The position numbers were made by a program, and so were the translations under genes. The notes under the pieces are model-generated. The model worked only from the letters and a program-made list of their open reading frames with translations. It was not told the DNA's origin and ran no database searches. This document shows, piece after piece, positions 1 through 64,000 of a DNA stretch of 64,000 nt. The stretch's first letter is position 1. Every line of letters begins with the position of its first letter. Source of the stretch: Stegostoma tigrinum (Eukaryota); NCBI RefSeq assembly GCF_030684315.1, contig NC_081384.1:31148935-31212934 (forward strand). Reading direction: 5' to 3'.

Positions 1-359
1 TATTTTAATATTGGAGGGCATTTACCGCATGATGTTTTACCATATCATACTGTCATTATTAGTTAGCAGGAAATGACAAAGTATAATTTGACATGTTTGT
101 CAATGTATAGCATCTCCATTGCAGATGATGTTTCAACACAACATGAAACAAAATGTTCCTATAACTAATGATTTCAACATTTAGATGCTATTTAATTGCT
201 CCATATAGTTTATTTAAGCAGCGTTTGGCAATCAAGTTCAGCTACTGGGCATGTCATTGCAGTGCAAATGCCAGTATTTCTTAAGGGCAAGGTTTAAAAC
301 AAATCAGTAAATGATAAAGAAAGAGGAGTTGCAAGTATAATCAATTTTATTTTTCACAG

Positions 360-410
360 AACAATCGAACAAAGAAGACTGAAGAAATAGAGACATACCA
401 TATGTATGAG
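360..410 (+). CDS. CD79B: CD79B (Ig-beta) penultimate coding exon, NNRTKKTEEIETYHMYE; upstream exons lie outside the window
   Basis: ttttcacAG acceptor (358-359), GTatga donor (411), 51 nt phase 0/0; aligns with the mammalian CD79B exon ending ..EEDHTYE and splices in frame to 4426. Confidence 0.88.
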
Positions 411-1409
411 GTATGAAATAAATAAAGGGGAAAATTTTATTACTAATATTACCTAGTAGAAATGTAAGATATATGTATTGTTTCAGATATTTTTAATTAT
501 CTTGATCCAGTTATGCCAGTTTCACAAAGTATCTGTGATGTGAAATTGATCTGGCTGGATCAGAATCAGCCAATAGAAATTGATGACTTGCCACACATTG
601 TGGAGATTGCAACATCGTGTGATTATGTGCACAAATTTTGGATGAAGTCCCTTACGCACTTACAATGCAGGTATATGTACTTGAGAGGTCTTAAACACCC
701 ACAATCATTCTGTAACTAAAGAAATAATGCACTCACATTCTGCTTCTCATCTTATTTTAGCAACATAAGCACAACCAGGCACACATACACAAAAGCAAAA
801 TGCTGCAGACACTGGAAAACCGACACAAACGTAGAAACTGTTGGATATATTCAATAAGATTGGCAGCATCTGTGGAGAGAGGGTTAATAGTTTCAGGTTA
901 TGATCTTTTCACCAGATGAAATACACATACATGTCCCATGTGAATGAGTATAGAGATTACATGCTTAGTGGTAGTATGAATAATTTACTTTTTAGAATTT
1001 ATTGATGAGCAATGAAATTTGACACATTGGATTCCCAACCTGAGTTTGTGTAGGCTATTTAAACATTTAGATGTTCTAAACATGTCAGAGCAATTATACA
1101 GCATTGAATTTTTTAAATTTTACACTGAGTTTCAGGGCACTGGAGAATAAATACAAGATCAGCAACTCACAAAGTCCAGAAACATTACATTACACAATCC
1201 ACTCTCTTAATCAGTATTAAAAGTGATATTAATATATGTTCCACCAAATTGCAAACTGAATTGTTTCTGACGCCAAATATTTATCAAGCTAAAGTTATTG
1301 TTGCTTGGCTTTGCAAAGATTTAGCATGTTTTATTCTGTTCCTGAATGGCTATGCTTTTGCTAATCAAAATATTGCACAATGAGGTGTCTTAGCATTTTG
1401 AAAACTAGA

Positions 1410-1845
1410 GCCATAGAGATCTACAGCGCAGAAAAAGCCCCTTCGGCTCAACACGGCTCAAGCCCCTTCGGTCAAAAACAACCACCTGACTATTCTAATC
1501 TCATTTTCCAGCACTTGGCCCTTAGCCTTGTATGTCATGGCACTGCAAGTGTACATCTAATTACTTCTTAAATGTTAGGATGGTTTCTGCCTCCACCACC
1601 CTTACGGGCAATGAGTTACAGATTGTCAGCACCCTCTGAGTGAAAAGGGTCTTCCTCATATCCCTGCTAAGCCTTCAGTCCCTTACCTTAAAACTATGCC
1701 TCACTGTCATTGATCCTTCCATCAAGGAGAAAGGTTTCTCTGTCAAACCCGTCTACCCTCATAATTTTAAACATCCCAAACATGTTCCCTCTTAGTCTCG
1801 TCTGGACTAAGGAAAACAAACTCAGACTGTCCAATCTCTCTTCGT
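1410..1845 (-). mobile_element. CR1-type LINE 3' end remnant
   Basis: atagagatctacagcgcagaaaaagcccttcggc end resembles the reverse-complemented 3' tails of the other CR1 copies here (48790, 55148, 57165). Confidence 0.65.
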
Positions 1846-2329
1846 TAAACATTACGTTGCTCACATTCATGTTTTCTTGACATCAAAATAGATAGATATC
1901 TACGTGTATGTACAAACATTTGGAATTTAGCACATTTGTCACAAAGTATCAGCCACACTGGGGAAGAAATTCAGGACCACTTGTTAATTTCTCATTTGAC
2001 TGATTTCACTGAAACTGAGTGGGGTGTTTAACTGCCAGCCAATACGATACAACCTCAAGGTGAATTTCCACCCTGCAACATCTGTGTTACACTTGTTACT
2101 GATTGCTTTAAATATTGTGCAACAAATCTTAAACAAACAAAAGGATTAACGAACACACTAAAAGTATCAAAATGATCATTTCAAGCTTTTGTTTTTCTCA
2201 CTATGATAATCCGAACCCTTCTAAGTTGAAGAACTATCGTTGTACATGATGGTTTTTGTCTGGTTTTGAAATGGGCACTTTTTGGGTGAGGTGGTCAAGA
2301 TAATCACCCCACCGCAGTTTGCTGGGGAT

Positions 2330-3250
2330 GAATGTACTGTTCTAAACAATGCAATAAAACAAACTAACTAACTAAAAGAGCAACAATGCTTTGAAGGATG
2401 TTTCCGACAATGGAAAATCCCAACATGTTCAGATGGACAAGTGTAAATGAATTGTGTACATGAGCAGCCTATACAGAAAATCCCTTTGTGCAAAATGGAA
2501 TTGCCCAGATGGAACTTCTGCCAAAAAATTCAAACTGTGGGGCTGAGGTTCCTGAGGAATGTTTTGAAACCTGGTGTCAATGTAAAAGTCTGAACATGGG
2601 GTCGGATCTGACACAAATCCATCACATGCTTGAGCTGCCATCATACCGTGAGTAACATTAGGGCACGTGCGCCATGTTCTTCGGATTCTGGTTGGCTTTG
2701 AGCATAAGCAGGACATCTGAAGATCTGCTCCATATTGGTTCTTCTGGCTTCAACCTCCAATTTCTCCACCATTCAGTATGTCCATGTCTCTGGTCACCCT
2801 ACCAACCTGAGCCCCCACCTCACCTGCTAGGTGTACAAACTTGTATTGGTGAATGTGTGGATTCAGAAGCAGTGGCCCTCTGATGATAACAGCTATTCCT
2901 GTTGAAAAGAGCTCCAGCTGAGGCAACCATGTTCTGTACTTGACCAGCTCCTGATAAAAGACAGGCAATTCCTCTAAGGAGTCAGCTATCCCATGTCCAT
3001 AAACAGAAGCTACCTGTTGCAATTGAGGCTGTGTGCCTGGCAGAAAAAAAAATCACCTGTACACACCATCTAGGAAGGGCCTTGATGTAAAGATATCCAT
3101 CCAAAGGTAGAAGACTATCACCTGGGTGGGAAGGCACACCAGTGACTGACCAGCCTCCGTAAACAGGAAATTCAGTCCCTCAACAGTGACTCAGGATTGT
3201 TTTGTATCGGAAGTTTTATGGGCATCTTCTGGACTGGAAGTCTCAACTAT
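2330..3250 (-). mobile_element. Tx1/L1-clade LINE ORF2 C-terminal remnant with stops and frameshifts
   Basis: Minus-strand translations EAGQSLVCLPTQV, ELPVFYQELVKYRTW, PLLLNPH, RDFLYRLLMYTIHLH resemble the post-RT region of Tx1-like ORF2. Confidence 0.65.
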
Positions 3251-4425
3251 TTCCTGTCTAGAATATTAACCTGTCCCCAGACTAGATTTATTAGCAACTG
3301 CCAATCAACTGACTTCTTCCTTTTCATAATACGAGTTAGTGTCCAATTGTCTTCCTGTAAGTACTCATATAGTAGAATGAGATGTTATGGTTTTAAAGAG
3401 CTAGATCACATTAAACACAGTCAATTCAAAACAGTAATCCATTATGTTGACATTATAACACATAAAATCATATATCCTTCAACTTACTACGAATATCAGC
3501 AAACATCTTGTTACGATTTGTACTGTCCTTTTGAATTTTAAGTTTTTAAACTGTTTCAGATTTTTAATAAGCTTGCAGATATTATGTCATAATTGTTAAC
3601 GCTGTACTGCAAATTACATCACAGAAGATTATGGCTAGCACTGGCAGGTACATGACCTTTTAAATATAAGAGCTGATTTCCTCATGGGGGTTAGCATTCA
3701 TAATGGTGCTTCAACCAGAGGTCTGTAGTGCTCATTTTCTGTCTATTCAAATGAACCAAGGGAAAGTTTAACAGCAATAGACCAATCCATTGTGAGCTCC
3801 ACTTCTCCAGTGAGATCATCCAGCTGGAGAATCATCACTAGAGTTGACCACAAAAGTGGTAGCACAAAAAAAAACAAGCCTACCTGTCACAATATGTAAC
3901 ATCAGGGTAGGATATCTGTTTGATACATTTCTTCATTATATTGCATGTGTTTGTACTAAGTTCTTCCTTGCATCAGAGTTTTATAGATGACAATATAGTG
4001 TAAGCAGACTGAGCTCTCTTATCCAATAGAGCTGATCCTAATTTCTCTGTGATCATCCAAAGCTAATTGATGTTACTGAGTTGTGATTACTCATACTCAT
4101 CTTAAGTCTTCTAAATGATTGATGAGCGATTTAAGTTAGTACTTTAATGGAACAATCGTTCACTTATTTAAGTGAAACAGGTAACAAAATGATTTTTTAT
4201 GTTGAATTGTGGACAGCGTGGTGGTTTCGGTGAAGCACAGCAAATGGGACTAGATAAACTTATTGATATTGCCATAGCCCTTTAACATCACAAGAAACAT
4301 CTTAATGTTTTCTCTGTGGACGTAGGTTAGACTTAACAGTGGTATCTAAGTTGAGGTGTTTATGTGGGTGTATTGAAAGTTGCTTACATTTCTTTTAAAA
4401 GAAAATCTATTTTGTTTCATTTTAG

Positions 4426-4521
4426 GGTTTGGAAGTAATGCAGACAGCAATGTATGAAGATATCGGCAATGTCAGACTAGCAGATGCTAAATGGACAGTT
4501 GGCGAGCAACCTAAGGAATAA
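4426..4521 (+). CDS. CD79B: CD79B last coding exon, GLEVMQTAMYEDIGNVRLADAKWTVGEQPKE*
   Basis: Pyrimidine tract plus tttAG acceptor; matches the human C-terminus GLDIDQTATYEDIVTLRTGEVKWSVGEHPGQE; completes ITAM YEGL-x7-YEDI; CD79B is the known upstream neighbour of GH. Confidence 0.93.
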   Translation, partial: GLEVMQTAMYEDIGNVRLADAKWTVGEQPKE

Positions 4522-7308
4522 ATTCCACAATTATCTCATTGCTCACTTGCATTACAAACCTATACCAATGTTCCCATGAACGATATTTTCAAAGAAATCC
4601 TATTACTGCTATAAGAATCAACTTGAAGAAAATGGTCAAGGTGGCTTACAGAAGTGATTTTTGGTTCCCAGTTGACACTTCAGTCAAGTCTAAATGTATG
4701 AGGCAGCAACATTAAAAGCCCTAAATTTTGCAGATCACCCCTTGCCTATCCACAAGCATGTATAAACTGTTTTGTTTGCCTTTTGTACTTTAACATTGGG
4801 AATATTTAATTGAGTCTTAATTATATGAAGAGGCTTCTAAATGTTGGGGATATCTATTGCTGATTTGTAGGGAAATTGTCTGCACAGTTTAATCGAGCGA
4901 TTGATATATTTCATCAACTTAGAGCTGTTTACTAACCACATTGCATGTAGCATTATGGATAGTCAGGAAAATTATTGATATGTGCACAGTTATTTGTATT
5001 GGTGCATATACCATCCAAAATAATGAAGGGTACAACACCAGTTAAAGATTTTATCCTTTTGATAACCCTTATTTTGTCAGCTGAGTGTAAAGTTGTCTAT
5101 TACATCAAGATGAGATAATGTGCATAATAGAGGAGACTACAGGTATTGTTAATATGGGAAAATATCTTTCTTTTTCCATAGATCAAAAATTAGGGAAAAT
5201 TAACAGTTAACCTGATATAATTTATACAAATTTTCACCTGATGTGAGGCATGTTATAAGGACTTTTTAAAGGGTTGATGTGATCCCTGAACAATATGGGA
5301 CACTTTGAGTAGCTTGTCAAAGTCATCTTAAGCTGAAAACATTACAGAAAAAACACACCCCAAACCACATAGCTTTTCTGTAAATTAGACAGCATTACAG
5401 GCTAGACAGAGGTGTTTCTTTTCTGGTAATTTGTTGACTTCTAATTATTTTTCTATCACGTGGTCACAGATGTCAGTTTTTAGTGACAAAATCAAGTTAT
5501 TCATCCAATAATGATACGGTACGAACTGATTTTCAACAATGATGTTTGGATCTATTTTAAGGAAATTTGAATGTGTATATATTGTACAAATAATTGAATG
5601 AGAATCTTGCTATTATTACTAACAATGTGCTAATTAAAAATATATGTATGCTTGAAATTAACAACGTGTTCACCTCCATGCTTTAGAATTCAAGGAAAAA
5701 TGTAAATTCAAGGAGTTTGTTTAATTGTTCTTTATTTGGAATCTGTGATCACTTACCCACTTTTAAGTGCACTTCTTCAAAGGGTAACTGTATGTAGCCT
5801 AATTATAAATGATTGAAAATCATTTCATGCTTTACTTTTTTTAATTCTTATGAGCTGTCAATAGGTGCAGACAAGAACATGAGGCTTACCAAGCCCACTC
5901 ATTGCAGGCAGCAAGACAACTTCACAGAGTTTACCCTTCTCTCAATGCTTTAGAGATGACCTAGTGCATATTCCTTCTTACATTGTAGTTTGCAAAATAA
6001 TTAAAGGAAAGAAGCGTGATCCCACAAGCCAACCCCTGTCTCAGAGGTCGTATACACTCCAAATGTTTCACGCTCAAACATATAAATGCCCATTAAATTC
6101 TAGATTATTTATTTGTTGTTATTTTTAATAATTTGCATGAATCTATTAGTTGTGAATGAAAATAATGTTCTATTTATTATCCCGAAGTTACTTCTTTGTC
6201 CTTTATCACCGTAAACTATTTGTTTGAATTTAATTTGCCAACAATTTTTAAAACTGCTGTTAGTTTGATGCTGTACATACCCCATCTTTTCAATAGATAA
6301 AAAGGATTTAAACAACTAGAAAGTTCCACGGTTTCTATTAAACATTAAACATAAAGGAATTCTATTTAAACATTGCTTTCTAAGTTGAAGCATAGTTTTG
6401 CACCTTCAGACAGGGGGGCAAAAAAGCAAATTAATGCAAATATTTTTTGCTTCCTGTGAGGTAATCGTTAACATTTATCACCAAGTGATGATGTCACACT
6501 GCTGGCTGCTGCTTGCTAAAACGCACAGGGACAAAATAAAAACCAATATAGGATAGTTTTTTTACATTGGAAATTTTATCAAAACAGGTTTTCACAAGCA
6601 ACTTAGCAGAAACAGAGGTTTTCTCTGTATTAATGGCTATCCTGTGAACTAGTGCAAGTGAAATAGTATAAAAATGCACCTAACTTGCTGCCTTCAATGT
6701 AATTTCAGCCAGTAGGAGGCAGTGTTTCATCATGCTGTGGTAGCATACACTCCAATGGCTTCTTTTAGTAAGTGCAAAATAATTGGCTTTCTTTGCGTCA
6801 TTTATCTATATGTAGAGATATAGTGAAAGTAACTGAAGTAGAAATTAATTATTCGTGTTAGTTATGTCCATTAAGTGGAAATCTGATAGGGATTGGAGTA
6901 ATCCTTTTAAAGTGAAAATACTTTCTTTTTGGAAATCTTTGGTAGATAACTAAAGCAATTTCTAAACAAAGTAACCTTACTGTTTATCCATTTATACAAT
7001 GAACACAATGATGAATTGCCAAGGAATATCTGATCGACATATTTTGGTTTACCAAATAACTTGAGTGTTTCAACAGGAACTTTAAAATTCAGTGGATTTT
7101 TCCTGTTATTGCACTTCTATTGTAGATTTTAAATAAATGGATATGCTGACAGAATGTGTAACCTGCATTTCTGCAACCTGCTATCAGATACAACCTATGA
7201 TCAAACTCTAAGCTAGAGTGATGGGATGAGAGTATAAATTTTCCATTGACATAGTTTTTAATGATAACTTGAAGCTTGTAATTGATTTCTATTTGTGTTG
7301 CTGCTCAA

Positions 7309-8165
7309 TTTTATGACCCCAGCTGATGGTAATACTGAAGAAGTCAGATCGGAAAGTGAAAGCTGTCTTGATAGACCATTTTTTAAAATTTTTGTTTCTG
7401 TTTACGTGGTAGTCAGCCACTGCACATATTCACAGGAGGCAAGCAATTTATTTTTAACAAAAGAATATAAATTTTAAAAACAACAGGAATAATATGTGGA
7501 CAATATCACATTGTACATGAACTATTCAAATTATTAAAACCGTACAGTCTCTCAAACCTGATTGAAGATTCTCCCTGGCTCCATGTTAAAGCTTCTTACT
7601 CAGCTGGAACAGCTTAAATCTGTTTCTGTTTGGCAAATTTCTGCTTTGCATTCATTCAATGTTATTTTGTTTAGGTATTGTATCTCCTTGAAACCCTTAA
7701 ATTAAACAGCTCAGCCAGCTCACATACTAGTTAACTGTATTCCTAAAACTTATGTCTTCAACAGTCTTGTAGAATATTTTCTCTCTGACACCTTCGTAGC
7801 CTCCTGCTTCTGAAACATACTTCCCAGTCATTTTATACATTTTAAGGGGCTTTTGTCCAGCCAAAATTGCTTAAACACAGGTACATTCCCTCTGCTATTA
7901 CGAAGCACTGCTCTCTGAATGAATCTACTTGTGATCCTGCTCTTTCTCTGTTTCTCTGGGTCATAAAACTCAATTGGCAACCACCCTAGCAATATTTCCC
8001 CTGGTGGCTTGCTGGTTATTTAGCTAAAATCTTATCCATTCTGGAAAAAATGGCTTTGAACTCTGGAATCAAAATGACTTTCTGACATTAAAAAACAAGT
8101 CATTTTTCCTCTGCTTTAGAACCCAACTTCCCAAATAAAAAAGTCTAAATCTTGAATTATACCAC
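7309..8165. repeat. Left LTR of the Gypsy relic; boundaries approximate
   Basis: tgaccccagctgatggtaatactg and ctctgggtcataaaactcaa...ccctagcaatatttcccctgg align with the corresponding parts of 15419-16241. Confidence 0.6.
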
Positions 8166-10517
8166 CTCAGAAAAGTTGCATATCTATCTTTAAGAATATT
8201 TTAACTTCCTATTGTATTTTCCTCCAATCACTATTACTATTTTACTAACATATTTCGTTTGGACACTATAAATATATTTATATTTAATGGGGAAGGACTT
8301 TCCATATCAATCATATTCTACACAACTCTACTTGATCATGACATTGTTTCTCCATAACTTCTTGATAAAATAGTGTCATCTTCTTAATAAATGATTTCCA
8401 AATTGTATGCATGTAGCATTAAAGTCCAATGAAACAATCCCAGACTTTTGCTATTACATGTAGAGGATAATATCCATGCAAGTAAGTCTCTGAGGAGTAA
8501 TTAAATATATAACCTTCAAAATGTTTTGGAGCCAATATCAAACTTTTTTTTCAATTGCTGAATACATTTGTTGGCACAAATCCAGTTATCCTTTAGAAAA
8601 AGAACTGACTGGCCATTTGATCCCCATGTTAGCCTCGTAATGAAACTGCATCAGCTATTTTAAATGGCATGGTTTAATTCTACCAAAACCAGTGTTAATG
8701 TCAACTTTCATGCTGTCAAAGGCACACTGACATTCCTCTATCCATTCTAATTTCTTGACTTTCTTTAAGAAGCTTGTTAGTGGAGCTGAAGATCAGAACA
8801 AATTTCCAATAAAATCTACTCATGCGTATCATTTTTGTCTTAAGCACAGGAAAATCAAGAAAGTCCATATTTTTGCCTTTCTGGATGATATGGCTTTGTA
8901 GTTTGATCCAAGTAAGTTACTTTCACTTAAACAAAACGACTTTTTGCCAAGTTTATGCGCAAATTGGCCCTTTGATCAAATAATGTTCCAAGTTTTTTTG
9001 AACATAAATCATCAGTTTATACAGGACAGTTCAATGGCCTTTGTTGTTTAATTTCTTTGAACTTGCTCAATCATTTTTCAATGCAAATTGCATGAGTTTA
9101 CATTGATAAAGTTCATTTAGGGTCACAGTGGCTGAGAGGTCTTTGTACGAATGAATGGAATTTGCTGAGTTTTCTTAAATCACTTTTTGCAAAAATCCAT
9201 GCTTGTCCAATCCTTCTAGTACAGTACTCAAATGCTCCTGTGTCAAAGTTGCAATAATCAATGCAATATCATTGTGATCCACATGGTTTCAACATTGTCA
9301 CAAAATGTGAATTCCAGATATTATGACTTGGTTGAATAATGTAATTTTCTATCATGAGCTTGCTTTTTGCTCTCACTTCTGCAAAACTCTCTGGGATGAG
9401 TCTGTAAGTATGTTTCTTTAACTTCATGTAGGCAAAGATATTTTCCCCTATTTATTTATGCAATGGATTCCTGATTGAATATTAGCTTCTTAAGTCACCT
9501 CAAAATTTGTCTGGGAGAGAGTACAATATTTCTTCACTTCCACATTATTCAATCTGATTACTGTGGGGCTAACATTTAATCTCTAATTCATTTCACTGTT
9601 TACTTCTTTAGCTACTATAAGTATACTTCTCTTCCAATAATCCTTACGGTCATTATATTGGTTTAACATTAACATAACACGCTTGCTGATTCTTTCTTGT
9701 GTCAGGGGCACTCACTGCATGATTCACATCAATGGGTCTCTTATTGAATTGATATAGTCCAGCAAACACTGCTTTTAATGGTTGCGTAGAAGCAAGTAAA
9801 AATATAGCACCTTACCTCTGGCAGCACAATTTTGAACTTAGGCCCATTTTTTAACTGTTTTCATTATTGAACACCTTTTTGGTCAAATCACAAGCTTTGC
9901 TTGGTTTCTGTTTGAAACTAAACACTTAGGTTGTAAGTGGAGACTCCTCATAAACTTTTCTTCAATTTGTAGGGTTGTCTCATCTCATGCCCATGAGTCA
10001 GTTCAAGAGAACAGAATCCTGTGGACTAATTAGAAACTTCCCAACTGGTAAACAGCAACAATATAATTTTTTTTTATCCCAAACATTAGGATAATCCTGA
10101 CATTAGGCTCCAATCAAACTTTATAAAGTTTGATTCTGGAAGTTAAGCAGAAGGTGTAAACTGCTCTATCACCAACAATTCATTTTTTTATGCATTTGAA
10201 ACATAAAATTTGATTCTTGAGCTGATTACAGTTCTGTGTGTAATTCATGTTTTGAAATAAAATTGGATTAATTTTTCCAATACTTTTTAATAAATATTCG
10301 CCAAATGTACTCTCTCAGAAAATCTTGTTAGATTATCCATTATTGTTAACAGATACTGATTCCCACATCTGGTTCACACTCAATCGCTCAAAGTCATGCT
10401 GAATTATTCTTCAAAAACTGATATCAGAATTAAAGAAACGAGTTTCAATTATGTTGTAGTTCATTACCTCTTTATCTTTTAAATAGTTGGTTAGGGAATC
10501 AGGAATTGGTTCTGATT

Positions 10518-11164
10518 TGATATGAACCAGACCATACCCCCTCAAAATACATTCAGAAGATTTCTAGATGCTGACTTTTTCCCACGTTATAGTTAAGTGT
10601 AGGTGTGGTGTTCCAGATGCAACTCAATTGGTCAAAATACTTGACACTTTATTTTTACACTGTCGTTAAAAAACAGACAAAATAAAAATAAAAAGAATTG
10701 GCTTAACTATAACTATCAAAATGCTTAACAAACTAACAGATATATTAACTAATACTAATTAACTGTTCCAATATAGTAACATCTCAAACACACCTTGGCA
10801 AAAAAGAAACTTCAGTAAAATAGATTGTCTTGCAGGCAATTCTACAGTGCAGGATGAAAAACATCAAGAGAAAACTTCGGGAGAGAGACAGTGGCAGGGT
10901 GAGATGTACCACAGCTTCCAAACCCAGTTTCAAGACTCCAATAACTACTAGTGAAAAACTAAAACTAAAATCTTGGCTCTGGGGGAGCTTGCCTCACCTA
11001 TTCAAGCTATTTCTATTGTTCTGAACTTTTAAAAAAAACTGAAAGGCCTCACATGCTGTTTGCATTATTGGATTCAAATAGACAGTTCTCCACCTCTGTC
11101 TTAAAACCTCTCTTCAAAGCAAAAACCAGGACAAAATATGACTTTTAAAGCCATAATGTCATAA
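10518..11164. mobile_element. Solo LTR of a second family nested in the Gypsy relic
   Basis: Both ends are reverse-complement similar to the ends of the solo LTR at 52114-52683. Confidence 0.6.
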
Positions 11165-13129
11165 TGTCAATTTTTGAGTGGCTAAATTGTTGCAGTTGTC
11201 TCAGAATACATTTGTTGCACTTCTATTAAAGGAGCTAGGCTGGTATGTTTAGTCTGTCAGCATCGTCATCTTTACCCTAATCAATTTTACTTATGTTTTT
11301 GAAAGAAGTATCAGCTGACTGCTTTTCCACATAATCTCCCTTTTGCATACACTGTTTCTGTTCCTGTCTGATTCTATGGATTCTGATGTTCAGTCACAAC
11401 ACAGTTAGAAAATAATCCAGGATATTCCTTCTGGCATTCTCTGTTTCTTTTTGCATCTTCCAATTGCTCCAACAACCTCAATGACATCAGCATTTGTGAA
11501 CTGGCCAAGTCATTCCCCATGATAAATTTATCATTTCTATAGGGATTAGTTGCACTACTACAACTAAAACTTCTCCACTAAAACATTCTCCAGTCTAATG
11601 GGATTGGTTTGAAACCTCAATATATTGCCTCCAATTAGTATTTTCTCCTTCAATGACCCCACTGGATTTATTTCATCAGCCAGCATCAATGATTGTCCTG
11701 CTTCAGTGTCTCGCTATTTTTATTCGATTTCCCCTTGTTTAGAAGAATTAGAAACTATCACTTCTTTTTGAAAAATACATATTCAGAACATCCAGTGTTC
11801 TTAATTGCTTTGGCATTACTCAAGGAAGATGTTTCTTAACTCCCAGAAACCAGCTGCACCTTCTTGGTGGGTCCTGGTGAGACACATTCCATCTATGGTA
11901 CTGCTACAGATTTAATATTAATTTTCTCTTCTGATCCACCCTTTTTTGGTTTTTTTAAGGTATTCCTGTGCTTCAACATGTTCCTCATTCAGTTTTTAGC
12001 AATTAACTTTAGTATGCCCACTCGTATTGCAATAAAAGCCCGTTATGTTCTTTATACCAGTTCTAGATTTAAGCCTTTCTGCTTTATTGGTTTGGTGCTC
12101 TGGTGTTTATTACTTTAACCCAACACCTTTACTATCCACAGCCTTTCTATTTCAGCCATTTTATTGTTGATTCCTCAATGAACATGTGAAAAATTACCTC
12201 ATCTCGAATCTTTGAGACTTGATACTCATCTATACACGTTAAAGTGTTGCCAAAAATCATTTTAGAATTCTTCCCTAATGATGATTTCCCTCACATCCTA
12301 ACTTTTCTGACTTCTTCAGTGAATAAAACTACTGAAACCAGAGTGTTTCTTTTTCTCTGTCAAACTTTATAAATGTCAGGTTAAGTTTCTTTCTTATAGT
12401 TCCATACTTTAACTGATAATCTCCAGAGACAAGCATTTGATTGCCTTTTTTTTAACAGCTTCGTAGTCTGCAGACTGCTGTTCTGATACACTGGCTGATT
12501 TAATCCGTACACTCTGTGATATAAAGGTTAAAGCATCTGTTGCCCGTTTCAACTACACAGGTATCTTTTCAAAAGAAATTAAATATCTTTCAATTCCATC
12601 TTTAAAATTTAAACACTAAATGAAGATTTTTAGTTAAATCAAATCACTCATTGTAATCATAATCATCCTCTGAATTCCTATCTTTTCTGTTGTTACTTTA
12701 ACCTTTTCTCTAGCCAAATATTATCTGAGATCTCTGCTTTGATTTTCAAGCTTCTTATATGTTCTTTTTCTTTATTTTTCTTTCTCCTCTCCTTCCAATT
12801 CTCTTTGTTTTTTGGTCTCATCTCTTGCAATTCAAGTTTTCTTACTTCTTTTTCTCTTTTTCTCAGGCTCCTTCAATTTCACTTTTTTTCATTTCTAACT
12901 AAATATTAACCAAATCCTTACAAGAAAATCCTTTTAATTTTTACCTTCCATTTATCTAGTAATTCTTGCTTAGCTTAGCCTTAGTCAAAAATTTCAAATA
13001 ATCCACTGTCACAACATTTATTCCCAGTAGAATATTAGCAATAGTCAAAAACATTCTAAAATTCCAGTTCTTGTCACATATCAATTTGTTACAATATCCA
13101 TTACAAACTCACTACTTCCACAGTTACTA

Positions 13130-14080
13130 GGAGTATATTCCTTAACACCCTGCTTCCTGTAAGGACTCCATCCCATTCTCCTAGTTTCTTCTTTTCCATT
13201 ACATCTGTCCCAATGATGCCACCTTCAGCAAAGGGACCTTAGAAATGTGCAATTTTTTCCTCAAACAAGGATTCCCTGCTACCATAGTTGACAGAGTCCT
13301 TAGCCATGTTTGACACATCTCCCACTCTTCTGCCTCCACTCATTTGTTTCTTTCTCATAATTATGGTATAGTCCCCTTGCTGCTCAGCTACCATCCCACC
13401 AGCATCCACATCCATAGGATCATAAGTCATCATAGGGGAGGCAATGGCTTGGTGGTATTATCTCTGGACTGTTAATCCAGAGACCCAGATAATGTTTTGG
13501 GGACCTGGGTTCAAATCCTGACACTGTAGATGGTGGAATTTGAATTCAATAAATATTTGGAATTAACAGTCTAATGAAACCATGAATCCATTGTCAATTG
13601 TTGGAAAAACCCATCTGGGTCACTAATGTCCTTTAGGAAGGAAACTGCTATCCTTACCTGGTCTGGCCTACATGTGACTCCAGCCCCATTGCAGTGTGGT
13701 TGACTCTTAGCTGCCCCTTGGGCAATTAGGAATGGGCAATAAATGCTGCCTGGCCAGTGACGCCCTCATCCTGTTAATGAATTTTTACAAAATTCTGTCA
13801 CATCCAGCTGGATGCCATGTCCAGACACATAGTCCCCTCCCATCTTTGTCAGCATTCCACAGGAACTGTTCCCTGCAAGTCACGCTGGTCCACTCCTCCT
13901 GTTACACCAACAACTCCTCGCATTTCCCCATGCAATCACAGAAGGTGTAACATCTGCCCATTTACCTCCTCCCTCCTCACAATCCAAGGCGCCAGAAGCT
14001 ACCTTTCAGATGAAGCAGCCATATACTTGTACTTCATTCAATCTTGTTTACTGTATTCATTGTCTACAGTGCAGAGGAGA
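13130..14080 (+). mobile_element. Penelope-like element ORF fragment, split by a SINE
   Basis: KDSIPFS-like motif near 13160 and PCNHRRCNICPFTSSLLTIQG in ORF 13817-14083; homologous to the minus-strand relic at 34760-35450. Confidence 0.7.
13435..13783 (+). mobile_element. tRNA-derived SINE with L2-like tail (SacSINE1-like)
   Basis: A box tggcttggtgg, B box ggttcaaatcc, 3' end gggcaataaatgctgcctggccagtgacgccc..atgaat. Confidence 0.7.
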
Positions 14081-14119
14081 TGAAACACAGACTCTCTCTC
14101 TCTTTTCACACTCACTCTA

Positions 14120-15240
14120 CCAGTTTTGATTTTGATTTTATTGTCACATGTAGTGAAATTTTAAAAAAGTATTGTTTATGAGTGGTACAGGCAGATCACA
14201 ACAAACAAAGCATGTACAGATCAAAAAGACTTAGGGACAGTCGGGTTACATTATTCCATTCAACAGTCTGATAACAGCTGGGAAGAAGCTATTCCTGACC
14301 CTGCTCATGCATGTGTTCAGGCTTCTGTGTCTTCTGCCTGATGGATGAGATTATAGGAGGTCAGAATGCAATTGGTCTTTGATGACTTTGGCTGGCTTTC
14401 CGCAGCAGCGAGCCGTGTAAATAGAGATGTAAATAGATGGAAAGTTGGCTTCCATGATGGTCTGGGCTATGTACACCAACTTCTGTCCTTTCTTACGGTC
14501 CTGGACACTGTATTTCCTGAGCTGCCTGAGGAAGAAGAAGTGTTGTTGTGCCTTCTTGACTGTCACATTTATGTCCTCAGTTATCGTCACTCCGAGGAAC
14601 TTAATTCTCTTCACTGTCTCAACCTCAAAACTGTTGATGTAGGTGGGGGTGTGTTCTCCTCCTTCCTTTCTGAAGTCAATGATCAGTTCATTAGTTTTGC
14701 TGACATTGAGAGACAAATTGTTTTCTTTGCACCACACCACCAAGCCCTCTATGTCCCTTCTGTATTTTGACTGGTTATTGCTAGATATCTGTCCCACTAC
14801 AGTGGTGTTGTCAGTGAACTTGTAGATGGCATTCATTTGGAATTTGGCAACACAGTCGTAGGTTTACAGGGATACAGTAGGGGACTGAGGACGCATGCTT
14901 GGAGGGCTCCAGTGTTGAGTGTTATTGTGGAGGATGGGCAGTTACTTATCCTCACTGATGGCAGCCAATGGATTAGGAAGCTGAGGATCCAGTCACAGAT
15001 GACGGAGCTGAGTCAGAGGTCATGCAGTTTTGAGATTAGTCTGGAGGGCATAATGGTGTTGAAGGCAGAGCCATAGTCAATGAGCAGGAGTCTGATGTAG
15101 GTGTCTTTGTGGTCCAGATGTTTTAGGGAGAAGTGCAGGACTAGGAATATGGCATCCTCTATGGACTTGTTATGTCAGTAATCAAACTGTAGGGGATTGA
15201 GGCAGATTGGACACTAGAGTTGGCATGGGGCACGACTAGT
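14120..15240 (-). mobile_element. Rex1/Babar-like non-LTR retrotransposon RT fragment
   Basis: ORF 14351-14836 KFTDNTTVVGQISSNN..WCKENNLSLNVSKTNELIIDFRK is a degenerate KFADD RT region. Confidence 0.75.
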
Positions 15241-15418
15241 GTTTCCTATCTGCTTCCTCCCCACTGATACTGCCAGACCTTCTGAGTTTCATCATGAATT
15301 TCTGTTTTTATTTTGCACCAATTCTTCTCTTTCAATTCTCACTAACTCCATGTAACCATTTTTAAACATGCAGAAATCCTCCTTAAACTTAAAGATGCTT
15401 TATCCCACAGACAGCTGG

Positions 15419-16241
15419 TGTTGTGATCTCAGCTGGTGGTAATACCGGGGAAGCCAAATCCCAATGGAGAAATTGGCTGGATAGTTTAAAAGTTTTATTT
15501 TGAATTTTTATTACCACGAATGCCAGTCATTGAATATCTTCACAACAGGCTATAATGTATCATTATAAGAAAAATCACAAACTATCACACATCCAAAATA
15601 ATTTCAATACAAATATTAAATATATATTTTCATCCCTTTTACCCTAGCAATAATCTTGCAGATGATCAAATCTTAGTGAAGTCAACCTATCCACATGCTG
15701 AAACTTCTTGCTCAGTTGTCATGGCTGTTATTTGTCTCTTGTCAGCAAATTTCGGCTATGCATTCACTTTATGCTACTTTCTTTAGTTAATGTCTCTGAG
15801 ATCCTTAACCTGCACTTAATAAGGGTTCTTTATACTCCAGTCTTAAACAACATTGTAGGATACCACCTTCCCTGATACCTCCATGGCATTTTGCTTCAGG
15901 AGCTTTCTTCCCACTGAGTCATAAGGTTCTCAGGACTTTGCCCCAACCCCAGTTACCAACATTTCAGCTATTATGAGCTTCTTTCTGAATGAAACTACTT
16001 CTGGCCTCCCTCCCTCTGGGTCATAAAACTCAAGACAGTGAACACCATAGCAATTATCTCCCTAGGTCATTTGTTGATCATACTTGGAAATACTATTTGG
16101 GACACTGTTCAAAATTCTTCACTGCGGTTTTGTTTAAAATGTTAGCTCTTCATAGAATTCAACATTAAAATCCATTTTCACTCCACTTTTTAACGCAAGT
16201 TTCCAAATAAGAGTAATATATTACGAACCTCAATCACAACA
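15419..16241. repeat. Right LTR of the Gypsy relic
   Basis: Perfect 8 bp terminal inverted repeat TGTTGTGA...TCACAACA; shares blocks with 7309-8165. Confidence 0.7.
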
Positions 16242-19200
16242 GAACTACTCATAATCTAGCACAATTTGGCCATGTCATTTGGAAAGTAAATTTTCATTTT
16301 GTTTTAGAAAGTGCTTAGGTAAAAGTTGAAGTTTGACATATTAATGAAGTAAATTAGAGGAAACATTACTCTCCATCTCACACTGTTGATGGATGCTAAA
16401 AATGAAATCTATTCCATTCTCCTGTTCCTATCATCAAATATCTAGCAAAAGAATGAAATATAAGTGAAATGTTATAGTGTCTAATATTTCAGTCAATTTA
16501 TGTCAATTCAATTTGTCATTAATTTGAATTCCTGAGTCCTAAAAGATGGTGTCTCTTTTCCACACGAACATTTGCTTGACCAGGCTTATATTGTATCCAT
16601 TCACATCTACTATTATGTAGTGTCAGCAACCATGAATCAAGTAAGAACATCCAGGTACAAAGACAAAATAAAATGACCACTGATCCACCAACTACATCCA
16701 ATCAGTCATTGGTACAAACTTTCAATTTGCACATCTACTCTTTACAATATTCTACAATTTTATTAATGCTGTCTCCTGGAAGAAGTAAAATGAGAAACAG
16801 AGAGACTTTAATTTTTTTGGACCATTTGTTCCCAATGCTGAAATGGCTGTTGTGACATTGTGGGCATATGCAATTGCAGCCAATTGACAGCTGTTAAAGA
16901 AATATTATAATTCTCCTGATTCAGGTTTTTCATTGTCCATTGTGATCTACAATATTCCTTAAGTTACTGAATGTTAATACTCACAAGTTTCCAGCAAAAG
17001 TTGAAGATGAAAATATTTTGTTTTTAAATTTGCTCGCGATCATTTTGCACTTATTCCTCACAAGAGCTGTATGTTACTTGCATTGCTACGCACAGATTAC
17101 AACATTCCAGGTAGCAGTGACATACCCCCAAAATGCACTATTAATTTTAAAAAGAAAATTCCTTTAAAGTTCCTAAAGAAAATCAATGAAACGTGATGAA
17201 TTTACCAAATCAAGAAAGATGGTACAACATGGATCATGGAATTCACCTTAATCAATGCTTAGAATTTTATTCTATAAGAAAACAAATTTAACCAACTCCC
17301 ATTCATTACCCACAACTTGCACCACCAACCTAGTATTTAATGCCCATTTGTACTAATCAGGAAACTGTGTTCCAATAACAATATACTCTGATCAGGTAAC
17401 TTTATAATGACCACACTCATTACAGCATCAAACATGGAGGAAGAAGCCAGCAGAAAAAATTTTCAGTTTACAGATGAAGAAAAAAATTAATCACTGAGAA
17501 GCAAAAGAAAGCAACAAGCAGACCAAGCATTCAGTCAAGCTACTCAAAGGTAAAAACATGTATTAATTAAGCATTTTTTAGCTCGATAAAACATACAGAA
17601 TCCCAGTGATGTAGACTGCTTTGATGTTTATGTTTAAACTGTTTAATCATAAAAATAATAAATTATAAAAGATGAAAAATTTCTCCGATGTTTCTACTCT
17701 TTGTAATTAGTTTTACTGGTTGATGTGTACTTTGCAAAAAATTAACACAATCACTCATAGCTTCTGTGGACCAACCTAATGAGCAACTAACATAAAACCA
17801 ACAGCAAAATCAAAAAGTGCTAATACGACACAATGGGCTGGTCAGCATCTGTAATGCAAGTTAGACAAGTTGACACCTTGACTCAAGCATTTTCTTGATA
17901 CAAAATCATTGTCAGTTATTACCATACATCAAGCAGTGCTGCTGAGAAAAACTGAATGCAACACAGCAGCTGCTTTGCCCCACTCTGCATAAACTATGCT
18001 GTGATGAACTAAATTCCAACATTTCAGCACAATTTCAGAGGTATTGACATCACCATCTTGTATCAATTTGTTCTATCGTAGATTAGAAACTGGAATTTGC
18101 TGGGGGAGGTGAGTTTCTCAAAACCAGTTGAGAAGAAATTTGTTTAAAATACAAAATCTCACTCCAGTGTTCACCTTCATCCAGCAATCATTTAATCCAA
18201 CTGCAGATATCAGTGCCATATGCTGAGAAACAGGATTTCTATTTCAGTGTCCAGAATAAAACTTCTGTTGAAAATATACAGTTCTAAAGAAATTCAAAAG
18301 ATTCAATTTAAGCATTGTGGCTTAGAACGGTTTTAACTCATATTACACAAATGTGCTACCTTGGTACAGGCTGCAGAGCCATTTGGTCTTAATATGACTT
18401 CATCTTGGTTATTAAGGGCAAACATCCAGTCCTAGGCTGCCTAAACATTACAGTAAGATAGTAGGAAAAGCAGCAATCATTGAATCAGCACAGTTTTACT
18501 CCTAAATTGGCAAACTCTGCTCCACTTTCTGTTAGATTTTTCATCTGAACCCAGTGTGTAAACTTATTTAATATTTCCCTTCCTTATTATGCACAGGTCA
18601 TTTCACACAAACGTAGGTTATAGTGCTAATCTGGTCATAAATATAGCTTCTATAAACATTTAAATAAGTTGCTGATTGGCAAGTGGCCCTCCTCCCATCG
18701 ATAGTTAATGTGTTTGCAAAAAGTCAGCTCGGCTTGATAGTCTACATTTTCTGGTGTATCACAAGCTAAGATCATTTTAAGTGATATATCTTGGTCTACA
18801 ACACAGGGAGTCTTAAAAATATTCTATAAAAGACAGTAGGTATTTTAAATTGTGTTTTTAAAGTTACAGATCTTATAGCTACTTTGTATAATAGTTGCAT
18901 TGATTGAGTCAGCAGATGGGCTTTGTTAGTGGGATTTCAAGTCCATCCCAAATGCATACTTAATATCTAGACTGACTGAATATACACTAACAATTCTTGA
19001 AATAAGTACAAATGGCTGATTGGATCCTTTACAGGAGTATATATTTTTCCAAACATTATTAGGCATGGCAAAAAAATCATGTGATTTTATAATCATTTCC
19101 AATCTACAGATTTTGAGGCGAAGCTAGTTGCTAAAACAATTACTGACACATTTGAAGAACCAGATGCAAAGCCTTTTTCAAGTTCCTTTTTGTTTGCAAT

Positions 19201-19732
19201 CATGTTTTAAAGTGTTTTCATTTACTTATTTGCCAATAAAACAATGGCCAAAATACTAAAATCTGAAACAAAAACAGAAATGCTGGAAACATTGGGCAGG
19301 TCAAACAGGCAATTTAAATGGTCTTGTCTGTAGAGTGGAATTTGATATCTCACTTGCCTGTGACAACTGCTCACAAATATCAAGAAGCAGAAATCATGAT
19401 CTTCTGAAGGCTCTTATCAATGTCTCCTATAACATTAAAGGGGCATAGAACAGCAGCAGTTCTTTCATTCCACCTGTTTTAATCCTGAGCTTCTTTCCCA
19501 TGCAACTGCAGCTTCTAGGAATTTCTCCTAACAATGTTTTTCAAAGATTTTCTCAGTTGTCACTTCTATACTTGATGTGCTGTGCTCAAGTCTTGAAAGC
19601 TAAGGACTAAAGTCCACAAAAGCATTTTTGGTTTGCAAGATGTTGCTTTGTTTATTCTATGACTACAAATATTTATGAGTAACAAAAGCCTTTGATATTA
19701 TTTCCACCTTCTGACTGAACTGTAATTATAAA

Positions 19733-19857
19733 AACCAAAAGAAGTGCGGATGCTATAAATCAGGAACAAAAACAAAGTTGCTGGAAAAGCTCAGCAGGTC
19801 TGGCAGCATCTGTGAAGGAATAAAACGTTAACGTTTCGGGTCCGGTGACCCTTCCTT
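19733..19857 (-). mobile_element. Single-arm Penelope-derived short element with partial hammerhead motif
   Basis: Closely similar to 22634-22765; reverse complement reads ggaagggtcaccggacccGAAACGTTaac. Confidence 0.65.
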
Positions 19858-20127
19858 TTAGAACTATATCCATATCCATTATTTGTTGTTGGCCTTAACT
19901 GAATAATTGTTATTCAGTTAACAATTAAAAAAGTAGGTGAAGGCAAAGCAACAACATAGACAAATCAGTATCTGTCAGACTGGCTTAATAATCTTTGACA
20001 TAGACGAGTTGTGGGCACAGCCCATTCACAATGTTGACCATGCAAACTAAAGCAGTTCAGTGCAAAACTGAAGGAGCTGTTGTCCTTTATTTTACTGACC
20101 TATTTTCCTAATCAATCTGTTCACAGA

Positions 20128-20215
20128 TGTTATTACACACCTCTGGAGCAGGTGGGACATGAACCCAGACCTCCTGTTCTAGAGGTAGGGGCACCACCAC
20201 TGCCCCACAAGAGGA
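20128..20215 (-). mobile_element. Short tRNA-head SINE fragment; related copies at 25570-25640 (+) and 32370-32460 (-)
   Basis: Three mutually similar ~85 bp segments with degenerate A/B boxes. Confidence 0.55.
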
Positions 20216-22479
20216 CTACAGTCCTTTAAAAAGATTTTTTAATGGTCTACAGGTGTCGCTGACAAGGCTAACGATTGTTATCCTATGCCAATTTACCTTT
20301 GAAAAGGCAAAGATGAGTTGCCTTTTTGAACCACTGCAATCTGAGCGTCGTAGGTGCATCCACGCTGCCTAAAGGAATAGCGTTTTCAATTTTTCAAACA
20401 GCCATATTAAAGGAACAATGCTAAAGTTCCAAATCAAGATGATGTATGGCTGGGAGGGGACTTCCAGGTGGAGGTGTTCATGTACCTGCTGCCCTTGTCT
20501 TTTTCATAATATACAAAGTCCTGTTTGCTGACTTGGGTAAACATAAGAAGAAGAAATATACTGGACTGAAATCTGGTTCTCTTTCCAAAGGTGCTGCCAG
20601 ACTCAATGAGTTTCTCCAGCATTTCCTGCTTTTGTTTTATATACTATGGAAATTCCACCTAAGTGTTGAAAGAGCAGAAGGTTTATTAACCATCTCACAG
20701 AATGCTGGAGAAATTCATGCCAGACTTGAGACAGTAATTCTGTATCTCTTCCCACAGATGCTGCAAGACCTCTTGTGTTTCTCCAGCATCCTCTGTGTTT
20801 GTTTCAGATTCCTACCATCTACATTATTTTGCTTTTTTTCAAAAGAATTTAATAATCTCATTCCTGTTTGTATAACCTTTCCATGTATAATTGGAATCAC
20901 AGTGACTTTACTAGAAAAGTAACTCAGTCCTTGTAAAGTGCTTTGGAATGACTTGCAGACTTGAAAAGTACTACATAAATGCAAGTTATTTCTTCCTATT
21001 AATGCGTAAAAGAGCATTAGGACAAACAGAAGATAATCCAGCATTCTAAATGCAATTTACTAGTAGCCTTGTAATTATCTTACACCCCCACCCTAACTCC
21101 AAAACACTCCATCTGATAATAAACTGCAATCTTGGTATTGTATGGAAGGAAGCACACAAAAAAGGGTAGAGTTCGTGTAAAAAGTTATGGTATGTAAAAA
21201 GTCACAAGTCCATTCTCCAAGTTAAATGTTTCATTGAGTTAACATGATTTGATGTCTATTGCCTTGTGTAGGAAGTCGTTCAGGACCATCTGATGAAGCC
21301 CTTTAAATCAGGTAGTTCTCATCACTAAAGTTTCCACAAGCAAGATTTTGCAATGTTGAATATTGTAATTTAACATCAATCAATAATACAAGTCAATCAT
21401 TTTATACTTACAGTTTCCTTTAAATAACTTTTATATTTAAAGCTTCACAGTTGTTTGCTGTTAATATGCACCTTGATTTGAATTGTTCTGTTTGGTCTCA
21501 TGATATTTGTAAATCCTGGTGTTTTTTGGCAGTTTTCTTTAGAAAATGGTATGAATTGGTTAAATTGTGAAGTCAAATATTTTTGAATAAGTATGAGAAA
21601 TTACAAATAAAAAATAGAAAATTAATTTGATTTTCTGATCTTAATTTGTAAAATTAGTGTCAAATGGTATTATGATACATAATTACAATTGCAATATCAG
21701 CATAATTCATTGTGCAGGAAATATTTTGAATAATTTTTGAGATGAAGTCTGGATACTTCATATATTTTGAATTTTTCTCAAACACTGGAGCCAAAATACA
21801 TCTTGTTAATGTTTTAGGCAACTAATGTACAATACCGTTCATGGAAACCTGGGTATCACCAAGACAAGTGAAAAATAAATGTTATATTCAATCTTTTAAA
21901 ATAATGAGTGCATGATATGATATAATACTCAACACCTATCTATCCCGCAGTCTTGGTATGCAATTAGATTTTGACCTGCAACAGATGATGTCATAAAAAA
22001 AACGCTTGTGACTGATCATGACACATTACCTTTTCTCACCCCCTCAACTGCCCTGCAGGTTTTGACTGTTGGAATCACAATACCATCCTTCATCATATTT
22101 CCTCTTGTACTTGGTTCCAACATTGACCCATCCAATTATAGACAAGGCAACTCCAGCAATGGCTTTTCTTCTTACCACACACTGTTACTCCCCGAGTCCT
22201 GAAAAAATGTGCTCTTAGTCTCTCCCTCTTCCTTATCTATATCTATATACTGTCTCTTTGTAGTGGCATGAGCCAGCTGCAAAACAAATGGATAACATAA
22301 GCCTCCACCCTTTTTCTCTACTTGTTCATTAGACCTTAACATTGTATTGTTATCAGTTGAGCAGCCTTGGATAAGATGAAATTACCTGCTGTTATATTCT
22401 GGCATCACCTTCAGACCCAGGCAGAAACTCTGTATGCAAAAGCTGCAAAAGGTTACACTGGACTGCAAATGTATAAATA

Positions 22480-23130
22480 GTTGGTTGGCACCAGCGAAAG
22501 TATTGTGTGCAGGCCTGGAAACAATATTAAAGGAGGATGTGATTACGTTTTTGGAGATGGTGCAGATGAGGTTTACCAAGATGTTGCTTGGGCTGAAGAG
22601 TTTTATTTATGAAGGGAGATTGCCTAGACTGGGTGAACCAAAAGAACTGCGGATGTTGTAAATCAGGAACAAAAATAAAGCTGCTGGAAAAGCTCAGCAG
22701 GTCTGGCAGCATCTGTGAAGGAGAAAAAAAGAGTTAATGTTTCGCATCTGGTGACCCTTCCTCAGTTGCCTAGACTGGGGTTCTTTTTCTTGGAGCAGAG
22801 GAGACTGAGGTCAGGACATGATTGCAATATATAAAATTTATGAGGGTCATAGACAGGGTACATTTCACCAGGGATCAGTGATTTATGGGCATATATTTGA
22901 AGTAAGGGGCAGGAAGTTTAGAGAAGATGTGAGAAATATTTTTTTCACTCAGAGGACAGTGGGAATTTGGAACTCACAGCCTATGAGGATGGTAGAGGCA
23001 GAGATCCTAATAACATATAATAGTATTTAATGTGCTTTTGTGGTGCCAAGACATACAAGGATCTGGGTCAAGCACTGAAAATTGGGATCAGAATAGTTGG
23101 GTCGTTGTTTTTGACGGGGGCAGACTCAGT
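22480..23130 (+). mobile_element. CR1 LINE 3' fragment interrupted by a short Penelope-derived element
   Basis: LEMVQMRFTKMLLGLKSFIYEGRL and FFTQRTVGIWNSQP are CR1 ORF2 C-terminal motifs. Confidence 0.8.
22634..22765 (-). mobile_element. 132 bp single-arm Penelope-derived insertion with 14 bp TSD
   Basis: ttgcctagactggg at 22620-22633 and 22766-22779; the minus strand starts exactly at CTGAGGAAGGGTCACC..GAAAC. Confidence 0.85.
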
Positions 23131-26100
23131 AAGAATCAGCTACACTCTAAAAACATTTTTTCTCATTTCTACTTTGGTGATCTCTTGGCCGGTCACCCAG
23201 CTGCCCTGGGGTTTAGATCTGATGTATTGTTACTGGAATTGCTTAGCTCTCAGAATCACCCACTGCTCATACTGGTTAGCATACAAGTATTCCTGTACAG
23301 CTTCTCCAGATTGCTACCTCAGTTTTTCTTATAGATAGCATACCATCCTGCACATTTCTTTGAAATTGATCTTCTGGCTTGGTGATAGTTGTAGGGTGGA
23401 GATATGTCAAACCTGGCCTTACAGATTATGGTTGAAAGCAATTCTATTGCTGCTGATGGCCCACTATGCCTCATGGATGCTCAGCCATGAGTTACTGGAT
23501 CTGTTTGAAATCTATCCCATTCAGCATGATGGTAGTCCCGCACAACAAAATTGAGGGTAACTTTAATAAGAAGATGGGATTTTTGTTTCCATAGGAACAT
23601 GTGGTGGTTGCCCCAACTGTTAATATCATGGGATAGATACATCAGATACAGGTATATAAATCAGAATGAAGTCAAGTATGTTTTTTTTCATGTTGGTTCC
23701 TTTACCACATGCCACAGACGTAATTCGGTTAGACACCAGACGTCATCAGCATGGCTTTCTTTGTCTTGCCATTTGACACATGCCACAATATTCAGAAACA
23801 AACACTATTTCTGTCTTCCCTTGACAACTGCTTGTCATGTTTGCCAGCAGCGATCAGTCAAGAGGGTGGACATTTTGCTGTAAGGCACTGTGCTAAATCA
23901 ATGCCAGGCCTACAGTATGTGCCAGCAGCTTCAACCAAATGGCTATATCTGAAAGTCTAAAGGGAGTAGTCCTCAGCAAAGTAAAGTTGGCACATACCGG
24001 CACCGTAAGTTAAGGACATTGTGTAATGTTGGGAAAGTGCTTGGCACATTCAGTCAGGCGTTTGGTGCACTCAGAGTTAGGCTTCTGAATCATGACAGTG
24101 ATAACGAGTAATAGGCCACAGTCAGTTCTGCAGATCCAGTGCATCCTGACAGGGGATTAGTTGTAAGCTATTCTAAAGCTGCACAGAAATCAGTCAAGGG
24201 CCTGGTCATTCATCAGTCAGGGTTGTCCTTCCAAATTAATTAGGGGAGTGAGCTACAGTCAGTCCTGAATGATGACAAGATGTTATGCTATGCTGGGTGT
24301 TAGGGAAAGTGTAGCACTCACCTAGGCAGTGTTCCAACATGGTCTAGGACCAAGCACAGGTAGACTGTGCAGCTTGATTTTTGTAGCTGCAGTTACAGTG
24401 AAATTTCATCAGACAGGTGATAATGTAGAGTGACAGTGTATTTATGAATGTGAGCTTATATTCAGCATGAAATGTCACCTGTGCCACCTATCAGTCCTCA
24501 GAAACATTTTCTTTGCAATTTCCCTTCCAGTACATGCACAGTGAGTTGTTCTGCATAGCTGGAAATGATTAACCTAGTGGACAACCAGAGCTTTAAATAT
24601 GGCATTGGTGGTGGAAATCCTAGTAGGTCCTGGCACTGGTATGTCCAAGAGCAAAACAGCGCAAAAGTAGTGCTATAGAGGTGTGGTGAAATGGATAATT
24701 ACGTGAGGTAATTTCTAGGGAAAAAAAAACAGAAATCCTCCATTAAACTCCCTGAAATTAACTCAGCTATTTTTGTTTTGAAAAATTCAGTCCAGTATAA
24801 TACAGTTAACGAAACAATGCACTTTTCACTGACATGGCATTTCATCTAACAAAAACTCAGCAGTCTAACAAAGGAAATTAAGAATAATGTTAGCTTTTTT
24901 TAAAAATGTTATACCATTTTGCAAAGTAGCTTCAGGAACTGGTGTGTTTTCAAACCAACAAATGTCATGAAATAGTTGATTAAGAAAGGAAAAGATAAAA
25001 TACATTTTTCTAAGAACACAATGCCAGATATTGAGGTTGCTCCCTGGATAACTCATTATTGCACAAATAATAGCATTCATACATTCCAACAGTTGAGTCC
25101 CTATTTCTTCTTCTTAAATCACGCCTATAATTCATTGAGGTGTGTGCATAATAATAATGGATGCACTTTGAGATGAAATGCAATGCTTGTGAAAGAGTTG
25201 GTTTACACTCAAGAAGCACCTGCATGTGATGTTGTACTTTAAAATTTAATTATACATAAACACAATTAGAGTCCACACATTTTAATGAAAGCTTTATTCC
25301 TGTTAGCCACAATCCATAAAACTCACACCCCATCGATTTCTAGCTCCAATATTTATGCCACCAATGCATACACAATTAATCTTTTATTAATATATCCATT
25401 ACCTGTTCCCTCATTACATTTAGTCTCAGGCATTCCTTCAGGCCATATAAGATAACAACATGTGTCGATTACAATGTATATGGGCCCCATTTCACCATCA
25501 CCACTCTTTCAGTGTTTCACATCTGTTCCCAATAGTTTGACAAGTCTAGTCAGCTGGAGATGAGGTGGGGTCTTGTCACATAGTGGTAATCTTCCTATCT
25601 TTGGGCTGAGGGGGCCTGGGTTCTAGGTCCACCTGCTCCAATGAGGAATACCATTTCCTCTGCTACATCTGTCAAGGCAGCTTTTTGTTCTCCACTTGCA
25701 AAAAGGTTACAAATAAATATTCTCCCTCATATGTGGACATCAGCCTCGAATGCTATCCTCAACTGGTTTGGCTTGTGAACCAATGTGGTTCCCAGAGTTT
25801 GGATGCTGCCACGCCTGAGCAAATGGAGCCACAGGTAAGGGTTGGGTATGATTCAAGGGTCAGGTGCACTTAGTCATTCAGCTATTAAGTAGGATGTGGC
25901 TGATTCCTGCAAAAGGAACTACTTCTGGCAACTATTTCTACATACTATTTCAAAACACAAAGACAGATTAAGTGACTAAGCACCATGGTGGCAGGTGGCA
26001 TATACTGGGGGAAGTTTGAGGTTATTCACTTTCGAAGTAACAACAGTGGAAAGGTCTTAACATGCAGTGAGTAGCATCTCCATTTCTGAGCCTGAAGCCT

Positions 26101-26759
26101 GAGTTTTAAATCCCATTCCAGGACATTTTTGACAAGGAAGATATGTTCAAATTTGGTCAAATGGGTTTAGTGTTATTCTGCAAATTATTCCAAGTTATGC
26201 CAATAGCAAGTGGCAAGAGTAGGAGATTCCTTGTTAGGTGTATGCTGGAAAGAAATTGGACCTACTACTACTCACTCCAGTTGAGATGAATTCAGGTCAA
26301 GATCATAACATATGCATTAGATTCGCCTTAAAGAACTCGAGAAGAAAAAGAAAGAATAGAAAAACATAATATTTGTAAAAGGCACACAATTTGTAATGCT
26401 GATACTCAGAGACACATGTGCACTCATACAATATATGCAAAGTGACCATCACAAATGTCCGGTTGACCATTACTGCAGACAGGAGTACAGGAATGAGGAA
26501 GTCTTGATATAATTCTTACAGACATTGTCGAGACCGCACCTGATTTACTGAATGAAATTTTAGTTTCCATATTTTGGCAAGAATATATTTAACTTGACGG
26601 TGGAATAGTGAATGTTCATTAATTCAGCTGATAAGATGAGAGTGTGCACTAGAATTAGAGGTTGAGTAAATTGGCCCTCTCCCCATTGGGCATCCAAGAA
26701 AGGCACTATTACAGTACTCATGGATGTCTTCAATTATGCAGGTAGATAGGAAAAGTTGG

Positions 26760-29150
26760 TAGCAGATGTCAAGAAAATAAATTAATGGAATGTCTACAAG
26801 ATGGGTTTTTTTGGAGCAGCTTGTGGTAGAACCCACTAGGCAACAGGCAATTCTGTGTTTGGTGATATGTAATGAGGCATACGTGATTAGGGAACTGAAG
26901 GTGAAGGAACCCCCAGTGACAGTGACCATAATAGGAAAGAATTAACCTTGCAGTTTGAGACGAGAAGCTGGAATTAAATTTAGCGGTATTACAATTAAGT
27001 AAAGATAACTACAAAGACATGAGGGAGGAGCTGGCCAGAGGTAATTGGAAGGTAAGGCTAGCAGGGAAGATGGTGGGTTCAGCAATAGCAGATATTCTGG
27101 GGGTAATGTGGGAGGCATAGCATAAATTTCCCCAAAGGAGGAAGAAACACTCTAAGGGGAGGCAACAATGGCTGACAATAGAAGTCAGGAACAAGATAAT
27201 AGCAACAAAAAAGGATACAATATGGTGAACATTACCGGGAAGCCAGAGGATTGGGAAGCCTTCAAAAACCAGCAGAAGATAACTAAAAAAGCAATAAAGG
27301 GTGAGAAGATGAAATATTAGAGTAAGCTAGCTAGTAATGTAGGAGAAGATTAATCAAATAAAACTTCTAGGTATCTAAAAGGTAAGGGAGAGAAAGAATG
27401 GACATTGAATCACTGAAACATCACTGAGAAGTAATAAGAGGGAACAGAGAAATGGCGGAGGAACTCAGTAAGTACTTTGCATCAGTTTTCACAGTTGAAG
27501 ATGCCAGCAGCAAACCAGAACTTCAAGAGAGTCGGGTGAGAGCAGAGGTGAGTATGGTGGCCCTCACTAAAAAGGTGCTTAGGAAGCTGAAAAGTCTGAA
27601 GTTAGATAAATCACCTGTACAGGATGTACAACACCCCAGAGTTCTGAAGGACCTAGCTGCGAAGATTGTACAGGCATTGGTGGTGATCTTTAGAGAAATC
27701 ACTTGATCATGCAGATTCATTGAAGACTGGAAAATGGCTAAAGTAACATCCCTGTTTTATAAGAAAGAGAGGCAGAAAACAAGAAACTATATGCCAATTA
27801 GGCTGACCTCATTCATTAGTAAGATTTTAGGGTCCATAATTAAGGACAAGATTGTGGAGTAGTTGGAAGTGCGTGGTAAGATAGAGTGGAGTCAGTATGG
27901 CTTCATCAAGGCTAGATCGAGCCTGACAAATCTGTTAGAATTCTTTGAGGAAGTACCAAGCGAGTTAGACAAAGGATAGCCAATGAACGTGACCTATTTG
28001 ATTTTATAAAGCCTTTGATGAGGTGCTGCACAGAAAGTTCCTAAATAGGATAAGAGCCCATTGTTTAGGGGCAAGATACTAGCTTGGATAGAGGATTGGC
28101 TGACTGGCAGAGGCAGAGAGTAAGAGGTCTTTATCAGGATAGCAGATGGTGACTAGTGGAGTTGTGCAGGGATCAGTGTCGGGACACAGTTACTCATGTT
28201 ATACATTAACCATCTGGACAAAGGAACTGAGGGCATTGTTGCAGATTTTAGAAAGATACGTGGAGGGACAGGTCATGTTGAGGAGGTGGGGAGGCTGCGG
28301 AAGGACTTTGACATGCCGTGTGAGTGGGCAAAGAAGTGGCAGATAGAATACAACGTGGGAAAGTATGAGGTTATACATTTTGTAGGGAAGAATAGAGGCA
28401 TAGACCATTTACTAAGTGGGGAAAGTCTTTGGAAATTTGAAGCACAAAGGGACTTGGGAGTTCTAGTTCAGGATTCCCTTAAGGTTAACATGCAGGCTCA
28501 GTTGGCAGTTAGCTAGGCAAATGCAACATTGGTATTAATTTCAAGAGGGCTAGAAAACCAAAGCAGAAATGTACTGCTGAGACTATCTGACTCTGTCAGA
28601 TAGCATTTGGAATATTGTGAGCAGTTTTGGGCCTTGTATCTAAGGAAAGATGAGCTAGTGTTGGATAGTGTTCAGAGGAAGTTTATAAGAATGACTCCAG
28701 GGATGCGGATTTGTTGTATGATGAGTGGTTGAGGACTCTGGTCTGTACTCAAAGGAGCTTATAAGGATGGGGGGAGTTGATTGAAACACATCGGATACTG
28801 AGAAGTCTGGATGGACTGGATGCTGAGAATATCTTTCCGCGAATGGGAGAGATTAGGACCCAAAAGCAAAGCTTCAGCATGAAGGGACAATCCTTTAGAA
28901 CTGAGATGAGGAGGGATTTCTTCAGACAGAGCATGGTGACTCTGTGGAGCTTAGTACCACAGAGGCCTGTGGAGACCAAGTCATTTAGTGTATCTAAGAC
29001 AGAGATAGATAGATTCTTGATTAGTAAGGGGATCAAGGGTTCTGGGGAGAAGGCAGGAGAATGGAGTTGAGAAATATATAGGTCATGATCAAATGACAGA
29101 GATGATTTGAGGGGCTGAATGGCCTAATTCTGCTCCTATATCTTGTGGTC
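26760..29150 (+). mobile_element. CR1 LINE ORF2 remnant (RT to 3' tail), apparently inserted into an older CR1 (about 25960-26690 and 29150-29500)
   Basis: MAEELSKYFASVFTVED, VTSGVVQGSV, EWAKKWQIEYNVGKYEVIHF, FRTEMRRDFFRQSMVTLWS motifs with many stops; typical 3' tail ggctgaatggcctaattctgctcctat. Confidence 0.88.
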
Positions 29151-29618
29151 ATTGGACTTCAAAAGAATGAAAGGTCATCTCATAGAAAAATGCAAGATTT
29201 TTAGCAGGAAACACAATGAAAGGAATAATTCCCTTGCCTGAGGATCTGAAACATGGGGACACAGTCTCAGACTAAGCTAAAGAGAAAATTATTCTCTCAG
29301 AGGGCTGTGAATCTTTGGAATTCTCTACCCCAGAAAGTTGTGAATGTTTTATTATTGAATACTTTAAGGGCTAAATCACACAGATATCTTTTTCTAAGGG
29401 AAATTTCTTTTCTAAGTGTGGAGTTACGTCAGCAGATTAGCCACAATCATATTTAATGGCAAGCTGGACAGACCATGTGTTTATTCCTGCTTCAATTCTT
29501 GTGGTCAACTCTGATGCTCACCACATTTTCCTTCCTAGCTAATGAATTGATCAGTGTAAAAAATACTCACTGCTCATCCATGCATTAAATTCACATCATT
29601 TAACACCCATGTTAATCA

Positions 29619-29823
29619 AGGTCAAAAGTCACATGACACCAGGTTACAATTCAATAGGTTTAGTTGAAATCACAAACTTCCAGAAAGCTGCCCATTTGTC
29701 AGCTCCTGACGAAGAGGCAGCGCTTCAAACATTGATGATCTCAAATGAATCTGTTGGACTATAACCTAGTGTCGTTTGACGTCCGACCTTGTCCACCCCA
29801 GTCTACCACCAGCACCTCCACAT
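29619..29823. mobile_element. Fold-back Penelope-derived element (second family) with 11 bp TSD
   Basis: Imperfect inverted arms, CTGACGA core at 29706, one-sided tail; catgttaatca at 29608-29618 and 29824-29834. Confidence 0.75.
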
Positions 29824-30665
29824 CATGTTAATCATCGTAAACTGTTGATGCTAAGGCAGCCAGAATAATGACATTGTTAGGAAAGGATTGATTTTAGTTT
29901 CCCTCTGCATTATACTTCTTAGATTATGTGTCAATAACGATCACTTCATTGATTTTGTGTACTTTTTACAGTATTAAAAATTTGTAATTAATTTCCTACT
30001 GACTAGTAACTGCAGTTTTCAGTTGGAGCTACAAAACATGAATGGTGATTTATGTTGATAAGATAGTAATAAAAGGTTTCACTGAAGAGCTACATAACTA
30101 AAAAAAAAGTACTGAGAAAAGCTTGTGCAAATATGAACCTTCTGAAGAGTTATTTTCTTGTAGATTAAAGACAAACTTACATGATAACTTTGGTGTTTCT
30201 ACACTCCATTTGATAACTGATTCCAAATGCATCCAGTTTCTGTCTTGGTTCTAAGCAGAGACCATTTTCCATGCACTATAATGTTGTGTATACAGACACT
30301 AAACATCAGTTGAAAGCGGACTCGCTCGCCCAAGCTCAGTGGCTAAAATTAATGCAAAAATAAAACTATGGTCTGCTGAATGTAGTTTGCAATTAGAAGA
30401 GCCTTGCTATATAACACTTTTGAGCTGAGTCTGATCTGCATAGAGACGTAGTAACAATTTTCTTTTTATAGAGTTCGCTACATGCACAAATTAAATTGTC
30501 TCCACTGCATTTTTTAGGTGAACAATGGGAACACTTTTCCTTTTCCTTAACATAGAAATGTTACACTATCATATAATTTTAAAATACCTGAGGTGGACTC
30601 AGAGAGTTGTTATAAAATAGGCACACTTAAAATGCTCAGACCCCGGCAACTCAGATGAGAATGAG

Positions 30666-30832
30666 ACAAAAACCGAAAGATCTGTAAATCAGAAACAAAA
30701 ATGGAAATTGCTAGAAAAGCTCAGCGGGGGTGGCAGCACCTGTGGAAGGGTCATTCGATTCGAAACTTTAATTCTGATTTCTGTCCATAGATACTGCCAG
30801 ATCTGCTGAGCTTTTCCAGCAATTTCTCTCTT
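30666..30832. mobile_element. Fold-back Penelope-derived element with 10 bp TSD
   Basis: gaaattgctagaaaagctcagc / gctgagcttttccagcaatttc inverted arms; tgagaatgag at 30656-30665 and 30833-30842. Confidence 0.75.
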
Positions 30833-31769
30833 TGAGAATGAGGCAGCCAGTTTGACTGTAATGCGGTCAAAGATCATACTGTGATCTAGCACTCAGTTGT
30901 ATTGTAATTTCTGGTGTAGGCATAAGTAGTACTACAAAAACACATTGAGAATAATTCCATCTGTCATGATTCAGAAAGTACACGGTGAATTGCAAAGCAA
31001 CCTTCATTAAAAAAATATAATTTTTCAAATGTCTAAAGAATGTTGCGCATTGAAGATGTCCATGATAGCACAGTTTTAGTGGATGCCTAGTGTGGTACTG
31101 TCTTAACAATGCATCATTAAGTTGACTTTCTCTTAAAGAAATTAGTGCAGATAATGGTTACAAATAAAGATGGAATAATGGATTGGATACAAAATGACTG
31201 TGCGAGATACAGCAATACTACTTAGTCAAACTTTCAGTGAATGTTTGCTTTATAAAAATCTTTATGCAAGGGGCTACTGAGAGGTGATAAGAGTACATGC
31301 TGTACGTCCATTTCTGACTGTTGTGTTCTTTGTGTAGGTGATTGGAAATATCAAAGCAGCAAGATGCTGTTGAAACTTCATATGCACAACCCAGCTCAGC
31401 TCAGTATTGATGCCTTATTCATTCCTCACTCTGTGAAATGTATACCAGTGACATATTTACTGACCAGTATGTGAGGGGTTTTGTTCCACAGTTCTGTATG
31501 AAACAGAGTTGAAACAGTGGTCATGTCACACCACTTAATAAAAACATGGTGCTTTGTGTTTTTTTTACTGTCATCAGTTCAGGTTACCAGAACTAAAGTG
31601 CAATGTTATTGCATATTTAGTGGATTGTAGATGACACTGACGTGAACACACAAACAAATTTGGAGGTCGTGTTACTAATAACATGTTTAGGAAGTGCATA
31701 GTCCAATGTTCTATAATAATACAAAATGCATTACATTCAAAACATTTTGTTTTTTTGCCCAAATTTCAA

Positions 31770-31798
31770 TTTATGCATGGATTTCAAATGATATATAT
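31770..31798 (+). promoter_or_regulatory. Candidate GH proximal promoter: Pit-1 (POU1F1) consensus TTTATGCAT and TATA-like ATATATAT
   Basis: Match to WWTATNCAT at 31770-31778; ATATATAT at 31791-31798, about 100 bp upstream of the ATG; motif match only in AT-rich DNA. Confidence 0.4.
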
Positions 31799-31889
31799 GT
31801 TGACTGGTGAAGGCAATGTTACAATTGTCTAAACCAAGCTTGCCTATAGTTGCTTGCATCTTTTTCGTTAGTTACAGGAAATTGATAGG

Positions 31890-31899
31890 ATGGCTTCAG
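31890..31899 (+). CDS. GH1: GH coding exon 1 (ATG GCT TCA G)
   Basis: 10 nt coding exon followed by GTagta, the canonical GH exon 1 size and phase; in frame with exon 2. Confidence 0.85.
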
Positions 31900-32662
31900 G
31901 TAGTATCTCCTGGTTTATTTTGTTGGGGTTTCTGCTTGATTTAGGATTTAAATCTTTTTAACAGAATCTTCCACAAGTTTCTCTTCAATTGATCTTGCCA
32001 AGTTTTGACTCTATCTGTTACGTTTCAATTTTTATTCCTATGCCAGTCATACCAAACTATTGCTTGATTATTTGTTTTTCCTCAATGATTTCTGGTCAAC
32101 TTGTTGATATTACAGCATTCGACAATGCAGAAGTGTGGACCCATCAAACTCTTGAACATTGCTCGAAATTATTCCTGAACTGTCCATTGTTGTGTTTACA
32201 GGATTAGACTCCTATTTTGTTCAATAAATTGCTTGGTGAACAACTTTTAACCCAAGCTAAAGCTTGCAGAGGAATCCTTGTCCTTTGTACATAAATCCTT
32301 CTCTTTTTAATTTCCGATACCACACAATAGCCTAAAAAAAATAGTTTTTACTAATCAACCTATTTAGACATGTTATGGTACACCTTTGAGGCAGGTGGGA
32401 CTTCGACCAAGGCCCTCCAGCCCAGGGTTAGGTGCACTACCAGTGTGCCACAAGATCCCTAAGAAAGGGGACTTGAACCCACAACCAACTACTTCAGACA
32501 TGAGAAGTACAGGCAGTGAGGTAACCTAATGCTTTCTCTTGTAACTCTTCACATTTCTTTGATGCTGCGCGGTTTATTTTGTTGTCTTTCTCCACTTTAT
32601 TTCCCCCAAAAAGATATGTTCAGTTTAGTTAGAACTGTTCTTTTCTTCCCCCTCCACACTAG

Positions 32663-32826
32663 GTTTGTCACTGTGTTCCGTTGCCTTGGCTCTGATGTGG
32701 GTTTCCATGTTGTACCCCAGAGATCTGGAAGCATACCCTTTGCTGCCTCTGTCTGAACTTTTCGCCAAGGCTGTGCACAGGGCACAGCACCTGCACCTCG
32801 TCGCTGCAGAAACCTGCAAGGATTTT
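32663..32826 (+). CDS. GH1: GH exon 2: (G)[54 protein letters not shown]
   Basis: ctAG acceptor, GTacgt donor; signal peptide plus helix 1 motif RAQHLH. Confidence 0.97.
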
Positions 32827-32935
32827 GTACGTAGTGATCCCTAAATGATAGTTACTCTGAAGCATCATTAGCCACAGCAATTAGCTTGTTATAGAACTTA
32901 AGCATTGACATGCATCTCATTTGCCTCTTCTACAG

Positions 32936-33052
32936 GAACGAAAATATATCCCAGAAGAGCAGCGCCATTCTCACAAGAGTTCACCCTCTGCTTTCTGCCA
33001 GTCTGAAACCATCCCAGCACCTACCGGCAAGGAGGATGCCCAGCAACGATCG
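32936..33052 (+). CDS. GH1: GH exon 3: [39 protein letters not shown]
   Basis: tacAG/GTaatg, 117 nt; [13 protein letters not shown] signature. Confidence 0.98.
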
Positions 33053-33665
33053 GTAATGTAAACACACACATCATCCAACCCTTTAAACACTACACCTTGC
33101 TCAAAGCTTCTGTCACTAGATTAAAAATTGTTCCCAACACAATACGTCACCTAACTAAATATATCTATTCAAAGCAAAAACAGAAATTGCTGCAGAATCT
33201 TGGCAGGTTTGGAGGTATCTGTAGACAGAAAGCTGGATCAACATTTTGGGTCTAGTGACCCTTCCTCAAGTTCTAATTGTAGCTAAGAAAAGGTTACACT
33301 ATATGCTGAAAACAGGATATGGTTGGAGATGGAAGTGGGGGTTAGCACTGCAAGTGGAAGGGGTAAACAATATCCGGAGACTGAGATGGGAGAGAGAGAG
33401 AGAGAGAGAGAGACAGCAGCAACTGGGCAGGCAAAGGGATTGATTAAAGGGATTGAGCTGGGAGAAAGAAAAGTTGCTAATAGGGACCATTATTGGGTGA
33501 AAACTGGTTGGCTGTAGGGAAAGGAGCCCATGTGATGACAAGACTAAGTGTGTGGAATGGGGGAAAGATATGGAAATAGGTATTCAGGCCCTTAAATTGT
33601 TGATAATAAAATGTGAGGCTGGATGAACACAGCAGGCCCAGCAGCATCTCAGGAGCACAAAAGCT

Positions 33666-33693
33666 GACGTTTCGGGCCGAGACCCTTCATCAG
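33666..33693 (-). ncRNA. Minimal hammerhead ribozyme core (Penelope-associated type)
   Basis: Reverse complement CTGATGA-A-GGGT-CTCG-GCCC-GAAAC-GTC: both conserved boxes, 4 bp stem II, palindromic ACGT in place of stem III. Confidence 0.6.
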
Positions 33694-34340
33694 AGAGGGG
33701 AATGGAGTGAGGGTTCTGGAATAAATATGGAGAGAGGGGGAGGCGGACCGAAGATGGAGAAAAAAGAAGATAGGTGGAGAGGAGAGTATAGGTGGGGAGG
33801 TAGGGAGGGGATAGGTCAGTCCAGGGAAGACGGACAGGTCAAGGAGGTGGGATGAGGTTGGTAGGTAGGAAATGGAGGTGCGGCTTGGTGTGGGAGGAAG
33901 GGATGAGTGAGAGGAAGAACAGGTTAGGGAGGCAGAGACAGGCTGGACTGGTTTTGGGATGCAGTGGGTGGAGGGGAAGAGCTGGGCTGGTTGTGTGGTG
34001 CAGTGGGGGGAGGGGACAAACTGGGCTGGTTTTGGGATGCAGTGGGGGAAGGGGAGATTTTGAAGCTGGTGAAGTCCACATTGATACCATTGGGCTGCAG
34101 GGTTCCCAAGTGGAATATGAGTTGCTGTTCCTGCAACCTTCGGGTGGCATCATTGTGGCACTGCAAGAGGCCCAGGATGGACATGTCATCTAAAGAATGG
34201 GAGGGGGAGTGGAAATGGTTCGCGACTGGGAGGAGTAGTTGCTTATACTCTCCTCTCCACCTATCTTCTTTTCTCTCCATCTTTGGTCCGCCTCCCCCTC
34301 TCTCCCTATTTATTCCAGAACTCTCACCCCATCCCCCTCT

Positions 34341-34368
34341 CTGATGAAAGGTCTAGGCCCGAAACGTC
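34341..34368 (+). ncRNA. Minimal hammerhead ribozyme core; stem II has one mismatch
   Basis: CTGATGA-A-AGGT-CTAG-GCCC-GAAAC-GTC. Confidence 0.5.
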
Positions 34369-35957
34369 AGCTTTTGTGCTCCTGAGAAGCTGCTGGGCCT
34401 GCTGTGTTCATCCAGCCTCACATTTTATTATCTTGGATTCTCCAGCATCTGCAGTTCCCATTATCACCTTAAATTGTTGTACTGGATACTGAGTCTTGAA
34501 AGCTGCAGGTCTCCCAAGTGAAAAATGAGGTACTGTTTTTATAGATTACACTGAGCCTTGCCAGAACATGCAGCAGGTCCAAAGCACAGATGTTGACCAG
34601 GGAATATAGTGGTGTATTAAAGTGGCAGGCAATTTGGAGTCATATTTGTAGACGGAATGCAAGAGTTCTGCAAAGCAGTTGGCTAGTCTGTGTTTCATTC
34701 CCTCAATGTAGAGTAGATCACATAGAGAAGAGAATACAGTAGACTAGATTGGATGAAGTTCAGGTAAATCGCTGATCCATCTGGAAGGTATATTTTGGCC
34801 CTTGGATAGTGAGGAGGGAGGAAGTATAAACAGTTATGCCTTCTGTGATTGCATGGAAAGGTGCTGTGGGGGCATGGGGTGATGTTGAAAGTGGAGGAGG
34901 AGTGGAGCAGAGTGTCCTAGAGGGTAAGGTTTCTGTGGAATGCTGAAAAGGGAGAGGAGGGGAATATGTTTTGGTGCAGAAATGGCAGCTTATGATCCTT
35001 TGAAAGTGGATGCTGGAGGGACAGAAAGTGAGGACCAAGAGGACACTATCAGTATTATGGGATCAAAGAGAAGGGGCGAAAATAGATGTGTGCGAAATGG
35101 ATCAGATACAGCTAATGGCCTTGTCAACCACCATGGTGGTGAATCCCTGTCTGAGGAAAAAGATGAACCTTTCTGAAGCCCAACATTATCAGGAAGACTG
35201 CATCATCAGAATGGATGCAATGGATTCAGAGAAACTGGGAGAGCAGAATGGAACCTTTATAGGGAAAGGGTGTGAGGATGCATAGTTTAGGTAACAGTCG
35301 GCGTTGGAGCATTTGTAATTGATATTGGTGGCCAGGCTATCCCCAGAAATGGAAATAGAGTTATTGAAGAAGGGAAGGGAGGAGTCAGAGATGGACCCAG
35401 TGAAGTTGAGAGTGAGGTGGAAATTGGAAGCAAAATTGATAAACTTTTCCAATTCCAGACAAGAGAGGGCAGCAACACTGATGATGTCATGAATATACTA
35501 GAGAAAGAGTTGTTGGGAGGGACTCAAATAGGATTGGGTCAAGGAATGTGCCATGTGCCCCACAAAGAGTGAGGCGTAAATTTCATATTCTGTTTTTGTT
35601 TCAGATATCTGCAGTCTTTTTGTTTTTCGTTAATTCCTAATCAAATGTTTGTGTTTTCTGGTTAAATTGACTTGTTTTGGAGATAATACTCTCTGTCAAA
35701 CTCAAGTTGGTTGCTAAACAAAGAAACGTTTGCAACCTGACTTCGACGATATTTATGACCCACAGAAAGTGGTGACTCCGCACAGTTAAAGCCAATACTT
35801 AACTAGCCCACACAAATAGTCAAAACCAAATGATACCAAAGATTATTTAGATTTTCCCCTGAGAGCTTGTATGTTCATATTCTACCAAACTTCAACGTTA
35901 GAAACAAAGCAGTATCAAAGTGATTGGAACAAAAACGCTTTTCCCATTCTCTCACAG

Positions 35958-36098
35958 GATAAGGAGCTGTTGTTGTATTCGCTGCTTCTCATTCGGTCCT
36001 GGTTCGATTCCGTTCAGAATAGTAGGGCTTTCAGAACCTCAGACAGGGTCTATGACAAATTGCAGGACCTGGAAGAAGGTATCTATGCTCTGTTGAAG
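35958..36098 (+). CDS. GH1: GH exon 4: [47 protein letters not shown]
   Basis: cacAG/GTaggt, 141 nt; SLLLIxSW and KLxDLEEGI motifs. Confidence 0.98.
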
Positions 36099-36354
36099 GT
36101 AGGTGCATACAATATGACTATCGCTCCTGCAGTGATAATTTGTATGATAAATACAAGATGTTTGCCAACAAGGGAAAAGTCAACATAGAAAATGAAATGT
36201 TGATGCTTTCAGTTCACACCTTGTTTATGCATTCATTGCTTTTACACTCATTCACTGTAAGTTTAACAATACCAGTTTTAAAATTGCAAGAAAGCACCAT
36301 TATTTTTGCGTATGATTGATTGGGTGAAAGAGATAACAACTCGCCAGTAATAGA

Positions 36355-36586
36355 TAACAAAGTGTGGGGCTGGATGAACACAGCAGGCCAAGCAGCATCT
36401 TAGGGACACAAAAGCTGACATTTTGGGCCTAGACCCTTCATCAGAAAACCTTTTCTGATGAAGGGTCCAGGCCCGAAACGTCAGCTTTTGTGCTCCTGAG
36501 ATGCTGCTTGGCCTGATGTGTTCATCCAGCCCCACACTTTGTTATCTTGGATTCTCCAGCATCTGCAGTTCCCATTATCTCCTCTA
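36355..36586. mobile_element. Near-perfect hairpin Penelope-derived element with 12 bp TSD in GH intron 4
   Basis: ~96 bp inverted arms meeting at cc (36449-36450), one-sided tail; gccagtaataga at 36343-36354 and 36587-36598. Confidence 0.9.
36455..36482 (+). ncRNA. Minimal hammerhead ribozyme core
   Basis: CTGATGA-A-GGGT-CCAG-GCCC-GAAAC-GTC. Confidence 0.6.
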
Positions 36587-36821
36587 GCCAGTAATAGAGG
36601 TGTGGTAAAGGATATTTAAATTACCCCAATAGTGATGCCCATATAATTTTAGAAGCACTACATAGTATGTATCACTCTAATCGACTGAAATACGTTTTAT
36701 TCAGGATGTAACTACATTAATTGTCCAGGCTGGTCAAATATGAATACTTCACGCAAATATCTGATAAAACGCCACGTGAAGGATGTTATTAAACAGGAAA
36801 TTGTATGAAAAGGATTTACCT

Positions 36822-37095
36822 GTGGCTCAGTGGTTAGCATTGCTGTATCAAAAGCACAAGGAATCTGAGTTCAATTCCTGCCTGTGTCGAGTTTGTATGT
36901 TCACCCGATGTCTATGCGGGTTTCCTTTGGGTGCTCTTGTTTTCTCCTGCAGTCCATAGATGTGCAGGTTAGGTGGATTGGTCATGATAAGTGGGGGTCT
37001 GTGTGGGGTTTCAGAGATTGGGTAGGCTGCTCTTTGGAGAATCAATGCAGATTCAATGGGCCAAATGGTCTCTTTCTGTATTGTAGGAATTCTAT
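36822..37095 (+). mobile_element. HE1-like (V-domain) tRNA-derived SINE
   Basis: gtggctcagtggttagca A box, gagttcaattcc B box, gatgtgcaggttaggtggattgg core, CR1-like tail. Confidence 0.75.
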
Positions 37096-37129
37096 AAAAC
37101 TGGAAGGTTTGAGTTTTTAGGATAGTCTG

Positions 37130-37506
37130 GTTCTTTTTTCCCTGGAACTTAGGAGGCTGCGACCATATGGAGATTTCTAAAATCATAGCCGAGGTCTTCT
37201 CCCCAGGGTAGGGAGTCCAAAACTAGAGAGCATAGGTTAATGGTAAGAGGGAAAAGATTTAAAAGAGACCTGAGAGGCAACTTTTTCACCCAGAGGGTAG
37301 TGCATATATTGATTGACCAGCCAGAGGAAGTGATAGAGGCGGGTACAATTACAACATTTAAAAGACATTCAGACAGGTACGTGGATAGGGAAGGATTACC
37401 AAGATATGGACCAAATGCAGGCAAATAGGACTGGTTCAGTTTAGGAAGCCTGGTTGGCATGGATGAGTGGGTTGAAGAGTCTATTTCCATTCTGTATGAC
37501 TCTATG
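37130..37506 (+). mobile_element. CR1 LINE 3' end
   Basis: RGKRFKRDLRGNFFTQRVV motif; tatgactctatg tail. Confidence 0.85.
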
Positions 37507-38672
37507 TAAGATTTATATAGAAATGTTAAAGCTGTTGAAATAATCAGTAATAACTCCTTAGAATAAAACTGCTCTAATAACAGAAAAGGTAATTAAAACA
37601 ATTCCAAAGAGTTATGGTTCAATTACTGGATGGTATAAGTAATTCCCAGTAGAATTTAATGCTTCAGAAGTTATCAGTAAGAATTACTGACTTTGGGCCA
37701 TCACCAAGTTGGCTGACTAGGTGCATTCAATATTGAAACAACAAAATTAATGTACAATCGATTGCTTTACGAATATGATGTTCAAACACAATGCAATGAA
37801 TTTCATTCACAGTCAAAACAGCTTTTAGATTCTGATTACCAAACAGACTGAAATTTGTCTAAATAGATCATGAGGACATGAAACAGGATAAGTGCAGCAT
37901 TCAAATATAAAATATTTCAAATAATATAATAAAAGCTACAGAAAATTGATTAGAAAGCATGTAATTTAAGGGTGAAATAAAGAAAATGAAGAAGGGAAAA
38001 AAAGCAGAAAAAAAAACAGGTTTAGGATATTTACATACTAGATTAAATGAATTGGATGGAATCCATCAGTGAAACTATACAAGGAATAAACTTAACAAAA
38101 TAATTACTTTTTCCCCTCTGATTTTATGTTTTTAGACAAATCTGGTCTAGTCCTAGAGCTAGTTTTCAAAGATACTCATGAATTTATTTGCTTCAGCAAG
38201 GCACATTCATTATTGTGATACCTCTTTACTTGTATAACAGTAAAGGCAGACTAGAAGATATTACATGTAATACTGCATATTGCATGTTAAGGTAGCTTCA
38301 GAAATCCATAATCACAAAATTTAAGCTTTTATCTGAATTGCAAGGGTTCATAATATTCTTTACTAACTTTCCACATGCTTCTTTAATACTTGAAAAGAGT
38401 TCATGTAATCTCTTTGGCCCATATTTAAGATATTTCCCAGAAGTGTACAGCAAGGCTAAAAATTGTAAGTTTTCATCAATGAATCAAATGATTTTACTTG
38501 AACAATATGGCACAGGATGTACTGAAATAATACTGTTCCATATGATGAAAACAGTGAGATTTTGTTTTACTATGTTACATTGCCAGGCCCACACATAATC
38601 TTATTTATCTGTTCTGAAAAAATGCTCTTTTTGTAAAACTGCTTTAACACCAACTCTTCTATCATTTCCCAG

Positions 38673-38873
38673 ACTCTAGAAGATGGAGGCTCTTCACAAG
38701 GTTTTGACTGGCTGACATTTTTCTATGACAGGTTCGATGGAAACTTAAGTGAGGAAGCTTTGATGAAAAACTATGGTCTCCTGGCTTGTTTTAAGAAGGA
38801 TATGCACAAAGTTGAAACCTACCTGAAAGTTATGAATTGCAAACGTTTTGCAGAGAGTAACTGTACTGTGTAG
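38673..38873 (+). CDS. GH1: GH exon 5: [66 protein letters not shown]
   Basis: cccAG acceptor; [13 protein letters not shown] somatotropin signature; TAG at 38871-38873. Confidence 0.98.
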
Positions 38874-39112
38874 TGTAAGGTTATAGACAAAATGAGTGAG
38901 GAAAACTCGATAAAGACACTCAAAATGTTACACAGAATTTGTCTTAAAGTTGATTATCTTCAAAGAAGTTATGTCTATATAGTATATATGTTACATTAAT
39001 AGGGGATCTCTGATATGTAGTTGTAGAAATGTAGAAATATTTTCTGCAATTATAATTGATATCCAAAATTCATTGGTAAATCTCAGAAAATATTTATAAT
39101 CTTGCATTTTGC

Positions 39113-39118
39113 AATAAA
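39113..39118 (+). terminator. Probable GH polyadenylation signal AATAAA
   Basis: First AATAAA seen after the stop, 240 nt downstream, followed by a T-rich tract near 39145-39158. Confidence 0.7.
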
Positions 39119-39731
39119 TTACTGCATTGAATTGCCAACAAGCGTTTAGTTTTATTTTAAACTACCTTTTTGAGATAGGTGATTGAAACTATGCGGTCAT
39201 TCTAATGAATGGAGTACCTTCCAGATTTACCACCTTCCAGCACATGCAGGGCAGTTAAAGCAAATGCAGATACAAACTAAGACATCTACAACAATTAACA
39301 CCTAATGTTAGAAGAGCATCAAGATATAGTTTGCCTTTTTAAAAGTTCTCATTTTCACCACTGGAAACAATACCATTTTGTATTAATAATTTTAGCAATC
39401 AATTTGCTAACTAACTTAATGGGACTGAAATTTCAAAGCGACATTGTGAAATGTCTTGAAAGATGAAAAATAAGTCATTGAAAGCTAATGCTTTAGGAGA
39501 AACTGAAATAGATGCTTTTTCTGTGGTGTTACCTCCACACTTGAGACCGTTAAAAATGATCCCAGACATCACCGTCACTGAAGCCGAGTCTCAGCACGTA
39601 AGAGCGCCACCAAGTGTACACACTTGGTGCAACACACACACTCGATCTTGGAATGATTGCTGTGGTTCTTCTTTGCGTATCCAGTATAAATTCTCAGATA
39701 AGTGTTCTGAACGCAGTGAACATTTTATGGT

Positions 39732-40094
39732 CAGTAGATGTGAAGCTGGAAAAACACAGCAGGTCAGACAGCATCCGAAGAGCAGGAAAGTTTCGGGCCA
39801 AAACCCTTGTCAGGACAGGACAGGGGGAGAGGAGCCCAGAAGTAAACAGAGGGAGGGTGTGGTTTCGGGGACGGGTAGGTTGGATTGGTCATTGGGATAG
39901 GTGGATAGGAAGAAGATGGGTTAGGCCAGGTCAGGGAGGCAAGGATGAAGGGAGCACTGGACATGGGATAAGGCTGGAGGTGGAGGGATGTTGAAGCTGG
40001 TGAAGTCAACAGTGATGTCATTGGGCTGTAAGCTCCCAAGGCGAAATACCGGCTGTTGTCCCCATAATTTATGTTTGGCCTCACTCCAGGCACA
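39732..40094 (-). mobile_element. Truncated Penelope-like element 3' end with 14 bp TSD between GH and RDM1
   Basis: gaacattttatggt at 39718-39731 and 40095-40108; similar to 33610-34140; degenerate CTGACAA..GAAAC motif. Confidence 0.8.
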
Positions 40095-40810
40095 GAACAT
40101 TTTATGGTACTTTTTGTTTTTTTTCCTGTCATTTCACATTGCAGCATTATAATATCATGTCACCCTTTTGGTCTCCCAGCTTGTTAATGGCCAATATAAA
40201 ACAGCAATAAATCCAAACTTGAAGAGGCAGACAGCATACAAATCAAAATCAATGTTGAAAGTACTAAATATTTACAAATCTGACCAAGCTACTAATGAAG
40301 GAGAATGGCTAATGAACCAAAAGAAGCATACACATTTCATGTTCAAATAACTTATTAATTAATGGGATTTGGATGTTCATTGTTCTGTTTTACCCTGTTT
40401 GCTTCCAGAAGCTCATAATGAGCTATCTTCTTTATGCAACTCAGTGGCCTGTTAGGCCATTACAGAGGGCAGTTTATGGTCAACAACATTGTTCTGAAAA
40501 AGGGTCACTGGACCCAAAGCCTTAATTCTGCTTCTCTCCTCAGATGCTGCCAGGCCTGCTGAGTTTTTGCTGTAACTTCCGTGTTTTGTTTCTAACATTG
40601 CCTTCAATCTAGACTCAGATAAAGTCCAAATTGGACATTGACGGCAGATTTCCTCCCGTTTGTGAACTAGATGTGTTTCAAAGACAATCTGATAATGTCA
40701 TATAATTGTGATGTAAAGTTGTTGAAAGCGCTGGTAATTTAATTGCTTTGGAGCTGAGCATCCAGCTAGTTTGTGGTCGCACCAGCTCTGCTTTCGGGCT
40801 GTAGATGAAT

Positions 40811-40830
40811 GAAAGAAAGAAAGAAAGAAA
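40811..40830 (+). repeat. (GAAA)5 microsatellite
   Basis: Direct reading. Confidence 0.9.
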
Positions 40831-40834
40831 TGTC

Positions 40835-40905
40835 ACGCCAATAGCTCGAGGCTGGCGGGGGTGGGGTGGAACAGGGGGCGCGGCTTATCCCAAGTACCAA
40901 TCAGG
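40835..40905 (+). promoter_or_regulatory. RDM1 TATA-less, CpG-rich promoter with two CCAAT boxes and GC boxes
   Basis: CCAAT at 40838-40842 and 40897-40901, GGCGGG and GGGGCG between them, local CpG enrichment directly upstream of exon 1. Confidence 0.65.
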
Positions 40906-40970
40906 AGTCAGCAGTCACCATGGAGACGGGCTTGACTGACAGGCTACATTATCTGGTCGAGGCGGGGATA

Positions 40971-41093
40971 ATGGCTGCTGTCGCCGGGAGTTTGGCACAG
41001 GCAGAAATTATAGACTTTAAAATCCCGACTCGAAATGATAAAACTCTTTTTGTCTGCAATATTCTTCCCAGAGAGTCCGAGGCTGAAATTTAT
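40971..41093 (+). CDS. RDM1: RDM1 exon 1: MAAVAGSLAQAEIIDFKIPTRNDKTLFVCNILPRESEAEIY (in-frame alternative ATG at 40920)
   Basis: Aligns with human MAELVPFAVPIESDKTLLVWEL; GTgagt donor at 41094, phase 0; start codon uncertain. Confidence 0.85.
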
Positions 41094-41189
41094 GTGAGTG
41101 CCGGGGTATGACAGACAGCATGAGGAGGAGATAGTGGAGGGGGAATGGGTGGGAGGATGTATGAGGTGTTGGTGGGAATGCTGGGGGTG

Positions 41190-44100
41190 GGGGTGGGGAA
41201 GCGTTGGTGGGCATGCTGGGGGTGGGCATGCTGGGGGTGGGGGTGGGGGTGGGGAAGCGTTGGTGGGCTGGGGAAGAGTTGGTGGGCTGGGGAAGAGTTG
41301 GGGGGGTGGGCTGGGGAAGAGTGGGGGGGTGGGCTGGGGAAGAGTGGGGGGGGGGCTGGGGAAGAGTGGGGGGGGGCTGGGGAAGAGTTGGGGGTGGGGC
41401 TGGGGAAGCGTTGGGGGGGGTGGCTGGGGAAGCGTTGGGGGGGGTGGCTGGGGAAGCGTTGGGGGGGTGGCTGGGGAAGCGTTGGGGGGGTGGCTGGGGA
41501 AGCGTTGGGGGGAGGGCTGGGGAAGCGTTTGGGGGGGGGCTGGGGAAGCGTTGGGGGGGTGGCTGGGGAAGCGTTGGGGGGGTGGCTGGGGAAGCGTTTG
41601 GGGGGGTGGCTGGGGAAGCGTTGGGGGGCTGGGGAAGCGTTGGGGGGCTGGGGAAGCTTTGGGGGGGGGCTGGGTAAGCGTTGGGGGGCTGGGGAAGCGT
41701 TGGGGGGCTGGGGAAGCGTTGGGGGGCTGGGGAAGCTTTGGGGGGGGGCTGGGGAAGCGTTGGGGGGCTGGGGAAGCTTTGGGGGGGGGCTGGGGAAGCG
41801 TTGGGGGGCTGGGGAAGCTTTGGGGGGGGGCTGGGGAAGCGTTGGGGGGCTGGGGAAGCTTTGGGGGGGGGCTGGGGAAGCGTTGGGGGGGGGGCTGGGG
41901 AAGCGTGGGGGGGGGGCTGGGGAAGCGTTGGGGGGGGGCTGGGGAAGCGTTGGGGGGTGGCTGGGGAAGCGTTGGGGGGTGGCTGGGGAAGCGTTGGGGG
42001 GCTGGGGGGGGGCTGGGGAAGCGTTGGGGGGGGGCTGGGGAAGCGTTGGGGGGGGCTGGGGAAGCGTTGGGGGGGTGGCTGGGGAAGCGTTGGGGGGCTG
42101 GGGAAGCGTTGGGGGGGGTCTGGGGAGGGCTGGGGAAGCGTTGGGGGGGGGCTGGGGAAGCGTTGGGGGGGTGGCTGGGGAGGGCTGGGGAAGCGTTTGG
42201 GGGGGGGGCTGGGGAAGCGTTGGGGGGGGGCTGGGGAAGCTTTGGGGGGGTGGCTGGGGAAGCTTTGGGGGGCTGGGGAAGCTTTGGGGGGGGGCTGGGG
42301 AAGCGTTGGGGGGGTGGCTGGGGAAGCGTTGGGGGGGTGGCTGGGGAAGCGTTGGGGGGGGTCTGGGGAGGGCTGGGGAAGCGTTTGGGGGGTGGCTGGG
42401 GAAGCGTTTGGGGGGTGGCTGGGGAAGCGTTTGGGGGGTGGCTGGGGAAGCGTTGGGGGGGGGGCTGGGGAAGCGTTGGGGGGGTGGCTGGGGAAGCGTT
42501 TGGGGGGGGGCTGGGGAAGCGTTGGGGGGGTGGCTGGGGAAGCGTTGGGGGGGGCTGGGGAAGCTTTGGGGGGGTGGCTGGGGAAGCTTTGGGGGGCTGG
42601 GGAAGCTTTGGGGGGGGGCTGGGGAAGCGTTGGGGGGGGGCTGGGGAAGCGTTGGGGGGGTGGCTGGGGAAGCGTTGGGGGGGGTCTGGGGAGGGCTGGG
42701 GAAGCGTTTGGGGGGGGGCTGGGGAAGCGTTGGGGGGGGGCTGGGGAAGCGTTGGGGGGGGGCTGGGGAAGCGTTGGGGGGGGGCTGGGGAGGGCTGGGG
42801 AAGCGTTGGGGGGGGGCTGGGGAAGCGTTGGGGGGGTGGCTGGGGAAGCGTTGGGGGGGTGGCTGGGGTAGCGTTGGGGGGGTGGCTGGGGAGGGCTGGG
42901 GAAGCGTTTGGGGGGGGCTGGGGAAGCGTTGGGGGGGTGGCTGGGGAAGCGTTGGGGGGCTGGGGAAGCTTTGGGGGGGGGCTGGGGAAGCGTTGGGGGG
43001 CTGGGGAAGCGTTGGGGGGCTGGGGAAGCGTTGGGGGGCTGGGGAAGCTTTGGGGGGGGGCTGGGGAAGCGTTGGGGGGCTGGGGAAGCTTTGGGGGGGG
43101 GGCTGGGGAAGCGTTGGGGGGCTGGGGAAGCTTTGGGGGGGGGGCTGGGGAAGCGTTGGGGGGCTGGGGAAGCTTTGGGGGGGGGCTGGGGAAGCGTTGG
43201 GGGGCTGGGGAAGCTTTGGGGGGGGGGCTGGGGAAGCGTTGGGGGGCTGGGGAAGCGTTGGGGGGCTGGGGAAGCGTTGGGGGGCTGGGGAAGCTTTGGG
43301 GGGGGGCTGGGGAAGCGTTGGGGGGCTGGGGAAGCTTTGGGGGGGGGGCTGGGGAAGCGTTGGGGGGCTGGGGAAGCTTTGGGGGGGGGGCTGGGGAAGC
43401 GTTGGGGGGCTGGGGAAGCTTTGGGGGGGGGGCTGGGGAAGCGTTGGGGGGCTGGGGAAGCGTTGGGGGGGGCGGCTGGGGAAGCGTTGGGGGGCTGGGG
43501 AAGCGTTGGGGGGCTGGGGAAGCGTTTGGGGGGGGGCTGGGGAAGCGTTTGGGGGGGGGCTGGGGAAGCGTTTGGGGGGGGGGCTGGGGAAGCGTTGGGG
43601 GGGTGCTGGGGAAGCGTTGGGGGGGTGCTGGGGAAGCGTTGGGGGGGGGCTGGGGAAGCGTTTGGGGGGGGGCTGGGGAAGCGTTGGGGGGGGGGCTGGG
43701 GAAGCGTTGGGGGGGGGCTGGGGAAGCGTTGGGGGGGTGGCTGGGGAAGCGTTGGGGGGCTGGGGAAGCTTTGGGGGGGGGGCTGGGGAAGCGTTGGGGG
43801 GCTGGGGAAGCTTTGGGGGGCTGGGGAAGCTTTGGGGGGGGCTGGGGAAGCGTTGGGGGGCTGGGGAAGCTTTGGGGGGGGGGCTGGGGAAGCGTTGGGG
43901 GGCTGGGGAAGCTTTGGGGGGGGGGCTGGGGAAGCGTTGGGGGGCTGGGGAAGCGTTGGGGGGCTGGGGAAGCTTTGGGGGGCTGGGGAAGCTTTGGGGG
44001 GGTGGGGCTGGGGAAGCTTTGGGGGGGGCTGGGGAAGAGTTGGGGGGGGTGCTGGGGAAGCGTTGGGGGGGGGCTGGGGAAGCGTTGGGGGGGGGGCTGG

Positions 44101-47100
44101 GGAAGCTTTGGGGGGGGGGCTGGGGAAGCGTTGGGGGGCTGGGGAAGCGTTGGGGGGCTGGGGAAGCTTTGTGGGGGGGCTGGGGAAGCGTTGGGGGGCT
44201 GGGGAAGGTTTGGGGGGGGGCTGGGGAAGCGTTGGGGGGCTGGGGAAGCGTTGGGGGGCTGGGGAAGCGTTGGGGGGCTGGGGAAGCGTTGGGGGGCTGG
44301 GGAAGCTTTGGGGGGGTGGGGCTGGGGAAGCTTTGGGGGGGGCTGGGGAAGAGTTGGGGGGGGTGCTGGGGAAGCGTTGGGGGGGGGCTGGGGAAGCGTT
44401 GGGGGGGGCGGCTGGGGAAGCGTGGGGGGGGCGGCTGGGGAAGCGTTGGGTGGGGGGCTGGGGAAGCGTTGGGGGGCTGGGGAAGCGTTGGGGGGGGCTG
44501 GGGAAGCGTTGGGGGGGGCTGGGGAAGCGTTGGGGGGGGCTGGGGAAGCGTTGGGGGGCTGGGGAAGCGTTGGGGGGGGTCTGGGGAAGCATTGGGGGGG
44601 GCTGGGGAAGCGTTGGGGGGGGTCTGGGGAAGCATTGGGGGGGGCTGGGGAAGCGTTGGGGGGCTGGGGAAGCGTTGGGGGGGGTCTGGGGAGGGCTGGG
44701 GAAGCGTTGGGGGGGGGGTGCTGGGGAAGCGTTGGGGGGGGCGCTGGGGAAGAGTTGGGGGGGGGCTGGGGAAGCGTTGGGGGGGGTGGCTGGGGAAGCG
44801 TTGGGGGGGGTGGCTGGGGAAGCGTTGGGGGGGTGGCTGGGGAAGCGTTGGTGGGGGGGCTGGGGAAGCGTAGGGGGGGGCTGGGGAAGCGTAGGGGGGG
44901 GCTGGGGAAGCGTAGGGGGGGGCTGGGGAAGCGTTGGGGGGCTGGGGAAGCTTTGGGGGGGGCTGGGGAAGCGTTGGGGGGCTGGGGAAGCTTTGGGGGG
45001 GGGGGCTGGGGAAGAGTTGGGGGGGGCTGGGGAAGAGTTGGGGGGGGTGCTGCGGAAGCGTTGGGGGGGTGCTGGGGAAGAGTTGGGGGGGGTGCTGGGG
45101 AAGAGTTGGGGGGGGGGCTGGGGAAGCGTGGGGGGCGCTGCTGGGGAAGCGTTGGGGGGGGGCTGGGGAAGCGTTGGGGGGCTGGGGAAGCGTTGGGGGG
45201 CTGGGGAAGCTTTGGGGGGGGGCTGGGGAAGCGTTGGGGGGCTGGGGAAGCTTTGGGGGGGGGGCTGGGGAAGAGTTGGGGGGGGCTGGGGAAGCGTTGG
45301 GGGGCTGGGGAAGCGTTGGGGGGCTGGGGAAGCTTTGGGGGGGGGGCTGGGGAAGCGTTGGGGGGCTGGGGAAGCGTTGGGGGGCTGGGGAAGCGTGGGG
45401 GGGGGTGCTGGGGAAGCGTTGGGGGGGGGCTGGGGAAGCGTTGGGGGGCTGGGGAAGCGTTGGGGGGCTGGGGAAGCGTTGGGGGGCTGGGGAAGCGTTG
45501 GGGGGCTGGGGAAGCTTTGGGGGGGGGGCTGGGGAAGCGTTGGGGGGCTGGGGAAGCGTTGGGGGGCTGGGGAAGCTTTGGGGGGGGGGCTGGGGAAGCG
45601 TTGGGGGGGGGGCTGGGGAAGCGTTGGGGGGGGTGCTGGGGAAGCGTTGGGGGGGGCTGGGGAAGCATGGGGGGGCTGGGGAAGCATTGGGGGGGGCTGG
45701 GGAAGCGTTGGGGGGCTGGGGAAGCGTTGGGGGGGGCTGGGGGGGCTGGGGAAGCGTAGGGGGGGGCTGGGGAAGCGTAGGGGGGGGCTGGGGGGGCTGG
45801 GGAAGCGTAGGGGGGGGCTGGGGGGGCTGGGGAAGCGTGGGGGGGGGCTGGGGGGGCTGGGGAAGCGTAGGGGGGGTCTGGGGAAGCGTAGTGGGGGGCT
45901 GGGGGGGCTGGGGAAGCGTGTGGGGGGCTGGGGAAGCGTGGGGGGGGCTGGGGGGGCTGGGGAAGCGTAGGGGGGGGCTGGGGGGGCTGGGGAAGCGTGG
46001 TGGGGGGGCTGGGGAAGCGTTTGGGGGGGGGCTGGGGAAGCGTTTGGGGGGGGGCTGGGGAAGCGTAGGGGGGGGCTGGGGGGGCTGGGGAAGCGTGGTG
46101 GGGGGGCTGGGGGGGCTGGGGAAGCGTGGTGGGGGGGCTGGGGAAGCGTAGGGGGGGGCTGGGGGGGCTGGGGAAGCGTGGTGGGGGGGCTGGGGGGGCT
46201 GGGGAAGCGTGGTGGGGGGGCTGGGGAAGCGTTTGGGGGGGGGCTGGGGAAGCGTTTGGGGGGGGGCTGGGGAAGCGTTTGGGGGGGGGCTGGGGAAGCG
46301 TTTGGGGGGGGGCTGGGGAAGCGTTGGGGGGGGGGCTGGGGAAGCGTTGGGGGGGGGCTGGGGAAGCGTTGGGGGGGGGGCTGGGGAAGCGTTGGGGGGG
46401 GGGCTGGGGAAGCGTTGGGGGGGGGGCTGGGGAAGCGTTGGGGGGCTGGGGAAGCGTTGGGGGGGGGGGCTGGGGAAGCGTTGGGGGGCTGGGGAAGCGT
46501 TGGGGGGGGGGCTGGGGAAGCGTAGGGGGGGGCTGGGGGGGCTGGGGAAGCGTTTGGGGGGGGGCTGGGGAAGCGTTTGGGGGGGGGCTGGGGAAGCGTT
46601 TGGGGGGGGGGCTGGGGAAGCGTTGGGGGGCTGGGGAAGCGTTGGGGGGGGGCTGGGGAAGCGTTGGGGGGCTGGGGAAGCGTTGGGGGGCTGGGGAAGC
46701 GTTGGGGGGGGGCTGGGGAAGCGTTTGGGGGGGGGCTGGGGAAGCGTTGGGGGGGGGCTGGGGAAGCGTTGCGGGGGGTGCTGGGGAAGCGTTGGGGGGG
46801 GGAGCTGGGGAAGCGTTGGGGGGGGAGCTGGGGAAGCGTTGGGGGGGGGAGCTGGGGAAGCGTTGGGGGGGGGAGCTGGGGAAGCGTTGGGGGGGGGAGC
46901 TGGGGAAGCGTTGGGGGGGTGGCTGGGGAAGCGTAGGGGGGGGCTGGGGGGGCTGGGGAAGCGTAGTGGGGGGGCTGGGGGGGCTGGGGAAGCGTAGTGG
47001 GGGGGCTGGGGAAGCGTAGTGGGGGGGCTGGGGGGGCTGGGGAAGCGTAGGGGGGGGCTGGGGAAGCGTAGTGGGGGGCTGGGGGGGCTGGGGAAGCGTG

Positions 47101-47730
47101 TGGGGGGCTGGGGAAGCGTGTGGGGGGCTGGGGAAGCGTGTGGGGGGCTGGGGAAGCGTGTGGGGGGGCTGGGGAAGCGTGTGGGGGGGCTGGGGAAGCG
47201 TGTGGGGGGCTGGGGAAGCGTGTGGGGGGCTGGGGAAGCGTGTGGGGGGCTGGGGAAGCGTAGGGGGGGCTGGGGAAGCGTAGGGGGGGCTGGGGGGGCT
47301 GGGGAAGCGTGGGGGGGGCTGGGGGGGCTGGGGAAGCGTAGGGGGGGGCTGGGGGGGCTGGGGAAGCGTGGGGGGGGGCTGGGGAAGCGTAGTGGGGGGG
47401 GGTGGCTGGGGAAGCGTGGGGGGGGGGTGGCTGGGGAAGCGTGGGGGGGGGGTGGCTGGGGAAGCGTGGTGGGGGGCGCTGGGGAAGCGTGGTGGGGGGG
47501 GCTGGGGAAGCGTGGTGGGGGGGGCTGGGGAAGCGTAGGGGGGGGGCTGGGGAAGCGTGGTGGGGGGAGCTGGGGAAGCGTGGTGGGGGGAGCTGGGGAA
47601 GCGTGGGGGGGTGGCTGGGGAAGCGTAGGGGGGGGCTGGGGGTGCTGGGGAAGCGCGGGGGTGGGTGCTGGGGAAGCGCGGGGGGGGGCTGGGGAAGCGC
47701 GGGGGGTGGCTGGGGAAGCGTTGGGGGGTG
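41190..47730 (+). repeat. ~6.5 kb G-rich minisatellite, unit approximately GCTGGGGAAGCGTT(G)5-10 (about 19-24 bp, roughly 300 copies)
   Basis: Direct reading; variants AAGCTTT, AAGAGTT, AAGCGTAG, AAGCGTGT, AAGCATT, AAGCGCG. Confidence 0.98.
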
Positions 47731-48300
47731 AGGCAGAATGGCGTGGGGGATAGGGTGCAAATGGGAAAGGAAGCAGTGGATGGGGGAACTGGGGCGGTGA
47801 GAGAGTAGCGGAAAGGGGCAGGATGGAAAATGGGAAGGTAACGATGGAGAGATTGGGGAAGGAAGAGAAGTGGAGTTGTTGGGGGGGGGGAGGGAAGGAC
47901 CTGGGTAACAGAGAGTCTGAATGGGACGATGGGGGGAAGAATAGGGAAACGGGAGAGAAGGTGGTGATGAGTTGGGGGCTGGGGTAAGCATGGGCTAGAT
48001 GGTGAAGTAATCTGTAAAGGGGAAGGGAGGTTGGGATTGAGGAGAGTTTGAGATGGGGAGAGAGGGGAAGGAAAGAGATATCTGGAAGTTGTAGGTGTTA
48101 AGGGAGGGGTGAAGTGTAGGTACTGAGGGAACCAGGTTGGTATTGAGTAACCAGCCCTGTCTACTTTGGGGCCAAGGGGAAATATAGCCTTGTAATGACA
48201 AAAATGGTGAATAGTGAAGTATATCCACCCCCTAAGGGAGTGGAAAATGAGTGGCTGTCTCACAATTATAGTGGTCTTTGTCCCTTTCCTGTGTCCACAG

Positions 48301-48480
48301 GACTGCATTTTCAAAGCATTTTCTGATTTTGGACTCCTCTACTCTGTGCGGGTTTGCAGGAATGCTGCTGTAGTTGAACCTGGGTATTATGCCATTGTCA
48401 AATTCTATTCAGCATTTGGTGCTGCCAAAGCCCAAAATTTTACAAATGGGAAGTGTTTATTCCAGACAATTCCTTTGAAG
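48301..48480 (+). CDS. RDM1: RDM1 exon 2 (RRM): DCIFKAFSDFGLLYSVRVCRNAAVVEPGYYAIVKFYSAFGAAKAQNFTNGKCLFQTIPLK
   Basis: cacAG/GTaaga, 180 nt; matches human AFSQFGLLYSVRVFPNAAVAHPGFYAVIKFYSA. Confidence 0.97.
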
Positions 48481-48789
48481 GTAAGAACTAATTTGAAATG
48501 GCATAGATTTTATAAGGATGATATCGTTGTTAACTTTAAACACGGATCTCTGAATGCAGCCAAAGTTTATTTTACTCTTTGGAATAAAGCAGAATTATTC
48601 CCTCAACACATTGATTTTGCAATATTTCCAATGTAACTAATTCTGATTCCACTAATTTTAGCTTTTATTTCATTAGACAACTTCTAAAAATAACTCAAAA
48701 TATTTTGCATGGTCGGTGTTGAATCCAGTTTCAGTGGCAGGTTTCAAGTTAATGTGGAATTGAAGGCAAGGCATTCTTATTTGTGCATA

Positions 48790-50450
48790 TAGAGCCATAG
48801 AACTGTACAGCATGGAACCAGACCCTTCAGTCCAACCCGTCTATGCTGACCAGATATCCTAAATTAATCTAGTCCCATTTGTCAGCATTTGACCCGTATC
48901 TCTATCAACCCATCCTATTTATATATCTATCCAGATGCCGTTTAAATGTTATAATTGTACCGGCCTCCACCACTACTTCTGGCAGTTCATTCTATACACG
49001 GACCATCCTCTACATGGAAAAAAATTGCCTCATAAATCCCTCTTTAAAATCTTTTTTCCCCCTCACCTTAAACTTATGCCCTCCAGTTTTGGAGTCCTCC
49101 CACCTGAGGGAAAAGACTATTGCTATACACTGTACCCGTGCTCCTCATAATTTTTTAAACCTCCAATAAGGTCACCTTTCCACCTCTGATGCTCCATGGA
49201 AAATTGCCCCAGCCTGTTCAGCCATAAACTATAACTCAAACTATCCAACCCTGGTACAATCCTTGTAAATCTTTTCTGAAACCTTTCAAGTTTTACAACA
49301 TCCTCCCTATAGTAGGGCAACCAGAATTGTGCGCAGTATTCTACAAGCGGTCTAGCCAATGTCCTGTACAGCTGCAACATGACCTCCCAACTCCTATATT
49401 CAATGCTCTTACCAATAAAGGCAAGTGTATCAAACACCTTTTTCACTAGTCTGTCTACCTGCAACTCTCAAGTAACTATGAACCTGCACTCCAAGGTCTC
49501 TTTGTTCCGCAACGCTCCCCAGGACTTTAACATTAATTGTATAATTCCTGCCCTGATTTGCCATGCCAAAATGCAGCACCTCACATTTAACTAAATTAAA
49601 CTATATCTGCCACTCCTTGGCCCATTGATCCATTTGATCAAGGCCCCGTTGTACTGTGAGGTACCCTTCTTTGCTGTCTGCTATACCTTCAATTTTGCTG
49701 GTCATTTGAAAACATACTAACCGTACCTTCTTTGTTCATATCTGAATCATTTATATAAATCACGAAAAGCAGTGGATCCAGCACTGATCCTTGTGGCACA
49801 CCTCTGGTCACGGGCGTCCATTCTGAAAATCAATCTCTGCCACCACCCTCTGTCCTCTGCCTTTGAGCTGGTTCTCCCTGTATTCCATGTGATCTAACCT
49901 TGCCAACCAATCTACTGTGAGGAACCTTGTTGAATGCCTTACTGAAGTCCATACGGAAACATGTCCACCGCTCTACCGTTATCAATCATCTTTGTTACTT
50001 CAAAAAACTCAATCATGATCTCCTATGTACAAAGCCATGTTGATAATCCCTAATCAGTCCTTGCCTTTCCAAATACATGTAAATCCTGTCCCTTAGGATT
50101 CCCTCCAACAATTTGCTCACCACTGTCAGGTTCACCAGTCTATAGTTCTCTGGCTTTTCCTTTCCAATTTTGTAAATAGTGGGATCACATTAGCCAACTT
50201 CCAGTCTTTTGGACCTCACCTGTGGCTATTGATGATGCAAATATCTGAGCAAGGGGCCTGGCAATCACTTCCCAAGCTTCCCACACAGTTGTAGGGTACA
50301 TCTCATCAGGTCCCAGGCTTTATACATTTTAAGACATCCAGCACCACATGGACATTTTTCAAGATGTCGCTCTTTATTTCCCCATGTTCTCTATCTTCCA
50401 TATCCTTCTCCACAGTAAACATTGAGGCAAAATGCTCATTTAGTATCTCC
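48790..50450 (-). mobile_element. CR1 LINE ORF2 3' portion
   Basis: ORF 49123-49464 EYRSWEVMLQLYRTLARPLVEYCAQFWLPYYREDVVKLERFQKRFTR; EILNEHFASMFTVE. Confidence 0.9.
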
Positions 50451-51435
50451 CTCATCTTGAATAAATAAACCAGAAATGCATTCAGTTCAGTCCGTGTCCA
50501 AATGCAGCACGACCTGGACAATATCCAGGCTTAGACTAAACTGTAGTAAGTACTATTGATGCCCCACAATTGCCAGTCAATGATCACCTCCAACAACACA
50601 GAATTTAACCATTGTTCATTGACATATATACATATCACTGAACACCAGACTAAAAATGTTCTTGAACAAAATAACACAAGTTTATTGTACAAAATAGAAA
50701 AAAAACTCATGGCTGTTCAGAAAAATATTTACGTAAATGACAAACCAAACTTTAAACCTGTTTCCTGGCAACATCCTTTTATAGCATCTCAAACTCAGTA
50801 AAATGTCACTCCTGTCTTAACTCCTTTTAATTTGGTAGTTGGCAGGTTTTATGGCTGAGAGTTCTAATAACTGGATAACTTCTATACAAACTCTTTCAGC
50901 TTGATGACTTCACAACCTAACGTTTGCTAGACTAAAAATGTTTTTCTGAACTGGAACTATTTTGAATTAAACCAAAATCACTTGTGGTCCCCGGTCTATT
51001 TTGTCTGTCATAAAGGTTGAATGTTGTCATCACTTGACCAGTTAATACCATACGTATCTTGCTGGGCACTTAACTGACAAAACATGCTTTTGTGGAAGTG
51101 ATGTAATTGTTTCACTTTAAAATGACATTTTTCTTTGAAAATAAAGTTTCACAGGATTGTACATATGTTTTGCCGCTACTTAAAATTTTGGGAATTTCAA
51201 TTTTAATCTCATTGTAGTTTTACACATTGTGTTTTAAAGTTTCCGTGTTTCTGTCTTTTAATGACATTTTTGGTAACCCTGTACATCTGTAATTCATTAA
51301 TATATTAAAAGTCCTTTTGCACAAACTCCACTTTTTCCATTATAACTTTGTATAGTTAACATAATATAATTAATCCCTTCACACCAGTACAGTCACTACT
51401 GTTCTATTTGTGGTAGGTGGGTGTCCTTGAGAAGA

Positions 51436-52105
51436 CAAGAACTAGGAGCAGGAGTAGTCAGTTCTGCTGCTTGAGACTACTCTGCTGTTTGATACAATCA
51501 TGGCTGATCTCACCTTGGCCTCAACTTCACTTTCCTGCCTGTTCTCCATAATCCTTCAACCCATTACTCGTCAAAAATCTGTCTACCACCTCCTCAAATT
51601 TATTCACTGTTGTGTTACCACCAGCCTCAGCTAACAAATGCCACAGATTCATGGCTTTACAAGGAAAAATAACCTCTCCTCATCTCTGTTTTAAATCTGC
51701 TACCCCTTATCCGAAAACCAAGACCCCTCATTCTAGATTACCCCACATGTAGGAATATGCTCTCTAAGTCTACTTTGTCAATCCTCTTTAGCATCATTAT
51801 ACCTCAACATGATCTCCTCTCATTATTCCAAACTCTGTAGAGTATAGGTCTAAACTGCTCAATCTTTCATCGCCAGACAAACCCATTTTCTGTGAAATTA
51901 ATGTAGTGACAATCCTTTGAATTGCCTCTTATGCAACTACATCACCCCTCAAGGGGGCCAAATTTGCATGCAGTACTTCAGGTCTGGTGTCACTAAAGTC
52001 TTGTATAGTTGCAGCAACACTTACCTACTTTTATGCATTATTGCTTTAGCATATTGTATTATTCCTTTTGTCTTCCAGATTATCTGCTGCACCTGCATTG
52101 TAGTT
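51436..52105 (-). mobile_element. Older CR1 LINE 3' fragment
   Basis: gaactaggagcaggagtag tail and tgcagtacttcaggtctggtgtcactaa region (reverse of the LVxPxLxYCxQ motif). Confidence 0.7.
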
Positions 52106-52113
52106 TTGTGATT

Positions 52114-52683
52114 TGTGAGGATAGTATGACTTTGAAGTATATTTTGCCTTAAAAAAGGCTGAGACAGGTGACTAGTGATCTGCTCAAAGCCAACAAAGTA
52201 CACAACTTGTGAAGCCTTGGGTTTTTTAAAATAGGAAAAACAGAAGCAACCTGATAATTGTAGCTTTCAGCAGTTGCATGGGTCTTAAAGCTGAATGTAA
52301 AATCTTTTAGCTGTAACAGAGATATGAATAAGCTGTGGTTCTTTCTGCTGCTAGAATTTCATGTGAGACACTCTTGTTTACTGAATTTGCCTTTGTCAAG
52401 GGTGTGTTTATGGGATGTTGCTACATTGAAAAAGTTAATTTGTTAATGTATATGTTATAAGTATTTCAATAGATACAGTTAACCCTTCTTTAATTTTGTC
52501 TGTGTTTTAACTAGTGTAAAAATAAAGTGTATTTAGCTTAAAGTCAAGTAGTTTGACCAATCAAATTGCATCTGGAATGGAATGCCTTACACTTACCTTT
52601 AAAATAGGGAAACATTAAGTCTAGGCTATCTTCTTAATATATTTTGGGAGCTGGGGAGAGTGGGTTTAGTCTGGTGCATAACA
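52114..52683. mobile_element. Solo LTR (570 bp) with 4 bp TSD
   Basis: TG...CA termini, gatt at 52110-52113 and 52684-52687, internal AATAAA; related to 10518-11164. Confidence 0.75.
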
Positions 52684-53445
52684 GATTGGGTATTTCACTG
52701 CATATTTCGATAATGACAACATAAAGACAAGGGCAAAACATACAGCTTTAAAATTTGGATTCGGTCGTACGTGGCTCCATTATTTCTTTTTCCCTTGAAT
52801 CACCATGTTTGATTTTAACTGCCTTATGACATTGTACAGGTGATTAACTAAGTTCTTGTGCACAATAAGAATTTATAGATATGCTACCCGTTATTTCAAA
52901 TGTTTTCTCTTTTAGTAACATTGCATGTGTAAGCATTACCAGGCCATACCCTATTATTATCAGCCTGATATTTGCATCAAAACCTGATGTCAACATGTGG
53001 CAGTTAGACCTCTTTTAAAAGCTGACTTAATAGCTGTACTGATAGTAAATGGTGCTGTTCTGCCGAGGCAGGCATGTTGACATCAGACCTATTTTTGCTG
53101 CAAGACAAGCGAAATAGATGTTCTGAAATTCGTACAATTGCGATACAAGTCTGGGGATTAAGCAAAGTTGAAGATTATCATATAATCTGCTGTCACTGTT
53201 GTCTGGAGACTGCAATGTTGCAAGTGGTTGCAAATGATTAATTGTAATTCAACCCACCATCCAGCATGGTATCAGTTTAACAAAAAATCAAACTTTACAT
53301 CATTTTCCCTTCAAAAACCCTGGCGGACTTTGAGGTACCAGGCTTGTGCTTTGTCAGAATTTCTTATTTAAGTGTATTGCTTCTAGTAAGTTATTCAATA
53401 TGTGTAGATATCATTTCTAATTTTGTTTCATTACTTTTTATATAG

Positions 53446-53577
53446 GTTCAAATGTGCACAAAGCGACAGTCTATGAAAATTTCCCAAGAGAACCAACTTC
53501 CTCTAAATAGCATTAAATGCCAGGAACTGGCCAATTACTACCTTGGTTTTAATGGCTGGTGCAGTCGCATAATTGCA
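53446..53577 (+). CDS. RDM1: RDM1 exon 3 (RAD52-like RD motif): VQMCTKRQSMKISQENQLPLNSIKCQELANYYLGFNGWCSRIIA
   Basis: tatAG/GTaagt, 132 nt; matches human LNSSKCQELANYYFGFNG. Confidence 0.97.
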
Positions 53578-54317
53578 GTAAGTAGAAAATAGCCATTCAA
53601 AACAATCTTCCTATCTCTGAATAAAATATAATGGACTTCTTTGTATTTAAAGCATTAATTGAAATGAACTTGAGCAGCCCACTTTTATGCTGGACAGTAA
53701 ACTTCCAACATTTTTAAAATAATGTTGCTTACTGTAGCTGCTTGCCCTTCACCTACACTTAAATAGTTATTGTCAGCCACACAATGTAATTTTGAATATG
53801 TCTTGTTCTTGAATTGGAGCCTTTGACTTACTGATTCGTTGTCACTTGCTGTCTCTCTACCTTAAAACCTTTCACCTTCCCCTCACATTCGCAAAAAATA
53901 AACTATCTTTTGAATTCCTCACACTTCAACTCCATTCAGCCTATCCCATGGCTTGAGACAGCATTGAAATCTTATGGTGATCTTCATAACTCTCTTCACC
54001 AGGGGTCAAATATGGGTCACTTGTGCTTCCCTTTATTAAAAACATGTTCACTGACCTTCAGGTGTGGAGATTATAAACTCAAGCATATGTGGTAAATATT
54101 ACAAACATGATTTATACTCAAACGTTGTCTTATTTACATGGTATTATTCTCTCCGATGTAAAATTGTCCTGGAGAAAGCATTACCTTAAAAGTTTTCTTT
54201 TTCTTATCTGGTTGTCTCCTTGTATCATCTGGCATACGTTCCCTCCATTGTCAATTTATACAACTCTATGAAGCACTTGTGTGTCTTTTTACCCAAAACT
54301 GGGGCACTTCTAGCTAC

Positions 54318-54789
54318 AGAGATAGTAGAAACTGCAGATGCTGGAGAATCTGAGATAACAAGGTGTCGAGCTGGATGAACACAGCAGGCCAAGCAGCATC
54401 AGGAAGGCTGACGTTTTGGGCCTAGACCCTCCTTCAGAAAATCTAGTGCAAGAGTGTGTTAAGAAATTAAGCTCAATGATGTACAGTTTGCAAGTTTCTG
54501 ACACTGGGCTCAGTGTAGAGATAGCTGGGAAAGACTTCTGTGATCTTTGCCCAAACCAAACTGGAGAAAATAATAAGTTATTCATGTCTAATTCTTGAAC
54601 AAGCAGGTGAATACAGTTACAACACTCGGTCATGGAAGGAAATAAAGGGGTAAAATTAAACATCAATATACACTTGGAAACTGATCTCATTTGTTTCTGA
54701 AGAAGGGTCTAGGCCCGAAACATCATCCTTCCTGCTCCTCTGATGCTGCTTGGCCTGCTGTATTCATCCAGCTCTACACCTTGTTATCA
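54318..54789. mobile_element. Fold-back Penelope-derived element carrying an inverted copy of neighbouring intronic DNA; 13 bp TSD with one mismatch
   Basis: Arms 54318-54440 and 54695-54788; insert 54442-54694 is the reverse complement of 56291-56543; cacttc(t/c)agctac at 54305-54317 and 54790-54802. Confidence 0.9.
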
Positions 54790-55147
54790 CACTTCCAGCT
54801 ACTCCATCTTTACAAACACTCTTTCTTTTTTTTTAGTTTACAGTTTCAGATTCATCTTCTGTCTTCAACCTGTCTGCCTTCTGCGATCATACTTGACATA
54901 ACCTGCCCGGCATCCTGGATTGCATGTTAACCCCTATTTATGCTTGCTATTTCAATCAATCTTTTGTCCTGCTGATCAAAGTTCCCAGGATATCCTCCAT
55001 GACTGATTGTGGGTCACTTTCTTTTCATCTTTGATTATTTCTCAACTGTATTGAATCACATTGAACGTGCTTCTTTATTCTAAAAATTCTCCTCCATTGT
55101 CCAAATGGGGCATTGCATTTTGGTGCACTACCACTAAAGCCATAATT

Positions 55148-56168
55148 CATAAAGATGTATAGCATGAAAACACATCCTTCAGTTCAACTCGTGCATGCTA
55201 GCCAGATATCCTAAATTAATCTAGTCCCATTTGGCCCAGATCCCCCTCAACCCTTCCTAATTCATGCAGTCATACAGGTGCCTTTTAAATGTAATTATAC
55301 CAGTCTCCATCACTTCCTCTGGCATCTCATTCCATACATGCATCACCCTCTGCATGAAAAAGTTGCCTCTTACATCCCTTTAAACTTTCCCATGTCATCT
55401 TAAACCTGTGCTCTCTAGTTTTGGACACCACTACCCTAGGGAAAAGACCTCGGCTATTTCCTCTGTCTGTGCACCCACCCTCATGATTTTATTAACTTCT
55501 ATAACGTTGCCCCTCAGTCTCCAGTCCAGGGAAAATAGCCCTGGCCTATTCAGCCACCCCCTAAAGCTTAAGACGTACAACTTTGGCAACATTCTTAAGT
55601 TTTTTTTCTGGACCCTTTCAGATTTCACAACACCGTCTTTCCTATACCAGGAAGAACAGAATTGAATACAGTGTTCCAAACGTTTTTGGCCTAACATGTC
55701 CTGTACAGCCTCAACATGACCTCCCAACTCGTACACTCAGTGCACTGACCAATAAAGGCAAGCATACCCAAAGCCGCCTTCACTATCCTGTCTATCTGCA
55801 ACTCTATTTTCAAGGAACTATGAACCTGCACTCCAAGGTCCTTGTTCAGCAGCACTCCCCAGGACCTTACCATTAAGTGTATAAGTCCTGCCCTGATTTG
55901 CCTTTCCAAAATGCAGCACCTCACATTTATACAAATTAAACTCCATCTGCCACTCACCCATTCGGCCCATCTGATCAATGTCCTGTACTACTCGGAGGTA
56001 ATCTTGTTGGCTGTCCACTTCATCGCTAATTTTGGTGTCATCTGTGATCTTCCTAACCATATCTACTGTGTTCACATCCAAATCTTTTATAATAAATGAT
56101 AAAATGCAGTGGACCCAGCACCAATCCTTGTGGCACACCACTGGCCACAGGCCTCCTGTCTGAAAAAC
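55148..56168 (-). mobile_element. CR1 LINE 3' portion
   Basis: KITDDTKI (degenerate FADD), EWQMEFNLYKCEVLHFGKAN, LEHCIQFCSSWYRKDGVVKSERVQKK; similar to 48790-49830. Confidence 0.9.
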
Positions 56169-57519
56169 ATACTACTTTGCCTCAAATGGCATTTCATGTC
56201 ATGCTGGCATGGTCACCTGTAGTTTATCTGTGAAGCTGTGTATTGATGGAACCCTGATTCATTATTTGCATGTCTTTTGTTGATATTTGGACAAATGAGA
56301 TCAGTTTCCAAGTGTATGTTGATGTTTAATTTTGCCCCTTTATTTCCTTCCATGACTCTGTGTGTGTTGTAACTGTATTCACCTGCTTGTTCAAGAATTA
56401 GACATGAATAACTTATTATTTTCTCCAGTTTGGTTTGGGCAAAGATCACAGAAATCTTTCCCAGCTATCTCTACACTGAGCCCAGTGTCAGAAACTTGCA
56501 AACTGTACATCATTGAGCTTAATTTCTTAACACACCCACTAGAATTACTTTCTTGCTTGAAATGCCTGTTTCTGCATCTATTAATGAAAAATACATCCAC
56601 ACTTTTTTTTTCTTCTTGAGGCTGAAATTATTTTGCAGTTCTTGCTGTCTTCATTCTTTCTAACTTAGTAACAGTGTTTGAAAACTGATTTATTGCCGCA
56701 CATGAATCTTGCTAGTCATCCAATATCTGGTCTGTACTCAGCTTCACAGTCTTTTCCATTGCCAATAGTATCAACTACAAGCTCTGATTTTTTCATTTAA
56801 ATCTACCAGTGGCCTTGCTTCTCTCCATTTTCAGCTTCCTCTAGTTATGTTTTCATGTGTTCTTTCTACTCCCAATACCAGATTATTTGTCACATCCTTG
56901 CAGCATTGATCATTGCTCGTTCAATCACTATGCTTTCCAACCTGTGATTTTCTATTTTGGTACATCTGCTTCTGTTTCCATCCATGTTTTAGAAGCCTCC
57001 TGCCAAAATTTTTCTTTGACTGTACTTTCATGCTACCTTCAACCTTGATGCCACGCGCTAAGGGCTGAGCGTAAAGCACTTGGGTATCTTTACACTTTAT
57101 ATAAGATGCTTTATGTGATTGAGCTATCATCCTGTAAATTAGTTTACCATTCATGCACTTAGCACATAGAACATTACAGCCCAGAACAGGCCCTTCGGCC
57201 CTCGATGTTGCGTTGCATGATGAGCAATATGTCATCAGATTAGAAAGAAACTGCCCCATAGCTGATGACACAGAATGAGGAACCTCTTATCATGCTGCAG
57301 CTGCAGATGTTGGAAATAAACTCTGTTTGAATGAAGGTTTTTCTCTTCTAAGAAAGAAAAAGGGACTTTCACATTTGCACCACTCATGGGAATATTCAGT
57401 AACTATTTTCCCTTTTACCATCAGTATGCTATAAAAAGTGCAAAGTTAGTCTAAGAAAATGGCCCTAGTTAATTTGTTGTGAGGGGAATTGACTACAAAT
57501 GTATTGAAGTTATACTTAA

Positions 57520-58500
57520 GTCATACAGGCATTGCTGAGATCACATATGGAGAGATACATGCAGTATCGGTCACCTTATTTAAAGAAGGATGTAAATGCA
57601 AGGAAGCAGTTCACAAGTCTACCGGGCTAATAATTGAAATGGATGGGTTGTCTTAAGGAAATGTTGGACAGGCTAGGCTTGTGTCAGCTGGAGTGTGGAA
57701 GATTTAAGAGGTACTTTTTTGAAACATTTGGATCTTTGGGGTCATTGCATGTGGAAAGGATGTTTCTCCACAAACTCAGAATCACTGTTTTAAAAATAAG
57801 GTGTTTCCTGTTTAAGATTTAAAAAAAAATTTCAGATGGTCATGAGCCATTGGAATGCTCTTCCTCAAACAGCGAGGCAGAAGTGAGTTCTTGATGAACA
57901 AGATTTGAAAGATTATCAGGATAAGCAGAAATATAAAGTAAACAGTCACAATCTTGGTTGAGTGGCTTATTCCACCTAATTCGTGTGTTTATGTTTTTCT
58001 CTTGTCCTGCTTTGTTGAATAGCAGTGCAATATTTGCTAGCTTCCCCTCCCTTAATGCCCTTCTATAATGTGAGGAATTTTATAAAATCACCACAAATGC
58101 CTCCAACCTCTCTGAAAGCATCTCTTTTATAAGTTTAGAAAGTAGCCTCTTGTGTCCAGGAGAATTGCCCCATATTGTCCCCATAATTTCCTGTGCTGAT
58201 TTAAGTACTTTAACTTCCTCACTCTCATATACACTTTGATTTTCAGTCATTTTGGGAATACTTTTTGGACGTCCTACTGTGAAATTGGGTACCAATATTT
58301 TGTTTTCTGCCATTTTCCTATTTCCCACTGTAATTTCTTTCCTCTCAGCCTGTGTACTTTAGCTTCCATTTTGCTTACTTGTAAGAACTTGCAATCTGTT
58401 TTTGAGATTTCTTGTTTTCTTGTGTTTGTATGACTTTATTTTGACTTTTTGAATTTTTGATCATCCTTTGTTGTTTTCACAACTATTCCAAATATTCAGG
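57520..58500. mobile_element. Highly decayed CR1 fragments in both orientations
   Basis: tcaccttatttaaagaaggatgtaaatgca on +; MGNRKMAENKILVPNFTV on -. Confidence 0.5.
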
Positions 58501-59502
58501 CTTACCACTGTACTTTGACATTTTGAGCCTATTCTTTCCAGGCTGCACTTAAAGCCAGTGATCTCACTACGTGACACACCATACACACGTGGGCAGTAGG
58601 AATGTATTGCAGGTTGACATCACCACAAAACAATGGAACAGTAGCTGATTTGTAACAAAAATCGTCCTGCCCAGCCATTCACAGGGTAGAAGTTCTGAAG
58701 TGTTCCTAGAAAAATTAAATATTCTGATCATGAAGGATTTATTCCTTTTGGAAAGCTGGATTGAGCTGACCAATCGCTCCACAGAGGTTAATGTATCACT
58801 TGTATGAGAGGGTGATTGTTTCACAAAGCTGTATTTGATTCTGAGTGTTTTGCAGTAAAATAGATACTTTACATGACATGCCATTTTGCATGCACAATGG
58901 CAAACAGCAACAGATTCCTGCTGCAACAGATCAATGTCATCTGGACTGCACAAGGCATCCATGTGCACACAGCTGTCAGCAGCCATCTTTAACGACACAC
59001 CTGTCTTTGGAGCACACTTATTTTTCATTCAAAACTTAACTTCTTTAGGCAATCATAGCTGAATTACTTTTACTGTGGTGATTGCTTCTTGATGGAATGT
59101 AGTTTCATTGAGAATTGTTCTGAATATGTCACTGCTTATCTATCTATCTTTTTAATCCATTTACTCAATTAAATTTAGGCATAAAGCTATGTAATTCGCT
59201 TACAAAATTAAAGATTCCTTCAGATATAAACATATCACTGAAATTGTACATGGAATAGAAATGCATGTGAATTTATTCAAATGAATTATACTATTAAGAT
59301 TGCACTGGTTCATAGGTTACTTGACAGTGAGGTTACTAATTTACACTATCACGTTCTAGAATACAGAATCTGAAATATATTGCCTTGTTTGGTGCCATGT
59401 TGTAGTATTCTGGGAAACGGTCTTCAATTAATCTATGAATTAATTTTCCAGGTTACCTTTGCCAATTTGATTTGTGAAGCACCAATTCCTGCATAAGTTG
59501 TG

Positions 59503-59618
59503 ATGTGGAAGTGCCAGTGTTGGACCTGGGGTGGACAAGGTCAGAAATCACACAACACCAGGTTATAGTCCAATAAATGTGTTGGACTATAACCTAATCT
59601 TGTGTGATTTCTGACCTT
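59503..59618. mobile_element. Short hairpin element of the 29619 family, about 80 bp upstream of RDM1 exon 4
   Basis: caaggtcagaaatcacacaa..ggttatagtccaa / ttggactataacct..ttgtgtgatttctgaccttg; imperfect TSD gcataagttgtg / gcaaaaattgtg. Confidence 0.75.
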
Positions 59619-59701
59619 GCAAAAATTGTGTATGCTAAGGGTGTCTGTGTTCTAGTTCACATTTCATTGTCTTATTTGCAGCCTCTGTTTCTAATATACA
59701 G

Positions 59702-59870
59702 CTCCAGAATATTTCTAATTCAGGTGGATGTGAAGAAAATACACAGGAACTGGGGCAACTGGAGAGAAAGAGCATGAAATATATTTGTGTTATGGAAGTT
59801 AAATTGAGAAATTACGGCATGTGTTCTAAAGGTATTGGGATTTCTGAAGAATTTGACCAAGACATAACAG
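59702..59870 (+). CDS. RDM1: RDM1 exon 4: LQNISNSGGCEENTQELGQLERKSMKYICVMEVKLRNYGMCSKGIGISEEFDQDIT
   Basis: tacAG/GTgaga, 169 nt phase 0/1; aligns with human LQELSD..SLKFFCALEVVL..SPGIGLVEE. Confidence 0.93.
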
Positions 59871-62800
59871 GTGAGAAATAAATTGGAACTTGTCTAATAG
59901 ACACTATATGAGTGTCTTCTTATTGGTATTATCGAGCGATGTTGGTCAATATATCACTTGCCACCATTCTACAATACTATCTTTATGTACCATTTATCTA
60001 TAAGAATAATTTCAGCAATATAGTCTTTCCTCAATGACTTTTAAACTTGTACTCTGAAATAGAATCTTAACTCATTGTCCTGACTTGGAGTCAAAGGCAA
60101 ACTGGAACTTCCATTCATATTGAGAAAAGCACAGAATCTGCTTGCAGCTAACCTTTGGATAGAAATTTGAAATGTATAGGAACTTATTTATTTTAGTACT
60201 GTAATGCTTATATTTCCATTATGGGCTCACAAAAAGCCATTTCTCCACACTGCTGATCCGCTCAGAATGAAGTTAACCTTTACAGGTGATAATATGTGAC
60301 CCCTTCAAGCCTGTACTGGACCTTTAAATAGAAAAGCAAGTTTTCTTCTCTACTGCAAAAAAAATTTTAAAAAGCCTTATCCAAATTATATGTGTACAAT
60401 GGACCAGCTGAGGTGCATCTCACTGTTATGGTTTTGGTTAAGATCCTGTATGTATATATTTTAAAATATGATTTCTCTGTTTAGCCACATGATTGACACA
60501 CTTTCCTGTTACTACTCTCCCAAAGCCAAAGGTGCAGAATAAATGTCATTAGTCGCTGCAGTCAGTGAAACTAAGTTAACCTTTCTGCTGTCGGTTTCCG
60601 ATAACGGAATCATACCTAGCAGCTCAACTGGTTATGTGCAAAGCTTAACAATGAACTTATCTACCTTTCTTTGTCTTTCTTCAATTCCTGCTCCTGTTAC
60701 CATGCTAATATTTCAGCCTATTCAATCTGTCTCTCTTTCAGTTTTGCATCCCTTATTAACATAATCTTGCTATAAAGAGTGTTTTAATTGAAAGTATCTC
60801 TATCGACAACAACATAAATCTAATGAACCACAGCTAGCCAAAACCCTGGATATCAACATAGGCAAAGGCAGTAAACCTGACAAATGGAGTGCCATAAAAC
60901 ACAGCTGTGGGAATAATGATGCCAGAAATAGAAAACAACAAATAGTAGAACTTATTGAGTGAAGGGCATGCAAACAGATTCATTGATCAAACTAAGGACC
61001 GATGAATGAAAGGCGGAAGCATGACTGTAGAATTGCAAAGGATGTAGAATGATTTCAGATGCTATGGGGCAGAAGTTCTTGGTTATAAAAACACCATTTG
61101 GAGTCAGGACATGCATTTAAAAACAAAATTTGATGTTGATTTCAGCATCTTCGCTCGTGAATACAGCAATTAAATATTAAACATAACATTAAATATTTAA
61201 TCTGTTTTAATTTTAAGCTGTGATTGGGACATAGGGAAGTACCAGGATGACCTTACTTATTAGATTTATTTCTTTTGGGTACAAGTTAATTGTTTCAGTT
61301 GTGCAGAAGATAGTTGCCACATCAGGTATTATACTGTAGGCATTGATCACAAAGCGTGGAAGAACTGGGGAAAAGAAATGTATTACAAGTGGATCTTACT
61401 TATGGGGTTTGTGATTTATTTTATTTGTGGCAAAAGAGTTTCTAGCAGATTCATTTCCACCAACACTGTTCTTGCTACGATATGAACTGTACCTTTCCAG
61501 TGCTTGTAGTGGTTAAATGAAAACGCTACAAATACTATAGATGAATAACAGAAACTGACTGACTGATAAATATCCTGCAATGCTGTTTGAAGTGTCTGAA
61601 CAGTGCAAAAGAAGTTTAAAGTTAAATGATTATAAAGGAAGATGCTTTGGATGTCATTGATAGATCTCTGGAATTATGCTTATAGTTAGTGTCATAAATA
61701 AACTCTATGCGGATCCTAACTTTCACTTATGCCTGTATTGACTTAGCACCCTTGTGCTTGCTAAATAATGCTGGCTACTTGTCCAGCATTGCTTTGATTT
61801 TAAACATTCTCATCTTTGTTGTCAGATCCTTTCATGCTCTCGTCCTGCAGGTTGCGGAGATCTTTGTGCTTCTTCAGTTTGGGCATTCTGCACACGTTTT
61901 TATTGCTCCATCGCTGGACACTACTTTCAGCAGTCGAGAGCCTTAAGCTCTGAAATTCTATCCCTGAGCCCCATATTCCTCTCTACCCTGTTTCTTAAAA
62001 CATACTTCTTTGAACAAGTTTGACATATTTATCCTAATACCATCTTGTGACTATCTCAACCTCCTTTGAAACACTCATGGTTTATTACATTAATGGATCA
62101 ATATAAATGCAAGTTATTAATTTGCTTTAAGCCCCACCTGTAATTTAATGACATAAGGATAATCCAAGTAGGCTTGGAATTAAGACAAAAGCTCAGAAGC
62201 TAACACCACATTGTACAACACTTTCCATTACGGTTTACAATGAATGTAGTGGCAAATGGCTCAGTTCAATGAAGTGTCTGTCATAATGGGAGTAAAATAT
62301 TCAGTTGATTTCATGGGAACTAGGAGCTTAGAATGCACGTGCTTGTGAAAATCAGTTACCGGACAAGGTTAATCCTTTCACGCCTCTGTAATGATTTTGT
62401 TTTGGGTTTACTACGAAATTGCTTAAAGTTAATGATTTTGTTTTGGTATTCACCCTGTATCTGGGAAGCTGTAGGAGTAAAGGACAGGGATGTGGTTGTG
62501 AAAGGTTTCCCTCCTCCCAGATATTTGAGGTTCCGTTGACTCAATTTGCCACATTCAAAGATCAAAGCTAAATCATATTGTGAATCTTTTTAAAACCAGT
62601 AATTAATTTGGATTTGTACACTGCACAACTTGAAACTGTCATTACCAGTTGTGTTTCTATAACTTGTGGACAGTACTGTTGCTTTGTCTGATTCTTCTAA
62701 ATTCAAGGTACAATTGGCCGAGACAGCAAGCAATTCAAATTACCAGTGTGAATGTAAACAGACATTTGGTGCAACAGAAACAGTATGCCTTTGACTCATC

Positions 62801-63214
62801 ACATAACAAATGCAGCCTCACTGCAGAACTTCACCAAATGTTCCACTTAATTATAGTACTCACCGAGTGTTATGCACTTGCGGGTGTTTGTTTCACGAGA
62901 CATACACAGTTCCGTCTGCCTATTGAAGTGAAAATGAAGGAGTAAGTGGTACTTTTCAAAGAAGACTGGGGAGTTTGTCCTTGACAAACACCATATAAAA
63001 AGACTAAAACATTGTTTGCTGTCTTTGACCTCACTGTATGCAATTTTAAAAAAGCATGACACTTCTAAAATGGTCAGAGATGTGAAATGCTTTGAAACTT
63101 AAGATCATGAGAGGATTTATTTGAGTTCTTCCAAATATGTCTGCAGCAATATATTGTTAATCAAATATTCCTAATCATCTGAACACTCATTGTTAAGCTT
63201 TCATTCTGTTGTAG

Positions 63215-63313
63215 ATCCACTCAATTTTGCCTTGAAAGTTGGAAGGGCTCAAAAGGCTGCAACACAGAAAGCTTTATCAGATGCATTTCAGAAGTTCTTC
63301 ATTGTTTTCCTAG
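63215..63313 (+). CDS. RDM1: RDM1 exon 5: (D)PLNFALKVGRAQKAATQKALSDAFQKFFIVFL; gene continues past the window
   Basis: gtAG/GTaaac, 99 nt phase 1/1; matches human AQKLAIQKALSDAFQKLLIVVL. Confidence 0.96.
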
Positions 63314-64000
63314 GTAAACTTTTTTGTAAAATTTTCAAATTTTTTAGCTTTTCAGTTGTATGATCAGTAGCAGTGCAGAACAGATTTCAAAATGGCTTGA
63401 GTCACCACACAACAAGGGGAAATACTTAGTGATGAAATTCTACCAGTGCTGAGAAAAGTTGATTTTGAAACAGTTATTGAATAAAGGCAAAGATAAAAGC
63501 CTGTTCAGAGGCTTCATTTTCTCAGCTATCAACATAGATGACTTCACAGCCAGTGTGCTTGATGTCACACACTAAGCATTGGATAGATATCTAGACACTC
63601 GAGGATGCACTAATTAAAGAAATGTAATGTTCAAGCTCTTTCTCCCCTTTTCTTGAGTTGACTTTATGTTGGTGTGTGATTTTTCGAACTAATATTCCCC
63701 TCTAAGTGTCCATCTTTCATTTCTGAATTTAAAGATGTTGAGTTGGGCATTTTATTCAACTCAAGAAGGCATCACAGTTAAGCCATATAGCCTTTTTTTT
63801 TTGTTTTTTTTTTGCCCTTCCTTCCAGGCTTGTTCAACACTGACAAAGACTTTTTCCCCCCTCTAGTCCTGAGGTCACACATTAGACATGATGAGTTCTG
63901 GTAGCACAGAAAAGGTCCTTTTCTATCCTGAAACCTGCCTGGCTTAAACAACAAAACAATTGGAAAACCTATGTAATTCACATGCTTGAGATCACAATTT

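Follow-up and report, generated by a model that had tools for sequence, protein, structure and literature searches.

Inverted-pLTR insertions of Penelope and Poseidon elements have been described as head-to-head, 5′-truncated arms with a tail of 30–40 bp at one end, a target-site duplication (TSD) and a hammerhead motif (PMC8557442, PMC11167929). The Poseidon protein of Anolis cuts and extends both strands, needs no primer homology and has two internal start sites for reverse transcription, with the tail lying between them; the arm-joining steps of Penelope insertion are given in the same paper as yet to be validated (PMC11167929). In the rotifer Adineta vaga, non-coding unrelated sequences occur between solo Penelope repeats with TSDs; such spacers were ascribed to capture of host DNA, and template jumps were proposed (PMC3846280). 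Extra local synthesis was also reported for LINE-1: fold-back inverted duplications of 52–220 bp (3 + 1 cases), one co-inserted local pre-mRNA (PMC10191854), 22 templated insertions, typically shorter than 250 bp and lying no more than 15 bp from the site (10.1101/2024.08.27.596794), and three templated insertions with near-site genomic templates (PMC11702581).

We analysed a 64-kb stretch of zebra shark (Stegostoma tigrinum) DNA (the window, to which all positions refer) containing an insertion of this kind at 54318–54789. The insertion shares the arms, tail and TSD listed above for Penelope and Poseidon insertions, and its repeat carries a hammerhead-like core motif. Unlike those described in PMC8557442 and PMC11167929, it has unrelated local host DNA at its centre, instead of element sequence or nothing, and no ORF. 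It resembles the A. vaga solo-pLTR captures in that non-coding unrelated DNA is framed by Penelope repeats and a TSD. The gene-containing A. vaga case, which has two pLTRs in direct and one in inverted orientation, was read as mobilization in trans to a new site (PMC3846280), whereas the source of the shark sequence lies 1.5 kb away in the same intron, in inverted orientation; for the non-coding cases the main text of PMC3846280 gives no source position or orientation. With the LINE-1 cases the shark insertion shares probable twin priming plus extra synthesis on nearby sequence; its TSD likewise encloses non-element DNA copied from a neighbouring segment that is still intact. The LINE-1 events, as described, involve another enzyme class and somatic human cells; the shark event is fixed in a vertebrate germ line, its source is 1.5 kb distant and its copy lies between two arms.

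The earlier note on this DNA knew of no capture of this form in sharks. So broad a claim of novelty has to be narrowed, since host DNA between Penelope repeats (PMC3846280) and near-site LINE-1 templating are published. Our literature search, made in sources that included few subscription journals and in papers without their supplements, returned no paper for the shark terms and no Penelope report with a locally sourced inverted centre. Known processes can explain the insertion, in a combination that is new: a Penelope-type joint in a vertebrate, with a cargo that can be traced to a source 1.5 kb away.

Arm anatomy of the RDM1 insertion and its relatives

The host gene is RDM1, as an exon at 48301 matches RDM1 of zebra shark with 100% identity. 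The RDM1 protein mapped to the window in five plus-strand blocks, with no block between 53580 and 59696; therefore, the cargo copy and its source lie within one RDM1 intron, with no exon between them. The intron is bounded by plus-strand exons at 53446–53577 and 59702–59870 (protein mapping, with splice sites read from the sequence). RDM1 introns contain other repeats as well. A G-rich tandem array of ∼6.6 kb (41130–47755) lies in intron 1 directly after the first coding exon (40971–41093); its minus strand has open frames of >2300 codons in all three frames, and it is probably a low-complexity satellite. Old minus-strand LINE remnants lie in RDM1 introns at 51500–52140 (matching a reference reverse transcriptase, RT) and at 57960–58570 (a weak tblastx match to a sequence near 27.6 kb); the latter presumably resembles CR1.

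The insertion is 472 bp long and is flanked by a 13-bp TSD with one mismatch (plus-strand copies at 54305–54317 and 54790–54802). Only two 13-mers in the whole window, the left copy included, are within one mismatch of the left copy. Between the TSD copies are, in order, a tailed long arm (124 nt), a cargo (253 nt) and a tail-less short arm (96 nt), with the arms head-to-head. The long arm occupies 54318–54441 in minus-strand element sense, including a tail of ∼36 nt (54318–54353), and has an 8-nt deletion relative to sister arms. The short arm (54694–54789) starts with tttCTGAAGA; its element sense is the plus strand, which is also the RDM1 sense strand. The two arms align over 87 nt with six substitutions and one 8-nt indel.

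The same plan recurs in the elements at 33602 and 36353: in element sense, a hammerhead-like box is followed by ∼65 nt and a shared stop at TTATC, and a further ∼36 nt of tail occurs on one arm only, the tail of the present insertion having counterparts in the long arms of both relatives. The Penelope layout published in PMC8557442 matches this plan, including a tail at one end only. An inverted 5′-truncated repeat with head-to-head arms, a one-end tail of 30–40 bp and a TSD are all present, which supports the view that the arm anatomy is the normal Penelope/Poseidon layout; an ORF is absent from this copy, and no RT was seen. The comparison bears out what the earlier note had said of the 13-bp TSD, the Penelope-derived arms and the start of the opposite arm. 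From the anatomy, we tentatively take the clade to be Poseidon.

Head-to-head arm pairs with TSDs were found by inspection at six sites in the window (∼29619, 30669, 33602, 36353, 54318 and 59503). One of the six, the present insertion, has a foreign centre, one (33602) has the end of its own ORF there, and four have short centres; the cargo sequence is absent from the other five. For the centres of the two main comparators, our reading agrees with the earlier note. The element at 36353–36584 shares the arm anatomy, but only 2 nt separate its arms; it has a 12–15-bp TSD and forms a palindrome of 196 nt (92%). The element at 33602–34466 has 189-nt arms around its own ORF end and a 12–13-bp TSD. 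This 60-aa ORF end had no GIY-YIG match in Pfam; its nearest named Atlas cluster carries GIY-YIG on 15% of members (score 0.89), which we treat as a lead only. In an older Penelope-like fragment at 39720–40060, a peptide resembling a GIY-YIG end is similar to the one in the 33602 element.

The remaining pairs, at 29608–29834, 30656–30845 and 59490–59630, belong to other Penelope-like families and have 11–13-bp TSDs and short centres. For the four short centres (29.6, 30.7, 36.4 and 59.5 kb), outside matches within 3 kb reached 9–10 nt at most in all four; we took these matches as chance or as another family copy and rejected local templating there. On the top strand, the centre of the 36353 element (36449–36450) reads CC, which could be a non-templated or cap-templated RT addition, or, as a single case, chance.

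The element had been called hammerhead-armed, a term borne out by a core motif only; the hammerheads are decayed, and an Rfam scan gave no hammerhead among four matches at E ≤ 1. The pattern fits the minimal type-I hammerhead as described in PMC4209133 (CUGANGA, an unpaired nucleotide, helix II, GAAA and NUH). The short-arm core (54697–54724, plus strand) keeps CTGANGA and GAAA, with palindromic ACGT changed to ACAT; the long-arm core (54410–54437, minus strand) carries A9G and G12A and was missed by a search for the intact pattern. The core is intact in three of four sister arms. By eye, the bases preceding CUGA and those following the cleavage triplet form at most two helix I pairs, fewer than the 4–5 bp of the minimal type-I hammerhead (PMC4209133), and minimum-energy folds of the arms lacked the hammerhead fold. 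The term thus describes the ancestry of the arms, with no activity implied; ribozyme cleavage was dispensable for Poseidon insertion in vitro (PMC11167929).

The four inner arm ends of the two short elements (near 36444/36455 and 54437/54697) all lie 3–5 nt upstream of the CTGA box; an end at the ribozyme cleavage site is thereby ruled out. In four solo fragments of a second family (near 19860, 22765, 33270 and 40490), homology is apparently lost at about the same point. A shared end at the 5′ edge of the hammerhead, rather than at the cleavage site, suggests a defined RNA 5′ end or a run-off point.

The cargo and its source

The cargo (54442–54694, minus strand) is an inverted copy of the intronic plus-strand block 56291–56543 and overlaps each arm by at most 1 nt. 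Positions 54454–54694 align with the reverse complement of 56291–56535 at 96.3% identity over 245 columns (E = 2e-114), and 54442–54448 match 56537–56543 exactly. The differences amount to four mismatches and two complex indels in local alignment, or six substitutions and three gaps in global alignment. Between the aligned parts, near the left junction, is a 5-nt filler (54449–54453) which, with 54448, matches 56551–56556; this 6-mer lies 8 nt beyond the source block and occurs in ∼1% of 30-nt intron windows. When the 64 kb were searched with the cargo at word size 7, the source was the sole match apart from the cargo itself. The local inverted duplication proposed in the earlier note is thus confirmed by alignment, with correct coordinates for insertion, cargo and source; its prediction that just these two copies exist holds within the window.

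Three features together mark the block at 56291–56543 as the original. It has no flanking TSD and no arms. Its AT and GC skews (−0.13 and −0.15) have the same sign as in the neighbouring intron (one short left flank with positive GC skew being the exception), whereas those of the copy (+0.11 and +0.16) are reversed relative to its own flanks. Finally, the filler matches sequence outside the block.

Several identities of the source were considered and rejected. RDM1 protein mapping rules out an RDM1 exon. A coding sequence or part of an old LINE ORF was also rejected: the stop-free 78-aa minus-strand frame over the source had no useful Pfam match and no relative at E ≤ 10 among five candidates, and its two matches in the representative library (DUF11 or fascin repeat proteins) had weak summed scores and were judged spurious. 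A tblastx comparison of the intron with the window revealed no credible second relative. An ADAR signature in the cargo was not supported either, with one of three clean transitions being A-to-G in RNA sense. Inversion of the cargo places a donor-like CAG|GTGAAT (54604–54612) and two poly(A)-like hexamers (54641 and 54655) on the RDM1 sense strand, candidates by sequence.

Copy and source are 1488 nt apart. Between them, at 55148–56169 on the minus strand, lies a 3′ fragment of a LINE with six frameshifts and one stop over 312 codons, recognized by computed RT homology; we take its type to be CR1. Its position agrees with the earlier note, which had added that the original gap was only ∼0.5 kb if the CR1 came later. 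Without the CR1 the gap is indeed 467 nt, but the fragment leans towards being older than the insertion: 55 of 186 amino acids are private changes, at sites where the reference RT and the CR1 copy at 48796 agree. The implied divergence, an upper bound, is ∼14% per base; the arms stand at 3.5% and the cargo at 0.8%. We do not call the CR1 clearly much older, because its 19.5% difference from the 48796 copy mixes in subfamily differences and its six frameshifts fit the 3.8–5.2 indels expected on the cargo or arm clock; what points to greater age is the private-change count. Given this leaning, the jump probably spanned ∼1.5 kb. One protein met in these comparisons, P0012, is labelled Proteus mirabilis reverse transcriptase, comes from a 1.7-kb contig and is 67% identical to the shark LINE RT; the record looks like vertebrate contamination of a bacterial assembly.

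Proposed capture during integration and its alternatives

From the arm plan, together with the two-strand priming and two RT start sites of PMC11167929, we infer that priming at the two sides of the cut gave one cDNA arm each, and that the two cDNA ends were joined at the centre. We consider it somewhat probable that the cargo was copied in while these ends were being joined, during Penelope-like (Poseidon-type) integration, with nascent RDM1 RNA or exposed local DNA as template. Both target strands were cut 13 nt apart, as the TSD shows. Each 3′ end would then prime reverse transcription, the tail start site giving the long arm and the inner start site the short arm, and both cDNAs would stop at one shared position, just upstream of the hammerhead box; this step is modelled on the anatomy and the published biochemistry, and the later ones are inferred. 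Before joining, one cDNA end may have been extended by ∼250 nt along a local template to which it had hardly any homology. In the simplest version, the top-strand cDNA of the long arm jumps to a plus-sense molecule at ∼56543, slips once and copies to 56291, the candidate templates being nascent RDM1 intron RNA and the displaced non-template DNA strand. The insertion would be completed by end-joining to the short arm. The product would most likely be a one-off local inverted duplication, dead on arrival.

The structure agrees with capture during integration in several respects. The TSD encloses arm, cargo and arm as a single unit, and the cargo occupies precisely the position of the arm joint in sister elements. 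Compared with the 36353 element, the inner arm ends differ by 1–2 nt at most, with no sign of trimming, and the cargo/arm junctions overlap by ≤1 nt, below the 2–6 bp of microhomology quoted for MMBIR (PMC4954712). Since arm ends are untrimmed and overlaps minimal, the junctions suit homology-driven repair less well than blunt joining or an RT jump. Within a plus-strand gene, the orientation of copy and source fits top-strand cDNA on RDM1-sense RNA. It does not discriminate, however: bottom-strand fold-back on at least 1.5 kb of resected DNA yields the identical sequence, so RNA and DNA templates cannot be told apart. Counting against capture at integration, the event is single (one of six arm pairs in the window), and in the largest published LINE-1 series the templates typically lie ≤15 bp from the site (10.1101/2024.08.27.596794), versus 1.5 kb here.

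The main alternative, which we hold to be possible and clearly the less likely, places the capture after insertion. A near-perfect palindrome of ∼190 bp, like that of the 36353 element, would have broken at its hairpin tip, and host repair by fold-back, SD-MMEJ or MMBIR would have copied 250 nt from 1.5 kb away, with no role for a transposon RT. That such palindromes form is shown by the 36353 sister, and breakage and repair of this kind have been proposed for a 180-bp human palindrome at Xq27.1, which has repeatedly received near-centre insertions with small extra templated pieces (PMC4954712). The likeness extends to palindrome size, foreign DNA near the tip and small filler pieces, and the junction filler of the shark insertion fits slipping of the repair type; the Xq27.1 inserts are nevertheless large and interchromosomal, with microhomology and small deletions, as reported there, while the shark arms lost at most 1–2 nt relative to the 36353 element and have junction homology of ≤1 nt. 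A late break also needs a hairpin, which arms already diverged by several percent should form less readily.

The divergence clocks lean slightly towards such later repair. Cargo and source are less diverged (4 of 241 sites) than the arms and TSD (7 of 100; Fisher P = 0.017), which hints that the cargo may be younger than the arms. Without CpG sites, the difference is not significant (P = 0.13); an arm-only test with the global cargo count (6 of 248) gave P = 0.086, and 16 settings of assumed GC and CpG rate weights gave P from 0.019 to 0.21. Moreover, other arm pairs are diverged by 4.8% and 7.3%, so arms may run faster or derive from two transcripts. The difference could equally reflect noise, faster change in arms, two donor RNAs or gene conversion that acted later on copy and source. 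Later repair at the palindrome centre had no place in the earlier note; its proposal that template switching occurred during insertion stands as the most likely reading.

Two further explanations concern the origin of the cargo itself. It might have come with a chimeric donor RNA from elsewhere, or the block at 56291 might be one copy of a young repeat, its closeness being due to chance. We think this very unlikely: the 64 kb contain a single match, the source has neither arms nor TSD, the sequence is missing from the other five arm pairs, the 78-aa source frame found no relative beyond weak library matches, and thousands of young copies would be needed to place a near-identical one within 2 kb by chance. 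Slighter still is the chance that polarity is reversed, with the 56291 block derived, or that an error of assembly produced the duplicate. By themselves, the indels that separate copy and source could be read in either direction; but the copy sits between TSD-bounded arms, the skews point to 56291 as the native block, the filler has its match beyond that block, and four substitutions and two complex indels are unlike a duplicated read.

Consequences for RDM1 and for Penelope-like integration

Mobilization of the cargo, suggested in the earlier note, found no backing: no second cassette with the same cargo and arms exists in the 64-kb window, and the arms are short, decayed and would base-pair in a transcript (82 long-arm bases pair with the short arm in the predicted RDM1 pre-mRNA structure). 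In Anolis, Poseidon RNA must reach ORF position 172, and its reverse transcription begins farther upstream, within a stem loop at 111–118 (PMC11167929). By analogy, the inserted arms probably lack the required downstream RNA part, and remobilization of the cargo is unlikely.

For the host, RDM1 pre-mRNA gains an inverted repeat of 245 bp and 96% identity, with a predicted duplex energy of −433 kcal/mol. As modelled, the cargo/source duplex is a likely substrate for A-to-I editing. The biological weight of a single decayed intronic insertion is small in itself, and an effect on the gene is hypothetical only.

The wider interest lies in the joint. Local host sequence at the centre shows that a free, extendable 3′ end existed where the arms meet. 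We put forward, as a speculative generalization, that very abundant short Penelope-like RNAs of sharks stop at one fixed position just upstream of the hammerhead box, and that RT running off this end at two-strand-primed sites recurrently jumps to nascent pre-mRNA up to kilobases away, which is then written between the arms. If this is true, head-to-head pairs would preserve, across the genome, the traces of past RT jumps onto local transcripts, and recurrent jumps would be a steady source of intronic inverted repeats as well as a sequence-only test of the Penelope integration mechanism. Given many cases, the distance, the strand relative to host transcription and the age would tell RT jumps on RNA apart from DNA repair by the host, and two-strand priming would be tested in vivo.
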